A stretch of DNA of 64,000 nucleotides from Schmidtea polychroa (taxonomy: Eukaryota), in contig CM097885.1 in the NCBI GenBank assembly GCA_044892525.1, forward strand, positions 65,348,001 to 65,412,000, in the 5' to 3' direction. The notes under the pieces were generated by a model that was not told where the DNA came from, made no database searches, and was given only the letters and a program-made list of their open reading frames with translations. This document shows, piece by piece, positions 1 to 64,000 of this stretch. Numbering within the stretch: position 1 is the stretch's first letter; each line of letters opens with the position of its first letter. A program made the translations under genes and the position numbers.

Positions 1-470
1 TGGAATTATTTCTAACTTTTAAATTTAGTAAAGATTATTAATAAAATTAAAAATTTGTTTAATCTTTGTTTAGATATTTTAATCAAAACGAATCAATAAC
101 TGAAATCAATAACTGAAGTATCAAAAGGTTGCTTTTAATTGGTAAGATTTTAAATTAATAAATTTGAAATACAAAATAAATATTATTTTTACCCATTTCT
201 TGAAAAATATCAGTCTAATTTTTTGTAAATATTTATTTGTTATAAATTGTAATATGTATAAGAAAAAGTAAAATTTAATATTTATTAAAACATAATATGT
301 TGGTAATATGATATTTTATATAATCCTTATTTTCATTTTTTAACCATACCTTGATTGATGATCTTCATAATTCACCGAAAATATTTAATAAACCTAGATG
401 TTTCGACACTTATACATTCTATCCCCGGTAGTTAAAATCAAATTAAATAATAAGATAACAAATAATCTTT

Positions 471-812
471 TTATTCAAGCGTATATATTTGCCTCAAATG
501 CATCACAAAATCATTAAGTGATTTCCCAAATCGCTGTAGCCACATAAATGGCTTGCCAACGTCGAACGTGAAGTACCGTACCTTTTTATGCTTCTGCTTT
601 ATATTTTGTCATGTGCTTTCCACGTGGTTAGTAGTTGCAAAAGTCACCGGGTCCACGAAATTTAAAGAAGGGTTAACAGTGAGATGTTGGAAACCTTCAT
701 CCTTTAGAGTGGCGTCAGAAGCCCACAAATCGCTTACGATTGTTGTACCTCGTCGAATATGCCTATAAATAATTTCAGTGATTTTAACTAAAGGGGAAAC
801 TGTATAAGTGCC
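471..812 (-). mobile_element. Merlin (IS1595/ISXO2-like) transposase C-terminal relic
   Basis: Hand translation of minus strand: IIYRHIRRGTTIVSDLWAS...EGFQHLTVNPSLNFVDPVTFATTNHVEST*QNIK...FMWLQRF. This matches the ISXO2/Merlin pattern (TTIVSDxW, HLTVNHS, NFVDP, TNxVES-W); TGA sits at the conserved Trp. Confidence 0.8.
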
Positions 813-970
813 ATTGTTTCTTTACATATACATTACTTGTTCATTATTATCGAGATATTTTTCTAAAGAATCTTTATCCTAATGGGATAAAATTCTTATT
901 CCAGTGATTTTCTCTTCCATTTTTACTTCCCATTCATAAACTGTCTACTTTTCAACAAAAATACTTCACT

Positions 971-1375
971 TGATTTGGTAAAGATGGATTAAATACTTCT
1001 AATTTGCGATAGATATGGTCAATAAACCATGTTTAGTTACTTTCAATTTTCTGTTCAATATGATATACTGAATAATGAAATCGTGTATTGAAAATGCTCT
1101 AACCAACGCAACTGTTGTTTATGGTTTCTAGTCCATTCATTAAGTAATTCATAAACTGCAAAGGATCCGTCTTGTTGAAACTAGTTCAGTTAACTTTTCA
1201 ACCAGTTTGAATTTTTTCAAACATTTTGAAAATCCAAATTTCTTTCGGAAAACGATTTTATAATTTATTAAAATAATTTATTGAAATAGCTATTGATTTG
1301 GTAAAGATGGATTAAATACTTCTAATTTGCGATAGATATGGTCAATAAACCATGTTTAGTTACTTTCAATTTTCT
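971..1375. repeat. 82-bp exact direct repeat (971-1052 and 1294-1375)
   Basis: TGATTTGGTAAAGATGG...TTTCAATTTTCT occurs twice. Confidence 0.9.
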
Positions 1376-2528
1376 ACTCAACTATAGTTTGTTATACAAA
1401 TGAAGCAATGATGAATTTACTAAATAACTAAAGAATTTAAAATTTTATCTAACTGCTCCCAATAACATTACACAAAAACTGATTGCGATTCTAATGTTTT
1501 TTTGTTTTTCTTAACACAGAAATAATAAAAATTAATAGAATTATGACTTTCATTTTGCAATAATTTAATTTTTGTGCTTGGATTTTTTATTTCTATTGTC
1601 AGGTTCTTTGAGTTGATACAACCAATACAATTAAATACCTAACTCCCAAAAGTATTAAATTAAAGAGATTGTGGTGTTTCAATATTTTATCAAATTAAAA
1701 ATATGATTTACAATAATTTATTAGTGTGTATAAAAAAATGTTTTTCGATACAAAAATATGTGTTGCTGACTGGTCTATAAGAAAAGAGATCTGTTATTCA
1801 AATCGTCCTAAGGTATTTCTAAGAACTAGCAGTTAACATCATCTCCATATTCTCCATATATGATGAATTAAAAAAGATTGGTGGGATTTCGCAAAGTTTG
1901 TGAAATCGTATCAACCCTACAGATCGCAATCCCGGAGCTTTTTTTCAATCCCAGGATTTCGGGATTGGTTTTTGTTGATCCTGCGATTGATTCAACCCAT
2001 AAGTACTGGTGGATACGTATCCTAACAATTTTTCATCTCAAAAACTAAATATAAATCGCAAGATAAAATACTATTTAGACAATATATCGCAAATGCTATG
2101 TATAAATGTTATAATTGAAATTAAAATAAGAGTATAAATACCGACGCATTTCAGTCACTTTTCACTCTTTATGCCAAGTTTTTATTCTTTTTATTTTACA
2201 CCCGAAATTGGAAGTGAGAATATTTGATGGTTTGATATCATTCTGTTATATCAGTGATGGTGAACCTTTTCGAGCTTGCGTATCATTAATATTTTTTTTA
2301 TAAAATAATAAGACGCGTGACGAAAAAATAAAATAAAACCAATACATAAATAAATATGTTTTGTGTAAATAAATTTCAGAACTATACATAATAAACAAAT
2401 ATTTTTGTGTTATGTTAATATATTATTATATTTATTAAAAAAAGTATAAAATGAAAATATAGTTGAAATGAAATAAAAAATCCATATTTTTATTTATTTA
2501 GTTATATAAATAAATAAAGAATAATTAA

Positions 2529-4740
2529 CCCTACACTGCATGACTTTTTATATTTGATAGGAAAAAATGTTTTTAAGGGGAAATTACCGTCTGAGTTCAG
2601 GAAAAATACACAAAAAAATTAAAAATCACTAATTTAGTAGATATTATGCAATTTCAATATGTATCACCAGTGATACATTATGCAGTAATACAAATGGTGT
2701 AATACGGAAATACATAATATAATAATAAAATGCATATATCTTCAATATAACACAACTTGTTTGGCAGTTTATTATAATTCAAAATAACAATTCATTATAA
2801 GTTCAAATAAAAAATATATAATTAAAAAAATAACTAAAAAATATAAAAAAATATAAATTAATTCATAATAATTTGATATAATATGACTATAGGAATGATT
2901 TATTTGTTCAAATGGAAATTGGTAAAACAATTTCTATTTTTTAGAAGGCACAAATTCGATTTACATTTTTCACATGACAGAAGATAAAAAGTTGCATTTT
3001 GGATTTTTACATCGTTGCCTCTCATCAGTCCATATTGGCCAATGTGCAAATTTGTCCAATCGAACGTCTGCTGGTGGATAATGAGTTGCTGACGTTTTCT
3101 GTCTTTTCGCTTCAATTGCAGTTTTTATTTTTGTGCTAGATGGTCTACCTTTTCGAGTTGTAGACGTGCAAGTTTTACATAAACTCTCAGCTACTTCAAG
3201 TCGAAAATCCAATAATGACATAGTGTCCTTGTATCTCTCGTCGAAAGCGCGTTTATATAATAACCATGAATTTACCAATGATACATCTATCAAGTGGTAA
3301 AAAATTCTTATGTACCATTTTTTGGATCTTATTTTAATTTTATATCTACCAATAAGACTATCAGTTTTATCAACTCCACCCATAAACATATTATATTCTT
3401 TGATTATATTTGGGCATTCTAAAGTAATCATTTCCTTTCGATTTTTGTCAAAACGTTCAGCTGTTTGTATTGGCTCCTTTCCTGTGAACGTCGAAATCAA
3501 ATTTACAAGCTTGTTATCTTTCCAAACTACAGTTGCAATTTCAATTTCATCAATGCATCCAACATATTCTACAATAGTGCCACGTTTTTCCTTTTTTCAT
3601 TCTATTTCTGTAGGTAGCTTGCAATTTGGGATGCGATTTCTGCGAACTGTTCCAACGGTATATATTTGGTTTTTTGCTAATTCTACAACTAATGGCAACG
3701 TGGTATAATAATTATCGAAATATATACGATAATTTTCATATTTTGGAACACTGCGTAATAATCTGATAACAATGTTAGCTGAACAGCCCAGATCTGGTTC
3801 ATTGGATAGCCGTTTTGTAGGATAATTTTCCTGCCCGGTATAAATTTCAAAATTGTACGTAAATCCGGAAATTCCGCTTAGTACAAAAAGTTTGTAACCC
3901 CATTTGTGAGGTTTGTCTGGCAAATATTGTTTCAGATAACTCCTAGCTTTGGTCGAACATAACTGTTCGTCAAGTGACAAACACGGTTCATATGGCACGC
4001 TTTGAAATTTATTTAGAAGAGATGTTATAAGAGGTCGAATTTTAAATAATCGATCGTGTTCTGCATGACCCCTAGCAAGCATTTTAGTGTTGTCATTGAA
4101 ATGAATAAATTTTCTAATTTTTTCGAATTGATTTACAGCCATTGTCTCTTGAATTAATTTATTACCTATGACTGGTGACCAATACTTTCTTGTATTAGAG
4201 ATATGAACAACAGAAGTCAATACACAAATTCCAATATACTGACTGATTTCCGTTTTATTTATTTTGAATGGATGTGCAGGATAATAAAAACATGCGACAG
4301 ATTATAATAGTACTGTATATTTTTGTTATAATATTTATTTACTACAATGCATGATGTATCAACAGTGATACATGAAGTTAATATTGATATATAAAGGAAA
4401 TAACAATAAGTTATATAATAAAATGTTGTTTTAATAAATAATATAGTATATTATTAAACAAATTTAACTCAACTTACACTTTTTATATAAAAAATTCAAA
4501 ACGTATAACTGATTGTTGTCTAAGTACTTTGTACACTTTCACTTAAACTGTAAGACGTTTTAAAAATTGATTTGGTAATACAAAACTATTGAGAATTACA
4601 TTACGGTTTTTTTGTATTATATTGCAAATATAGCCAATACAATGTAATATGAGAGAACATTTACCGAGAACAAGAGCGAGACAGTTTTTATTCTAATAAG
4701 ATAATTGTGTATCACCAGTGATACAATATGCAGCGTAGGG
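2529..4740 (-). mobile_element. piggyBac element with both ends, defective transposase
   Basis: TTAA at 2525-2528 and 4741-4744; 13-bp TIRs CCCTAC(A/G)CTGCAT. Confidence 0.92.
2900..4271 (-). pseudogene. piggyBac (PGBD3-like) transposase, N-terminally deleted
   Basis: Motifs SLDEQL, KPHKWGYKLF, YFDNYY, MGGVDK and a C-terminal Cys-rich domain (CKNPKC..CEKC..LC..C..H). One in-frame TGA at 3597-3599 joins the two track ORFs; a frameshift lies near 2975. Confidence 0.9.
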
Positions 4741-4938
4741 TTAAAGAATGAAATTATTTTTGCAAAACAAACTTAAATTAATGAAATTTCTGTTGTTGTA
4801 CAGTGGATGATAAATATTTTATATCCGGCTCATAACTCGTAGCTTTTAATAAGATACAAGTACTGCTATCGTCTGTTAGTCTATTTCTCATGTCTGATTT
4901 AATAAAATTCATTGAAGAAAACGTTTCACAAGAATAAG

Positions 4939-5560
4939 CCTGGCTTCCTATTAAATGGAATTCGATTAAATAGGAATTACCATAAAATGGAGTTTCCATA
5001 ATATGGAAAATACAACTAAATAATTTTATTAAGAAACTCGGAACTTGGCATGGAACATAAGCCATCTTTTAGCCTTTGAATTCTAGAAAAGGCCTCACGA
5101 TATTTTTTTTCTGAGGGTTTGATGGCTCCAAAATGCTGTGCAATTGCAATACTTCAATGGCGTAGGATGGTTTTAAATTCATTTAAAATATTGCTTGTGC
5201 TATCAATGGGATGCTCGTGTAAACCATTTACTTTCTCCAAATTCTGATTATTGGTAATGCATGTGACTTTACACCCTAAAAATGTGCATATCCAATATTC
5301 GTTTTGATTGCCGCCTTTACCGTTTTTTTAAACCTATAATCATTGACAATTGGCATGAGTGTCTTCTTTTTATTTTTTATCCAACTGTGTTCATTAAAGG
5401 ATTGTAAGAATTTGGACAAATTAATCTATTAAAAAATTATGAGTTTTTAAGTTTTTATTAAAAATAAAATCGTCGATTATTTGATTTTATTATCTATTAA
5501 ACGCTTTGTTTATATTTTCAATTTTATGAGAACTCCAGTTTATGGGAATTCCACTTTAAT
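4939..5560 (-). mobile_element. Non-autonomous MULE-like insert with FLYWCH zinc finger remnant
   Basis: Minus frame NDYRFKKNGKGGNQNEYWICTFLGCKVTCITNNQNLEKVNGLHEHP (after a 1-nt shift). Imperfect ~40-bp inverted repeats at about 4965-5005 and 5520-5560; AATAAG duplicated at 4933 and 5561. Confidence 0.6.
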
Positions 5561-6116
5561 AATAAGTAGATGAAAAATTGTTAAAATAGCCATTCCTATT
5601 TTTTCAAGGAAAGAAAAATTATCGAGAATAGATTTCCAAGTTTTAAGAATTTCATCTTCGCCATATCTCTGGACTGCTCCAATTAATCGATCTCGTTCAA
5701 TTTCTTCCAAAATGATTCTTAAATCAATGAATTTTTGTTTCCATATTGAACTAGATTGAAAATACACCAATTGCATCTCAAAATCTTCTAATTTCATAAA
5801 CTCGAATATAGTTAAATTTAACTGTTCGTATGTATAATAATCTGGACGAGTAATAAATTTTGAAGTTTCTTTAAATTGTCGAAATTGTATAAATCTTGCA
5901 GAAAATTGTTCAATTGTAGCTTCTAAAATATTCCACAAGTTTTTGTTTTTTAGTTGGAACTGCCATTTTTGTAATTTATTCTAAATTTAATTTAAGTAAA
6001 ATTACAAAATCTTTACAATATAAGAAAAGAACAACAAATTAATCACAATTAAATACGTACCAATTAATATTTAATTTAAACTTAATATTTGATTTAAATT
6101 TAATTTTCACTGTTCT

Positions 6117-6224
6117 CTATGAATTGCATAATGCTAATTTTTGTTTTAATTCTCTGATTTTTGTCGTTGGATGTACTTCTACTTCTTCGCATGTTTTATC
6201 GGGATATTTGATTCGAATTCGGTA
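6117..6224 (-). pseudogene. Ubiquitin-like module, N-terminal half
   Basis: YRIRIKYPDKTCEEVEVHPTTKIRELKQKLA has the beta1-beta2-alpha1 pattern of ubiquitin ([31 protein letters not shown]). Confidence 0.5.
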
Positions 6225-6600
6225 CCTTTCTTGGGTATCTGTAGCCCATTCTTGATTTCTCCATTTTCTAATAATCTGATCTAATTGTTCTGGATACCAT
6301 TCATTGTATTGTCGGTATTCCTCTGTCTCCTTTACTATATCTCTAAAATAATGGATATTTTCTGCTGCCTTTAAGATGAAGTTAGCTAGTGCTATTACTT
6401 GTCGTTTCTGGTTTTTTGCTCATGTAGCCAAGATCTTGCTCAGTTGTTTATGTTTTTCTTTCTCTTTTCGATCTCTTACTTCCTTTGTTTCCTCACTGTC
6501 CATATCGGCATATTCACGTTCCTTCTTTCTCATTGCATGTATGTCTTATTTCGGTCTCGCTTTCTGACGTGACATCCGTTTCACTTTCGTTGCCTAGTAT

Positions 6601-7170
6601 CTATTCCATTTCTTCTTCGTACTCTGGCAGTTCATCTTCCTCTTCTTCCGATTCGGTTTCCGTTTCTTCGATTTCTGTTTCTGCAATAATTCCTTTCTTG
6701 ATTTCCCATTCTTTTCTTTCTGTATTCCAGACTCTTTCCCACGGTGTCCGTCTGCAATTTCTGGTGTTCAACTTCTTTAATTCTCCGTGTAAATCTGTTT
6801 CCTTTAACCATTGCTGATAAATTCTAATTATTTCTATTGATTTGCGATATAGCGTTTTCATCATATCTCTTATTTCTCTCTGGTAGGTAATGTCTCTTGT
6901 CTGGAACTCATCCATTGGGAGTATTCTGATGATTTGATGGTTATCCCACATACCGATTTCGCCTAGCGAGATGTCGTCATCTGCTCGTAATATCATTTTG
7001 TCATACATTTTCACCACGTCGTCTATCATATCATCCTCGCTATACTTCCGTACTTTTTCCATTATTGTTTCATTTATCTTTTCCACCAGTTCACCGACTG
7101 TATTTTGATTACACATTTCCATTTGTTGTTTCTCTTCATTTGGCAACCATATCGTTATTTTCAATTTCAT
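6601..7170 (-). CDS. 189-aa element ORF with N-terminal ubiquitin-like domain and acidic tail
   Basis: MKLKITIWLPNEEKQQMEMCNQNTVGELVEKINE...KMYDKMILRADDDISLGEIGMWDNHQIIRIL resembles a beta-grasp UBL (TVGELxEKI helix; L-x-D-x-SLGE-x-G motif). Confidence 0.55.
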   Translation of the reverse strand: MKLKITIWLPNEEKQQMEMCNQNTVGELVEKINETIMEKVRKYSEDDMIDDVVKMYDKMILRADDDISLGEIGMWDNHQIIRILPMDEFQTRDITYQREIRDMMKTLYRKSIEIIRIYQQWLKETDLHGELKKLNTRNCRRTPWERVWNTERKEWEIKKGIIAETEIEETETESEEEEDELPEYEEEME

Positions 7171-7603
7171 TGGTTGTGTATCTTTTAGTCTTCCATATTT
7201 TAAGGATTAGGATAGTAGTTCTCCAACTACTCATTCTGAATAGTTCCGTATCCCGTAAGTTGCTCATGAGTTCGTACATGGCTGATGATTGCTTTTTCAG
7301 TAGTAAGTCCCAATTGTCTTTTACTTGCTCTTGGATTTGTTTGATCAATTTCTCTAAATTTCGTTTCAAGATGTATTGTTTGGTTTGTTCTAATTTCAGT
7401 TTAATGTTGAATTCGTATTCGGCTTTTGCGTCCTTAGCCCGTTCATAAATTTTAACTAGTTGTTTTTCTTTATACATTTTTAGTATTTGTGTTTCCCCTG
7501 GCCAGATCAGTGCATCTATTAAGTGCATATCAGGTTTGATCAGTTCGCCTTGATATCGATATAGGTGTTCCTTCTTCCTTGAGCCACCTAAATGCTCTTG
7601 TTA

Positions 7604-7838
7604 TGTTGAGAATTACACTTAGTTTGTGTATAATTTGTATAAGAAATCTGAAGGACCCGATAGAGTCACCGTTAAAAATATGGCGGGACAATCGGGGTGC
7701 GTGTTGTGTATGTTTACAAGTTAATAAAAAATAAAAATAGAAATAATAATAAACAATAATAACTCTTTTATTAAAATCTAAATAAAAATCCTTAGTATTC
7801 TTCTTTAAAACAATTTAATCCAACTTTTCGATTTAACA
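7604..7838. mobile_element. Short solo-LTR-like insertion inside element 1
   Basis: Starts TGTTG and ends TAACA; flanks GTTA/GTTC (3 of 4 match); the reading frame IEMNEQEHLG rejoins across it. Confidence 0.5.
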
Positions 7839-7944
7839 GTTCATTCATCTCGATTCTAGTTCTTCTTGTTCATATAGTCTTGATTCGTAATGTTAATTTT
7901 GTTATTTTAAAAATTTTCAATGTTTTATTGATTTTTTTTCTTTC

Positions 7945-7980
7945 TATAGCGATAGTTTACTATAGTAAACTATCGCTATA
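7945..7980. repeat. Perfect 36-bp palindrome
   Basis: TATAGCGATAGTTTACTA|TAGTAAACTATCGCTATA is its own reverse complement. Confidence 0.95.
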
Positions 7981-9277
7981 TAGTTTTTTTAATACTTTTT
8001 ATTTCCGCCAATTAAAAAATGTAAAATGCTACTACAGCTCTCGTATCCAATCGAACAGTTCGTCGGTGACCGTATTTTTTATCCATATTTTCTCAAGACC
8101 TTTACTTGTCCCGATTTTTATTACATAGTGCATTGTATCAACTTGTTTCATGTTTTCCATATATTTTTTTATTAGTAATTTTCCCTCATTCGGTATTACA
8201 TCCTTCTCGTTCCGTTCCAATCCCATTATTTTTTGGATAAAACGTCTGAATGGTATTAAGACAATAAACTCCTGGTTTCTACCACAGGGATTATTTCCGT
8301 TATCCGTTTTATCGCTTCTCCCTTCTCTTTTCTTGTCTTCATTTCGATATTTTCGTCTTCACTTTCACTCGTTACGTCGCTTTCGTCTTCGCTTTCATTT
8401 CTTCCGATTTTTTCTTTCAGCTGTCCGATTACTTCGTTCAGTTGCAGTTCTTCTCCACCTAAACTGCTCTCATAATCCTCGTTATCTGTTGTCGTTCTCA
8501 TCATATTAATTTGTAAATTTCTCATTTTTGCTACTTTCTTTAGTTTTTTATTTTTGAATATTGTTTCTTCGTCTGATTCCAATTCTTGTATCAGTTTATG
8601 GTTTAGGTGGCTGATTTGCTCCTCGTTTTTGTTACTTTTATTTTCCGTTTCTGTTTTGGTTTTATCATATTCCTTTTCAATTCTATCTTTTATCTTTTTC
8701 CAGAATATTTTCTGAATTCTCTGATTTCCTTTTAGTATTGGTTGAGGATTTCCGTTTTTGTCCTCTGTTTTTACTACTTTTACTGTCTCTGGTTCGGTCA
8801 TGAGTACTACACGAGGTTTTTCCCATAGTTATAACAATACTGGTTCTTCATGTCTTTTACCATTCTCATCATATTTATTCGTAGTGGTTGACTTTGTCGT
8901 TGCTGATTACGTTCTTGTTTTATTCTTTCTTCCTCCGCTTGTAGTCTTTACCATTCTTGTATATGTTGTTGTATCTCGTAATTGTTGATATTCTCTGTAC
9001 TTCTCATCATACATATATTCTGTGTTTGTTGTGGTGCTTGGTTCTGACTTGCTCGTATTAATTGTTGCATCATCGGCTTCATCTGTGAAATTTCCTGCAT
9101 GACGTTCATTTGCTTCCCCTCGCTTGGATTGTTTTGTCGCTGCGGGTTTGGTACGTAGTTATTGGTTCGTTATTTATTATTCGTGTTATTCCCATTATTC
9201 GTGTTATTACGATCATTATTGTTTCCACTTGGTTGTCCTTGCGGTTGTTTGAAAATTTGATGTGCTCCTGGTATAAA

Positions 9278-9829
9278 TTAATTCGTTTTTGGTTCTTGAT
9301 TATTGTTATATCCGTTTTCCGTTTTTGCTATTGCTGCTGTAATTCTCCCGTCTTCCTGCATGACATTCATTTGTGCCGGGAGGTGACTTTCACATCTCGT
9401 AGCCCAATCTACGGCTTCTTCCAGTGACTTGCACATTTGACATCCTACCGATGTTCTCACTTCTTCTCGGCGTAACCCTTCTATGAAATAGCCGATCAAA
9501 TTTTCTTCCCGTAATTTTCCATCCATGTCCTTCGTTGCCAATCGCCGTAATTCACTTGCGTACAACGTTATTGACTCGTTCGCCCTTTGTTTCCTACTTG
9601 CCAGTTCACCTAATGCTTGGTTGATTGGTTTGCTGGTTCCGAAGGTTTTCTTCAAAAATGTTTTTATGTTGTCCCAATTGTCTAATTTAGTATCTAGCGG
9701 CATTCTTTTGCTGATTGCTTCCGGTGTCCAACCACACACCGTTATATAAACCTCAAAATTCGTTATAAATGTTGCCAAGTTATTCGCATTCCCATTGAAT
9801 TTTTCTAAATTTTTCTTTATATTCTTCAT
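9278..9829 (-). pseudogene. Ty3/gypsy-type Gag (capsid-like) of element 1
   Basis: EKFNGNANNLATFITNFEVY..CGW, LASRKQRANESITLYASELRRLA and YFIEGL..EVR are typical retrotransposon gag segments. The frame continues past TAA stops to a degenerate knuckle CYNYGK near 8830. Confidence 0.75.
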
Positions 9830-10941
9830 TTTTCGTGATTACTGGTATATCGCTCGTCATGATTGTTTTTTGTAGTTCTACAGTTTCACTTAAATTTTTC
9901 AGCGATGTTGTTGAACTACTGACTGATAGATCTTCTGTTGATGCTGTTAGACTGTTTGCTATATCTATTATATTATTCTTGCTTCTGGATCGATTTAGTA
10001 TCTTCTCTGGTATCGGGTTTTTTTTATCCTCTGTTTAATTTTTCATTGATTTCCTTGGTCATTGTGATGATCCTCTTCTAAAATGCGTTGATCGCGATCT
10101 TTTAAGCTTCTCAAGTTGGTCTAGATTATATAAATGTTCAAACTGATTACTTGAGGATCTAAGTGCTCTTTGATTATCCGTGATTTCCTCTTGTGTTTCT
10201 TTGTCTTCTCTTGGTTCTTTCTTACTTTGTGCGGGTTCTGAATTGGTTTGTCCTAATTTGCTGCAGTGTTTCTTCGAAGTCCTTCTATGTGGGTTCTGGA
10301 TTGGCTTGACTGGGTTGATATCTACAATGAAAAAATGATACCGTGTTGCATCCGCTTACACGAATCAATCGCTCTTCTTGCAACATCCAAGCACAAACAC
10401 CTTTATGGGTTTCTATTTATGCTCCGCTTACTTTTTACCTATATCATCCCGCGGGTTATAATTACACATCATCCCGTATTTTTCGTCGATTTTAAATTAT
10501 CAATATGGGGTAGTAACAATTATCTATATGGTCGTATCAATTATCTATAATTATCATTTATAATATCAATAGGTCGTTTTCTGTTGCTACTTATTACCTC
10601 CCTCATTTTCCTAATAAACTTTTGCTCAATTTTCGCCATTTTACTTATCTTTTTATATCTAGTTCACTTATTACTCTTTACTCGGTTCTACTCTGGAACC
10701 AAAAATCAATTTTTCCCCCTTTTTCGATTTTGAACCCAAAAAATTTTATTCCATTTTCGTTGAACTTTCTCTACTTATCTGGGTTCCTCTTTTATTTATT
10801 TATTTTCTTCCTTTCTGTTGTATATTTCCATTTATCCTTTATTTTCACTATCTCATTTAATTCATTTTATTTAATAAATCAAGAAAATGTTTTACATCGG
10901 CTATTCAACTAGAAGATCCTTCATTGAGTGGCAGTCATATC

Positions 10942-11430
10942 TTAGTTGTAATAAATGACGTGTTTTTCCTTTATTTCGTATGTGCACATTGAACAATGTG
11001 TTAAGATGGTGATACATTCCTCACAACGGCTGAGGTGTCCGCGTGGTAGTATACAGAATTCTGCCAGGTCGCGTTTTACAGATGTTACATGCTCTCAATG
11101 CCGTCGTTTTCTCCTCAATTCTGGTTCGTATTTTCCCAGGCATAGTTGTAAGTTGGTCGCGTATTTTTATATATTCGGTATTTAAATCTGGGTCTTCTAG
11201 GCGTTGTTGGTACCTTTGGTAATGAGTCGGCATATCTGTGATGTTGCTGGTTTGTCCTAGTTTATCGGTTATGTAATTTTGTTTTGACACAAGCGGTGCA
11301 TCGTTGCGTTGCTGTTCTATAAGTTCTATTTGCGTAAGTTTTTCTGTTAAAGTTGCTATTGAATCTTTCTCTATGTCGATGAATTTGATCAGTTGTTGTA
11401 GATGTTGGTGTGCTTCTTACATATCTGAAT
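10942..11430 (-). pseudogene. Coiled-coil plus IAP/XIAP-type C3HC4 RING ORF
   Basis: Removing one inserted A near 11050 gives CNICKTRPGRILYLPRGHLSRCEECITILTHCSMCTYEIKEKHVIYYN*, with spacing C-x2-C-x11-(C>R)-x-H-x3-C-x2-C-x6-C-x2-C. Confidence 0.7.
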
Positions 11431-11959
11431 AAATTACATTTTTATTTATTGGTTCTCATTTTTATCAGAATTAATGTTACTGCGGTTTTAACTTTGTATT
11501 TGGTTGTCGTTTTGGTCAATTTTATTTTAACATTTATTGGTTTATTTAATTTAGTTTATCTTTTATTTTCGATCAAATCTCCCCCGTCGCACTCTCCTTT
11601 TCAAAACACTTTTAATTCCTTAATCGTTACTTTCTTTAGTCGACTCCCTTTCAACTTCGTCTTTATTTTATTTGACGAATTTAAAACAGTTAATTCTCGC
11701 TTCCCATTTTAACGTGCTCAATATTTTCAACGCATACCCATATCTCAGTTTTTTGTTTTTAATTTAGTCCCCATAATCAGATTCATTCGAATTTCTCACC
11801 ATGGTTTTATTTCATACTTTTAGCACAATTAGATCAACGCACTTCAACTCAATCCTTGGTTTCGTTTCAATTTATACCACATTATCATAGTAATTCAGTT
11901 CAATCCCCACTACATTCTAATATAATCAATTGAATTGAGTAAAATCAACTCATCCCGGC

Positions 11960-13230
11960 TGAGCCCCCAAAAATCATGTTGGAATACTTGGGGGGAAAGA
12001 AAATTTAAACGTTCTCCTAAGCTCAGAATTCGACTTCCCAAGCATCCAATATGACTTACAGATCATCTCCCTTATGTGTGCCCGTGGTGGCGAAACACGT
12101 TGGTACTGCGCACATAGGTCGGAATTTACCGGCAGGTGAGCTCCTATGTTAGAACTACTCCCGGCAAAATCTCGGTACGGGTTTGATGGTGCCATAGAAG
12201 GACTTACCCCGTTTTAGTCATTCAATCAGTGCGACCCTGGTTCAACGGGACGACTTTATCAACGAAAAACCCTCTTCAAGCAATTACCTTTAACTTGATA
12301 TTCTACAGACAAACAAAACTGGTAGTAACGATTACTATGATTTATTATTAACCACACACAAACAATGATTACATACAGATAGATTTCGCAGAATACAGTG
12401 AACACAGGACATACATTCAGAGTCTGGGAAAATGTTCGAGTGGACGGCCGACGATCACTTTGCCGCATCATGAATCAGTATTCAGAAAAACACTTCGCCT
12501 TCGGCTATGAAGGCGTCGATGTCCACCTGAAGCCGAGGGTCCTCCAGCGCTTTGCTTTCCCCAGCAGGGACGTGGCGATAACACTCGGTTGAGACTGACA
12601 CCATTGTTTGCGAAATTGCCTTATTAGTGGTCTGAGTGGCGAATAAAGAAGCTTCTAGGGCCGTGATGGTGTCTCGTCGCTTCTGGTTTTTCTCTGCTCG
12701 TTTCTTTGGGGCAGAAAAGTAGCTGCGACGGGTTGATTATTCGATGACTTAGAAGCGACGCCCTGTCCGGTAGTTGCCTGGAAATTCACTTCGCGTGAGG
12801 ATCTTGACAACATGGGTTCGATTAGTGGCGAGAGTTGGAATCCATGCCCCGAGCAACTAGTTGAAGGTTGCTGTGTTTCGTCATTTCGATGGTGGATGGA
12901 GAATATGTTGGTTCCCTCCTGGATGGGATACTCTCGTACCCGTTTGAGAATTTCCTATTCGGAGTACACTTTATGGAGCGCCTCGGATTGGGCTTTAATA
13001 TGGTCAGCCGTTGACATCGGCTTTTCTCCAGGAGGCTATCCCTGCAATGCTCTAGTCTGAGTATTTTTGTTTTCTCTGCCTTCATCTGTGGTGGAGAGAA
13101 CCACGTGCATTCTTATGTGTCTTTACGTTTTTTGAGAGCCCCAATGTACGCATGAAGTTTCCGGATGTCTTCATTCTTATCCGCGCATGAGAAGCACGGG
13201 CGGAGTTCTTTAGCTGGCAAATTTTACTCG
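11960..13230 (-). mobile_element. GC-richer, internally deleted relic of a probable RLE-type (R2/NeSL/R4-like) non-LTR retrotransposon
   Basis: Clear GC island. With frameshifts the 3' part reads FVDKVVPLNQG...EILPGVV-SNIGAHLPVNSDLC...GKSNSELRRTF, resembling a restriction-like endonuclease C-terminus. No RT motifs seen. Confidence 0.4.
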
Positions 13231-14344
13231 CTCATAACTGAAAAGGAAGAAAAACTTGGGCTTAATCAAGATACTACTAACAGAGCGCATTTATGAAGCT
13301 AATCCCACTTGCAACAACATCCCCTTGATCCTTACTTTGTGTTGTTAGAGAATAATCTCGTATCTTAGGCGGAATCGGTTTGACCGTCAAAACTGTAGAG
13401 ACGATATAAGACTACTTGTTCAAATGAATTTTATCATTGAAACGGGATGGTTAGGGTGAGGTTTGATCGAGTAATTTATTTATCCCTTTCACTCTTTACA
13501 CTATAGGACAATTGTGGTTGACTCGTAACTTTAATTGGTGGTTTCTAATATGTACGAAAAAATTTACTGGCTAAATGGAAACATGATTTGTTAAATCGTT
13601 ATTATGCAATAAATTGGTTCACATCGATACCAAACAAAATGGAACGATATAATTCCTGACGAGATGGCCCTTACAGTATATTATCTTGTTAATTACGTAG
13701 GGTCTACTATATTTACTATATTTGTGATTGCAGTACTTGACATTTTATTTCAGAATGACATCTCACAGGTGGCAAAAAGATACCATATTTCCTTATTCCT
13801 TGCCACTGTCTATCCTAAAATTATGGATTTTTGTAAATTCGTTTCTCTCTCAGTGTGATTGTTTACCTGTTGTGAAACATGATTATCTCCCTGAAGATCG
13901 CTTAATGACAAACTAACGTGGTAGCTTTATGACATCTCATGTTTACACTGCAGCATTTATAACTCGCTACTATAGCCTGTCTTAAATCGTGAAAAGTAAA
14001 TATTTATGTTCGTCATCCTAGTGTAATCAATTTTCAAGACAGATTATGATGATATCTACTAGCGATAGACCATCTGATCGACCGAAATTCTAAGCCTTGT
14101 ATTTTGAAAACGAAGAATATTCTATTTGAGAAGTATTTTCTGCAAATCTACGATTGAATTTGTTCTAGCTCAATTAGTGATAATATAAAATCAATATATT
14201 CTATGTTGAATCTAGTTTTTTTGTCAAAGCTATTTATGTATTTCGAAAAATTCACAACTACAAGCTTTTTTTTTCAAACTAGTTTTAGATTTTTTACTTT
14301 TTGACTGCATCCTAGTCAGATCATAGCCCGAAATTTGTCGCATT

Positions 14345-17180
14345 TTATTTTTAAATTGTTACAAATTAATAATTCGGCTTTAACATGATCAGGCGTTAAA
14401 CGCTTCCTTTTATCCCACCACAATGAACCCATTACTGAAAATATTCGTTCGACGAAGGAAATACTAGTGGGAATACTGAATAAAAATTCCATTAACTTCC
14501 TCAGTAAAGAATATATTCCTTTCCTCGATATTTGCGCCTATTTCTATTTTTGGTACTTTTCGTTTTCAGTAATATATTTAGTTAATATATCATTTAATAA
14601 GCATAGCTCGTGAAATAAATCTTCACCTTGTGATTCGATATCCAAGTTTAGATACGCATTTATTGCAATACAGTCATTAATTTTGGGAACACATTGCTTT
14701 ATATAAAAAATTTTAGCATTCTACAAAATTGTATTTCCAAAATCATACCAATCGTTTAAGTATTTCAATGCTCTAGTATATATGGTGTCTGCTTCATTTT
14801 TAAATCGTATTTTACCGGCATTAGACAGAAGCGCTAATTATTGATTTACTATAAAACAGTAAAAGTTTTTTTCTTTCCTTTTTATATGTTGAGGTCTCAC
14901 TATTTGAAAACTCCATCTTTACGGGTTCCTATATAAATATGAACTAAGATGAAAGCGTTTGTTTTAAAATTTTATTTTATATAACAAAATTTACCAATAT
15001 AGTTCCAATACAGATTTCTTCCTAAGATATAGTATGCGAAAATGTGCGTGCAGATTTGTATTTGTGTGTGTGTTGTATATGCGTGTTATGTTGCGTGCTT
15101 TTCTTTCGACGTTTTTGTTGTGTCAGTCGTAATTTGAAATCTAATGAGGATTTACCTTAGATTACGAGCTAATATGGTTTAATTTTTGGGCGAATAAAAT
15201 CAATTTTTGCTCGCTATTTATACCATTTCTTATTACTATATTTCAATTAATGTTTTTTAAATGTACTTGGGTATGCAATTGATATTATTACTACTCATAT
15301 TTATTAATGTTATGTATTATTATTATCAATTAAATACTTGTTATTATTATTATTGCCATTATTCTATCCTTATTAATATTTTATTATCTTTTGCCTTATT
15401 ATTTTTACTTCTTTTCGAGTGTTCTACTTATTTAGATGAAATTATTAACTCTAATTTCAATTACCTCAAGTTTATGAATTCAGCTGTCAATAAATGATTA
15501 ACCCCCTTTCAAACATGTTTTTATATATTAAAATGTATTTACCAATGCACATAAAGACAAATGAATAATATTAAAGATAATTAAGTATACATCGATACAA
15601 AAGATACCATCACTAAATTATTTACAATCGTTCATCAATAAAAAAAGGCATCAATAAAACAGAAATGAATTGTTCGAAAAAAAAGCTGTTCATTATATCA
15701 ATGAATTGTCTATTTACATAAATTAACATTGTTAAAGTAAATTGAGATGTGCTGTCAATCGTCAATGAATAAGTTGTCTTGATGTTAGAAAGATTTGAAA
15801 TTGGCTATGGATTGCACTTATTTGCGATTTGATTCATTAATTATTATGCGGCTCTACGTATACGTTTACCCGGTATCTGTTTGGACCGGTCTTATAGTAA
15901 TTTGTCAGCTCAAATTCTTTAATTCTTCAACCCCTGTTATCTAACATTTAATATCATTTCTCAATTTTTTGAAAATATCATCTAATTCTGTTGTATTTTT
16001 GGAAAATATAAAGAAATGAATGTACAAAATACAATATAATTTCTGGCAATGTTTTTGTTTCACTCAATCCAAAAAAATTTCCAAATTGTGCGGTCACATA
16101 CTTCCAGTACTTGATTTAAAAAATATTCTTTAATAGCTGGCCAGTTTTTTAAAAGCCTATCGAAAGCCTCATAAAGACCAACCCATCTAGTGGAAACATG
16201 ATTCAAGGTCTCATAATATGGTAGTTCTTAAATATTCGAAGCAATCCATTAATTCTTTGACTTTTGTTGTGCTTGAGAAAAATTCAATGTATACTTTTAA
16301 AACTAACGTTTCAACATCAAATGACATGATTTTTAAGGCATATTTGACAGTATTGTTGAGAATTTGACAGTTACAATTAGCTTTGTACAGTTTTGGATTT
16401 ATTTCCGGAAGCTTTGAATAAAGTGAAGCTCGACAGCCAAAATTAACCGGAGCATTATCAGCCCAAAAGATGTCATGTAGTCAATATTCAAACCAACATT
16501 TTTTATCGATGATATAAGAAGTTCGAAAATTTCTTCAGCCGTTTCACCACATTGTTCCTAAAAATCGATAAGAGAATCAACTATCGGCTTTTCCTCGTCA
16601 TACATATTAAAATAACGTACGGCAGTAGGAAACATTTTTGTGTTTCCCTTATTTGAAGCGTCTGTTCATATGCTGAATGGTAAGTGTGGCAAATTAGAAT
16701 TTGTTCGAATAATTTCACTGATAACCGATTCGAGAGCTTACGGGGGTAATACATTTTGAACAATCGATTCTATTTTAGTTCTTCTAAGCTTCATTTTCTG
16801 AGATATCTTGAAATATTGTCGAATTTACTTTATTTTCGCATTTCATAGATAAAAACCTATGGTGGGATTTTACGCCATGATAGATATGACAATTATGCTG
16901 CTGCGACTTCATCTTCTAGTAGTGTGTTTAAAAAACTTTGGAGATTTAACGTATGCATTATGCAAACTATGTTTTCTAATGACTTTTAGACTCCATGTGC
17001 GTTTTTACAGCTTTTAAACCGTCCCATTTAATACTGAACCTCAAATTACAAATGCAATAGTTTGCCATTGTATCTCTTAACAGGCAGACATCAACCATTT
17101 TGAATATTCAGTACATGCAGCCATTCACTATTACATTTTCATGTCATTTTTCGTTTTTTTGTTTCTATGCTTGATTCCAT
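14345..17180 (-). mobile_element. Decayed hAT transposase split by an insertion at about 14900-15830
   Basis: N-terminal CICNLRFSIKWDGLKAVKTHMESKSH; catalytic TDASNKGNTKMFP, (G)ADNAPVNFG and STRW; C-terminal FSIPTSISFVERIFSVMGSLWWDKRKRL..VKAEL. Confidence 0.75.
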
Positions 17181-17537
17181 GATATTGTTAAATTGACTCA
17201 ATACTGAAAGGTACAAATAAAAAATTGTCTTTATAATCAACAAATTTATAAAATTACTTTTGCCAATGTTACACTATCATTCATATGATTAATGGTGAAT
17301 GATAATGAAGAAGAATTTCACACACTTTGATGAGTTTTTATTGAATAATTAAATATTAAATGTCACACACAAACAGCTATCACATTATCGATCGTTAAAA
17401 CTTTCTGTACAGATAATAGCATCGGCGTCCTATCTATGAAACAAAATTATAAAATATTTGAAAAATTTTATATAGTTTGTTCCAACCGAAACAAAAACAA
17501 AACGCGTTGTACTGAACAAAATCAAGGAGAAGAGATA

Positions 17538-17580
17538 ATTTCGCGGTTAATTTAAAATGCTTTTAAATTACCCGCGAAAT
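17538..17580. repeat. 43-bp hairpin (20-bp arms, 1 mismatch, 3-nt loop)
   Basis: ATTTCGCGGTTAATTTAAAA-TGC-TTTTAAATTACCCGCGAAAT. Confidence 0.85.
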
Positions 17581-18279
17581 AAATGAATATAGTAAACTCG
17601 ATTTAAAATATTTTGTGACAAATTATTTAGTTGACGACAAATCGAAGTGGCAATCCAATTCAGATACAACCCGGGAATTTTTGGGTTTCGCTTGGTCACC
17701 CAGACACGTTTCAAAACCCGAAATGGCCAGAAAGTAAAATATAATATTGATTTCTCAACTCAATTATTTTAAGCAAAAAATATTTAGATTTGAAGTTATT
17801 TAAATAATAAATATTAATTACATGTTGGTCAATCCAAATAAGTTATTTCAATCAAAGAAAAATCATGCTAAGATGTGTACATTATTTTATAAATTTTCCA
17901 AAACAATTTCTTAAAATTTTAAGAGCTATTTATATTGAAGGAATATTTTCTTAAGAAAATTGTTTTGATTTGATAGTCAATTTGCGAAGTGTTTTCTGAT
18001 TCATGAAATACGAATAATTCATTATTTTTAAAAGACAGTTATTATTACAGTCAGTAACTACACAATTATTTATAAAAATAGAATAGCATTATTATTTTTA
18101 GGCTAACACATGATATGTGGAATTTTTTACTCAATTTATGTTGTTACTACTGAGTTAATTTTTTAACCTAAATTGTTAAAAGTTTCAAATAAATACATGT
18201 GTTTATTTTACTTGTTGGTATTACATATTTTTTGAAACGTCACATCTAATAATAATTTTTAATTCTAAATTTTCAAACA

Positions 18280-19010
18280 ATGTGGTTCGTTATGAGTTCA
18301 AACTTAGAGACAGTGCAGCTGAAGTAACTAGTAATACTAAAAGTTTATATGGTGAGACTTCTGTATATGAACAAGCATTTCAGCGTTGTAGATGAATCGT
18401 TCGAAGGCGAAGTTTTGAAGAATTTTGCACAGAGTGCATAATGCACGTTAATCATACATCAATATTACATCTCCAACATATTGATAAAGTCAAAAAGATG
18501 AATAAATGAGTGCCTCATAAACTCTGGCATAAGAAAACTGGACCGACTTAATGTGTGTTCTTCAGATTTTATGACGAATGACCGTGAACCATTTAAGGAT
18601 AGAATAGTGACGTGCAACGACAAATTGATATCGTGCGACAATCCTAAGATATAAACTCAATTTATAGATAAGAACGAACTCCCGCAATATCATTCAAAAC
18701 TTTCCCTATATCCAAAGTTAATGTTTAGTGGAGTATATATGGTTTAGTTAATTATTTGTTCCTAGCCCGTGGTGAAAGTTTAACAACAGAAAGTGTTGAC
18801 AATATTTTGAAAAGATGCATGAAAAACAGAAAATAGAACGACCGGTATTAATAAATCGACAAAGACTTATTCTCTTATAAGATAATGCATGACTTCATAC
18901 ATCACATATAACTGTTCAAAAACTTGATGAGTTCAATTATGAAACCTTACAACATCCACCCTATTCACAACATTTATTTCCAACCAACTATCACTTTTCA
19001 GGGGAAAATA
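18280..19010 (+). mobile_element. mariner (DD34D) transposase relic
   Basis: RYEFKLRDSAAEV, K*VPHKL (WVPHEL), EPFKDRIVTCND, DNA*LH and HPPYSQHLFPTNYHF (YSPDLAPSD) motifs, with many lesions. Confidence 0.8.
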
Positions 19011-19091
19011 TTTTATAGTCGAAATTAAGACAGTAGTCAAAATCTCTTGTAAATCGTTGACAAAGGTATGTGAAGAGTTTTTATTTAATAA

Positions 19092-20134
19092 TGTTGGGTT
19101 TTAGATTACTTTAAGTCGGTTCCCTCTGACTCCTCGTGTCCTTTAAATCAAAACAATAACGACCCAACGTATATTGAAATAACAAATTCACAATCCTTTA
19201 TCACCACTTTACAATTAACAATCAAAATTCCGTTTGACCGATTCTTCGCTCGGTTTTGATGCGTTGATAAAGATAATATTCACCTTTTAGTTTCTTAGGT
19301 TCTCTTGACCAACGTTTTCCTCTTTTTCTGTTTGATTCGATCCTTTTCTCGCTTTTTATTCTTATTCTATCTCTTCTTTTTCCTTAATCTCTTAGATCCG
19401 TTTTCGCCTTTTCCTAAGCTCAGTTTCTTCTTACCCTACCTGAGGCAAAATGCCGATTTGCTCTGATTTTCCCTTTCCTTATATACTCCTCGAAATCGGG
19501 ATGACAAATGGTTATTGTCGAGCCAATCTTTCACTTGACATTTGCTTCCACGTATCTGCTTCGGCTGTCACCCATAATGGTCCAACGAACCAAGATAATT
19601 AATGGCCCTTCCGGCCTTTCTGCACGCACTATCTTCTCCTTGCTCTTTTCCGATTAATCATTGTGTCAAGCTGATGGGCCCAAATCTTCCTTCTGTTTAC
19701 TTTTCTTCTTGTTTACCCAGGTCGGGTTTCCTTCATCTCACGGGTTCTGCATTGGCTCGAGTTTTCTATTAGCCAATTAATTAATTAATTAACGTTTTTT
19801 GTTTTTACACGTTTGAATGCTTTTCGACCCTTCCTAACCATTTTCTGATAAATCTCTAGCCATCCTTTTGTTGACCATTAGCTATTCTATACCTGTCCCG
19901 TTTTCCCCATTCAATTTCGATGATTCTTCAATTTCTTGATTTTTCTCGGATTTCCGGATTCTTGCCTTTCGTAATTGCTTTTGGCATTTTCTAGTACTGC
20001 TTCCATCACACTTTCCTTTACTATCGATTCTGTGCATGATGCCGCTTTTATTTGTCTTTTTTCTTCACTTACTTTTTATTTAAATTATTAACCTAAATTT
20101 AATTTAAATTTATTTTAATTCACGGACTTCAACA
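19092..20134. mobile_element. Solo LTR, 1043 bp
   Basis: TGTTG...CAACA termini with 4-bp TSD ATAA (19088-19091 and 20135-20138); TATA-like TATATAAGG on the minus strand near 19480. Confidence 0.8.
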
Positions 20135-20206
20135 ATAAGTTAGGTTTTAAGAATTTTGTAAATTTAATTTCTCCTCGTTAAATCACACATTTCATATGCA
20201 CTAACC

Positions 20207-22561
20207 CAGGGGTCTCAAACACGCGGCCCGCAACGAAAAAACAGATTTGTAATTTAACCAAACTTATTTAACAATTAAAATCATAATTGACTGTATAAAT
20301 TAAAACTAATCTTTTTAATTATTTTTATTTATACATATGACGTCTAGTACAATTTAATAATGGCTTTATTACGTCTTTCTTATGAATCTTATCGAAAACA
20401 GTTTATTTATTTTAAAAATTATTGATTTTATTATTTAAATTAAAAAATATAAGTTATATTAAAAATACATATATTTTACATAATTTAAATTTTTGTTTAT
20501 TTTAATTTAATGTTATTTCAATCAACAAATAATAATTGGCATATTTAAAATTTTTTATACCCATCACAAAATGACTTTGTTATCTAGAAAAAGAAAACTC
20601 GTTGATGAAAGAAGGGTTTTCCAAGAGAAGTGGGAGAATTTATATTTTTTCACAGAGGCGAGAGATAAAATTCAGTGCCTTATATGCCAGCAGACTATTG
20701 CAGTACCAAAGGAGTTCAACCTTCGCCGGCACTACGACACTATGCATCGTGAAAAATATGATAAATATACTGGAAAAATTCGAGATGAAAAAGTTAACAA
20801 GCTTAAAATAGAATTTGATAAGCAACGAAACTTTTCGAATTTAAGCCAATTTGCAGAAAATTCAGTAAAAACAAGTTTTGAGCTAAGCCTGATGATAGCT
20901 GAATCATCGCGACCTTTCACAGAAGGTCCATTCATAAAAGAATGTTTTTTGAAGGCCAGCGAAATTTTAATTCCTGATAAAAAGAAACTATTCGAAAGCA
21001 TAAGTCTGTCTGCTAATACAGTTGCAAGCAGAATAACCGATTTAGCAGATAATGTGAAAAAACAATTTATTGAAAAGGCTGGAGATTTTGAAGCATTTTC
21101 GATCGCTCTTGATGAGAGTACTGATTTGGTAGATACTTCACAGTGCGCAATTTTTATAAGAGGAGTGGACAGTAAATTTAATGTAACGGAAGAATTTCTA
21201 GACTTGGTACCATTGAAGAATACCACAACGGGACGTGATTTATTTAAAGGATTGGAAGATTGTCTTGAAAAAGCTGGATTACCATGGAACAAACTTGTAT
21301 CAATGGTCACGGATGGAGCGCCAGCTATGTGTTCACAAACAATCGGTGTTGTTGGATTGGTGAAGACCAAACTACAAAGCCTCAATATACCAAATAATAA
21401 TTTCACTAGCTTACATTGCGTTGTGCACCAAGAAGCTCTGTGTAGCAAAAGTATTAAAATGATGGGTGTCATGGATGTGGTTGTGAAAACGGTCAATTTT
21501 ATACGTTCACGAGGCTTAAATCACCGACAGTTCACTTCTTTCCTAGCAAGTATAGAAAGCGAATATCGGGAAATTCTTTATTACACCGAAGTTAGATGGC
21601 TGAGTCGAGGAAATGTGCTGAATCGTTTTTTTGCACTTAGAGAAGAGATTTATTCTTTCATGAAACTCAAAAAGAATGAGGTTCCACAGCTTACTGATGC
21701 CAAGTTTATTTGCGACCTTGCCTTTCTGACAGATTTAACTGGTCATTTGAATGCATTAAATTTAAAACTTCAGGGCAAAAGACAAGTCATTACACAGATG
21801 TATGACAGTGTTAAATCATTCAAAGTCAAATTGTCTTTATTTCAAAGACAGCTTATTGTAGGCAACTTAGCCCATTTCTCAACTTTGAATTCCTTAGGAA
21901 AAGTCGAAAACCAATCCCTGAAAGAATATGCAGATATAATTTCAGATTTGCATCAACAATTTGTTTTATGTTTTAACGATTTTAAGGCACTTGAACCACA
22001 TTTTCAGCTTTTTGCAACACCATTCGCCGTTGAGATTGAAAATATAGCAGAGGAAATGCAGATGGAATTAGTAGATCTTCAGTGTGATTCCATATTGAAG
22101 CAAAAGTATTCAGATGTTGGAATTCTAGAATTTTATCAGTTTGTTTCAAAAGAAAGGTTTCCTATGTTACTTTCTGCTGCTGCAAGGATGATAGCAATGT
22201 TTGGAAGTACGTATGTTTGCGAACAATTTTTCTCTTCCATGAAAATTATCAAATCGCCATTAAGATCTAGGCTTACTGATGAACATCTGCAAGCATCTCT
22301 AAGACTGGTTTCATCACAGGACATTAAACCTAACATTGATGCCTTGGTTGATGCTAAACGATGCCAGGTAAGTGGGCAAAAGATGGATTGATTTCACAGT
22401 AACATTAATTTTAGTATTTTAATTTAAGAAAGCAGCATAATGAATGCTAAAATATTAAAATAAAATGTTTTTTAGTTTTGTTGAGTTTTTAATTAAATAA
22501 ATATTAACTTCGGTCTTTCAGACTCCACATGTTCTGGAAAACAATTATTTATGTTGCGGCC
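20207..22561 (+). mobile_element. Buster-type hAT element, left TIR present, right TIR missing
   Basis: CAGGGGTCTCAAAC-ACGCGGCCCG at 20207 after CACTAACC (TA at positions 4-5). Subterminal ATGTTGCGGCCC at about 22550 abuts the exonuclease-like fragment. Confidence 0.8.
20571..22391 (+). CDS. Intact hAT (Buster/SPIN/GTF2IRD2-like) transposase, 606 aa
   Basis: N-terminal CLIC..RRHY...H finger, ALDESTD, TDGA, HCVVHQEALC, EVRWLSRG and STYVCEQFFS; no stops or frameshifts. Confidence 0.95.
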   Translation: MTLLSRKRKLVDERRVFQEKWENLYFFTEARDKIQCLICQQTIAVPKEFNLRRHYDTMHREKYDKYTGKIRDEKVNKLKIEFDKQRNFSNLSQFAENSVKTSFELSLMIAESSRPFTEGPFIKECFLKASEILIPDKKKLFESISLSANTVASRITDLADNVKKQFIEKAGDFEAFSIALDESTDLVDTSQCAIFIRGVDSKFNVTEEFLDLVPLKNTTTGRDLFKGLEDCLEKAGLPWNKLVSMVTDGAPAMCSQTIGVVGLVKTKLQSLNIPNNNFTSLHCVVHQEALCSKSIKMMGVMDVVVKTVNFIRSRGLNHRQFTSFLASIESEYREILYYTEVRWLSRGNVLNRFFALREEIYSFMKLKKNEVPQLTDAKFICDLAFLTDLTGHLNALNLKLQGKRQVITQMYDSVKSFKVKLSLFQRQLIVGNLAHFSTLNSLGKVENQSLKEYADIISDLHQQFVLCFNDFKALEPHFQLFATPFAVEIENIAEEMQMELVDLQCDSILKQKYSDVGILEFYQFVSKERFPMLLSAAARMIAMFGSTYVCEQFFSSMKIIKSPLRSRLTDEHLQASLRLVSSQDIKPNIDALVDAKRCQVSGQKMD

Positions 22562-23543
22562 CATCACTGATTTCTTCCACTGAACTGAGTTGATGGCTGA
22601 TCTCACTGTTGCCCGTCTGAAATGCTGTCATATCCCATCTTATGACTTCCTCCCACTGTTTTTCTACTATGTTGTATATTACTTTTGGCTCGGATTTTTT
22701 GAGGATATTGTTAACTGATCTATCTTTCTTCCACTTAGGGTGTGTTGCATTTACTTTATACGCAAGATTTGAGAGCTTGATTTTATGTGGTGCTACATAT
22801 TTTACAAATGAGCACATAAATACATCCTCTGCCAGTTCCCTAACTCTCATAACATTGTATAAATCCAACGTCAATGTTTTGAGCTTTTTTATTATTTCAT
22901 ATCCAACAATGATTTTTTCCATCAATAGCTTCTGCACATCCACCAATGCCTGATATTCGCCCTAGTTTCCTCTAGTTGAATCTCTGTCTGCTTTCGTCTT
23001 TTCTAGGTAATAGTGTTGAATTTTCGTACGTGGGGTCACTTTTTTATTATATACAATTTCTCCCCTGAAGTTCATGATGCAAATCTCCATAGGTCTGAGA
23101 TTGTTATTGATGTCTCCTACTTCTTTGACATCCACAAACATGATCGCTCTTTGTCTTTCCGGAATAGATAGCTGTTGATGTGTAAATGACATTTTCTTAG
23201 ATATGAAATCCTGATGTATTGTGATTTCTGATGGAACAACTTCAAGCTCTTTGAAAGGGTTTGGTATAGTTGGGACGTACAGGATTTCAATTGCAATTAC
23301 GCAAGGTAAATTATTTATTTGTATTAGGAGATTATTGAACTCATTTGGCATGCTTCAGTTGTTTTTGAGGGTTTTGATCACCACTGCGCAATTGCTTGTT
23401 GTAATTATGGGGATTCTTTGCTGACATATTGAAACTTCGATTTTTGTAATATGAAACAATATTCTGTGAGGAACTTTTCTCCCTTCGCTTGCTTCTATGT
23501 CCGCATTTTCGAACGTGTCGTAGGTACCAATCAGATCCCGCAA
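22545..23543 (-). pseudogene. REX4/ISG20-like DEDDh exonuclease-fold ORF, copy A (catalytic residues substituted)
   Basis: One frame with only two point stops (TGA 23355, TAG 22962): FVDVKEVG..MEICIMNFRGEIVYNKKVTP..LLMEKIIVGYEIIKKLKTL..VRELA..KLSNLA..IYNIVEKQWEE. Confidence 0.6.
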
Positions 23544-23821
23544 ATTTATTCTCCTAGCCTAAATGAATTTTATTATCTGCATTTCTCTTTCTTCAATCTC
23601 ACAATTCATTTCGTTGGGGATACATACTTGATTGGGGAAGCTTCTGATGGTAATTGGTGTTCCGTCTGAGGTGTTCTTGTTTTGAAGATTTTTGTAAAAG
23701 CTATTATATAGTTTCTGAATCGAGCTCATTTTTAAATCTTACTCTATAGGGCGATTCACTTCGCGCATTATTAACAATAATGAAATGTATTGTCAAGTCA
23801 AATTATCACACAAAATCTTTT

Positions 23822-24100
23822 TTAGTTTTGCAATTTTTGGTAATTCTCTTTTGTTCCCACATATAGTCCCAACCAGGGTAGTTTTTTTTGCAAGTGAAGG
23901 ACTAGTAAAAAATTATCTGTGGTTATGTTTCTTCCATAACCTAAATATGGGTAAGTAAGTATGAGCACTACGCGTTCCACCAAATGCATGTTCGTTGTTC
24001 GCATTTCATCTTCACCCAAACATGGGAAACCATTTAATATATATTTACATTTCATGACCGATGCTAACCAGAATTTTATGCCGAATTACAATGATACCAC
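23822..24100 (-). mobile_element. piggyBac (PGBD4-like) catalytic-core fragment
   Basis: GIKFWLAS..KYILNGFP.LG..VVL.LTYPYLGYGRNITTDNF. Confidence 0.8.
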
Positions 24101-24120
24101 TAAATCATAGAAATAATTAA

Positions 24121-24790
24121 CACGTTGACGGACACAAAATATACTGAAGTTCAAAATTTCACACTGAAAGTTTTAGGTATGTGAATTGAAACTGTTACTA
24201 TAGGTGATAAAATGATTAATTTCATTAATAATTGTATTTAATTAGCCTGTGAGTATAGCCGTCTTGTCACATGATATGGGTCAGAAATATAAAATGTGAA
24301 AGGTGTTGATAGCCGTCATTCTAAAATCTTTAAAATTTTCGTATCACTACTTACGATGATGATAATGATAAAACCTAAAAAGAATCAAATTACTACCCAC
24401 ATTACTTCTTATTTGGTTGCATTTGTTTTTTCGAACATAAAAGACTACATTAGAGTAAAATAAGAATAAGTATTATAAGCACAGTAAAATAAAAATAAGT
24501 ATTCGTTAATAGTTAAACAGTTAATTAATATTAATTTTTATGCCAATCTTCGAAGCACTGGCCAGGGCATAATGGTGTAGAGTTAACACAAGTATGGCAG
24601 TACCATGATGTTTCTTCCTAAGCTTATTTTGCGTACACTGTTTACAGCGTAGGAAATATGTTATGCGTTTGTGGTTTTCAGGAACTGGTATTTTCGCCAG
24701 AAAAATGCTGAATATTGTTTCCTTCAGTTTCATTAGGTGTTGGGTTAGGAATTGAAGAGGTTGACACTTTTGTTTTGTTTTTTTTTGCAA
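24121..24790 (-). mobile_element. 3' end of a piggyBac element (Cys-rich domain plus terminus)
   Basis: TTAA at 24117-24120 followed by CACGTTGACGG; RCKQC...WYCHTC..PLCPGQCFEDWH after a frameshift. Confidence 0.7.
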
Positions 24791-24849
24791 ATAGTACTTA
24801 CTTCTATTTTAGTAATTGTTTAATAAGTATAAATATAATTACTTATTTA

Positions 24850-25328
24850 TGTTGGGTTTTATTAATTCAAGTCGGTAACCTCTGACTCCACCTGTCCTTT
24901 TAATCAAAACAATAAAATACCCAATGTATATTTGAATCAGAAAAATATATATCTCAACACAAATATTCAATTACCAAAGTTTTAAGAGTTTGGCCGATTT
25001 TCCGCTCGGTGTTGATGCTTTGACAAAAAGATAATATTCACCTTTTTATTCCCTAGCTTCTCTTGACCAACGTTTTCCTTCTACTAATTGATTTAATTCC
25101 TATCCACTGTTCTTCCTCCCATGACCAATTTTTCAGACTTAATTCGAACTTATGAATTTTTTATCGATTTTTCTCAAATCACCTTTTTTTTGCTTTTCCC
25201 ATATACTAATACACCAATTTTATTTCTACGCATTGTCAATTCTCTCCTTGACCAGTCTTACCCTTCTCTCATTCCTTTAATTACAAATATAATTCAATTT
25301 TAATTTTAATTATTTTATAACCCTAACA
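24850..25328. mobile_element. Deleted LTR related to the 19092 solo LTR
   Basis: Starts TGTTGGGTTTT and shares AAGTCGGT..CTCTGACTCC, AATCAAAACAATAA and AAAGATAATATTCACCTTTT blocks; no clean TSD. Confidence 0.65.
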
Positions 25329-25740
25329 TAAAGATTTTCGTCCTCGAAATATATATTTCGGTTTTGATACACATACACATGTCCATTCATATATCCATAT
25401 TTATTTATTTTGTGGATCAATTTTTTGCACTGTTCAAGTGTACAGCTTAGATTCATGAATCTATATTTAGGAGGTTATTTTCATTTTAATAGTTAATTCT
25501 TATTCAGTTTAAGGTTACATCAATAGATGGAAATGGTTATAGTTAAATCAATGCTCCAGATGTTCGCGAAGTTAAAAATTCCAATCTCGATTTAATTTAG
25601 ATATTTTCCAATTATAACAGAACTTTTGTTCGTCGTGATTCTGAATAAATTTTACTCAGTTATTTATTGATCTGTCGGAGTTAGCGCTAGCTGGTGTATA
25701 TTCGCTGGTGAGTTTAGTCTGATATCGTCAAAATTTAATA

Positions 25741-26663
25741 CACCTAATTCCGAAATTTAATAACTTCTATAATCTAAAAAAAAATCAATAAATATATATT
25801 ATAGGAACACACAAACTTACCTGTGTGTAGAAATTTATCATTCCGAAATTTAGTAACTTTGTTATAGGTTTTGTGAAGGTGAGAAAAAAATAACTCAACA
25901 CACCAACACAAAACACATGCAAAATTCTTATATAGGTTTTTGTTCCAAATCAAATAACTGTTAACATATTGTTAAAATATAATTATTTTAAAATTATTAA
26001 AAAATGGAAGAAAATAATTATAATTTAGACTTCAAAACTTCAATTTTTCGATTCCTAGCAAATAATTTAATATTATCAATCCAATAGAAAGCGTGTTTAG
26101 TAAAATCAAAGGCAGCATCAGAAAAGTAATATCAAGGACAAATGGATTCAGTTCAATGTCCTTCCCAAGCAGATTTGACATCGTCAAAGAAGCCATCGAA
26201 AATGAGCTGCAGAAAGAAGATTATAAAAATTTAAAAAACTATTTCGTTCATGTACGCCGATTTTTCCCTAAATGTCTTAAAAAATGTGTTTGGTGATTAA
26301 TTTTATTTATTTATAAATATAAAAATATCTAACTTACATTTTAGCGAAATAATTCCATATTAATGCATAAAATATCATAAATTTCCTAAAAAACACCTGA
26401 AATTTAATTATTAATATATTATAAATGATGACTAACAGTAATATTTAAGAACTTGAATAATGATCTCATAATTATATAAGATCAAAATTCAAGTCTTAAA
26501 ATATACTTGAAATTAAAAAAATTACCTGAAAACCATTTTTGTTGCTAATAAATTATAGAATAAATGAAATTGAGTAACTTCATTTTCACGTAAATGGTGA
26601 CTCACTCAACTGGTGTGCACACCAACGTGAATTATAGAGGTTACTCAATTTCGGAATTGGGTG
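25741..26663 (+). mobile_element. Non-autonomous Tc1/IS630-like element
   Basis: About 33-bp TIRs CACC(T/C)AATTCCGAAATT..TAAC.TCTATAAT with TA flanks; residual NPIESVFSKIK transposase C-terminus. Confidence 0.85.
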
Positions 26664-26949
26664 TATCTACTTCTTGATCGGAGATTGTTTGTCGAATTTG
26701 TGTCCTTTTGCTAAAATTTGTATTGTTATTTATATTATTTTAAAGTCACTAATTTTATTTATAGTAATTATTTAATTACTAAATATATGTTTACCTATTT
26801 AATAAAATACTATTTTTGTTTGTTTTCTAAATGTAGTAATTATTAAATACTGATAATAATTAATTTTATTTAATTCGAAAACGTTCCTAATGCATTTATC
26901 CCGGCTCCTACTGAACCCCAACATATGTATTATTTATAAATATATGATT

Positions 26950-27106
26950 CGATTTTTAAGTTATTTATAAAGAATTCTTATATTTAAATTTAATTATCGA
27001 AATTTAGAAAATATTTATTTAGAATGCCCGATTTTTAAGTTATTTAAAAAGAATTCCTATATTTAAATTTAATTATTGGAATTTAGAAAATATTTTTTAG
27101 AATGCC
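26950..27106. repeat. Tandem duplication, about 79-bp unit x2
   Basis: CGATTTTTAAGTTATTT...AGAATGCC is repeated at 26950 and 27029. Confidence 0.85.
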
Positions 27107-30100
27107 ATTATAAAACATTACAAATTATTTTAATTGCAAATAACACTGCTTTAGATGAATAAGTGGTAATCTGTTAGTATGTGAAAGAAGATGTAATGCA
27201 TTGTGTTTCGACGAAAAATAGCTCCTTGATTGGTTAAGGTTTCGAAATGACAACAGTGAATCCAGCAACATGGTTACAGTTAAAAGCAAAATGGTCAATA
27301 TATAAAAATAAACAATGGAGTCTGACAATACATGAAAAGAAATAATAGCTTGTTTTCGTATTAAAACAATGGTTATAGTTTTGTCATGAGGATTGCCCTT
27401 TAAATAAAATTTCTCTAAAATCTTAATCGTTTTCTCTATGCCATTTGTTGTTCTGCTTTGTTTTTGTTTGCTGTTGGACTTAATTTTCCTACATTTACTT
27501 AATTTTATCTTTTATTTTAGAACTCCATCGTAAAACTTGACCCTTTCATCTTTCTGTCACTAAATTTACCTCAGGATTTTCTTAGGGTTGCGCTACACGC
27601 GCCACCTCGTTCAGAATTGAAACGAACTTTTGCCTGTGTAGATTTGTCCCACAAGTTTAGAAGATTTGAAAAGCGACCTCCTCGGGGTGTAGACGAGGAT
27701 TCATGCTTCTCCATTGAAAGTTTTGTCCTATTGGAGGACTAACTTATATACATTTTAATATATAAATTTTGTTTTATTCATTTATTTTCTTTTAAAATTT
27801 AATTTTATTGATCAAAATTTTATTTTCGTTTAGCCGTTCTCTTTTGGTACTTCGAGGACGAAAGTGAGGTTTTCATTATACATTTTTATTAATCATTAAA
27901 TTATTCTAATCTACCGCATTCATCTCTACCTCCTCATTGGTAGGACATTCCTTTTCCTGCATCTGCATTCTCAACAATACGACTTCAGCTTCGTATTGGA
28001 ATAAGAGAATCTCCATTCTTTCAAGCTTTCTTTTACACATCATATCCTCTTGTTCCAAATCGTTGATTTTTCTCTCCATTGTTTTCACTTTTTTTCATTT
28101 CGTTCATTGTGTTTCGACATTCTTTCATTGATTCTTCCTCGTGGGCCTCCTGAAGTCAAATATAAATAAAATTTTCTTAAACACTATCGCACAAGGCAAA
28201 GCACACCACAGCGAAGTCCGACCAAACAAGGTAACAAATCTATATTCATATTAATCTATAACTATGCTAATTTTATAGAATTTATTTACACGCATGCAAT
28301 TTTACCATGTAGTTTCATACTGTGGTTTCGATCACATTGAAAGACTCGAGTCGTAGGTTATCTATAGTATGCTTTCTATTTCTGCACAGAATGATTTTTA
28401 TTACTATGAACACTGTCAGGATGAGTTATGGTATGTTGTAGTTCTTGAAATTTAATTATAACGTTTACTATTGTCTGTATATTAATTATTGTCGGTGTGT
28501 ATAGGAAAGATTTGTTAAAACCTAACAGTCTCCTGTAAAAATCTGTGTCGGGACTGTTAGGGTGTGTGTATGTAATGTGAAAAAAATGATAATAATAATA
28601 ATAAGAAGTGTAACAAATTTAACAAACAAAATATATTATCAAACTTTTATTAAAAAAATACTATAAGACCTTATTTAATTGGGATATTGTTAAACTTAGA
28701 ACAGACTTCGAGTATCTAGATCGTTTGTTGTTTAATCGTGAATTTAGTATATTTGGCTTTTTATAATTTTTATAATCAAGAGTGTTTTGAGTTGTTTTGT
28801 TGAATTTGGATTAAACTTTGAATATCTAGATCATTGTTGTTTAATCAGTAAATTTAATAAATCGGGATCGAAATTGCTTTTTCTGTCTTCTTGTTTTTGA
28901 ACTATTCTTTCGATTATTTAAAATATCAAATTTCCGTAATTATATCTTTCGAATTTTCTTTATAGATTTTTTGAATTTTTGTTTTAAACATTTCATTTCC
29001 CTAACACTACGGGAACAAAATGATAGGAATAAGAAAAACCTAATTGATGTTTTTTTAATACATAAAAACAATAAAAATACAACATTCTATTACAAGGTAT
29101 ATCAAAATATTCACAGATTATTAAAGTTTGACCAATCTCAGCTTGAGTCCGTTTATTTATTAACAATTAAAAATAAAATTAACAATCACCTCAAATATAT
29201 TTCAATTTGTATTGTATAAATATATATATAAATATATATATATATATATGCGTGTGTATGTGTGTGAATGTCTACAGCTTCCTGCGCTCGGATATGTAAA
29301 ATAGGTATGCTCTAAATTATATTGCAATATCAATTTCTGAATTTGCAATTCTTCTTAGAAGCGCTTATTTTTTGGGTGATTTGACTGAGAAATCCGTCGA
29401 CTTATATATGAAATATATATGTCAACACACTCTGTTCTGTTAAAGTCAATAGTATTTCTGTCTTTAAAAGTGCAGATTTTAATTGTTACTATTTCTGGAA
29501 TTATCCCTTTACCCAGCATCTTTAATGTATCTTTGTTTGTTATTTATAGACAAAATTGATAAAATATTATTAATGAATTCTAATACACATTCAATCGATA
29601 ACTGTAAGATTACATGTAAAAATAGTTCAAAAATTATATTTGATTTTAAAGTTTTAGCCCCTCTATATGATTGTCGAAAACGTGGAATCAATTATTTATC
29701 AGAAAAGTCCCAAGGAAAGTTTTGAGATTTATGCACATTTTTATATTTATTTCTAAAGCTCTAAAGCTATCATTGTTAAAAATTTATCTGTGTAACTCAC
29801 TACAAATATTGATTCATGATTATATGGATTTTTACTATTTTATTATTTTAATATAATTTTATGATTTATATTTTTTTCTCTTTATAATTTTGCCAATAAT
29901 TTTCAAACAAAAATGCACTTAGTGCGAAAATCACTGCTACCAACAATCAACCAGATGGTTGAATTTTTAATTAAAATAATAAAATAATAAGAAGAAGAAT
30001 AATAATAAGAATGACAATAACAATAATAATAACGATAATAATAATGATAAAATATTATACTGAAAAGTAACAACATATTCTGATATTTACTTGGTAATAA

Positions 30101-30356
30101 AAATCGGTTTATCTCATCAGAAATATTTTAAACAAAACTGTTGTTTAACCCAAAATAATTGCGTGTAATTTCTTAATGCTTTTTACTGATAATATTGATT
30201 TGTATATAAAATATTTAATAATAGCAACAACAATAACAATAACGATAACAATAAATAAAACAAAATAAATTTATTAATGTCATCAATTGCATCACATCAA
30301 ATTTTTAATAATACGTCAATATAATAATGTTTATTCTTTTCATCTCGTAGATACCA

Positions 30357-30647
30357 TCATTTTTGATTATTGTCTACATTTATATTTATTCTGTACCTAT
30401 TTGTTCCTATTGTATAGTATTTGAGCTTCAAAATTTTTAACGTCCTTCCATCTTCTAACATTACTCTCTGGGGCGTTAAGGTTATGTCCTCATAACCTTT
30501 TCCTACAAAATATATATCTATCTTTTTTCCTTCTTTAATTATTGTTGTTTTCTTGATATTTTTATCATATATTATTGTAATATATTCTTCCTGAATATCT
30601 TCTATTGAAATCGTAGGTTCTGGTCCTAGTTCATCTTCTTCCTCCAT
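30357..30647 (-). CDS. Acidic plus ubiquitin-like terminal ORF of element 2
   Basis: Contains PQRVMLEDGRTLK; LEDGRTL is identical to ubiquitin residues 50-56. The rest of the fold is only weakly similar. Confidence 0.4.
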   Translation of the reverse strand: MEEEDELGPEPTISIEDIQEEYITIIYDKNIKKTTIIKEGKKIDIYFVGKGYEDITLTPQRVMLEDGRTLKILKLKYYTIGTNRYRININVDNNQK

Positions 30648-30699
30648 TTGTTCTTCTTCGTCATTTATTTCCTTTTGTTCTATGATTTTTGTTTGTTCG

Positions 30700-31560
30700 C
30701 CATCTTCATTCCATTTGTATTCATCTTCATCATTATATATATATATGTGTGTGTGTGTGTTTATTCGGAGTAATTTTTTCCATTTCTCTTTCTATCGCTT
30801 GTTCCCATTCAATTTCGGTGAGAATATAGATAAGTCTGGTTATGAGGCATATATCATTGATGTTGAAGGGTTCTGGTTTCAGTAATATGTCTTTCAATTT
30901 TTTGTTTCTTTTTAAATCATTTGTATGTTTTATTACTTGAAACGCAAGATTGGATAGCTTGATTCTCCAGAATATTTTCTACGAATGTTCTCATGTATCT
31001 TTGATTCGACAGTTCCCTTATTCCCATGACTAATTGTTACACATTTTATTTTTTTGGCGATGTCAAATCCAACTATAATTTTCCCATATAAATGTCTCTT
31101 TATTTCTAATAGGGCTGCGTATTCATCCATATTACCCAAGATACTTTCTCTGTTGGCATTCGTTTTTTCCGGGAAAAATTACCTTACCTTAACTCTTGGG
31201 GTTATTTTACTTTGAAATAGACAGTCTCCTTTGTGATTTCTTATACAGACGTCTACTGATCTAAGGTTCCTATTAAAATAATTTACTGTTTTAATGTCTA
31301 CAAATACTATTTTTTCTTTTCTCTCTTCTGGTGTGAGTATTTGTTTTTGTAAAGGCTATTTTTTCTTCTATAAATATGCTATTCATTGTGATGTTTGACT
31401 AGATGGGTTCTAAACTTTTAAAAGGGTTTTATAATGTTGGAAAAAATAACATCTCGATTGCTATAACACATGGCATGTTGTGCATTTGTACAATTCTGAT
31501 GACATTTTTCTATTGTTGATTGTTTTGAAAATTATGGATATGTTATTCACTCCGATAACG
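30700..31560 (-). pseudogene. REX4/ISG20-like exonuclease-fold ORF, copy B
   Basis: MPCVIAIEMLFFPT..NPFKSLE, FVDIKTVN, HLYGKIIVGFDIAKKIK and IYILTEIEWEQ align colinearly with copy A; several stops and shifts. Confidence 0.6.
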
Positions 31561-32759
31561 CTGCCTCTTCCACTTATATTTTCTATAAGTTTGGATACTT
31601 ATCCATATTATTATTATTGTTATTAGTACTATACTAAATATTATTATATAAAAGAGCCATTTTTTGTGTAAAGGTTTTTGTTGAGGGTAAAAGAGATTTT
31701 GATATTCCCAGTTGTTAATTGTTATTTCGGGTTTGTTGAGTGGTATTTTGAGGACTTTTGATTTTTGAGGTGGTGGTGTTTTTCGAGATGTGTATTTAAT
31801 ATTTAACTCTGTTAGAATATCAGCATCTTTATCCTTTAATGACGATTCATTAGCTATGTTTTTCAGTTTCTCGGCGACGTTATTATTCTTTGATCTCTTT
31901 TCATCTAATGGTGTGGGCATTATGCATCCTATGGCTCCTCTTGGAGTTTCTTTTAAACTTGGTTTTGAAATTTCCCTATTAATTACCTCTTCATCTGAAG
32001 TGACCTCTAAGTGTCTTTTTGCTGAAACTGTTATCACATTATTTTCACTTGACTTTATTCCATAATACATTAAACAATCTTCATTTTCCATCCTCATCCC
32101 ATAAAAATATAATATTATTTCATCGTGTATTCCTAATTTATTATGCCACTTGGCTCTTGCTATTTGTTTTAATTTTTTACTTTTGTACAAGCGTGTATTC
32201 CTTTTTCATGAATAATTATTCTAGATTTATCTCTTGCATCTGTCTTTAGAGAGATCTCTAATGGTCTATGGAATCTTTCGTTTTTTCGAATATATTCACT
32301 ATAACATCTTAACATCTCCTTTATCTCGATTTCAAGTTCAAACAATTTAGTTTCTTGTTGTCTCTTCGCTAAAAGCGGTATTAAATTTCCCAGGCTCTCA
32401 AGGTCCATTCCTTCCATTTGAATTTTATTTATTATTCGTAATGTCTCACTATCATCTACTAGATAATTTTTCAAAGATTCCTCTTGTTCTTGTCTCAAAA
32501 TATTCTGTCTATCTAACTCTGCCAATAATTGTTTATTTCTTTCTCTTTGCTCTCTTAATTCTTCATTGTCTAATCTAACTTCATTTGTATACGCTTTAAA
32601 TTCATTTATTGATACATCAATTTTATTTCTTTCAATCAATCTCTCATATTTTGTCTAAATTCCTTTAATTCATCTCTCAAAATTTCAATTTAATCATTCG
32701 ATTCCTTTATTTCCATACTATTTATTTGTTTTATTTCAGGCTCTTTTTAAATTGGACTC

Positions 32760-33900
32760 TATTCGGTGATTCGACTCGTATATTTCTACATGTTTTCACC
32801 ATATGACCATATTTCTGGGAGTCAAAACACCTTATTTCCCCTCGAAAATTAACTATCTCTTCCATCATTACTAAATGGGCTAGGTCGTCTATTTCTATTG
32901 AATATCTGTTGATTGGGACTCATTCTCCTTCCTCCAAAATTGTTTCTATTTGTCTCAACATCATTTCTGTTATCTCCATTTCTATTTCTATCAAATCGAT
33001 TTGTTCGTGTTTATTCGAAATAATTATTCCTATTATTCTGATTATCACTAAAACGATTATTTTTATTATATCGATTATTTCCGAAATAACTCTCTCTATT
33101 ATAATTTCTTTGACTCATGTTATCTCGATCATAACAATTATCTCTATTATTCATGTATGTATTTCTATCATTGAACTCTGAACGACCATTATTTCGATTA
33201 TTCGATTTATCCCTTGGACTATTAAATTTATTATTGTTATCAAAATTATGACTTCTATTCTTTTTTTTCTTCTATTCTTAACATAATTAAGATCCAACTG
33301 TTTCATTTCATCCCAAGGAATGTTGTCTTTATCAATTGACTTAGTTTTATCTTTTTCCACCTGAATTTCTACTGCTTCCATCGCAGAATTATATCTATCT
33401 CTTTGTATCGCTTCAATTCTTCGTGCTTTTTGTACTAACTCATTGAGATCTCCATATTCTACCATTATCAAAGATTTATATAAATGTTTTTGAATACCAT
33501 TCCATAATTGGTCTTCTATTAATCTTGTCGTGTGTTCTCCAACAATTCAGTTAAATTATAAACATATTCACCAATTGTTTCTCTACTACCTTGATATCTA
33601 TTTCGAAATTTTTGAACATTTATTTTCTGTAAGTCTCTCGATTGCTATTTGACTTCTCAGATTCTCAACTAACTCTTCCCAATTTCTACCCTTGCACTCT
33701 AAATTATTATATGCTTGTAATGCATACCCTTTTAAATATAATGGTATCCTTCTTTTTAGCTCATCTCTTGTCCATCCACAAGCTTCCGCAAACTGGGCAA
33801 TTTTTCATGCTCTACTGGTAATGTTTTTATCAAAATAATACGATTATTATTTTCATCATCTCTATTTTGCCAAGTATGACGGATGTTATCATTATTCTCA
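32760..33900 (-). pseudogene. Gag of element 2 with degenerate CCHC knuckle
   Basis: FAEACGWTRDELKRRIPLYLKGYALQAYNNL, DLNELVQKARRIEAI, and knuckle CFDSQKYGHMVKTC at 32788-32829. Confidence 0.75.
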
Positions 33901-34002
33901 TTATTATTCGCTCATTATTGTTTGATTTCTCAATTTATATATAATTTCAGGTTGATTATCAATGTTATCACAAAAATTATTTAATTACACTTGTCCAATA
34001 AT

Positions 34003-34046
<44 letters not shown>

Positions 34047-34116
34047 CCAATTAAGATACCCTCTTATCGCAATTCCTATCCCCCGAATTGATTTATTCAA
34101 TTTTGTTTTAATTTAG

Positions 34117-34134
34117 TCCCGGTTCGCGGCACCA
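34117..34134 (-). promoter_or_regulatory. Primer-binding site, complementary to a tRNA 3' end (most like tRNA-Phe)
   Basis: Minus strand TGGTGCCGCGAACCGGGA, 2 nt from the LTR end CAACA. The tRNA assignment comes from recalled tRNA-Phe 3' ends. Confidence 0.8.
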
Positions 34135-34227
34135 AATGTTGAGGTTCTCAAATCTCAACTTGATGATTCCTATATAAATAAGAACGCAAACACTGGTTCA
34201 ATAAATTTATTAAATCATCACAATTAA

Positions 34228-34240
34228 AAATGAAGTTAAA

Positions 34241-34317
<77 letters not shown>

Positions 34318-34330
34318 TGTGTATGTGTAT
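34228..34330. repeat. (TA)n followed by (TG)-rich microsatellite; similar tracts at about 29215-29275 and 33992-34043; (AAT)n at about 34893-34947
   Basis: Directly visible. Confidence 0.95.
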
Positions 34331-34892
34331 GTGTATGTAAATGCTTGCAGCTTCCTGAGCTCGGGTGTGTAAAATAGGTATGCTCTAAATTAAATTACAA
34401 TATCAATTTCTGAATTTGCAACTCTTCTTAGAAGCTCGTATTTTTTGGGTGATTTGACTACTTATATATCAAAATTTTTGTTGACTAAATAAACATGGTG
34501 CACTTAGTGCACTGCATTAAATAAATAAGCTCAAATCGTTCAATCAATTATTTTGTGGAGTGCTATATTACAATTCTCTGATTCCAAACAGTGCACTTAG
34601 TGCACAAAATAAACCAGCACAAATATATATTCAACCAACTGGTTGATTTTAAATGAACAAATTATTAGTTTTTGTTTTTTGTCTGATAAAGTTTTAAAAG
34701 TCGTTCGGAATCCTAAATAATAAAATAGTCAATAAATTTTTTAAGAACAACAATTTGTAAATTTTTCTACTTATAATAAATTATTTAAATATATACCTTT
34801 AGCAATTTTATTTAATCAATCAAATAAAACCAAATTTTCAGTTGTGTTTATGAATTTTTAGAAAAATCAATATATTATTATTAATAATCATG

Positions 34893-34947
<55 letters not shown>

Positions 34948-35279
34948 GTAACAACTAGCAGATAATAACGCTCACAAAAATAAGTATAAGAATATATTAG
35001 TATTATTCATAAAAATATAATATATCTCCAAGAACCAATAAATCAATATAATTGTATAAATAGATAAATTAACAGATCACATCAAATTGTTAATAATAAG
35101 TTATCACAATTGTAGTGATTTTTACACAGCGTTCTTAATAAAAAAGGAAAAAAACATGATCGTTTTATTTTCAAAAAAATTTCTAAAAATAAACATTTAT
35201 GTTAAACTTGTTTAAATAATCAGTTTTTTGATTCTTAAAAACAAATTATAATAATCTTAATATTTTTTAATAATTGATT

Positions 35280-35858
35280 ATGAATTATATTATTAATGAT
35301 TGGTTCACGGAATATTCCGATGGATGGGTTGGACAAGCTATGAGCCTGAAAATAAAAGAGATTCTAGAAAGTAAAGTAACCAAATTTCAAGATTTATTAA
35401 TTTTTGAAAGTCATGGGAAAGTTCTAGTATTAGATGGTATTATTCAATTAACAGAAAGAGATTAATTTCTATATCAGAAAATGACATCAATGTTACTGTT
35501 GAGTTCTCATCCTAATCCACAAAATATATTAATAATCGGTGGTGGTGACGGCGGAGTGATGCGCGATGTAGCTGAGTACAATAAAGTTAAAAAAATTATC
35601 CAATGCGAATTTGACGAAGAAGTTGTCAACTTGAGTAAGAAACACTTGCCATTCATGGCAGTTGGATATGATAATGATAAAGCAATTTTGACAATTTCTT
35701 AGGGCTTCGAGTTCCTCAAACAACGCAAAAATGAATTCGATATCATCATAACCGATAGCACTGACCCACAAGGCCCAGGCAAAGTTCTTTTTCAATCGAC
35801 TTATTTTCAGATGATTTATGAATCTCTGAAATCCGATGGAATTATGTGTTCTCAAGGA
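35280..35858 (+). pseudogene. SRM: Spermidine synthase pseudogene, intronless and 3'-truncated
   Basis: WFTE, KVLVLDGIIQLTERD*F, HPNPQNILIIGGGDGGV, CEFDEEVV, FDIIITDSTDPQGP and LKSDGIMCSQG; in-frame TAA (35463) and TAG (35700). Confidence 0.88.
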
Positions 35859-36136
35859 GTATTTCAAATTAGAATGAAAATCTTGGCCTGCATTTCTTTA
35901 TTAATATTACTTATGGCATTTTTGTTCAATACCAATTATGTGGCCGATTTATTTCTACCCTATATGCAAAATGTAACCTTGAAAGAAATGTGGAGTTATC
36001 AAGATATCAATTCTTTATACATCATCGAAATTGTTATTAAAGTTCCTAACTCAACCTTAGTTAATATGAAAAGTCGTTCGGAAAATCGTATTGTTCCCAC
36101 CTATATTATTAAATTCGAATTTCCTGGATGGATTTA

Positions 36137-36744
36137 CAGGGTTATTCAAATCTATATACCCATTTATGCAAATCAATATCCTTATTTATGCAAATCTATA
36201 TGCCCATTTAATAAAAACATATAAATATAAGGGTTGAGAGATAAAAAATTAAAAACGCCATAAATATATTTCAAAGGATCATTTATTATAAAAATTGTTC
36301 CCTTCTGAACATCTCTGGAATGATGAAACTTTGCATTGTCCATTACCAGAAATTCGCCTGGGTTTTTCCGAAAGTAGGGAATTAGATGTTCACGTATAAA
36401 CTCGATAAATAGAGATTGGTTGTATGAACCAGTTCGATATTGATAGACAACTATACCATTTATACCAATCACACACATTAAACTTTTATTCACATTTCTG
36501 TTAGCAGGAACTTGGATAAAAGCTTTTGTGTTTATAGGAGAATACCTGTATGCCCTACTTGTGTGCAGATTGAATCCTGTTTCGTCAAGAAATACCAGGT
36601 TTTCATCACTTATCATTAAAATTTCAGATGCATATATAAACTTTTAATTAAAAAGGTATATTGATTTGCATAAATGGGGATATAGATTTGCATAAAGAAG
36701 GATATAGATTTGCATAAATGGGTATATAGATTTGCATAACCCTG
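36137..36744 (-). mobile_element. Internally deleted IS630/Tc1-like (DDE_3) element
   Basis: TA flanks; TIRs CAGGGTTAT(T/G)CAAATCTATATACCCATTTATGCAAATC built from about 21-bp repeats; ORF LVFLDETGFNL...LVMDNAKFHH. Confidence 0.9.
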
Positions 36745-36902
36745 TAATGTAGATTATTTGAATAAGATTCGACGTGGTTTCACAACAATCTAAGGCTCGC
36801 AGATTCAATTTTGTCATGTCAAACCGATCGTAAAATCAACTTTAAACATTTTAGTCATGGTTTCAAATAGTCCATCAGGACTCCATTCCGTCCAAACTAC
36901 AA

Positions 36903-37045
36903 CAACAATAATGTTTATTCTTTTCATCACATAGATACCATCATTATTGATTATTGTCCACATGTATATTTCTGTACCTATTTGTTCCTATTATGTAGTA
37001 TTTGAGCTTCAAAGTTTTTAACATTCTTCCATCTTCTAACAAAAG
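36903..37045 (-). mobile_element. Second copy of the 3' end of element 2 (UBL tail, purine tract, TGTTG)
   Basis: LLEDGRMLKTLKLKYYIIGTNRYRNIHVDNNQ*; the nucleotide sequence is close to 30324-30462. Confidence 0.85.
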
Positions 37046-37561
37046 AATATAAGCCCTCCCGCAATGTTTTAATTATAGTAGTGTTTAATTGTCCCGCAAT
37101 TTTCATTTGCAAATGGCAAAGAATTCAGTTCAATGAACATGATGGAGGAACTTCTCGAACGAATAGCTTTCGGGGATGAGGATTTCGGTAGAGATGTCGA
37201 TTTTGGTGCTGTATTTTCTGAGGATGTTGGCGAAACATTTTGAGTTATTGTGCAATCACTTGTCGAAATCTGTTGAAAACATGTAATCTGACGAATCGGA
37301 TCTAAAATCCTGCGGCAGCAATCCACCAAATAAATTTGATATTAGTTGGCCAAAAACACTATTAAAGTTATCAGGATCTCTTGGAGTCATAAAAAAGGAA
37401 CCATCAGTTTCGTTTGTAGTATTTCCAATTTCCATTGAGTTATCATATTCAAGTCTTTCAATAAATCCATCCTTGCACGTCACACATTTACCATTCTGAG
37501 ATATGTGAACGCCCCTGTCGCGTTGAATAGCATGATCATTTGATTTGATAATTAAATCCAC
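37046..37561 (-). pseudogene. RNF126/RNF115-like E3 ligase fragment
   Basis: Zinc ribbon (CYS..)...KCVTCKDGFIERL, FGQLISNLFGG, SDSSDYMF..FD, ENTAP (alternate frame) and a broken RING start AICK*KLRDN*TLL*LKHC, all in the expected order. Confidence 0.55.
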
Positions 37562-37781
37562 TGAGGAAATCTCAAACTTGATTTAAAATCATATATTTGG
37601 CCAAAGTACAGGAATTTCAAAAAAATTCGAAAACTCAAGATTCCACTCGATCCAAACTCACTCAAAAAAACTTAAATCGATTAGTAAAAACAAAACACAC
37701 TAACAATAATTCGAATCCAGCAAAACCCAAAATTCCAACCAATCCAAAGCTCCAAATCGTAAAATCATTTTCACAATTTTA

Positions 37782-37840
37782 CGCGTCTGTGTGCGCACAC
37801 AACCCAAAAACAAAGAAAGTAAAAAGCGCACACAGACGCG
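37782..37840. repeat. Perfect 15-bp GC-rich inverted repeat with 29-nt spacer
   Basis: CGCGTCTGTGTGCGC (37782-37796) / GCGCACACAGACGCG (37826-37840). Confidence 0.95.
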
Positions 37841-37884
37841 ATCATCGACAATTAATCAAGTAGACTGTTTGAGATTATAAGGAT

Positions 37885-38500
37885 AGATATCACAGGTCCT
37901 TTTTCTATGAAAAGAGTGGAAACGGACATATTCTAGGAATTATTGATTATTTTTCAAAGTTTTCTTGCCTTATACTTTTGAATGAAATAGCAGCTGAGAA
38001 TGCAGCAAATTTAATAATGGAACAGTGTTTAACAAAGCTTGAAATCTCAAAAGGATTATGGTAATGTCAAGGAACGAATTTTGAAGCAAAGATGTTAAAA
38101 TAATTGGTAAAAAATAATGGAAACTAATAATCAGTCTATACTATCCAATTTGATCGAATGATAAAAAGGCTTTTTTGAACAAGTAAAAGTTAATAGTGGC
38201 AAAACATATGAATGGGGCAAAGTTATAACGATGGTAAAGTATGGATTGCCACTCGATATCTTTAGGAGTCACGATTGGTCACCTAGTTTTGCGTACCATT
38301 TCATATTTTAAAAAAGCTTCAGTATAAATAGTGTTCGATGATATTTGAAAAGAAAACTTGTAAGCTGAAAGAATTGAATTGATTATATTCAAAGCGAAAT
38401 TAGTTGGAAGGGAAATATAAGTCTATCTAAATCTATGGAGGAAATGCGAGAAACTCATCAGAGGAGAAAATCTTTTATGAGATGTAAATAATGATCAGAT
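37885..38500 (+). mobile_element. Ty3/gypsy integrase relic
   Basis: DITGPF..SGNGHILGIIDYFSKF..L..IAAENAANLIMEQ. Confidence 0.7.
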
Positions 38501-39224
38501 AATATTATGTTCAATTAATTTGTTAAATATTTCTACTCCTAATGGCATGTGGTGAGTGCCAAAATTAAGTTTATTTCCTGTTATTTATACGTTGTAAGAG
38601 GCAATTAAGAGCCACCGTGGTCTTGCAAGCATTTTCTAGTGTCTATGGACAATCTTTTTCAATCTTTCTAAAAATTGTATATAAAACATTTAATAAACAT
38701 TTAAACATTTAATAAATATATTAAATAAATTGTCTTATTTAGTTTATTTTTTATAAAACCCTCATCTAAATAATTTACCAGTGAATATTTAAATTTCATA
38801 AATCATTATCCCATTCACACCGATTTAAACAATATTAATAATTTTAAATAATTATCAGTAAAATATAAATTTTATAAATTGCCTACTAACAAGAATAAAA
38901 TTGACATAAATAATTGTATTATAGAAAAAATAATTGCGTATAACTTTTTGGTCTTTTAATTCCTTTTTATTATTGCTTCAATTCAACAAATGAGTAATGA
39001 AATTAAAGTTAACTTAATAATTTTGCCTTTACCATATCCGAGGGAGGCGCAGAAGCATAAACGAAACAAACCAAACTGCTCCCTATTGAGTGGAAATCCT
39101 ACCCAAATATTACTCATCAAACTCTATTTTTCGATTTTCGATAAAATTACACTATCTTGTAACTTTTAATAAATAAATAAAAATTCAAGAAAATAAACAA
39201 GAGCAGTGAAAACATCAGTATCAA

Positions 39225-40196
39225 CTACATAAAATTACACTTTGAAAAATTGTTGAACAATCTATTTTTCATTCCGGAATAAACATAAACGAGAAAGTTT
39301 AATACCGAATCCAACGACGAGAGCAAACTTGCGATATCGGTAAAGTGATTTAATTGGTTCTTATTGCCGATTACGTCGGCATGTTGATCAATGAACATTA
39401 CTACAACCGTGCAACTTTTCGGCAGTTCGCAAATCATGAAAATTCCACATAGAATCAAAACAGTTTTTGTAGAAAAATTATTATTTAAATTTTGATCACG
39501 AGAAAATTGTCGGTCCCGAAATTTTAATACGAATATAATAGAGATACTACAGATCGCTATTATAACTGCTGGTATTGGACTGATTGCAATAAAATAAAAA
39601 GGTAAGTAGAAAAACGTATACCAAACAAAATTGGTATGATTATTTAAATGGAATTTCACTTTACCCGTTTTACCGACGGTTATTCGAGACTCAAATATTC
39701 TTGGAATGTTTAAAATAAGACTCGATACTAAAATAATTATTAAATGTTTTGCGATAGTTTTTCTGTTAATTGATTGAGATTTCAATGGATGACTGATCAC
39801 TAGACATCGGATCCATGCAATATACGCAATCGTCCAATTGCGGCTGACTAAGAATATTCTAGAAATATTCCTGATTACGTGAACAATAAAGTTGATGCCG
39901 ATTGACGAAAAAATAGTCGTAGAAACAGGTCGATGGAGTAGCCTAGTGTTATAGAAAAACAATTGATTTATAAAAAATGTCAACCCGTAGACGCTTTCAA
40001 TAATTGATAGAATGTAAATCAAAGTTAGAAAGTTACCTTTTTGACGGATTCTATGGAAAAAGATTGCCGAAAGGAAGTTGAGAATGAAACCAATTAATAC
40101 GATTACCAGTACAGCGACCGTAAAGCTGATTTGAATGGATTTCTCTCTGTATTTGTCCTGTAATGAACAATTGGAAACTTCTGTTGTGTTATTCAT
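39225..40196 (-). CDS. Class A GPCR, peptide-receptor-like (FMRFamide/myosuppressin-receptor type), 323 aa, single exon
   Basis: Seven hydrophobic segments; GFILN, WIRCLVISHPL, LNIPRIFE, FMICELP and SVLNFLVY. Confidence 0.88.
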   Translation of the reverse strand: MNNTTEVSNCSLQDKYREKSIQISFTVAVLVIVLIGFILNFLSAIFFHRIRQKGNFLTLIYILSIIESVYGLTFFINQLFFYNTRLLHRPVSTTIFSSIGINFIVHVIRNISRIFLVSRNWTIAYIAWIRCLVISHPLKSQSINRKTIAKHLIIILVSSLILNIPRIFESRITVGKTGKVKFHLNNHTNFVWYTFFYLPFYFIAISPIPAVIIAICSISIIFVLKFRDRQFSRDQNLNNNFSTKTVLILCGIFMICELPKSCTVVVMFIDQHADVIGNKNQLNHFTDIASLLSSLDSVLNFLVYVYSGMKNRLFNNFSKCNFM

Positions 40197-40379
40197 TTTG
40201 AGAGTTCAATTAATGATTAAACGTTTAAATAGTCGACAATTAATTTTAGATCATTTGATCATTATCTTAATGATTCTTGCGCAGTGTAAATATAATTTAT
40301 ACGATAATATTATTTATTAGGAAATAATTGGCCGGTTTGATTTTGTAAAAAAAGTTTATTTATATATTGAAATATATTC

Positions 40380-41760
40380 TGATTGCTTTTCCAGAACTTG
40401 AAAGGGACCCGCATATGCAATTTCATGGTGGTTTCAGTTCACTTTTCTAATATAAACATATTTCACATCCTTTAATTATTTTGGGACATCGATTGGTATT
40501 CCAAATTAATGTTGAACTATGTTCATTGCTTCCGTTATTTCTTTTAATACCTGTTTATCCGTTACTTTTGGCTGATGGAACATGGCTCCAGGAATTGCAA
40601 GATCAGTATTATACACTTTCTGGTGGGTGAATATCCTGATTCATCGGGACAATTTCTTAAACTTAACAATATTTTCGGTAGTAGTGTCTGATGACGCTGT
40701 AATTGCTGCTTTCAAAGTTCAATTTTTCTGTTGGATAGAGAATGGTAATTTGGGGTTCTGTTACTCTTTATGTCTAAACCTTTGGATAATTCTTGAAAAA
40801 GACTACTAATGAATTGAGTTCCTCTATCTGAGAGAATTTCACTTGGTATCCAAAATCTCGATATCCACACATCAAGTAATACTCGTTATGTTTGCAATAT
40901 CTATTTCTCCCATTCAAGATGTTTGCCTTTCTATTATGGTTAATAAATAATTTTTACTTTGTACTTGTGGTAAAGGTTCATGAATGGCTTGAAAACGACT
41001 GGCACTATGAAGTTGTTGTCCGTTTTGCTTTGGAATGTTGCTGGTATGTAAGTAAATTCAAACATACTAAAAAGAGTTATTATTGTGGTTTTTTAAAAAT
41101 ATCTGCAGCTTCCATCTGGATTTGAAAATATGCCTTTTCTAGATCAATTGTCGAAAATATACATTTATTGCCTGCCGTACTGATTATATATTCAATCCTA
41201 GGCATTGGATATCTGTCTGGAATAGTTTTACTGTTGAGCTCGCGATAATCTCCATTCTAAGTTTTCCTTTTTGATTGACTACTACCAGTAGAGAAGATAT
41301 AGAGGATATTGATGGTCAACACTTACCAGGTTTGATCATATCGTCAAACCAAACTTTGCTGTTTTAAGTTTCTCACCAAAAAGTCTTCTGGTGTGAAGTC
41401 TCTTGGGCATTTCTGTTAAATTAATCCCATGCTTAATTTCTTGTTCAATCTTTAATTTGATAGTATTTATAATAATCTCTTTTTTCACAGTAGAAAATTG
41501 TTTGATTTTTTTTGAGGAAATCGCAGCCCAATATTGCCAGTGAAATATTACAAACATGAAACATCCAATCATAAATTTTTCCATTTAAATTAATTGAAAT
41601 TTTCTTGTCCCGAAGCACTTTATTGATGAACCGTTAATTTGTGGAACAATAAATTATGATTGAAACAGTTTTATCGGTAGGCAAGAAACAGCACCTCCTG
41701 TATCAATTAAAGTTTTAACTCGGTCACAATTGACAATGTATTTATGTTGTACCTCTCTGA
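40380..41760 (-). mobile_element. Collapsed Ty3/gypsy pol relic (protease, RT, integrase pieces)
   Basis: LIDTGGAVSCL and ILGCDFLK; DYRELNSKTIPDRYPMPRI and FSTIDLEKAYFQI; ILSDRGTQF and AGPFQVL. Confidence 0.85.
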
Positions 41761-41989
41761 ACTCTGAACTGTGAAGTTACCCGGTATTTTCCAGAATTTT
41801 TGAAGTTGCAAGGAGATCCATCTGCCAAAATGTCACATTGGATAACATTTTTATCAAATTTTCTATTATAAGAACTTTTTTTTCAAATTTCACCACTGAT
41901 TATTTTTCCATTGAATTTATTAAAAAGAGAGCTTGAAGACTATTTGTCAGTAATATATCGATGTCTGTTGATACTCACGAATTTTCGGC

Positions 41990-42790
41990 ACTGCCTTTTT
42001 TTTGAAATTCACTTTAAAAAGGCAGTGCCGAAAACAAAGACATAAGCTTTTTTCCAAAACCCTTCGATCAGACTTGATACTCTCCAGCGTGAATTGAAAG
42101 CTGTCCACGAACTTTTGCAGCATTTCTGTGAATGTGGCTTTGAAGATGCTGAACGAGATTCTAAGAAAATTGCAGAAGCTATGCATGTTTTCATGGAGTT
42201 TGAAACAAAATGAGTCAGGTGCACCAAAACACAGTTTGACTATTTACATGCAGATGAAACCCCTTCAGACGGAAAATTGAAGTTGAAGCTACAGTTTTTT
42301 TATCGTTCTCGTCGATGTGGCATTGGTCAGCCTGGAAGAGAGATTTCCACATATGGCAAATTATATCAGGATCTTTGAATTTTTGACTAATGTCCACTTG
42401 TTATGAAAATGGTGAACTGTCCAAGTACTGTAAAATATTCACTGAAGCAATGGAAGATGTTAAGGCTGAAGATCTCCAACTTGAAATTATCTGTTTTCTT
42501 GCAGCATACCCAGAAGAAAACAATTTTATGGGCATTTTGGAGTTCATTTACAAAATAGATGTGATTGACTTGTATCCAAATTTGTCTATTGCTCTGTGTG
42601 TGCTCTTGACAATTCCAGTCACTGTGGTTTCTGGAGTAAGATCATTTTCAATTTTAAAGCAGATTTAAAGTTACCTCCACTCAACAATGTCTCAGGAACG
42701 ATTGAGTGGTCTAACTATTATCGCCATTGAAAATGAAGTCCGTCGTGATTTTGACTATTCCAACTAATGAATGATTTCATGTCTCTCAAA
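41990..42790 (+). mobile_element. Tip100/ZMYM1-type hAT C-terminal relic
   Basis: LYPNLSIALCVLLTIPVTVVSGVRSFSILKQI..YLHSTMSQERLSGLTIIAIE. Confidence 0.8.
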
Positions 42791-43563
42791 TGTCGCATGA
42801 TAAGTGTTTGATCTTAATACATTTGCTATCTCCTGATCATAGTCTTTTATAGAACATTAAAAATCTGTAAATCTTCTATCGAACTAATAACTACATAAGG
42901 TCATGCACTTTGGATCCTTAAGGTAAGTTGAACTGTTTCTTTATTGACTTAGTGGGAATAGAGGACAGCTTTGGAAAATTCGCAGGGCCTACAAAATTCT
43001 AGTGGCAGCCCTGCATCTAGTATTCCTAAAAACGAGCGTAAAATATTTTCCGAGTTTAAAAATGCTAGAGAAATGTTGCCATGATATATAATTAAAAAAA
43101 ATGTAATTTCCACGGAAAAAACAGAATTTAGATTTTTTTGATATTTTTTAAGCAGGTTATTTGCGTTATTTCTCACAAAAGTATCTTTTGTTTTAAAGTC
43201 AGTCAAAATAGTTAAAATTGCTTTTTTTTGTGACATAGTTTATGAACATCAGATATTAAAATATAGTCAAGAAAAGAAACTAACCTATTTCAATGTATTT
43301 GATACAAATCTAAATAAATTGAGATGCAACAAGTGTAGAACTAAAAGAATGTAATCGAGAAGGGCACGCTAATACATGAAAGACAATACACCCAATCCTG
43401 TTTTTACACGGACTTTTTGCACGATTTTGAAATAACCTTGGTGGAAGAAATATAAAAAATCCTGTTTTTACACGAATTTGATTTTTTTTACATGGACAAA
43501 AATTCTACTTCGAAAAAAAATTCTCAAAATATTTTATGAAATATTTTGTGATTTGGTTAAAAT

Positions 43564-44604
43564 TGTTGGGTTATTGAGTTGGTGATAAAATTTAATGTTA
43601 CTCTGACTCCAAGAGTGTCTTTATATAATTCACAATTAACACTTTACAACAGAAATCTTTATTCATAATCACAAATAAACTTTCACTTGACACTGACAAT
43701 AAATTCAACACTCTGCTTGGTGACTATACAATGCTTATTACAACACTCAGTGAGGAATAGCACTTTTGTATAACACCGGATTAAAAGATCACAAATTACT
43801 GATTGGTTTCTAAACTGGGATTTTGAGCTGGTTGTTTTCTTTGACTTTCTTCCAAACTTTATTCAAATAATCAATAACTTCTTTTCGTTTTATTATTCAA
43901 CTAATTCTTTTCTTCAACTCTTCTCCAATAATTATTTTCCACAATTATTTTTGACAATCGTTTGTCCAACAACGTTTCGTTCAACGTCTAATTTTCTCCA
44001 ATAATTTTATCTCTCAAATCGTCTCTCAAATCGTATCTCAAATCGTATCTCAAATCGTCTCTCAAATTGTCTTCCAAATCGTTTTCAATTTTCGTCACTC
44101 TGTTTCTAATTTTTCTTCTAATTTTGTTGTACCTTTTTGTTCTAGTTTCATGTTCACCAGTTTTCCCTTATATAGTTCGCTTCTCTTGTGGCACTCCAGA
44201 TAATCAAGTGTTTTTCCGCTTTCCTTCTCCTGCTTTCCCCAACTGTCCCATTTTTATCTCTGACAGCTGTCAAGTTGTTTTTCCCTTTTTCCTTTTTTTG
44301 TTCGACCGCCTTCTTCCTTCACTTCTATTATTACTGGCAAGTTGTCGAGATAAGGATATTATTGTTTTCCTTTTTCCCCGATTTCAAAATTCCTTTTCCT
44401 TTTTGTACTAATTAATTAGTACTGACCTTGATTTTTACTTTCTTGTTTGATAACTTTTATTTCCTTTCTCTTTCTCATTTTTACTTTCTTTTCACTTCCG
44501 TTTTCTTTTCTGAGTCTCTATAGATCGTCCCGTTTGTCATGGCGATCTTCCCCCAGGTAATTTTATTTATTTCTTTATGAATTATTATTTAGGTATCCTC
44601 AACA
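43564..44604. mobile_element. Solo LTR, 1041 bp
   Basis: TGTTG...CAACA with 4-bp TSD AAAT; contains a 12-bp tandem (TCTCAAATCGT[AC]) near 44010-44065. Confidence 0.8.
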
Positions 44605-44956
44605 AAATTTACATAGCCCAGCCAAATAAGTTTTTATTTTTTATTTGCTTTTATAGGTTTTTTAATTTGAGGTGAATTATTTTAGGGTTGAAAACAAAAA
44701 AAATATTTAAAAAGTAAGTTAATCTATGTAATTGCGTTATTTTGACTTGTATGGCGTAATACGGGAATCCCAATTATATTTATTATATTTAATATTTCAT
44801 TCTAGTTATATTTCTTGTTTTTCATTATGGTTTGAACTTTGAAGTTCGTAATTTTTTGATTCTTTAATTATTAATTTTTGTAGGAGTTTTTATTTGTGGA
44901 AATTATTTGATGTTTTTTTACTACTGTATGTCTTTTTTTACACGATTATTTTATAC

Positions 44957-45388
44957 CAGTGTTGTCCAAACTTTTTTGAGCCACGGCACACTGAATTAAA
45001 AAATTTCGCGGCACACCTAAATTTTTTTTTCTTTATTTGTAATTTTTTATTGCACTTTTACTAATCTTTTAATAAGAAATGAAAAACTTATAAACTAAAA
45101 AATAGTATTATTTAATATTTAAGATTCTAAATAAACATAATTAAGCTGCTTACGTATTTTAGATAGTCAATATTTCTAGTTAGAAATATAAATATGATTG
45201 TAAACAAATAAATTTCACACTTAATTGACTGATTAACATTTACATTTGAAATAACTGTAAATTCAATTTCCACAATTCAATTTCCTTTTATTAAGTAGTT
45301 TGGTAAAACAGGGTTTTTTTGACTTTTTTTAAAAAGATTTCACGGCACACCTGGGCACCCGCCACGGCACACAGTTTGTACAACACTG
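44957..45388. mobile_element. hAT MITE
   Basis: TIR CAGTGTTGT(C/A)CAAACT, subterminal CACGGCACAC repeats, perfect 8-bp TSD TTTTATAC. Confidence 0.92.
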
Positions 45389-46666
45389 TTTTATACAGTG
45401 GTTCGTGGAATGAATCTACCTTGTAAAAACAGGATTGGGTGTATAATTTATAGATTATTTCTTCTAATAAATAAGTAAATAATATACTTTATTTTTATCA
45501 TTTAAACGACATTGAAATCTTGAAATTAAAAATCCTAAAATTAAATTCTAATTTTAAAAATTATGAATTATAAATTCTTATTTAACGGATCGCCAAACTC
45601 CAAATGAAAATTATTTTAAAGAATTTTGTTCAATTAAAGTTCTTTTCTAAAAATCGCTTTCAAGCGGAATATGAAAAATTATTTTTATTTTGAATTCAAA
45701 TTTTTTTTTGTTTATTACGTCTAGATAACCGGAAAATCTTTCGAAATCGTAAGTGATATAAATTTATATTTGTATAATTAGTCGTCAAAAATAATTTTAC
45801 TAATTAAAGTGTACGAACAAATATTAACTTAACATTTTTCCGTTTCATTTAATAATTTAATAATAACATTTAAAATTTTGAAAATTTTTTGTGTTAAAAT
45901 AAAATGATATTTACGCAAAGAAACAATTTTGTCATTTCAAAAATCAAATCTCTATGAAATTCTTTCAATTAAATGTTAAAATGAGAATTTTATAGAACGT
46001 TGTTGTGGGTTTTCCATAACTAGGAGAACCTTCAATAACAAGATTCAGTAAAAACAGAATAAATAACGTTCCGGGAATCACATCATTAAATGATGAATTT
46101 TTAGAATATTCGATAATTTCACTGTAAAATCTTATCACATGCAATTGTGCCTGTGAATCAAAATATAGAAAGAATCGGATACAAGGGTACTACTCACACT
46201 CAACAACTCAAAATATTATTATTACTTCACCGAATTTTTGAATAATGAACTTGGGGGTCCCGATAATGAACAAGTACTCCAAAGGCTAATAAAAGCCTTC
46301 TATTTCCGAAAGAGAATTCACCTTCATTGAATCAAATTCAAGAGCCAGAAAAATTAACGAAATCGTTGTAATTTGTGAACTCAAAAATATCCAATGGCAT
46401 TCGAATAATAGGACGACAATTGTAAGATCCAAAAAAATAAGAAAAGTTGAAAAGAAAATTATAAAACTCTTTTTGAGAAATTCAATTTCGACAAAGATTA
46501 GTAATATATAAAATTTCGAAATAACAAAATTGCTAAACCTATATTAAAAAAAACTACTACCATATTTATATATAAATATATATAAATATATATATTTAAA
46601 TAGACATTCATGTTTTAATTCAAACATGAATTAATTATAAATATTTCTTTTTATTAAATATTTAAT

Positions 46667-48912
46667 TTATTTACATAAAGCCACCCATGAAAAATCACTA
46701 CAGCCCCTTTCGAAAAACCCAGAGCAAATCATTGATTTTGCAAAATTTCTTAAATTGGGAAATTTGTTTTCTGGTAGATTTGAATAAAATGCAATTAAAT
46801 TATTTTTAAATACATTGTTAAATTGCAAATTAATTAGGTCTAGTTGTAAATTGTCTGATGCTTTTACAATATCAAATTTATGAGGATTTTCAAATATTAA
46901 TATGTCCATTTCTTTTACAAAAAAATCTTGAAACCGATGATGAAAATTCTCCTCCAGTACTTTTAGTGACTCAATAAAAATATTCGGAGGACATTGTTTG
47001 ATTTTATGTTTGAAAACGTTTTCAAAGTAGGAAAATGACAATAATTATTCTTTTCAAGTTGAGTAATAAACAATTTTATTTTAAGCTGGAAACTTTTGAC
47101 TTCTGTAAGTAGCTCGTTGATTAACTTTCCTTTGCCTTGTAGCGTCAAATTTAATTTATTGGGGTAAGTTGTAATGTCCACAAGAAACGCTAACTCGCTT
47201 ATCCATTTAAAATTAGATAACTCTGGTAAAATATTTCCTTTTGTTGTCAAAAACATTTCAATCTCGTTTCTCAACTCGAAAAATCTTTTTAAAACTTCCC
47301 CGCGACTGAGCCATCTTACTTCAAAAAAGTAAATAGTATCTTCATATTCTGCGTTAATTTCATTTAAGAAATTCCGAAATGTTCGATGGTTAATACCATT
47401 TTTTCGAATATAATTGATGGATTTTACTACAATATTCATAACATTTTACAAATTTACAGCTTTTGGTCAAAATGCATGTTAATGGATTATGCAATGAAGT
47501 TGTAGAAGAGGCTGTATAATATTCAATTTTTTATTAATCAAACCAGTATTATGGCCCGTCATGTTCTTTGCACTGTCAGTTGTAACATTTTTTAATTTTT
47601 CCTACTTAAGATCATACATTTTGAAAACATTTAATAGTTGCAAAAATATATTTTCAACTCTTGTATTCCCATGGAGGTTTTTCAATGCAGAAGGTTTTTC
47701 TGTTACACAAAATTGTTTATCAATTCCACGGATAAAAATCAACAATATCGTTGCTTTCATCAAGTGCTAGTGAAAAATACTTAAATTGTGAAGAGTTTTC
47801 TCCTTACTTATTAAACATACTAGTTAATATATTTTCAATACGTCGAACTAGAGCCGTAGCTAGGGGGTGGCGAATGGGGCGACCGCCCCGGGCGCCATGT
47901 CGAAGGGCGCCAAAACTGTGAAATGATCATTTAATTTTTTTTTACTTTTCATTCTTTTTTTCATATTAAATTTTTATATTCTGCTTTCCATGTTAAATGT
48001 TTTCAAAAGTTAAACTAAAACAAAATTGTTTTGCTGGTCAATCTAAAGGTTTTTGCAAACGGGCGACTAAATCCGAAGGTGGCTGATCATGAAAACAGTT
48101 TTGAGCATAGAAAATGCTACTTAGCCTGGAAAGATCTTGAAAATCGTTTGAAAGAAGAAAGGACAATTGATGATAATCTTTAATTTAATTTATCTTTAAT
48201 TTCTTTTATTTAGAATTCAATGCTAGATGTTAAAGTTGATCACTTGATCTTCTCAAATATGTTATAATAGTAACCTTAATAGGAACTTAATGATCAAAAC
48301 TCTGAACTTCGGTTTAATAAATACGGAGTAAATAAATTTGCAATATTAATGTATATACACATGTATATAAAATATTTATAATTAATTAGTTTTCGTTATA
48401 ATATAAGTTTGGTTAAGCATTGTATAGCTTTGCATCTTAATTTGACTCTTCAAGGCCAACTCCATTCCTGTAAGTACATAATTAATGGGAGCGGTGGATT
48501 CTTTTGGCACCAGGTGCGCCAAATTTCAATCTCGCCCCGGGCGCCATTTTCCCTAGCTACGGCTCTGCGTCGAACTCCATCCGTAAATGGTTTGTTTTGT
48601 TCAGCAATTAATTTTGAAATATGTAAGGACGTCCTTACGTTTGTTAAAGATGTTTTGTTGTGCTTCAAATGATTTCTGTAAAGAATCAATTTTATTTTGT
48701 CTGAATTGCGATTCAAATTTATCATATTCCCTTTTATGTTTCGTTTCGTAGTGGCGACGCAAATTAAATTCTTTGAACATGCTCATAGATTCTTTGCAAA
48801 TTAAGCATAGTGCCTCATTGTAATTATTAATAAAGAAATAATAAAAAGTCCACCTTTCATTAAATTCGCGGTTTCCCTCATTAATCTTTCTTTTCTTTGG
48901 TATTTTAATCAT
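46667..48912 (-). mobile_element. Decayed Buster-type hAT transposase
   Basis: KKRKI..EFNERW..CLICKE..FNLRRHYETKH, NHRTF..EVRWLSRG and YSNLPENKFPNLR; frameshifted and interrupted. Confidence 0.9.
47849..48567. mobile_element. Tip100/ZMYM1-type hAT deletion derivative inserted in the Buster relic
   Basis: TIR (T/C)AGAGCCGTAGCTAGGG, perfect 8-bp TSD CGTCGAAC, internal HENSFEHRKCYLAWKDLENRL..TIDD. Confidence 0.92.
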
Positions 48913-49112
48913 TTTTTCCCACGATAAATTATTGTAAGATGTATTTATATAAACTATTCATATTTATAGCGTTTATATTTTATTATTTGAATGTTGTGGT
49001 ATGTTGAAATTGAATGTTGAAATTGTTCGAAATATTATTTGGATTCGAATTAATTCCCCTGAAATGAATTAAGAAAATACTTTGTATAAATAATATATAA
49101 TTATTCACGTCT

Positions 49113-51150
49113 TTGAATTTGTTTATGTCGAAAATGAAAACGAATCCTAACATAGCGACCATGCCTATGCTGCAGTTTATTAGACCGCCAGAAACATTCG
49201 AAATTGGTGATGATATAAAAAAATTTATCGAAGAAACAGATAAATTTTTTGAGCTTACTCAGATAGCCGAAGAAGACAGAGTTTTTATCAAAGCGTTTTT
49301 ATCAATGGGAGCAACGCGAAGGTTCGAGGAAATGGATCCTGAAGCTATGTAACTTAGCAAATGGTTTCAACGAAGCCCTATCATTTCGAAGAGGCGAAAC
49401 AATTAATGAATTTTTTTAAAAAATAGAGAAGCTAGCAAAGAATGTAGTCAGACACAATCTCATAAAAGAAGATATGAAAACATTTTTAATCCAAAATGCT
49501 CTCGACGATAGAGAAATCAAGAAAGATTTAAAATTACACGGACTAAAAACATTCGAAGAAATAAAAAATCGATTGGTCATATATAATAATATTAAAAAAG
49601 AAATTGAAATCGAAAACATTGCTTCGATACAGCGTGTAAAGAAAAATTATGCTAAGGTAACGATGTTGAATGAATGACAAACATGGAACTAAAGAAAACC
49701 ATATCATCGTCAAAGGAATGAAAGAATCGAACAAAGTCGGACTATGGGAAGACCGGAAACAAATGTTCTAAGATCTTGAAATCGAAATGAGTGGGAAAAG
49801 ACCAGAAATCAATGACAATTTTGAGAAGGACAACAGTGGCCCGCGAGACATTTTAACAGATCGATTAGAAGAAATGTTTATCCAAACCAAGATAATCGCA
49901 TGCGAAGATATTGGGCTTGTAGAGAAGGAGGTTATCTAAGATCAGAATTCCCAAGTGTGCTACCATTGTCACAAGAATGGACACTTCAAACACCAGTGTT
50001 ATGAAGTTAGTCCACAAAGGAAGTTCAAGAGTTATCGGTAAATGGCTGCCTTTGGAGAGGAGTGCGAACGATCGGTGGAAGGAGATGACCGAAACGAATT
50101 TGCTACGACATCTGGAAAAGTAATCGAAGCCATAAATTGAATGTAAGTGATATTTCGAACAATGTTTGCATGTATTTGAATGATTGTGAATGTATGTATG
50201 ACCTGAATGAGAATGAATGTAATTTGAATGTTGATATGTTATTTGATAATAGTTTGAATGAACTTAATAATTATAATATTTATGATTTATATAATTTAAA
50301 TGAAAATAAATTAATTTTTAAACCATATCGCTTTAGTAACGTTAAACGTCCGAATACTTCGAATATAAAAGTGGAAATCCTAAAGAATTTATAATTAATT
50401 ATAAGACCCAGCTTTGAAATTGAAATAAATAAAGAAAAAGCAATGTGTATGCTTGATACAGTGGCAAAGATTAGTATTTTAGAATACGAAATTTATAAAA
50501 GATTTGGAAACGTAACTTTGGAGAAATTTGATATTGAAGTGAAATATGCAAACGGCAGTGGCATAACTGTAATGGGAAAGATAAATATAACTAACTGTAT
50601 GGGTATTTCAAAACTAATAGAATTCTATGTTACTCGAGGAGTTATTCCAAATATAATTGGGGCGGGGGGGTTGTAAATTTTTAATTGAATTTAATATATA
50701 TTTACAAAGAACCGATAGTGAGAAATATGAGATAAGTTATATTGAACAAAAGAAAGAGGATTTCAAAAAATTGGAAAAAGAAGACAAAGAAATCGAGAAA
50801 TTGATTGAAGAATATGAAACAGTATTTATGAAACATAAATGGACATTGGTCAAACAGAAATAGTACAACATGAGATAAATACGACAGGACCTTCAATTGT
50901 TATTAATCCAAGACGTCAACCAGTACACCTCTTATCGAAAGTAGAAGAAAATACATTAAAAAAAAGACAAATATGAGATAATGATTTGCTTAGATTTTCG
51001 AGCATTAAATTTACTAACAGAGTGACCTATTTTTCCAATACCAAATACAGAAGAAATTATGGACGCTCTTAATGGATCGAGATTTTTCACAACACTGGAT
51101 TTAGACAGTACATATTACCAAGTGGAGTTAACTGAAGATTCAAAAAAGAA
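49113..51150 (+). mobile_element. Ty3/gypsy gag-pol relic
   Basis: RPPETFEIGDDIKKFIEE gag; intact knuckle CYHCHKNGHFKHQC near 49958-50000; protease LDTVAKISIL; RT start PIPNTEEIMDALNGSRFFTTLDL. Confidence 0.85.
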
Positions 51151-52062
51151 TATGTATTTGACATACTTACCTTTTGATTTGCCCTGCATGATCCAGTGGT
51201 GGCCTGTTTTAACGTCGATTTGACCTACATGAAACTCGGAAAAATTTTCGCGAAAATAGCTTAGAAATAGTGAAAAATAATAAAAACTGTGAAAAAAAAT
51301 GTGAAAAAGCATTGAAAATTATAAAAAATGAAAATAGTTATTTGACCTACATAAAAACACTAAGAATTTTAGAAAAAAATTTCTTACTCCTGTGGGTACT
51401 TGATCCAGCGGTGGCCAATCTATCTACTTAAGAGAGATGTAAATTATATTGTATCTATTAAAATTCCAGTTTAAAAGTTTTAGAAATTTGAAAAATAATG
51501 AAGAAAAGCATCGAACAATGTAGGTTATAATTGGAATTATTAAATTTAAAGTTAATTATTTATAGGTATGCAGAAATTGAACAAAAGAGATTGATTGAAG
51601 TCACGAAACCAGGAGAAAAGTACTGCAATCTCATTAAAAATATTTCCCGAAATTATTACTCAAAGAAAGCATTTTAATATACTTAAATAAAAATTTAATA
51701 AATCTTATATTTTTAAAAAGAATAAAAGTTATGACATTAAAAAATGTAAATTTAATGAAAAATACAGCTTTTACAAAACCGACTAACGATAATGTGTCCT
51801 AAACGTACTTTTGACAGTTGCCATATCTCATCAAAAACTTTAAATAAAAATGTAAATGGAAGTATACGCAGGTGATTTTGAAATAAACATAAAAAGTGGT
51901 CAAAATGAGAGCTACTGTCTTTCTAGAGTTAATGAAAAAAATTACTTTTGAAATTTATGACCAATGAATATAGACAGATTGATAATCTCATTTCTTATTG
52001 GACAAAATTATTGGGTAAATAAATAAATACAGAATATTCTTGTTAAATTTACAATTTTCTCG

Positions 52063-53013
52063 ATGTCTTTACAAAATTTTTTCTACATCTTTATGTCAAT
52101 TATAAATATCCTTTCGCTAATTTCTGGCATTATTGGATGCCTCATGATATTTTATATTCTTTATCAAGACAAAACGATTAGAAACTTTTCTCGTCTACTT
52201 TTTTTGCAACAAAATGTTTTTGATTTTATTGTTATATTAAATTCAGGAGTCCAGCAAGTCATTTGGGCCATTACCACTAAACTGATACTGGTAAACAACT
52301 TGTCCATTTGTACAACATACTTGGTAATCGACAGTACAGCAATATATGGAGCAACTTGGACTCTTTGTCTCATGTCAATTGAACGGTTCATTGTAGTTTC
52401 ATGGCCAACGAGCCCGATCTTTCGCTTCTTGAAATGGTGGCATAACTTCATATTGTTTATCATCACGCTTACGATATCGCTTTTGGCGATTATTTTAAGT
52501 ATATTACTAAATTCGATTTCAATGCCAATTTGTTATTACACAGTAACCAATTTGGGAAGCCTGAGCATCTTGGTGTACAGCGCCTTCGTTCCGTGTTTGA
52601 TCTTGATATTCTGCAACAGTAAAATCAGTTACATTTTGTGGAAAAGTTCAGTGAAAAACAGCAACAAAATTGCAATAGTTGAAAGAGCTACAAATAAGCC
52701 TAAAATCGAAAGGAATGGACAGACCATGTCAAAATCAACCATAAAAATCGTCATTATAACTTCGATATACTTTTTTATATGTTGTGTTCCATATAGTTTT
52801 ATTAAGATCGCCTATAATTTCAAGATCATCAACGTTGACTTGGAAACGAAGTCATTTTTTCCGTTAATTACAAAGTTTTTTATCATTTCAAACAGTTCGA
52901 CTAGATTTTATTTTTATATTTTCGGAAGTTTGAGATTTAGACAAATCATTTTGTCATTATTTAGAAAGGCTGGCTTACCTTTAAATGATATGTATGTTAG
53001 CAGGATCAATTAA
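52063..53013 (+). CDS. Class A GPCR, peptide-receptor-like, 316 aa, single exon
   Basis: Seven hydrophobic segments; SIERFIVVSWP, VPCLILIFCNSKI, FFICCVPY and NSSTRFYFY. Confidence 0.88.
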   Translation: MSLQNFFYIFMSIINILSLISGIIGCLMIFYILYQDKTIRNFSRLLFLQQNVFDFIVILNSGVQQVIWAITTKLILVNNLSICTTYLVIDSTAIYGATWTLCLMSIERFIVVSWPTSPIFRFLKWWHNFILFIITLTISLLAIILSILLNSISMPICYYTVTNLGSLSILVYSAFVPCLILIFCNSKISYILWKSSVKNSNKIAIVERATNKPKIERNGQTMSKSTIKIVIITSIYFFICCVPYSFIKIAYNFKIINVDLETKSFFPLITKFFIISNSSTRFYFYIFGSLRFRQIILSLFRKAGLPLNDMYVSRIN

Positions 53014-53369
53014 CATTCCCAAATTCAAAAGGATATCGTATGAAAGGCACCATTACATTTTGAGTTCTTTAAAAAATAAATTTTGTTAGTTTTCATTATT
53101 AAAAAGATCTTTTTAAATAATCCTGTAAAAAAGTTTTAATTTTCTTTTATTTTAATGAGTCATTGAGTGTCAACTACTATGGTTACACTCATGGACCCAA
53201 CTAAAGACACCATATATTCGTAAGCTAGGTTATAATAATAATAAGATTTTATTGTTTTAGAAAGTTAAAATCGTCTTTGGTGTATATTCTACCGAATCTA
53301 ATCAATTATTCCTTATTCTGGTTATTAACCTTAAAAACTTTGCTTTAGTAGTTTTTGTAATATTATCTA

Positions 53370-53800
53370 CCGTTTTGACTCAAGTAAGATCAGGGTGTAC
53401 TAATTAACTTCACATAAGGCCTTCCGTACTGTCCTGATGTGGTGGATGTAGGAGTTTTATTTAAAGGCATTTGACACGATATAGCTTGGGTCTCTTCGAT
53501 GATGATGTCTTCAAATGACTTCCGCAGAATTTTATAAATAAAATGCACTGCTATAAATTTTTATATAATGATATGCACAGTATGGTTAGAAAGTCAAAGG
53601 TCTTGAAAAGTGTATTAAAAAGATTTTTCGCGTGTTTAATATCTATCTTTTCTTTCTATTGAAACTACGGGCATAATTATAGACCTGCAATGAGGGAAGT
53701 CTCCAACTGTGGTACATAAAAGGACCACCGTTCTATTTGTGACCGGGTACAAGATTTTCAAGTACGTCACTGAGTAGGAGTTCAAATTCTCGTAACTTAA
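53370..53800 (+). mobile_element. Possible non-LTR (CR1/L2-like) RT trace
   Basis: Only a KAFDTI motif and weak context. Confidence 0.25.
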
Positions 53801-54111
53801 AATAATTTCTGAATCTTTGGAAATTTTAATATTTGACTTTTCATTAATCTAATCATTTGTTGATCATTGGAGATTTTCTTGGTTGACTTGTTCGTATCAT
53901 TATATGTAAGAAGCGATTGTTACGGATAACATAACATTAGGTAGGTAACGGTGCTAATTATGAAGTCGGATACTAATGGTATGTGTATTACTAATATAAT
54001 TGGATAGTTTAGTAACTATAAGCATGTAGTGGTAGAGAGTTGAAGAGTCGCGCGGTTAAAATAAATAATGAGTGACTAAGGAAAGCGGTGGTCGGTTGGA
54101 AATTCAATAAA

Positions 54112-56454
54112 ATGGAGCCAGCAAAAAGACGTCGCATAACAGACGAAAGAAAGCAGTTTAAAGAAAGTTGGACCAATGACTATTTTGTTATTGAGAACAA
54201 TGAAAAGATAATTTGTTTAATATGCCAACGATGAGGAATATGTTGCTTATGGTGGCGAGCAGAGAAAACAAAAGGTGGCAAAAATACAAACTGAACTTCC
54301 AGCCCAGCAGTTGATCCTTAAAAAGATTAGTAAAATCAATGAAGCAAGTACTGAGGTCAGCTACATTGTCACTCATAAAATTGCAAAAAAAAATGTAAAC
54401 CGTTCAGTGATGGTGAATTTATAAAGGATTGCCTTATAAAAGTGGTAGTTAAAGTGTGTCCCAAAAAAGGAAATGCCTTCAAAGAAGTCAATTTTTCAAG
54501 TCAAACTATGACACGCCGAGATCTTGAAAATCAATTTCAACTCAAGGCTGAAAAGTTTGTTGCATTTTCACTAGCAATGGTACATAAGTACAGATATTGG
54601 TGACACTGCCCAGCTATTAATTTTTACTCGTGGTATAACTGACAATTTTGAAGTTGTTGAAGATGTCCTAAAATTGTGTAGTTTAAAAGGAAGAACCAGA
54701 GGAACAAATATATTCGAAGCAATGTGCACGGCAATCGAAGAAAGGAAATTTCACTGTTCATCACTCACTGGAACTACAGGTGGAGCTCTGTCAATGGTTA
54801 GCAAAAATATTAGTCTTGTTGGTTTGATTAAAAAAATACTACTGACAGCTTGCTTGCATTTCAATTTTGAGAAATTCTATATTTTAAATTTTTAATATCT
54901 TTTAAAAAGACTTTTGGCTACTAAAGACAATTTTTATGATTTAGTAATTAAAGAATTTTGTAGAAAAACAAGAAGAATTGAGTTTTTATATAAATAAATT
55001 TTTTTTTGAATTTTTTTTATTGCTTTCACAAAATATTTCAGTACGAGCTGACTGCTGAACAAGGACGAGATATTTTTTATTACCACTGCATAATACATCA
55101 AGAAGCACTTGTCACGAACGTCTTAAAGATGGAACATGTTATGACTGTCGTTATAACAACTTTAAATTTTATTAAATCACGGAGACTGAATCATCGCGAG
55201 TTTAAAACATTTCTGGAAGATTATGAAGCAGATTTTGGTGATGTGATTTATTTACACCTCTTCGATGGTTAAGCCGAGATGCAACACTAAAAGTTTTTTT
55301 AATCTCATAAACTAAATCTCTGAATTTCTGACTAATAAAAACAAAAATCAATAAGAATCGAAAGGAAATAAACAAAATTGTTTAGGTCTGCTACAGAATA
55401 TTGGCTGGTTGATTGATTTAGGATTTTTAGTATACATCACTTCACGTTTGAACGTACTTAATTTGAAACTGCAAGGCTGTGGAAAGTTTATTTCTACTTT
55501 GTGGACAGTGTGAAATCGTTTGTAAGAAAGCTAATTTTACTGCAAAAACAATTAAAGGACGGAAATTTATTTCACTTCGCAGCTTACACAGAAATTTCAA
55601 ACCAAAACATCAAACTCTTGGACTTTATCGTTCTGACAAATATTTCAAGATTATTGGCAACATGTTGTCTGAATTTTCCCGACTTTCTCTGACTTCATAT
55701 TGCATGAACAGTCACTGTCATTTTCCAGAATCCGTTTACTTGTGAGCCAAAGATTGCGCCAACTGATTGCAATTAGAACTGATTGACTTTCAGGAAAATT
55801 CAGAGGCTTGAACTTCATTCCATGCACTAGGCTTGATGGAATTTTATCAAAGCCTTTTGGTTTCGGCTTACCCGCCTATTCGACGACATGCTCATCATAT
55901 TGAGGCCACATACATTTGTGATAAAACATTTTCTTCAATGAATATCACAAAATCTAAGATGAGGTCACTATCAACTAATAATCATCTTCAGGCAATCCTG
56001 CGCATTGCAACAACAAGCTTTGAACCTCGATATGGTCATATAATTTCTCAAAATTCTCAATTTCACAAATCACATGATGTTCACCACGAAAAGTGAATTA
56101 AAATTTGATGAACTCTAAGCTAAATTATAAAAACAGTTACTTTTAACTTCAATACGAACAGTTTGACAAGTATCAACATTTTATGTTGGATAAATAAATA
56201 AAATAAATATTTCATGTGTTATTACGAAATTCTTATACATTTCTAGTTTTAAATTCAAGCACTTCATTACTGTTTATTAATTTTTCATTTAAGCTTATTA
56301 TATATCAAGTAAGTAAGTCTTATACTTTTAGACTTTATATTTATAAACTAAGCTCAGGCTTAGCGATTTTGACGCTACATTGTACCCTGTGGCCCGCAAG
56401 CTCTTACTGTATCACTAAAGTGGCCCTCGGTATCCAACACTTTGGGAACCTCTG
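54112..56454 (+). mobile_element. Decayed Buster-type hAT with right TIR
   Basis: MEPAKRRRITDERKQFKESW..CLIC, YHCIIHQEAL and ATYICDKTFSSM; ends GTGGCCC...CACTTTGGGAACCTCTG. Confidence 0.85.
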
Positions 56455-56946
56455 ATTTAAAATATGTTATATAAGTTTGTCTATGTCTATAATTTTAGTT
56501 TTGAGTGAAATTAAGAGAGTTAAATATAGAGTTCCAAAAACCATGTTTTTATGGTTCATTTTTTAATGGTGAAAACATTGAGGAAATTATACAAATTTTG
56601 TCAATATTTGAAGCTTTATTTTAAATCATCTATGAAATAAAAATAAATTAGCTTTCTAACATTTAACTTTTTTCTAATAAAATTAAAACATATTTTGATA
56701 AATAAATTCAGGAAAATTTAATAGTAAATCACAGAAATAACATTGAAATTTAAATAAAGCACAAATGTTGTTTCCAAATTAATTTATGATCGTCCATGTA
56801 ATTTGTTATAATCACTTAATTTTTGAATTTGTTTACAATACTATAAGCCATTAAGGTATTAAATTAGATATAAGTTAAATTGTATTAATGAACTTATATA
56901 TTCATTGCTAGATAAATGCAATAATTATTTTTGTATTTTAGATAAT

Positions 56947-58314
56947 ATGACTGATTTTGAAGAATTTGAGGAGATGTTAGAAGCTCCAGTTGATAGAAGA
57001 AAAGCTGAAGAAATAAAAGAGAATAAAATGAGTAAAATATCTGAAGAATCAAGTAGACATAAAAAGTCAAGCCGTAGAAGAAGTCGATCTAGAAGTTATC
57101 ACAGTTCGAGATCTAAAAGACCAGAGGAAAGACGAAGAAGGCGATCTCGTAGCAAATCAAGATCTAGAAGTAAACGTCGACGTTCTAATAGCAGAGATCG
57201 ACGGGACCGAAAATTTAGAGAGGAAAATCCACGTAAAAGATCTGCATCACGAGGCCGTCGTCAAGAAGGTTCTGATGGCCGAACTGTTGAGCAATTAACA
57301 GAGGAAGAAAAAGATGCTCGAACTATCTATATTTGGCAGTTGTCCCTACGAGTAAGAACTCGAGATTTAGAAGACTTTTTTGTTCAGGTTGGAAAGATGG
57401 ATGTGGTTAGATTGGTACTTGACAATAAAACTGGTAAATCGAGAGGGGTAGCTTTTATTCAATTTAGGGATGTAGAATCGGTTAATAAAGCTTTAGATTT
57501 AAACGGCCAAAAACTTATGGGTGTCCCTATACAAATTAGAACAGTGTCATCGGAAAAGTGTCGTGCTGCAGAAGGTACTATGAATAGTAGCTATATCTAT
57601 TTTAGGGGACCTACTAAGTTATGTGTATCCAATCTTCACCCCCAAATTAATGAACAAATGATTGAAGAAATTTTTGCTCCATATGGTAAAATTGATGAGC
57701 TTAGATTAATGAAAGATATACGTGGGACATCTTTAGGCACAGCTTTTATTTTATTTAGAAAAGGAGAAAATGCTAAAAATGTCGTTGAACAAATGAATGA
57801 TTTTAATTTAGCCGGGCAATTATTGAAAATAGCTCCAGTTGTTGAAGAAGGAGGATTGAATGAATTTGGTGAAAACCAAGGTGTTTCCATGACTGCTGCT
57901 GACCGATTAGGATTAATGGCTAAATTAGCAGTTGGAACTGGATTACAAGTTGTGCCTAAAGCTAATGCTGTTCAAACTCCAATTATTAATTCACAGTGTT
58001 TTGTATTGTCCAATATGTTTGATGTGAAAGATGCTCATGATGATAAGTTTTGTAAAGAAGTTCAGGATGATGTAGTTGGAGAATGTAATCAATTCGGAGG
58101 AGTTTATCATGTTCATATTGATAGAAAATCTCCAAGAGGTGAAATTTATGTGAAATGTCCAAGTATCTATGTAGCTAATAAGTGTGTAAGTACTCTTCAC
58201 GGACGATCATTTGATGGAAGAGTAATAACTGCAAATTATATACCACTAGAGCACTACCATAAAATGTTTCCTGATTCGATTTCAGTGAAGAAACTTGTTA
58301 GAATTGAAGATTGA
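56947..58314 (+). CDS. RBM39: RNA-binding protein 39 (Caper), RS domain plus two RRMs and a UHM; single exon
   Basis: N-terminal EEMLEAP, RS-rich stretch, RRM1 RTIYIWQLS..KSRGVAFIQF, RRM2 LCVSNLH, linker LMAKLA, UHM QCFVLSNMFD..CPS..GRSFDGRVITA. The first plausible ATG is at 56947; the track ORF starts at an upstream TTG. Confidence 0.93.
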   Translation: MTDFEEFEEMLEAPVDRRKAEEIKENKMSKISEESSRHKKSSRRRSRSRSYHSSRSKRPEERRRRRSRSKSRSRSKRRRSNSRDRRDRKFREENPRKRSASRGRRQEGSDGRTVEQLTEEEKDARTIYIWQLSLRVRTRDLEDFFVQVGKMDVVRLVLDNKTGKSRGVAFIQFRDVESVNKALDLNGQKLMGVPIQIRTVSSEKCRAAEGTMNSSYIYFRGPTKLCVSNLHPQINEQMIEEIFAPYGKIDELRLMKDIRGTSLGTAFILFRKGENAKNVVEQMNDFNLAGQLLKIAPVVEEGGLNEFGENQGVSMTAADRLGLMAKLAVGTGLQVVPKANAVQTPIINSQCFVLSNMFDVKDAHDDKFCKEVQDDVVGECNQFGGVYHVHIDRKSPRGEIYVKCPSIYVANKCVSTLHGRSFDGRVITANYIPLEHYHKMFPDSISVKKLVRIED

Positions 58315-59564
58315 TTGCAAATAATAGTTTATTTATAGACATTTTTGTATAAAATATAATCATTGAAAACATTTTAGATCACCCATTTTTCAATTATTTA
58401 TGTTGATAGGTAATTATTGATCGGGTCAAGAGTAAAAGTGAAAATTTTAACTTAATTTTTTGTTATTTTTTTCGTAACTTTAGATAATGCTTCTAATGTG
58501 CGAATCGGTTGAAAAGTCGGAATAGTGTTCCGATATTTTAATAAATTATCATAATGAAACGTCGATAATTTCAGGTATCTTAAATCTTTTGCACTAGCAA
58601 AAACTATCTTAACTTAGAACCATTTTAAAAATTAATTTTCATCCAATTTTCTAATAACAATTGTCTAATGTAGAAAACCAAACTACTAATTAATTGGTCC
58701 AAGAAGTATTGTGTTAACAAAAGAGATTGTTGGATCACTCTATCTCAACGTTGTAAACACGTAAGATTATCCAATTTTCCGGTTTTTAAAAATAATGTAA
58801 TTTAATTAGATAATCAAATAAAGGATGTATCAAAATGCAGGTTGCATAGTGAAACGTTAAACACGAAATTTACATATAGTCACCTTTTGTATTTATTTAA
58901 GCTTAACTTTTTCATATTAAAAATGTAATGAAATGATGGATAATCTTAAACATTTAGTCAGTGCGTTGCAGAATGTTGATAATCATTAAATAATAACATT
59001 GGATAGATATTAAGTGGTTTAATGATGTGAATTTGTTTTATAAGTATGAAAAATTAAGCAAAAAAATATTTTGGATAAATTTAATTGGCATATTTTAAAA
59101 GAAGTTTTATCTTACAAAACTAAAACTACTAAAAGTAACCATTGAAATTAAGTTTTAAACAAATTTTATTAAATTTAGATTTTTAATGTTTTAATTAAAT
59201 TTATAAGTCGCGAATATATAGTTAAAAGCTAATTGTAGAAAATGCTTTTGTTTCTTTCTAAAATTCCAGTTAACTTAAAAGTTAACTGTTTCTACAAAAG
59301 CGGAATTAAAATTGGCTTTAAAACGTTTTATTCATATAAAATGCTATATAATAAATGTAGTGTTCATTATTAGTCAGCCATCCTTCAGGGACGAATTTAC
59401 ATTTGGGCAGAAGTGTCGCAATTATTACTTTCACCCCTTGGTGAGAAGGACCTATCATCGTGCAAAAATTCAATATTTTATATTAAGAGAATTGTTTATG
59501 TATTGCGAAATACAATTTCCATATTTTTTCTTTAGTCATAATATTCTTTTTGGGACCATGATCT

Positions 59565-60030
59565 GAATTGGGTTTTCAAATAAATATTATAGTCAGTGCT
59601 TCTGATTCTGTGTTCTAAAAAATATTCAATAACTCGATGTGACTGCTTTGGTTTTTAAAATAATAATCACCTAAATCATTTTTCTTTTCGCTATGTTTTA
59701 ATTACAACAATTTTCCTTTTACATACTTTCGTTTTGTTTGTCCCAACCTGAATCAAAATGCCGTTTGTTTCTAAATTTGAGTTCCTTTATATAGTTAAAG
59801 TAATCGGAATGATTAATAGCGGGTTCACCAATTCGTCTCTATTTGACAATCATTGTTTCGCGACCTTTTTTATCTTCACGTCGTTGAAGGAAATAGTTAA
59901 TTGGTCTTCCCTGTGATTATCTTTTGCCATTGCTCATGCTGTAATGATAATGATCTTCTAGCTTCGACTTTGTTTACTTAGATCGGGGTTTCCCTTTATT
60001 GGGCTAGAACTGACTCCTAGACACAAAATC
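59565..60030. mobile_element. LTR-like fragment
   Basis: Resembles the solo LTRs (TGGGTTTT start, TTCCTTTATATA TATA block, GGGTTTCC block); no clean ends. Confidence 0.4.
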
Positions 60031-61742
60031 TTGTAAATGTGACAAAATGTGGTGGTACACATCTAGCAGTAAGTTTACGTAAATAGAAAATATATAACAT
60101 CAAATAAATAATAATAATTAAGAGAAAAATAACAGAAAATAAAAACATTTGAATTAAAAAATAAAATCAAACAAATGCAAGAAGTATCACAGGAATAAAA
60201 TAAAATCAAACAAATGCAAGAAGTATCAAACATAACAGAGAAACAAAATTACAAAAACGAACTCAATTAAAGTCAAAAAATTGTAGAAAAGTTAAATTCT
60301 AGACAAAAATCCAGAACAATTCATAAAAATGGCGAAGCCATTCAATACAATGAAAGTTAATAAAAATAAATAATTTAAACTAAAAAATAAAAATTCCAAA
60401 AAAGAATTCATAAAGAACGATTCTAAAATAAACAACTTTAATTTAATATGGAATGTTCTGGAAATGCCCAAATCCATCATGGAGGCAAATTCAACGAAAA
60501 ATAATTAAAAAATAAAGAATATAGCACCAAAATTGCCATTAAAATCGTTAAAGATCGAAAATAGAATGTTCTAGAATTAAAAAGAATTCGAGTTTGCTTT
60601 ACTGCATCAATGCATACACGCGTATTTAATCTTTTTATGCCAAAAGTTTTTAAACCTTATTTGCCGATCGTGAAACCAAGTCAAACCAATAGTAAGGATT
60701 TGTCGATTATATTTGTATTATTATAATTTTAATATATTAATATTGCTGTAATGTTTTTCCCTCAAGAGTGACTCAGGTCGTAGTGCTCGTACTCAGACAC
60801 ACGAACTAAGCCAGTCTTGGGTCTTATATGAAAGTAAAATCACCATTGTCATTGAGCCCACAGCCTTGGCAAATGCAGGCCACTGCCTGGTATTCACTTA
60901 TTACTATTATAAATTTCTTTTTTTTGTCATCGGAGGTCGCACCACTTCATGGTACTGCCATGGAGTTGAGTCGATAAACTTCCTCCGTTTGAATGAATAT
61001 TATTGTAGTATTATACGTCGATAGTAGATTCTCGACTTCATAAACATTAGGGCTTGCCGTAGTGGACACAGTGTGGCCACGAAAACAAGCAATTTTCCTT
61101 AATCGACTTTTGTTTCACTAATAATCAATATATAAATTCTACACCAAAAATCCACTCACCACATTACACTAAAGCCAATAATCAGAGTAAAACTCAGGAC
61201 GTAAACTGATTCTTTAATTAACAATCAATGTAGACTGTTATCCAAGGTTTGTAAAGTACCCTACCTATGTGAATATCGAATTCAGATTCATAATTTTCAT
61301 AATGTCCTAAATAATTTGTTAAGTAATATCGTTAAGAAAAACCTTTCGAATTTTACAGTATTTAAATTAGTAGTAATGATACTCCTTCAAATATTTGATA
61401 TACACATCGGCAATTCAGAGATTATAAATCAAAATTCTTATTATAAAAACCCCTAAACTATATGTCAACTGAATATTATTTTCATAATTTTATTCAGTAT
61501 CACCTACAATCATATGTTTAAACTTTAATAACTGAGTCATAATTTATAATTTTTCTAAAAAGATCCCTTAAAATTGTATATGTATATATATATATATATA
61601 TATAATACTAAATGTCTTAATATTAATGATTAAAATATGTATAAGCAAGTCAATATAGAATGTGTAAAGCTTACAACTGACCCGCCAAAATCATATAGCC
61701 CTCACCTATTACCTGAAAATACAAAATTAGAATATCCTATTA

Positions 61743-62382
61743 CAGGGGTCGGAAACCTATGACCCGTGGGTCTCCGAGTGACCTATTTGATAATTTCAAG
61801 TAACCCACTTTAGTTCCGAAAATAAAGTATAAGATATACAAACATTTTTTTCTTTTTCCCAAAAGATTTTTGTCGCAAAGTTATGAACGTACGAAATTTG
61901 AATCCAGTATAACATATAAAAATATCACTTAAAGCCCTACCCCTGCCTGACTGGATATAGAATCGGCCGATAGTATGCGGAACGCAGCAACATGTCCGAA
62001 CAAATTGTACCATTCCTGTACTCGCGCGTCGTTATCTCAGCTGTATGTCAGTTATAGTTATAGCACGTGTAGTACAGTATTATTTAAAAAATTACCATGA
62101 ACAAACAAAAAACAAAAGAGATTATTTCAAGATGTGTGGACAGTAAAGTATGGGTGTATCGAAAATGGTGACAAATTTATATGTACTTTATGTACAGATA
62201 TAATTACCGCCAGGACTTATAATATTGAGCGACACTTTTCTTCAAAACATAAAGATGTGAGTGAAATGGAAAATGAAGATAAATCTGAATACATTGCTAA
62301 ACGTGTATTAAATTTTGGAAAACAAAATAAATTCTTAAAGAGTTTTGTTACCAGCCACAATTACACTACATCAGTAGTATGA
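61743..62382 (+). mobile_element. 5' end of a Buster-type hAT
   Basis: CAGGGGTCGGAAACCT after TCCTATTA (TA at positions 4-5); ORF with CTLC..NIERHFSSKH finger, truncated. Confidence 0.75.
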
Positions 62383-62398
62383 TGTGGGCCATCCAGAT

Positions 62399-62883
62399 CA
62401 GGGGCCCTCTGGATCACATACCCCTCCCCCACCCCCCCCCCCCGGAAAAAAAATAATTTTTAGAATGATGCCACATATTTTTAGAACTATTACGTAACCA
62501 ATGCCTAATATTTTTAGAACTATTACGTAATTTTTTAAAATTAAGTGATCCAGAGGGCCCCTACTTTTTTTCATCCCAAAAATTAATGTTCTCGTTAACA
62601 GATTTTATTGACCGATACCTCATCTTAAAGCTCAGTCCAAGACCTTTCGAATGAGCTATAGGTATCTTATATATCTTTAATAGTTTTAATGTTATTAACA
62701 TTTGATGACCACCATCTTTTCAAAGTTAAATTATTATTATTTTCCAAAATATTATTAAGTGATCTGGCGGGCTCACACTTTTTTTCATCCCAAAAATTAA
62801 TGTTCCCATTATCCGAATTTATTGGACGATACCTCATCTTAAAGCTCAGTCCAAGACCTATTGAATGAGCCATAGAAGGTATC
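62399..62883. repeat. 165-bp MITE-like unit (19-bp TIRs) plus a ~120-bp dispersed duplication
   Basis: (C/T)AGGGGCCCTCTGGATCAC inverted at 62399 and 62563; 62564-62663 is repeated at about 62778-62883. Confidence 0.7.
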
Positions 62884-62932
62884 ATCATCATTATTATTAA
62901 CAAAGAGAATGACTCACCCAATGACTCACCCA

Positions 62933-63295
62933 ACGATGTCTAATATTTTTAGAACGATGCCTAATATTTTTAGAACGATGCCTAATATTTTAGAACGATT
63001 ACGTCATACTTTTAGAACGATGCCTAATATTTTTAGAATGATGCATAATATTTTTAGAATGGTGTCTCTTATTTTTAGAACGATTACATCATACTTTTAG
63101 AACGATGCCTCTTATTTTAGAACGATGTCTAATATTTTAGAACGATGCCTATTATTTTTAGAATGATTACGTCATAATTTTAGAACGATGCCTAATATTT
63201 TTAGAACGATGCCTATTATTTTTAGAATGATTACGTCATAATTTTAGAACGATGTCTAATATTTTTAGAACGATGCTTAATATTTTTAGAACTAA
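62933..63295. repeat. Minisatellite, about 21-23-bp unit TTTTTAGAACGATGCCTAATA
   Basis: Many imperfect tandem copies, followed by (TTA)n at about 63350-63395. Confidence 0.9.
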
Positions 63296-63349
63296 TAATT
63301 TTTGTTTTAATTATCGATTACATAATAATTTAATTTGTTTAAATCGTTG

Positions 63350-63394
<45 letters not shown>

Positions 63395-63513
63395 ATTATA
63401 ATTATTAATATTATATACTCCTAGTCTATCCGACAAAATATTCTGTCCCCCTATGGGTACTGCTCACAAATGTACTACTCACATTCAACAAGTCACAAGG
63501 GTACTGCTCACAC

Positions 63514-63682
63514 NNNNNNNNNNNNNNNNNNNNNNNNNNNNNNNNNNNNNNNNNNNNNNNNNNNNNNNNNNNNNNNNNNNNNNNNNNNNNNNNNNNNNNN
63601 NNNNNNNNNNNNNNNNNNNNNNNNNNNNNNNNNNNNNNNNNNNNNNNNNNNNNNNNNNNNNNNNNNNNNNNNNNNNNNNNNN
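63514..63682. other. Assembly gap (N run) between two copies of a repeat
   Basis: 169 N; both flanks carry TATACTC..TCTATCCGACAAAATATTCT...GTACTACTCACATTCAAC. Confidence 0.95.
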
Positions 63683-64000
63683 ATTATTATCATATATACT
63701 CTTAATCTATCCGACAAAATATTCTATCCCTTTATGGGTATTGCTCATATGGGTAATGGTCAAAGGTGTACTACTCACATTCAACATGTCTCAAAGGGTA
63801 TAATATAATTATTATTAAATTCTGACCAACTTAAATCAATGAAGGGGTAGAACAAAAATATATTAAGTTGCGGTATTTTAAATTTAAAAATATTTTAAAA
63901 ACTTATTTTGACACTAAAGTTTACTTAATTAACAAAGACATAATTATTGCACATGCTTTGCATAAATATTATTATTTCTTAAATTTTCAATATTTTCTTT

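Follow-up and report, generated by a model that had tools for sequence, protein, structure and literature searches.

Predicted ubiquitin-fold domains between the capsid and envelope regions of Burro-like planarian retroelements

Why should a retroelement carry three ubiquitin-like modules, and where in its coding plan do they belong? The question arises from a 64,000-nucleotide stretch of the Schmidtea polychroa genome (the window), in which the initial annotation placed three such modules on the minus strand downstream of Gag in a first element. It located them where pol would be and proposed proteasome or ESCRT engagement, or a decoy function. Giant gypsy-like elements have been described from planarians: Burro/GYPSM1 elements exceed 30 kb with LTRs and encode a single ORF of ~4,800 aa (PMC6431247, the 2019 review of Arkhipova and Yushenova, through which Jurka 2007 and Grohme 2018 are known here). 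We find that element 1 is a dead, truncated Burro-like copy of the Ty3/gypsy, envelope-bearing type. In its intact sisters elsewhere in the host genome, structural modelling predicts three ubiquitin-fold domains (UBL1 to UBL3) between the capsid and envelope regions.

All of the module peptides quoted in the initial annotation lie on the minus strand at the places given there. For module 1 these are HYVIKIG (8130-8110), DWIRE (8052-8038), EHLGG (7597-7583) and QILKM (7489-7475); module 2 runs from MKLKIT (7170-7153) through HQIIRI (6939-6922), and module 3 from YRIRIK (6224-6207) through LKQKLA (6149-6132). The modules do follow a Gag capsid domain. Compared with intact family-A copies, the element reads as follows:

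11977..13214, minus: 5' LTR remnant, inner end CCAACA at 11977, outer end not located (blastn to family-A LTR at 12068-12209 and 12965-13214; end motif)
11952..11969, minus: primer-binding site (position and sequence as beside the LTR of a family-A copy)
10952..11434, minus: decayed upstream accessory RING (C3HC4) ORF (72% DNA identity to L024:4247-4728, an ORF matching zf-C3HC4_3 at E=5.9e-8)
9278..9838, minus: Gag capsid domain (PF03732, E=3.8e-9)
9169..9186, minus: junction of a ~0.2-kb deletion in which two CCHC zinc knuckles were lost (blast gap L021 7772 to 7548; tblastn gap aa 336-433)
8496..8513, minus: QINMMR, candidate retroelement-protease site before the UBL1-UBL2 block (motif found again at domain boundaries of families A and B)
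8358..8378, minus: first acidic DVTSESE segment, a linker specific to family A
8038..8130, minus: UBL1, first part, strand-strand-helix (80% aa identity to intact sister; model residues 8-39)
7599..8036, minus: solo LTR of an unrelated LTR family within UBL1 (438 bp, 5-bp target duplication)
7475..7597, minus: UBL1, second part (homology to sister; model)
7200..7474, minus: helical segment between UBL1 and UBL2, frameshift near 7203 (model helices 86-170, low confidence; no Pfam family)
6913..7176, minus: UBL2, uninterrupted, beta-grasp with lengthened acidic helix/loop
6619..6630, minus: LPEY at the place of the intact family-A PPxY, a candidate WW-domain ligand
6556..6576, minus: second acidic DVTSESE segment, directly before a candidate protease site; frameshift near 6539
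6230..6419, minus: helical segment before UBL3 (model helices 379-491, low confidence; no Pfam family)
6132..6224, minus: UBL3, first ~31 residues, the element being truncated here

Module 1 is indeed split, but by one 438-bp insertion (7599-8036); the two insertions originally proposed were rejected. The insertion ends in TG...CA, includes a 36-bp palindrome and belongs to a dispersed repeat with 64 matches among 40 scored candidates. Among seven other copies, three have clean 5-bp duplications, two follow a polypurine tract and two precede a PBS-like TGG. Given these duplications and neighbours, we identify the insert as a solo LTR of another family. The acidic DVTSESE segment is repeated as annotated (8378-8358 and 6576-6556), with codons that differ at synonymous sites between the two strings. 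A self dot-plot of 6100-8600 gave no sign of internal duplication between the modules at the DNA level, and their recent origin by DNA duplication was rejected, as was a host gene as their source.

The window copy is itself an ordinary decayed fragment and cannot make UBL products. It shares 71-78% DNA identity with intact family-A copies and 80-85% with two other decayed copies (blastn), and retains only the part from Gag to UBL3, with the zinc knuckles deleted (tblastn). Its frameshifts, near 8816, 8280, 7203 and 6539, all fall outside module 2. Homology to intact copies ends at ~6125-6131, inside module 3, leaving ~31 of its ~66 residues. Searching the window by tblastn recovered no Bcl-2, Env or pol of element 1; the only matches were two unrelated RT fragments and one integrase fragment (32-36% identity). 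The closest decayed sister (L031:8333) ends within a few bases of the UBL3 break in the window (6121-6131), and the sequence beyond differs; the common stop point possibly marks a shared old deletion derivative, or is a coincidence. At the other end, the primer-binding site presumably resembles the 3' end of tRNA-Pro. A 253-aa ORF without Pfam match lies inside the 4.2-kb family-A LTR (L024:2497-3255, L183:3346-4104), with remnants at 12482-13214 of the window.

The intact sisters settle where the modules sit. In the 781-Mb host genome, the module-2 ORF has 150 scored matches among 703 candidates, and ~58 of the 150 (hand count) fall in open frames of 4,700-4,812 codons. Sequencing runs presumed to be RNA contain contigs resembling the family, which we do not take as a sign of expression. 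Read stretch by stretch, natural family-A copies encode in one frame Gag with its pair of CCHC knuckles, then the three modules and a weak Bcl-2-like region, and after these a PF24664 fusion glycoprotein, protease, RT, RNase H, integrase and ankyrin repeats (Ank_2, E=5e-19). Across intact sisters, Gag (retrotrans_gag plus CCHC) and PR-RT-RH-IN share one ORF of ~4,700-5,100 aa. Env lies in frame between Gag and protease (PF24664, E=1e-70 in L022 and L025) and does so in families B, C and E as well. From this order and the tblastn state of the window, the modules precede Env and pol. The view that they occupy the place of pol does not survive: Env and complete pol follow them in the same ORF of intact sisters, the window copy is truncated, and replacement of pol was rejected.

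One family-A copy spans 30.6 kb, with LTRs of ~4.24 kb that are 99.97% identical and a 4-bp target duplication. A RING ORF lies upstream of the family-A polyprotein (E=9e-11), and a separate TRAF-like ORF (RING-zf-MATH; MATH E=3e-26) lies downstream. No BIR was matched in 15 ORF pieces scanned, which cover part of the accessory ORFs. The Bcl-2-like region before Env matches PF00452 below cut-off throughout (E=0.019 in A, 3.8e-5 in D, 2.5e-5 in E), and its GGW motif recurs in all five families examined (A to E). At L026:7080-9678, three more accessory ORFs (347, 234 and 214 aa) without significant Pfam match follow the TRAF ORF.

The beta-grasp assignment is supported by prediction. By the terms of the initial annotation, lack of a beta-grasp prediction for at least module 2 would have refuted it, and module 2 is predicted to have that fold. 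In the predicted model, modules 2 and 3 have strand-strand-helix-strand-strand-strand topology and superpose on ubiquitin; the same topology is predicted for module 1, which aligned only jointly with module 2 and not alone. Jointly, modules 1 and 2 (model 7-269) align with 143 of 152 ISG15 residues and 147 of 154 FAT10 residues, at a rigid rmsd of ~17 A. Model quality is modest (mean pLDDT 53, pTM 0.28; about 50-82 in the modules). The top fold matches include Ddi1, Dsk2, FAF1-UBX and UBXD7, and matches to ubiquitin, SUMO, ISG15, UBX and shuttle UBLs are tied. With HMMs built leaving one module out, shuffles reached the score of the omitted UBL2 in 0/300 cases in three of three tests and that of UBL3 in 0/300 in two of two; for UBL1 the counts were 9, 0 and 1 of 300.

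Profile searches were less decisive. No Pfam ubiquitin profile exceeded its curated cut-off, the best being PF00240 at E=0.0028 (A3) and 0.0016 (C1) and UCH_UBL1 at 0.017 (B2). The window by itself gave sub-threshold matches to ubiquitin (E=0.14, module 3) and PI3K_rbd (E=0.023, module 2), and the Rad60/SUMO-like PF11976 reached E=0.14 for window UBL3 and 0.0047 in family E. Against PDB sequences, the UBL1 and UBL2 profiles alone found no UBL, the best UBL2 match being a designed helical repeat (E=1.4e-4); alignments that included the whole of P0004 were dominated by MATH. A joint profile of the family C and D units matched ISG15 at E=1e-6 and ubiquitin at ~0.003. HHalign, run without a database and underpowered, placed U1, U2, U3 and UC1 no higher than shuffles against host ubiquitin, and the pairs U2-U3, U3-UC1, U3-UC2 and U1-U3 at 0/30 shuffles. 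The highest score in an ESM Atlas search with a 561-aa region was 0.81, which we treat only as a lead. Word-based homolog searches returned nothing significant among 6,912, 7,928 and 3,479 candidates. The full HMMER scan gave three matches, two of them real; the third, a PAS/GGDEF protein, was spurious. Each UBL is preceded by a helical segment of 60-90 residues with a similar I-x-K-[YFWL] end (by eye). These segments have no Pfam family, no fold match and, H1-HC2 excepted, no significant profile match to one another; they might be TFIIS-N-like bundles, in a part of the model where confidence is low.

Selection appears to have maintained the modules. Between two intact family-A subfamilies, dN/dS is 0.023, 0.014 and 0.054 for the three modules in order (dN and dS 0.028 and 1.20, 0.021 and 1.52, 0.044 and 0.81; dS thus 0.8-1.5), values that indicate purifying selection in intact copies. 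For module 2 of the window against a sister, dN and dS are 0.18 and 1.60; the window comparison over helix+UBL3 fell out of register and is excluded. In family B (51/51 scored matches to P0004), whose RT-RH is 89% identical to that of A, the three modules are all present, at 39-46% identity to those of A, and a MATH domain lies in frame between modules 2 and 3. Two UBL-like units occur in each of families C and D, and one in family E (Rad60-SLD, E=0.0047); RT-RH identity to A is ~50% for both C and E. In other words, UBL number varies from one to three, and at least one UBL lies between Gag and Env in all five families. Pairwise protein similarity among UBL1, UBL2 and UBL3 is near background, and identity to ubiquitin is 9-23%. 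The slot directly after UBL2 is filled by MATH in family B and in P0004; a Cys/His zinc-finger-like region stands there in P0005 (by eye), and PPxY does so in family A.

The likeness to Burro1 is one of described domain layout. The review describes Gag with CCHC knuckles, a Bcl-2-like domain, ankyrins, an in-frame env between Gag and protease, MATH within the polyprotein or as a separate ORF, and, between MATH and BCL-2, a single Ubi2/SUMO-like domain (PMC6431247); module 3 occupies this position. Since MATH in family B sits as in the published Burro1 layout, module 3 corresponds to the published UBL. Where the review names one UBL, three are predicted here (one to three in relatives), two of them upstream of the MATH position; a TRAF ORF also lies downstream of the family-A polyprotein, and no BIR was detected in the pieces scanned. 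In the literature covered on planarian Burro/GYPSM1 and retrotransposon UBLs, the 2019 review alone describes a Burro UBL; Lee et al. 2026 (Dev Cell), Grohme et al. 2018 or supplements may already annotate more. The two further predicted UBLs would be a modest but real extension of the Burro annotation, in which about half of the polyprotein was previously unannotated, and would place the one SUMO-like motif already published within a tandem array whose size varies. Gag-Env-Pol order and a class III-type fusion protein (PF24664) are shared with platyhelminth GAG-ENV-POL errantiviruses with gB-type Env, in an eLife survey whose main text mentions neither Burro nor ubiquitin (PMC13524379).

What might these domains do? 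Tandem integral UBLs of eukaryotes (ISG15, FAT10, OASL, USP11, PI3K ABD/RBD, all among the fold matches) likewise have more than one beta-grasp unit per chain, but here the units are separated by 90-230 residues of helix and acidic linker, and no specific ortholog stands out. Coronavirus nsp3 Ubl1 and Ubl2 are non-conjugated, protein-binding beta-grasp domains inside a viral polyprotein, although the virus is unrelated and the parallel an analogy only. Rad23/Dsk2-type UBLs that bind the proteasome have an L8-I44-V70 hydrophobic patch, and UBX domains of p97 cofactors an FPR loop motif (the title of 3qca names an FcisP turn). In MAFFT sequence register, L8 is kept in 0/16 domains and I44 in 1/16, and FPR is absent from 16/16; UBL3 keeps G47-K/R48. 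Loss of the L8 and I44 equivalents leaves the annotated proteasome engagement weak. The annotation also judged conjugation unlikely for want of a terminal GG, which is borne out in family A. GG occurs in 0/20 family-A copies after UBL2; after UBL1 it occurs in 0/47 copies and after UBL3 in 0/3 examined, and it is absent from P0004. Family B instead has PSGG a few residues after UBL2 in 29/30 copies (L083:2890-2925). The two glycines of this PSGG are exactly those missing at the same place in P0004.

Our favoured reading, held tentatively at a probability of roughly 0.45, is that the UBLs are released as accessory proteins and, without being conjugated, offer adaptor or decoy surfaces within the ubiquitin-dependent survival signalling of the host. 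In families A and B the motif I-[NHC]-[MA]-M stands ahead of both the UBL1-UBL2 and the helix-UBL3 block, and in A it also follows integrase; by the same pattern, families C, D and E lack it. Beside these candidate protease motifs, family A has the acidic DVTSESE segments as linkers. Cleavage there by the element's own protease would yield [UBL1-helix-UBL2-(MATH or PPxY linker)] and [helix-UBL3-...-Bcl-2-like] products, whose UBLs could offer binding or decoy surfaces toward host ubiquitin and cell-death signalling. We prefer this because RING, TRAF, Bcl-2-like and ankyrin cargo, that is, ubiquitin and apoptosis machinery, lies alongside; the earlier suggestion of decoys is kept as a candidate in this form. 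We rank it ahead of an internal structural or assembly role, in which the UBLs would bind partners from the element itself (Gag/nucleocapsid, RNA or the Env tail). Such a role, possible if unlikely, fits the retention of a UBL between Gag and Env in every family, including those without an ankyrin match, the very low dN/dS, and the binding of nucleocapsid protein by coronavirus nsp3 Ubl1 (PMC9938351, PMC8769549). Counter to it, UBL number varies and the modules share almost no sequence. Moreover, ordinary gypsy elements assemble without UBLs.

The remaining possibilities carry less weight. Shuttles of Rad23/Dsk2 or UBX type, delivering clients or the accessory proteins themselves to either the proteasome or p97, would suit the fold matches to Ddi1, Dsk2, FAF1-UBX and UBXD7 and the G47-K/R48 of UBL3, but those matches are tied with SUMO, ISG15 and ubiquitin. 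The absence of GG in A and P0004, of L8/I44 and of FPR argues against classic proteasome or p97 shuttling, conjugation and DUB-cleaved spacers, and we regard shuttling as improbable. Quite improbable, too, are SUMO mimics (Rad60/NIP45 SLD-like) binding Ubc9 or SIMs in the nucleus, for example near chromatin. In their favour are the acidity of UBL2 (net -7 to -11), the family-E Rad60-SLD match, the published Ubi2/SUMO-like name (PMC6431247) and an AT-hook-like (K/R)GRP that lies, in A, B and E, past the last UBL and before the Bcl-2-like domain (L022 aa 988-996; L083 aa 1588; L171 aa 709); yet UBL1 and UBL3 are near neutral, the matches fall below cut-off, and C and D lack the AT-hook-like motif. 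ESCRT engagement, as annotated, finds no support in the UBLs themselves, which have no late-domain motif, and is supported only indirectly by the family-A linker after module 2, where PPxY occurs in 18/20 copies (0.06 expected by chance in a 1,171-aa piece; LPEY in the window). With Env in frame, the UBL block and PPxY might help enveloped particles to bud by recruiting Nedd4-type ligases and ESCRT; we consider this very unlikely, as B has PPxY only inside MATH, no exposed equivalent occurs in P0004, D or E, and PT/SAP is lacking. Scarcely any weight falls on conjugatable modifiers or cleavage spacers for host deubiquitinases, despite PSGG in family B and the precedent of BVDV: cytopathic pestiviruses also place a ubiquitin fold inside a polyprotein, but theirs is near-identical ubiquitin cut by host hydrolases (PMC8310069), against 9-23% identity and no GG end here. 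A SIM-like hydrophobic-acidic stretch follows UBL3 in family A (by eye).

Returning to released adaptors or decoys, a broader version is speculative and, as a whole, doubtful: Burro-type endogenous viruses may carry an expandable array of [helical bundle + ubiquitin-fold] units, one to three depending on the lineage, in which the slot that recruits an E3 can be exchanged (MATH, TRAF zinc fingers or PPxY). Once freed by the element's protease, the array would act as a synthetic ubiquitin-signalling adaptor and, together with the TRAF, IAP, Bcl-2 and ankyrin proteins of the element, would sustain the survival of host stem cells. If true, it would amount to a poxvirus-like host-manipulation kit within a retrotransposon polyprotein. 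According to a secondary source, the IAP cargo of Burro1 protects planarian stem cells from apoptosis, and Burro1 reportedly aids regeneration through an anti-apoptotic cargo gene (PMC13465017). The UBL boundaries and likely cleavage products define small expressible units for testing host partners.

Several other sequences accompany element 1. At 62453-63513 (plus strand) the window has an 84% match to the tandem repeats downstream of the L023 TRAF ORF; this fragment is distinct from element 1, belongs to a related element and runs in the opposite direction. A piggyBac-type transposase with one internal stop lies at 2970-4301 (minus; PF13843, E=6e-46). Just past the truncation, at 5540-5980 (minus), is a 146-aa ORF without Pfam match, which we take to resemble a hAT-type transposase fragment. 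Elsewhere in the host genome, many dispersed Bcl-2-like matches occupy frames of ~150-180 aa (e.g. L156-L170), dozens with an internal TAG, which suggests another repeat family carrying a Bcl-2-like gene. Dozens of near-canonical ubiquitin units, often paired, occur within long ORFs and are probably distinct from the Burro UBLs.

What the first reader, a model, noticed from the sequence alone, without database searches (positions are those of the whole stretch)
10942..11430. IAP-type RING E3 ORF placed upstream of gag
Seen: one base removal yields Cys/His spacing identical to the XIAP/cIAP RING, with the third Cys read as Arg (CGC versus TGC). The RING is C-terminal, preceded by a helical region, and no BIR is visible. 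It lies between an LTR-element-type leader (11771) and gag. Known: IAP RINGs are captured by large invertebrate DNA viruses. Inference: this is E3 cargo in a retroelement.
Basis: partly seen in the sequence, partly recalled or inferred. Interest (0 to 1): 0.7.

Follow-up and report, generated by a model that had tools for sequence, protein, structure and literature searches.

The report
Conserved RING gene in giant retrotransposons
This is a dead copy of a small, real gene that giant Burro-type jumping genes keep just ahead of their capsid gene; its protein ends in an IAP-type RING finger that has lost typical ubiquitin-ligase contact residues but kept the pairing tail, so it likely tunes another ligase rather than acting as one.

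Summary
The RING is real and belongs to the retroelement. Window 10942-11422 (minus) is a thrice-broken copy of a 159-aa helical-plus-RING ORF. It lies between the tRNA-Pro primer site (11952-11969) and gag of a 30-kb, env-bearing Burro-type gypsy element. 100 of the top 102 gag hits carry the ORF upstream. The 10330-10910 stretch is internal leader, not LTR. Unbroken copies pass Pfam zf-C3HC4_3 and show dN/dS near 0.1. The BIR-RING (B-IAP)-bearing sister family has a 30%-identical ORF at the same place, so this is old Burro cargo, separate from B-IAP, which this family lacks. All eight zinc ligands and the tail Tyr matching cIAP1 Phe616 are kept. The loop-2 Pro and linchpin Arg are missing in 67 of 67 proteins. 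Best reading (0.45): a RING-dimer partner or pseudoligase, likely made from a spliced RNA. Close rival (0.35): an active atypical E3. Activity, partner and expression are untested. I could not read the primary Burro papers, which may already annotate this ORF.

The parts
11977..13214 (-). 3' part of the 5' LTR, decayed and cut at its 5' side; ends in CA
   Evidence: matches the 3' LTR of a full-length copy at 69-74%; end placed by motif search
12488..13214 (-). remnant of a 254-aa ORF that lies inside the LTR; no Pfam family
   Evidence: tblastn; Pfam blank
11952..11969 (-). primer binding site, 18 of 18 bases complementary to the 3' end of a host tRNA-Pro(TGG) plus CCA; 7 nt from the LTR end
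11425..11438 (-). splice-acceptor-like T-rich tract plus AG, ending 2 nt before the start codon (splicing inferred)
   Evidence: sequence; an AG ends 0-2 nt before the ATG in 85 of 85 unbroken copies
10942..11422 (-). leader ORF (159 aa in unbroken copies): helical N-terminal region plus C-terminal IAP-type C3HC4 RING; here a pseudogene with a stop at 11417-11419, a frameshift near 11053 and Arg at the third Cys position
10984..11089 (-). RING core, first to last Cys codon
   Evidence: codon positions from tblastn with an unbroken copy and the alignment
10330..10868 (-). internal leader between the RING ORF and gag, not an LTR; about 1.2 kb present in full-length copies (including a 116-bp tandem repeat) is missing here
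10179..10181 (-). ACG codon at the start of the conserved gag frame; candidate non-AUG start (inferred)
   Evidence: 62 of 62 pattern-matched copies have ACG
6132..10163 (-). broken gag and following part of the Burro polyprotein (to about residue 1300 of 4,736); no env or pol part was found in the window
   Evidence: Retrotrans_gag E 4e-9; tblastn; ORF length

Best explanation
The window holds a dead copy of a conserved Burro accessory gene whose 159-aa product, likely made from a spliced RNA, is predicted to pair through its RING tail with another IAP-type RING and so likely tunes that ligase, with little ligase activity of its own. Shown: the gene, its place between primer site and gag, its conservation in two Burro families, purifying selection, and the residue pattern. 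Inferred: splicing, dimer formation, weak own activity, and the partner (a host IAP-like RING or, in trans, the sister family's B-IAP). The inferred purpose is to adjust cell-death or ubiquitin signalling in the cell where the element replicates; the helical N-terminal region would choose the partner or place.
For: Linkage: 54 of 60 and 100 of 102. dN/dS is 0.115 whole, 0.136 N-terminal and 0.081 RING among 9 main-lineage representatives (31, 32 and 27 of 36 pairs unsaturated), and 0.09 and 0.12 in the other two lineages (3 pairs and 1 pair). Eight zinc ligands and Tyr157 are invariant in the 16 aligned proteins. The tail after the last Cys is 13 residues in 57 and 14 in 10 of 67 proteins, which puts the Tyr at the place of cIAP1 Phe616; that residue works in trans on the partner's E2-ubiquitin (PMC6349121, passages). 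The loop-2 Pro is present in 0 of 67 leader RINGs against 25 of 26 other RINGs listed. The linchpin is Ala, Thr, Val, Ser, Lys or Asp. The cIAP1 Met575 position is Lys or Arg. RINGs diverged at the E2-ubiquitin face that pair with active ones are described (PMC11992055, passages). An AG lies 0-2 nt before the ATG in 85 of 85 copies; the background rate, on a stricter test that also asks for a pyrimidine-rich tract, is 89 of 1,860 other leader ATGs.
Against: XIAP has Tyr at the linchpin and is active, and its Glu variant is only marginally weaker (PMC12326332, section 13). 6 of 26 comparison RINGs also lack the Arg. One lineage has Lys there and one copy Arg. The Ile matching cIAP1 Val573 is kept in 56 of 67, and a host RING has Lys at the Met575 position. 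This family has no B-IAP, so a partner in cis is not evident. The 85 copies are three lineages, not 85 events, and 30 of 32 sister-family copies have only 6 of 12 pyrimidines before the AG. One copy with a 4,760-aa open polyprotein frame lacks the ORF.
Confidence: 0.45

Rival explanations
1. It is an active homodimeric E3 ligase with an unusual E2 face; the helical N-terminus recruits a host substrate (for example a silencing or cell-death factor) or Gag for ubiquitination.
For: Zinc ligands, tail aromatic and loop-1 Ile are kept. The RING is the most constrained part (dN/dS 0.08). XIAP works without a linchpin Arg. The N-terminal part changes far faster than gag (main versus diverged lineage pN 0.376 for the ORF, 0.033 for gag core), as a substrate-binding surface might.
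Against: Pro, linchpin and Met575 positions depart together in all three lineages, whereas B-IAP in the same element family keeps them. No substrate is known.
Confidence: 0.35
2. The ORF is the first coding exon of Gag, joined by splicing, so the RING travels in the particle as an N-terminal Gag domain.
For: Two database proteins, P0011 and P0012, join a homologous ORF to Gag in one chain. The gag frame is open for about 110 codons before its first Met.
Against: Both records look like gene models (P0011 has an internal duplication), and the join drops the conserved tail. No copy examined here has the frames fused in DNA. No shared donor is visible at the ORF end in 11 copies, and the start of the gag frame is purine-rich without an acceptor-like tract. 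A fixed ACG offers another start.
Confidence: 0.08
3. The protein has no role in ubiquitin transfer: it is a zinc-stabilised scaffold or a regulator of the element's own RNA or translation.
For: The E2 face is degenerate. The N-terminal 108 residues have no look-alike in the Atlas. The ORF sits in the leader ahead of a gag that seems to lack an early AUG.
Against: The tail length and aromatic residue that IAP-type dimers use for ubiquitin transfer are fixed across proteins only 26% identical. The element also carries a TRAF-like RING-MATH ORF.
Confidence: 0.1
4. It is a passive or chance passenger (a one-off insertion or neutral remnant).
For: The window copy itself is broken three times.
Against: Two capped searches each return 150 copies, mostly open (113 of the top 119; 139 of 150). 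The position is the same in two families, and dN/dS is near 0.1.
Confidence: 0.02

Closest known systems
Burro / GYPSM1 giant gypsy-like LTR retrotransposons of dugesiid planarians (review PMC6431247, section 7 read; its figure not seen)
   Same: About 30 kb; one 4,736-aa polyprotein with Gag, CCHC knuckles, in-frame fusion-glycoprotein Env, protease, RT, RNase H, integrase and ankyrin repeats; accessory ORFs tied to ubiquitin and cell death.
   Different: This family has no MATH domain inside the polyprotein and no BIR. The review's text names no separate RING ORF ahead of gag. Which numbered Burro family this is was not determined.
B-IAP of Burro1 (Lee et al. 2026, known to me only through passages of the citing paper PMC13465017)
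   Same: An IAP-type RING carried by a Burro element; a 392-aa BIR+RING ORF fitting that description is in the sister family here.
   Different: B-IAP lies 3' of pol, has a BIR and a canonical E2 face. The leader ORF lies 5' of gag, has no BIR, and is like B-IAP only over 44 RING residues (39%). The two coexist in the sister family.
cIAP1/cIAP2/XIAP/BIRC7 and IDOL RING domains
   Same: C3HC4 spacing, preceding helix, 13-residue tail with aromatic residue; best hits by sequence and top, non-significant rows by fold (E 0.01-0.03).
   Different: No BIR, UBA or CARD; loop-2 Pro, linchpin Arg and Met575 equivalents changed.
RING pseudoligases and heterodimer partners (TRIM6/22/51, BARD1: PMC11992055 passages; MDMX as a weakly active partner is recalled)
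   Same: A folded RING with a diverged E2-ubiquitin face, proposed to act by pairing with an active RING.
   Different: No sequence kinship shown; here it is encoded by a mobile element and inactivity is untested.

Membership tests
Burro giant gypsy elements | about 30 kb with long LTRs and target-site duplication | tested here: met
   full-length relatives of 30.5 kb with 4.2-kb LTRs 99.98% alike; 4-bp duplications at 4 of 4 elements read; the window copy is truncated
Burro giant gypsy elements | single giant polyprotein with Env in frame between Gag and protease | tested here: met
   Pfam order Gag, CCHC, Monjiviricetes_fusion, RVP, RT, RNase H, integrase, ankyrin; 4,736-aa frame
Burro1 proper | MATH domain in the polyprotein and a BIR-bearing ORF | tested here: not met
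   absent from this family; present in the sister family
Burro1 proper | sequence identity to the reference Burro families | not testable with these tools
   no reference library held; primary papers not held
IAP proteins | at least one BIR domain | tested here: not met
   none in the ORF; no BIR-spaced motif in 11 stretches of three full-length elements
IAP-type RING (zf-C3HC4_3) | Pfam score above the curated cut-off with C3HC4 ligands | tested here: met
   32-43 bits in 5 of 5 unbroken proteins scanned; the window copy itself is broken
IAP-type RING (zf-C3HC4_3) | C-terminal tail with aromatic residue at the cIAP1 Phe616 position | tested here: met
   Tyr157 invariant in 16 of 16 aligned; tail ends listed for 67 proteins
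active RING E3 ligases | canonical E2 and ubiquitin contacts (loop-1 hydrophobics, loop-2 Pro, cationic linchpin) | tested here: inconclusive
   Ile kept in 56 of 67, Pro in 0 of 67, Arg in 0 of 67, Lys in 10 of 67; XIAP shows the Arg is not required
active RING E3 ligases | ubiquitin transfer activity | not testable with these tools
   needs a biochemical assay

The most novel reading that the evidence does not exclude
Burro elements have carried, since before their families and host lineages split, a dedicated RING pseudoligase made from its own spliced RNA, which pairs with host IAP-type ligases (or with B-IAP in trans) to set the cell-death threshold. The B-IAP-less family would then steer apoptosis with this one small gene: a retroelement-encoded MDMX-like regulator.
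Probability: 0.25. Interest if true: 0.75.

Novelty: new variant of a known kind. Interest (0 to 1): 0.45.

Why it matters
Burro1 is reported to protect planarian stem cells through a captured BIR-RING protein (seen only via PMC13465017). A second, separate RING gene, fixed ahead of gag in both families examined and in a distant database lineage, is a missing variable in that story. Knock-downs of whole Burro RNAs would also hit it, and the family without B-IAP allows it to be tested alone. If it is a pseudoligase it would be a compact natural modulator of IAP-type dimers. If it is simply one more listed Burro ORF, the gain is annotation only.

Tried and rejected
Homodimer prediction: no answer, score 0.00, alignment not used; no evidence either way. 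Expression: no RNA holder listed; contigs laid on two copies show no joint or distinct loose end at the proposed acceptor, and contigs cannot show absence. Single-sequence protein search found no relative. The profile found two close copies of the sister-family ORF, P0011/P0012 and RING-only hits. Viral contigs: none. Metagenomes: 11 weak hits at 23-44% identity, most confined to the RING, not followed up. Atlas: N-terminal part no usable hit; whole protein only zf-C3HC4_3-bearing clusters. Foldseek: nothing at E<=0.001. The profile search of 1.84 billion representatives, the viral fold library and the wide structural search never ran, so distant relatives of the N-terminal region remain unsearched. 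RING tree on 59 columns: leader RINGs form one long-branch group (84/92, not firm), B-IAP groups with three host RING exons and one long-branch database row (100/98), and a common origin of leader RING and B-IAP is not rejected (p-AU 0.228); the donor is unresolved. L136 has a rearranged N-terminus: it is inside the counts and ratios and was left out. Rejected: 10330-10910 as an LTR; the ORF as a BIR-less piece of B-IAP at the same locus (different place, both present); a DNA-level RING-Gag fusion in this genome (best match to the P0011 N-terminus 35%). Literature: ten full-text searches listed no paper describing a separate RING ORF upstream of Burro gag. Grohme 2018, Jurka 2007 and Lee 2026, their figures and supplements, were not seen and may annotate it.

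Full report
Observation. On the minus strand, 11422-10942 encodes a helical region followed by a C3HC4 RING split over two frames. It has three breaks: a stop directly after the start codon, a frameshift near 11053, and Arg at the third Cys position. The window copy is 72-76% identical in DNA to the other 39 matches scored in the own genome, so it is an old, isolated relic. A protein search with a natural unbroken copy gave 150 capped matches; 113 of the top 119 have no stop inside. Unbroken copies pass Pfam zf-C3HC4_3, and their nearest solved sequences are cIAP1, XIAP and cIAP2 RINGs.

The element. Full-length relatives run 30.5 kb with 4.2-kb LTRs that are 99.98% alike, TG...CA ends and 4-bp target duplications in 4 of 4 elements read. 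The order is LTR (holding a 254-aa ORF), primer site, RING ORF, about 1.9 kb of leader, a 4,736-aa frame with Gag, CCHC knuckles, a fusion-glycoprotein Env, protease, RT, RNase H, integrase and ankyrin repeats, then a TRAF-like RING-MATH ORF, further unnamed ORFs and the LTR. This fits the Burro elements of planarians as described in PMC6431247 (section 7 read, figure not seen). The host is taken to be a planarian on that basis. The primer site matches a genomic tRNA-Pro(TGG) at 18 of 18 bases. The window keeps only part of the 5' LTR, the leader and the polyprotein to about residue 1300.

Linkage. I fetched 60 of the 150 RING loci: about every third of the top 119, one tandem-array copy and 20 lower-scoring ones. 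Gag lies downstream on the same strand in 54 of 60 (four of these hits are partial), the primer site upstream in 56 of 60, and the RING motif is whole in 51 of 60. Starting from gag, 98 of the top 102 hits have a listed RING hit 0.5-4.5 kb upstream. Of the four others, two carry a diverged variant, one has the ORF replaced by simple repeats and one has lost its 5' end. Of 16 further gag hits from the lower 48, 15 carry it. Window 10330-10910 matches internal leader at 74-75% and none of three 3' LTRs.

Relation to B-IAP. A BIR search gave 150 capped hits, mostly in a 392-aa BIR+RING ORF. It lies 3' of pol in a sister family that also has MATH inside its polyprotein. That fits what PMC13465017 (passages) and the review say of Burro1, but I could not compare with reference sequences. 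In 3 of 3 sister-family loci examined, a 160-aa ORF 30% identical to ours (E about 1e-14) sits between primer site and gag; 139 of 150 capped hits to it are open. Our family lacks B-IAP. Database proteins P0011 and P0012 hold a third version, at most 35% identical to anything scored in this genome. The leader RING is thus older than the family split and distinct from B-IAP. The RING tree does not settle its donor.

Selection. Among 9 main-lineage representatives dN/dS is 0.115 overall, 0.136 for the N-terminal part and 0.081 for the RING, from 31, 32 and 27 of 36 unsaturated pairs. In 37 copies with both ORF and gag core unbroken, synonymous distances are similar but the ORF changes more: pN 0.051 against 0.011 within the main lineage, and 0.376 against 0.033 between lineages.

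Protein anatomy. The predicted model (mean pLDDT 69, pTM 0.59, 16 sequences) has long helices over residues 3-109, a poorly defined 41-61, then the RING. Its top fold rows are IDOL, cIAP2 and XIAP RINGs, none at E<=0.001. In cIAP1, Val573 and Met575 contact E2, Arg606 is the linchpin, and Phe616 of the partner's tail holds ubiquitin in trans (PMC6349121, passages). Across 67 distinct leader proteins the Val573 place is Ile in 56, the loop-2 Pro is never present, the linchpin is never Arg (Lys in 10), and the tail is 13-14 residues. Tyr at the Phe616 place is invariant in the 16 aligned, and the Met575 place is Lys, Arg or Glu. The role of the loop-2 Pro in E2 binding is recalled; it is present in 25 of 26 comparison RINGs. 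Against over-reading: XIAP is active with Tyr at the linchpin (PMC12326332, sections 6 and 13 and passages), 6 of the 26 comparison RINGs lack the Arg, and one later copy has Arg.

Expression signals. An AG ends 0-2 nt before the ATG in 85 of 85 unbroken copies, after a T-rich tract in two lineages and a weaker one in the third. On a stricter test, 89 of 1,860 other leader ATGs show such a site. These are three lineages, not 85 events. It suggests a spliced or trans-spliced mRNA; this is inference.

Mechanism. Shown: a conserved, selected, separately framed accessory gene with an IAP-type RING. Inferred: it pairs through helix, RING and tail. Because its own E2 face is altered while the trans-acting aromatic is kept, it more likely modulates a partner RING than works alone, as proposed for pseudoligases (PMC11992055, passages). 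I put this at 0.45, an atypical active E3 at 0.35, a non-ubiquitin role at 0.10, a spliced Gag fusion at 0.08 and a neutral passenger at 0.02.

Novelty. The element kind and its taste for cell-death and ubiquitin cargo are known. A separate BIR-less RING ORF ahead of gag did not appear in the papers I could read or in ten searches. The three primary sources were not seen (two not held; the Repbase report was not requested), so it may already be drawn in their figures or supplements. PMC11410931 and PMC8532177 were seen as passages only and add nothing on this ORF. Verdict: real, a new variant of a known kind, interest 0.45.

Noticed in passing
window 10179-10181 (-); L026, L077-L136, L283-L302: The conserved gag frame begins about 110 codons before the first Met, at an ACG with a purine at -3 and G at +4 in 62 of 62 pattern-matched copies, while ACG is 66 of 436 Thr codons in the 110 codons ahead of the Gag core motif. 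Candidate non-AUG start for the giant polyprotein; not evident in the sister family.
   Followed up: partly
L025:8015-8779; window 12488-13214 (-): A 254-aa ORF inside both LTRs, conserved at 35-100% across subfamilies, no Pfam family.
   Followed up: no
L077-L115: Identities of LTR ORF, RING ORF and gag to one reference disagree between copies (L089: 97%, 82%, 99%), which suggests module exchange between subfamilies.
   Followed up: no
L007-L014, L016 (C1 152.9-153.5 Mb and 183.5 Mb): Nine near-identical copies share a deletion that cuts the RING in the middle and brings gag closer; probably a segmental or tandem amplification.
   Followed up: partly
L028:6991-9688: 3' accessory ORFs: a 479-aa TRAF-like RING-MATH protein and a 347-aa ORF related to the ORF that follows B-IAP in the sister family.
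   Followed up: partly
window 11970-11976 (-): The primer site is offset 7 nt from the LTR end here and in most copies, 9 nt in the sister family.
   Followed up: no
L277-L282 (C1 130.9 Mb): tRNA-Pro(TGG) genes in a long array at 475-bp spacing; 1,555 pattern matches genome-wide.
   Followed up: no
L286:2731-2961 (-): A broken RING-like stretch 30% identical to the sister-family leader ORF, in sequence that does not match the elements compared.
   Followed up: no
window 20511-22391 (+); 2970-4301 (-); 23822-24085 (-): A 626-aa open frame that looks like a hAT-type transposase and broken piggyBac-like pieces; names from recall, not tested.
   Followed up: no

Follow-up and report, generated by a model that had tools for sequence, protein, structure and literature searches.

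The window, that is the whole 64,000-nucleotide stretch of Schmidtea polychroa DNA analysed here (contig CM097885.1, positions 65,348,001 to 65,412,000), carries on its minus strand two diverged relics of one retroelement gene, ORF2, which we call copy A and copy B (Table 1). A preliminary description had presented them as colinear copies of a DEDDh fold, and tblastn does align them colinearly at E=4e-39, with identities of 53% over 49 aa, 43% over 106 aa and 34% over 62 aa; the PCVIAIE, ExoI and ExoII motifs of both lie at the places it quoted, all on the minus strand. Both copies stood, with their limits corrected from 22545-23543 to 23723-22554 for A and from 30700-31560 to 31547-30363 for B. 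Absent from that description were their nature as retroelement relics and the existence of catalytically intact sister families. Neither copy is protein-coding today, because both contain stops, A has a 10-codon deletion and B has frameshifts.

Table 1. Features of copies A and B and of the element that carries copy B (window coordinates).
Feature	Position	Strand	Remarks
Copy A, ORF2 relic	22554..23723	-	residues 26-423 of 626; isolated
Copy A, N-terminal double-stranded beta-helix (2OG-oxygenase-like) domain	23280..23723	-	predicted; C-terminal limit is the PCVIAIE strand
Copy A, PCVIAIE	23306-23286	-	
Copy A, ExoI motif	23118..23141	-	D-V-K replacing D-x-E
Copy A, ExoII motif GYEIIKK	22881..22904	-	Lys at the position of ISG20 Asp94
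Copy B, ORF2 relic	30363..31547	-	first ~110 codons missing; three frames, stops; 3' end enters the 3' LTR
Copy B, PCVIAIE	31473-31453	-	
Copy B, ExoI motif	31284..31307	-	D-I-K
Copy B, ExoII motif GFDIAKK	31047..31070	-	Lys replaces the catalytic Asp
Copy B, ExoIII region, PEPF...IY helix	30826..30879	-	neither His nor Asp in catalytic register
Element B, polyprotein end and transmembrane segment	31549..31806	-	env/pol internal deletion fuses the segment to post-gag sequence
Element B, gag and post-gag region	31822..33969	-	broken
Element B, primer-binding site	34117..34134	-	adjoins the 5' LTR
Element B, 5' LTR	34135..37041	-	split by a ~1.8 kb insertion (36906-35100)
Element B, 3' LTR	29195..30460	-	LTR end not recognisable

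Copy A is a lone ORF2 fragment amid DNA transposons, with a hAT transposase gene (20511-22391, plus strand) on one side and a piggyBac-like fragment on the other. It reads in a single frame with 3 stops, its deletion spans ExoIII, and it is 81% identical to an open genomic copy. Copy B is part of an internally deleted env-bearing gypsy-type LTR element, whose 3' and 5' LTRs are 85-91% identical over the two longest alignable pieces. The elements L040 and L046 are also internally deleted, and these two and the one at 29195-37041 retain gag and ORF2; in L040 one 1673-codon frame comprises gag, Bcl-2 and ORF2, and the LTRs are 97.6% identical. Inside the 5' LTR insertion lies a broken spermidine synthase piece (35274-35860, plus strand), intronless over ~190 codons, that adjoins a Tc1-like element with inverted repeats (36134-36747); 11 matches are present in the genome. 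Elsewhere the window contains a second decayed element with gag and several further frames (6600-11400, minus strand), a long RBM39-like gene in a single frame (56863-58311, plus strand) and two frames of rhodopsin-family GPCRs (52027-53010, plus strand, and 39228-40205, minus strand).

The AT-rich 781-Mb assembly was searched with copy A as query, the best 143 of 1123 candidates being scored. At least 144 matches were obtained; most are stop-free over the part that matches, and many sit in frames of 722 or 777 codons. The tiles surrounding six open copies proved to be LTR elements, with LTR pairs 97.2-100% identical in 5 of them. The family has LTRs and a primer-binding site, its fullest element measures 13.4 kb, and a polyprotein in a single frame follows the order gag-CCHC-Bcl-2-Monjiviricetes fusion protein (env)-PR-RT-RH-IN. 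ORF2 encodes ~626 aa from its Met, lies 3' of pol and overlaps the 3' LTR. No MATH/BIR Pfam hits were found in the polyprotein pieces scanned, and the window's element family has no live exonuclease partner in cis. The polyprotein of L032 continues in frame past IN with a hydrophobic leader, an FN3-like segment and a transmembrane helix, a part that diverges faster than pol. Between two dead-family subfamilies, one represented by L032 and the other by L036/L049, gag-env-pol is 97-100% identical in amino acids, whereas ORF2 is only 63% identical and the LTR U3 is divergent; judged from these alignments, the pattern is an exchange of the 3' ORF2 cassette on a near-identical backbone.

In a single contig from run X1, a data set guessed to be RNA, an outside exon is fused to the AG that precedes the ORF2 ATG by four bases (L007:1051-1057). 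The genomic sequence at the end of this exon reads AG/GTAAT, a canonical donor, at 4/4 places fetched, and a T-rich acceptor of the same form precedes ORF2 in 27/29 close copies checked. The donor sits in an unrelated ~1.2 kb repeat, one such donor being ~19.5 kb upstream of a truncated copy on C2. These data suggest that the acceptor can be used and that ORF2 is expressed from a spliced message, the donor seen belonging to another repeat and not to the element itself.

Profile matches and the predicted structure agree on the ISG20/REX4 fold that had been proposed. A profile built from dead-family copies alone matches ISG20L2 at E=1.1e-5 and ISG20 at E=0.0076, with Lys facing the ExoII Asp. 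A sister family in the same genome, with at least 150 matches (150 of 1275 candidates scored, all of which match) at 94-100% identity, has D-x-E, E and H-x4-D at its catalytic sites and matches ISG20L2 at E=7.5e-11; since it aligns with ISG20L2, the residue register of the dead family is settled. The tally of the dead family comprises 94 fetched loci, copies A and B and some tandem duplicates included. The ExoI Asp site is D in 84/94 and E in 8/94, the ExoI Glu site K in 79/94 and R in 12/94, and the ExoII Asp site K in 93/94, with an acidic residue in 0/94 at each of the last two. Beyond these ExoI and ExoII changes, which had been described for A and B, ExoIII is lost as well: in the ISG20 alignment register its His site is F in 90/94 and the final Asp site T in 85/94, H or D never occurring. 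The catalytic set is gone in every copy examined, and none of the 94 loci retains DxE...D...H-x4-D. By alignment, the DEDDh domain of the window's family is without four of the five catalytic residues (ExoI Glu, ExoII Asp, and ExoIII His and Asp), and basic residues are seen to be fixed at two one-time metal-ligand sites. Loss of canonical catalysis is a safe conclusion, because ISG20 loses its exonuclease activity on single Asp mutations, according to the portion of PMC7756014 available to us.

P256, R257, D280, G318 and R320 are invariant in all rows compared (26 live, 27 dead), and conservation of E281 is higher in dead rows (85%) than in live ones. Live enzymes keep a His-Gly pocket motif with little or no exception, but the window's family has other residues in its place, so that its 3'-end pocket is altered and might fail to hold RNA. 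The net charge of the DEDDh domain is +3 to +8 in dead and 0 and +3 in live forms, hence only mildly more basic, and the dead domain has gained no His or Cys cluster.

The PCVIAIE..NPF stretch had been taken for an N-terminal domain of its own. The stretch is present, but in the predicted model it forms the final strand, plus the linker, of a ~160-aa N-terminal domain, whose predicted fold is a double-stranded beta-helix of the oxygenase type and which packs with the DEDDh domain as one confident unit (pTM 0.91). Live and dead rows alike conserve P61 (47/47), N62 (45/47), H116 (44/48) and E171 (45/52) in this domain, and its pN is as low as that of the exonuclease domain. No aligned motif corresponds to the iron triad H-x-D/E...H of 2OG-Fe(II) oxygenases, the match being limited to at most 3/47 rows at any position.

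Selection was analysed on 186 codons of eight subfamily representatives, for which pS is 0.67-0.87 vs a pN of 0.12-0.36. The dN/dS ratio is 0.06-0.28 in 12/28 pairs, dS being saturated in the other 16. Invariant columns number 43/186, and only 2/20 lysines are invariant, K305 at the ExoII site among them; the ExoI site changes from Lys to Arg via two codon routes, and AAA and AAG exchange at both the ExoI and ExoII sites. With dN/dS far below 1 between subfamilies, this codon comparison indicates that the dead family is under purifying selection and not random decay. Selection had indeed been proposed before, from the lysines shared by the two copies, and that argument is not supported: when the five motif columns are left out of the trees, the D-K-K-F-T rows still all fall into a single clade on a long stem (support 99), and therefore the lysines common to A and B represent one inherited event. 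The case for selection on the lysines comes from the eight-subfamily comparison, not from the A/B pair.

A full profile search returned 94 proteins, 91 of which could be placed. The catalytic set is intact in 38 of them, partial in 9 and altered in 44, this last group including a few truncated or poorly aligned sequences. Among the 44, the ExoI Glu is K/R in 21, and ExoII carries Q in 10 vs K in 7. The ExoI Asp has changed to Glu in one subfamily and is missing from most other dead lineages, and many live relatives have DEED in place of DEDD. A dead D-T-K-L-K form of the same genome (L186:805-2577; G000:C1:206877108, 206979316) has 591 open codons in two identical copies and no further match above 39% identity; placed among intact rows with support 88, it may be a separate loss of activity or a domesticated gene. 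The genomic context of public relatives was considered for L174 only, a metagenome contig (L174:6861-9923) with a gypsy element in which tandem DEDDh ORFs follow pol. The dead one reads S-R-Q at its first three catalytic positions, whereas the other is intact (D-E-D-H-D); the pol C-terminus contains ankyrin, FN3-like and transmembrane parts.

Copies A and B thus represent, in broken form, ORF2, an accessory gene carried by env-bearing LTR elements of the gypsy type. We consider it somewhat more likely than not that its conserved pseudo-exonuclease binds RNA uncut, shielding the element RNA from host surveillance. Metal-dependent 3'-5' cutting would have been lost from the ORF2 protein, and two Lys/Arg side chains may stand in for the metal ions and grip the RNA phosphates, as the fixed basic residues suggest. 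The protein, presumably expressed via a spliced subgenomic RNA, would protect the ends of the element RNA from exonucleases or from PIWI/dsRNA surveillance, or might sequester small RNAs. Several points weigh against such a shield. The change of Glu to Lys is one G-to-A transition, so that in an AT-rich genome the lysines could have arisen without selection; the dead domain is just slightly more basic than the live one; the remodelled 3'-end pocket, without its His-Gly, may not hold RNA; other dead lineages favour Gln over Lys at ExoII; and young, abundant elements exist with a live ORF2 as well as with a dead one, so neither state is required.

The remodelling of the substrate pocket motif would also suit a protein decoy or scaffold, in which the target of the dead domain would be a host protein or an active exonuclease (the host REX4-like or a sister-element enzyme), to be regulated or blocked with no need of RNA. 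Dead and live paralogues stand in tandem in the related element L174, hundreds of live-enzyme elements reside in the same genome, Bcl-2-like host mimics occur in the same polyproteins, and swapping of ORF2 cassettes on a near-identical backbone is expected under conflict. However, the window's family lacks a live partner in cis, and phosphate contact explains fixed basic residues in a buried one-time metal site more easily; we regard a decoy as unlikely. Selection might act instead on the fold and the N-terminal beta-helix, the exonuclease domain being kept as part of a compact unit and the lysines filling the empty metal site. The packing of both domains in one confident model would agree with this, as would the N-terminal domain's own conserved set in live and dead rows and its equally low pN, but the surface arginines R257 and R320 are still invariant in dead rows, and the ExoI-Glu site varies from Lys to Arg and hardly otherwise, which indicates charge rather than space filling and leaves this role quite improbable. 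An activity that persists via a new active site, as is reportedly the case for insect Maelstrom, we hold to be very unlikely: D280 is invariant, E281 is better conserved in dead than in live rows and the ExoI Asp is retained in 84/94 copies, but one subfamily has Glu instead of this Asp, most other dead lineages no longer have it, and the domain shows no new His/Cys cluster. Random decay of a hitch-hiking gene would fit the broken state of A and B themselves and deserves almost no credence otherwise, since the best-scoring genomic copies are mostly stop-free in the matched stretch, with long open frames, and dN/dS is far below 1 between subfamilies. It is refuted for the family and holds only for the insertions A and B after integration.

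A wider picture, somewhat unlikely, can be drawn, tentatively, of an enveloped invertebrate retroelement lineage with an anti-silencing toolkit that combines a captured ISG20/REX4 exonuclease with a disarmed AlkB-like fold. The live form might trim immunogenic or guide RNA, and the charge-reversed dead form, evolved repeatedly and cassette-swapped, might cap or sequester RNA against piRNA/dsRNA defence. To our knowledge, few element-encoded counter-defence proteins are known in animal LTR elements. The young and abundant planarian elements encode one two-domain protein in two naturally matched versions, one an intact enzyme and the other dead but under selection, and therefore the role of a retroelement exonuclease becomes directly testable, in animals whose PIWI control over elements of this type is already a subject of study. 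Furthermore, they provide a clean case of an enzyme turned pseudoenzyme in which basic residues replace metal ligands.

The family resembles the Burro-like giant gypsy elements as portrayed in the available part of PMC6431247, sharing one gag-CCHC-Bcl-2-env-PR-RT-RH-IN polyprotein in which an in-frame env separates gag from pol. However, Burro exceeds 30 kb, whereas the window's family, with 13.4 kb and 1.07-kb LTRs, is under half the size; Burro proper has MATH/BIR domains, with no such Pfam hit in our scanned pieces, and section 7 of that account mentions no DEDDh ORF. Planarian Burro is silenced by PIWI (PMC8532177, in part). The LTR elements and Terminons of bdelloid rotifers, as given in excerpts of PMC5408684 and, for their exonuclease ORFs, PMC6338049, likewise carry an accessory ORF of the DnaQ family after pol, and rotifer ORF3 shows the change of DEDD to DEED seen in many live ORF2 relatives. 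Rotifer ORF3 is RNase D-like DEDDy with intact catalytic residues, whereas ORF2 is an ISG20/REX4-like DEDDh domain, fused to an oxygenase-like domain and occurring in live and dead forms. A DEDDy identity of the rotifer type was rejected for ORF2, the live relatives having H-x4-D and matching ISG20L2 (E=7.5e-11). ISG20, ISG20L2 and REXO4 are the best matches of the domain in fold and sequence; the equivalents of ISG20 E13, D94, H149 and D154 are K, K, F and T, and ORF2 differs by an insertion before ExoIII and by the extra N-terminal domain. The latter has the predicted fold of 2OG-Fe(II) oxygenases (prolyl-4-hydroxylase, AlkB homologues) without their aligned H-x-D/E motif.

With host DEDD pseudonucleases of the Exuperantia/PXL kind ORF2 shares a kept (predicted) fold, lost catalytic residues and purifying selection, and these host proteins are the precedent for its putative RNA binding. 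Exuperantia (PMC5785220), PML PXL (PMC13659232) and Maelstrom/EXD1 (PMC5408684) are, in the passages available, host genes with demonstrated binding, whereas ORF2 is element-encoded, of ISG20 ancestry and with putative binding. Arenavirus NP and coronavirus nsp14 ExoN, in the text available of PMC13483370, are viral DEDDh domains that hide RNA from host sensing; by analogy a similar role is plausible for the live sister ORF2, although the viral domains differ from ORF2 in being active and of separate origin. The literature covered, which extends neither to the original Burro description nor to its supplements, yielded no ISG20-type, oxygenase-fused or dead exonuclease in retroelements, nor do the available parts of PMC13524379 and PMC8532177 mention one. 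As far as these sources reach, exonuclease ORFs in LTR elements are already known from rotifers as intact DEDDy enzymes, and the ISG20-type, oxygenase-fused and dead version is apparently new.

Follow-up and report, generated by a model that had tools for sequence, protein, structure and literature searches.

Segment 37082–37858 of the 64,000-nucleotide stretch analysed here (the window) is almost certainly a solo LTR that carries a spliced piece of a host RNF126/115-like mRNA. The explanation that best joins all of the observations, and which we regard as probable, is that this LTR belongs to a Bel/Pao family with a ubiquitin-Gag, that the mRNA piece was likely captured by template switching, and that it likely serves as a disposable leader, with host deubiquitinases cutting at the ubiquitin. 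The features of the region are collected in Table 1.

Table 1. Features of the LTR and of its surroundings, in window coordinates.
Feature	Position	Strand	Basis or remark
Solo LTR, 777 bp, Bel/Pao ubiquitin-Gag family	37082..37858	-	Boundaries common to family copies; paired in the two-LTR elements L021–L023
Target-site duplication AGTAG, left copy	37077..37081	+	Sequence recount
Target-site duplication AGTAG, right copy	37859..37863	+	Sequence recount
GC-richer unit of ~84 bp with internal inverted repeat	37765..37845	-	Tandem in L021; present in L127–L129
First part of the LTR-borne frame, not from RNF126; AUG of the family at 37592	37525..37592	-	AUG-to-LTR-end comparison
Spliced RNF126/115-like mRNA piece, CDS nt 38–353 (codons 13–118), no RING	37260..37524	-	Alignment to the seven-exon host gene
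~59 codons replacing RNF126 codons 119–189 in the window subfamily, frame kept to the LTR end	37082..37259	-	Unlike host exon 6
Flanking DNA, 35 bp, between two insertions (the "junction" of the original prediction)	37042..37076	.	In neither repeat family
First 137 bp of an element-2-family LTR, source of "LLEDGRMLK"	36905..37041	-	Resumes at 35110 down to ~34137
Separate TG..CA insert, likely a solo LTR	35111..36904	.	5-bp duplication 35106–10 / 36905–09

The solo LTR has TG..CA ends and a 12-bp imperfect terminal inverted repeat. A target duplication together with the TG was found in 9 of the 19 family copies with a located end. Moreover, the empty site was recovered in one contig of run X6, which comes from a different study. 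This contig joins 37076 to 37859 with 91 letters on its short side and omits 782 bases, corresponding to the 777-bp LTR plus one 5-bp duplication.

The parent gene of the cargo was located at G000:C1:218200023–218195975. It consists of seven exons with six GT–AG introns and has an intact 220-codon frame. The corresponding 220-aa protein, P0001, possesses an N-terminal zinc ribbon (PF14369) and a C-terminal RING-H2 domain; because of this architecture, and from general knowledge, we take both gene and protein to be RNF126/115-like. The RING of mouse RNF126 was among the top PDB matches of P0001, although not the first.

The minus strand of 37260–37524 encodes CVTCKDGFIERL and the DY motif, and the cargo is 69% identical to P0001 across 98 columns. 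Exon junctions 1|2, 2|3 and 4|5 are joined in the cargo, while 5|6 is crossed but diverged; counted over the six host junctions, three are matched, one is diverged, one deleted and one replaced. Relative to the host CDS there is a 48-nt in-frame deletion. Only half of the zinc ribbon is present, the first CxxC and the host AUG both being missing. Similarity to the host CDS ends at nt 353 (codon 118), and the following 177 nt aligned to the remaining host CDS with a score of 18, which was equalled by 213 of 500 shuffles. A Pfam search of the window fragment gave no match, and a complete zinc ribbon with a RING was not found in it. The original prediction had read an intronless zinc ribbon, a middle DY motif and the start of a RING from this segment. 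The DY motif is confirmed, the zinc ribbon is indeed encoded without introns compared with the host gene but only in half, and the RING start is contradicted by the loss of similarity at codon 118. The comparison of exon junctions with a parent gene, which had been proposed as a check, bore out the origin from an mRNA, as the introns of the host gene are gone in the LTR copies.

For the segment that takes the place of codons 119–189, no homologue was found among nine candidates (0/9), and no source gene was recognised among 52 genome matches, as judged from the match table. The distance from the AUG to the LTR end is 511 nt in the window copy compared with 509 or 512 nt in the in-frame copies, and private frameshifts lie near 37575 and 37276, the latter an indel relative to contigs of the family. 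The window copy itself is an ordinary, frameshifted solo LTR. The GC-richer unit sits at the 5' end of LTRs bearing different cargos and likely represents the U3/R signals of the element itself.

The cargo is found in several forms. An older, long subfamily carries codons 1–189 and aligns to the host across those codons without gaps, and even there the RING is cut before its last CxxC. The genome search for this form yielded 1,545 candidates, of which the best 150 were scored, giving at least 164 matches. For the subfamily of the window copy, all 53 candidates were scored, and the 52 resulting rows correspond to 45 places. The two subfamilies are linked by an intermediate (L099) in which the end of the RING has been replaced. 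The intermediate and the window subfamily arose through later in-frame deletions and replacements. The original prediction of a host E3 mRNA captured by an LTR retroelement is therefore upheld as to the spliced RNF126/115-like mRNA, while the carrier is a Bel/Pao element and not the Gypsy-like element 2. Nor is the window copy a snapshot of the capture: the captured piece has been amplified to more than 150 copies, and the 45-place subfamily represented here is a later, shortened derivative. At a further locus (L098, G000:C4:74.37 Mb), the LTR cargo keeps a short piece of RNF126 exon 5 within an otherwise different mosaic.

The carrier was characterised from three two-LTR elements of the window subfamily (L021–L023), in which paired LTRs about 3.8 kb apart surround a primer site, gag and a purine tract (PPT). 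The LTR pairs are 98.7–99.4% identical in two of the three. These elements contain a frame of 870 codons that encodes a ubiquitin ending in LRLCGG followed by a DUF1759 Gag. DUF1759 (PF03564) was detected by Pfam in L023 with an E value of 9e-13, and both this domain and the Cys/His knuckles of a Bel/Pao Gag are present. In L023 (2921–5530), the Gag runs on for about 300 codons without a Pfam match where pol would be. A search of the ESM Atlas returned only DUF1759 clusters below 0.9, none of them named for ubiquitin, and is uninformative either way. The primer site (PBS) is the complement of the 3' terminus of tRNA-Met(CAT) genes that lie in an array and that we take to be those of the initiator tRNA. 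The array begins at G000:C1:79.33 Mb and has a spacing of 454 bp, and the tRNA pattern matched 1,228 times genome-wide. Pol is absent from all three window-subfamily elements examined, and such copies were presumably mobilised in trans.

Four of the seven loci fetched near matches to the Pao peptidase or RNF126 proved to be young autonomous members of the family (L127–L130). Their LTRs are 99.0–99.6% alike and carry three cargos, none of them RNF126. Each has a single frame of 2,032–2,238 codons that starts inside the 5' LTR and runs in the order LTR, primer site, leader, ubiquitin, Gag, protease, RT, Pao peptidase and integrase, the primer site being read as His-Gly-Ser. In L127, protease, RT, Pao peptidase/RH and integrase follow one another in one frame. 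These elements are located at G000:C1:217.01 Mb, C1:160.92 Mb, C1:240.78 Mb and C2:180.11 Mb; every one of their cargos combines pieces from two or more host loci, and that of L128 includes a proteasome-subunit piece. In another locus (L125), an RNF126-bearing LTR is joined to the PBS, Gag, protease, RT/RH and Peptidase_A17, with gag-pol broken. Of the remaining candidates for full elements, L123 and L126 were rejected on inspection of the fetched loci, and L131 is internally deleted. Head-to-tail arrays of the family with a spacing of about 4.5–4.6 kb were also seen among the 40 scored places, with 13 units at G000:C2:21.645–21.706 Mb and 3 at C54:134–144 kb. The carrier is thus assigned to Bel/Pao, possibly to the Flow group.

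The LTR cargo is likely a translated leader that is released by cleavage at the ubiquitin. Translation would start in the LTR and pass through the primer site, the leader and the ubiquitin (LRLCGG) into Gag-Pol, as seen in the frames of elements with other cargos and as predicted for RNF126. Cleavage after the GG would free Gag, and any open frame upstream could be tolerated for that reason. The phase of the cargos points in this direction. We compared 24 distinct LTR/PBS junctions from about eight cargo groups; in 23 of them the phase with the longest open frame leads into ubiquitin-Gag, although the LTR end on its own closes one of the three phases. Of 20 window-subfamily copies examined, the AUG could be located in 17, and in 8 of these about 170 codons are open from it to the LTR end in this phase. 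No RNF126-bearing copy examined is open from the LTR AUG through Gag. The 33 loci examined include 17 distinct decayed elements whose ubiquitin can be read; of these, seven retain the frame through the leader, and two do so without stops. The ubiquitin ends in LRLCGG rather than LRLRGG, the former being present in 26 of 31 motif matches, in which overlapping loci are counted repeatedly. In run X10, which can only be surmised to be RNA, a single contig spans the LTR end and the primer site; it was not counted as evidence.

It is conceivable, if unlikely, that the same solo LTR and capture are correct while the LTR frame is untranslated or irrelevant, with Gag starting at a leader AUG or at the ubiquitin and the open frames being leftovers of captured coding sequence. 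The cargos are host coding sequence and hence were open at capture, pN/pS is about 1, the leader frame is lost in 10 of the 17 decayed elements, and the leader has several Met codons of its own, all of which would suit such a start. Nevertheless, inheritance accounts for openness and not for phase, which is that of ubiquitin-Gag in nearly every junction. Moreover, changes shared by whole lineages, namely the 48-nt deletion and two 3' replacements, keep the phase, and the young autonomous copies are open from end to end. These points favour the translated leader.

Selection on the cargo was assessed by comparing the copies with one another and with the host gene. The pN/pS ratio is 0.84–1.06 between the RNF126 subfamilies, 0.65–1.83 within them and 0.23–0.63 relative to the host; the within-set value of 0.65 is from loci picked by protein and reflects the choice of loci, and four loci are shared by the two long-subfamily sets. 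Purifying selection on the cargo was thus not found among the copies, where pN/pS is about 1, and the low values relative to the host fit constraint on the host gene alone. By these sequence comparisons the RNF126 cargo evolves neutrally among copies, and because of the ratio of about 1 it is likely a passenger freed by the ubiquitin cleavage. A frame that is kept while its residues are free would fit a passenger leader released at the ubiquitin, as predicted.

A functional accessory, in which the RNF126 piece acts as a ubiquitin-binding zinc finger or a dominant-negative E3 and shields the element from host degradation, is quite improbable. Two genes of the ubiquitin system within one element, the large copy number and the low pN/pS relative to the host would agree with it, and planarian Burro elements are described as carrying apoptosis and ubiquitination domains (PMC6431247). 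Against this, the RING is truncated even in the long form, the window subfamily lacks half of the zinc ribbon and the whole RING, the copies evolve at a pN/pS of about 1, and the other cargos are unrelated genes.

The likely point of capture can be read from the long subfamily. In 19 of 20 loci the similarity to the host ends at the same base, the final CA of the LTR (exactly in 17 and with one changed letter in 2). Across exons 6|7 the spliced host mRNA reads AAA|CATGGTA, while the element reads AAACA|TGGTA, that is, the LTR end followed by the tRNA-Met primer site. CATGGTA occurs once in the 663-nt host CDS, exactly at the 6|7 junction, which was deduced from GT–AG sites and P0001; the chance of TGGTA at a given site is 0.0012. 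The primer-site match is present only across the joined exons and not in the unspliced gene, which points to capture at the primer site. The 3' switch has a microsimilarity of 7–10 nt, and the 5' switch falls somewhere in AT-rich sequence roughly 26 nt ahead of the AUG. Microhomology, for which a check near 37045 had been proposed, is thus found inside the LTR at the 3' switch of the cargo, 37045 being an adjacency of insertions.

Capture of the RNF126 piece at a look-alike of the primer site is rated as likely. The Met-tRNA primer, or the first strong-stop DNA bases, may have paired with the look-alike on a co-packaged mRNA; mis-priming and immediate template switching would both fit. Reverse transcriptase would then have extended along the mRNA in the direction of the 5' end of this template before returning to the element RNA. 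In this way the 3' part of the LTR would have come to consist of the mRNA piece, while ordinary copying of the tRNA end would have regenerated the full primer site. That mimicry of the primer site is a general rule is unsupported by the two other cargos that were traced to intron-bearing parents (2/2), in which 22 and 50 nt separate the last similar base from the LTR end. No further exon was found in about 37 kb and 25 kb downstream of these two, and no protein homologue of the end of the L127 cargo was found among 59 candidates (0/59). Because these two end short, primer-site capture is not the only route used by the family.

Joined exons would also result if a LINE had made a processed RNF126 pseudogene that the LTR subsequently acquired, either as DNA or through read-through, but this origin is very improbable. 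The C-terminal 35 residues of P0001 match a single place in the genome, the intron-bearing parent gene (one of one candidate), and LINE copies keep the 3' end, whereas the LTR copies lose theirs exactly at the primer-site look-alike. Capture by the element itself is therefore preferred. A broader proposal stands at about the balance point between acceptance and doubt. Here, capture of a ubiquitin would have freed the family to translate from its own LTR, the LTR would have become a swappable slot for host mRNAs, the RNF126 cargo would have entered via the tRNA primer on a primer-site copy made by splicing, and the host message would have become the U5 and the integration end.

The surroundings of the LTR account for the apparent fusion near 37045 that was first proposed. 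A search of the source genome (781 Mb, four large contigs) showed that three repeats make up the region. With 37082–37858 as the query, 1,315 first-look candidates were returned and the best 40 scored; 36905–37041 and 36760–36904 belong to two further repeat families. Between the inserted solo LTR and the 5' LTR of element 2 lie 40 bp. The segment 36905–37041 is 90.6% identical to 30323–30460 over 138 nt, confirming the near copy that had been noted, but it is the first part of an element-2-family LTR and does not represent the 3' end of element 2. A primer-binding site is located near 34136, after the resumed part of this LTR. The TGTTG at 36904, which had been assigned to the same unit, opens a third, separate LTR-like insert. 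An assembly chimera, the possibility raised for this junction, was ruled out, as the left junction is real and is bridged without differences by a 98-nt contig at single-copy depth from run X1, which may be the assembly's own sample. The apparent fusion is a nest of insertions, the ordinary adjacency of two of them, because the solo LTR has its own target duplication and an empty-site contig. A fresh capture of the E3 mRNA with an in-frame fusion to the element-2 3' end, which would agree with two pieces 40 bp apart in the same phase on real DNA, is virtually eliminated by five stops between DYMF and LLEDGRMLK, by the solo LTR's own duplication and empty-site allele, which refute a fusion, by the identity of 36905–37041 as the LTR start of another family, and by its sequence following the LTR in none of the 19 other family loci.

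Element 2 (29165–37041) contains a Gypsy-like gag remnant between LTRs that are 77–91% alike. No target duplication was confirmed for it, and it may therefore be a recombinant or two insertions. The insert 35111–36904 carries a spermidine-synthase piece (35251–35857) from which three introns are removed compared with the gene at G000:C4:81.29 Mb; the piece is present in about 10 of the 40 scored places of this family and absent in about 30. It is likely another mRNA capture, in the LTR of a different family. A Tc1/mariner-type insert (~36134–36747) with 86-bp inverted ends and a DDE_3 remnant is nested in it. Elsewhere in the window, an intronless RBM39-like frame of 483 codons (56863–58314) could be another retrocopy, and two 7TM receptor frames (39225–40205 and 52027–53013), a hAT transposase frame (20511–22391) and a piggyBac-like remnant (2970–4301) were found.

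LTR-mediated retroposition is established, with the mRNA in the internal region of the element (Tan et al. 2016, PMC5131818). In common with the cases in the main text of that report, maize Bs1 included, a spliced partial host mRNA is joined here at short microsimilarity; further rounds of mobilisation, multi-gene mosaics and a Pao carrier (BATUMI) are likewise shared. There, however, the mRNA replaces an internal part between the LTRs, whereas here it lies inside both LTRs, is duplicated in each cycle, remains behind in solo LTRs and has its end at the boundary with the primer site. The terms "PBS", "primer binding" and "within the LTR" are absent from that main text.

For Bel/Pao elements, the Flow group includes two planarian families (de la Chaux and Wagner 2011, PMC3118150), and a 2008 Repbase report on a planarian BEL family is cited in the same paper. 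The elements of its main text resemble the present family in having a DUF1759 Gag, three Cys/His knuckles, protease, RT, Pao peptidase A17, integrase and DUF5641 in one frame, with TG..CA LTRs and a 5-bp duplication. The present family differs from these in its N-terminal ubiquitin and its LTR-borne coding cargo, and the word "ubiquitin" is absent from that main text. Planarian Burro elements are also reported to be cargo-rich (PMC6431247).

Cassandra, Helenus and Ajax (Kojima 2024, PMC10886601) are described as non-autonomous elements with host-gene-derived sequence inside their LTRs, as here. Those pieces are 5S rRNA or tRNA sequences thought to be promoters, in contrast to a spliced coding mRNA in the Gag frame and the existence of autonomous members. 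A functional likeness is offered by the cellular ubiquitin inserts of cytopathogenic pestiviruses (PMC8310069), which provide a host-cleaved signal in the polyprotein and a proper downstream N-terminus. That system is an RNA virus in which cleavage is experimentally shown; here, in a retrotransposon, cleavage is predicted and the motif is LRLCGG. Among the titles and abstract openings surveyed, none dealt with Bel/Pao elements bearing a ubiquitin-Gag or with capture of an mRNA at the primer site; such a description may exist in Repbase or in supplements. The RNF126-bearing family is an unusual variant of a known process, in which the RNF126 cargo and the primer-site junction are new.

The family provides a base-exact natural record of the entry of a host mRNA into the LTR rather than the internal region of an element, and ubiquitin cleavage offers a testable reason why a retrotransposon would tolerate arbitrary N-terminal cargo. 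More than 150 intronless RNF126-like copies, many of them open, would mimic the expansion of a gene family in annotation. They can also absorb signal from RNA-seq, RNAi or piRNAs that belongs to the one genuine gene, and they raise the direct question of whether the small RNAs that silence transposons strike the host E3 gene.
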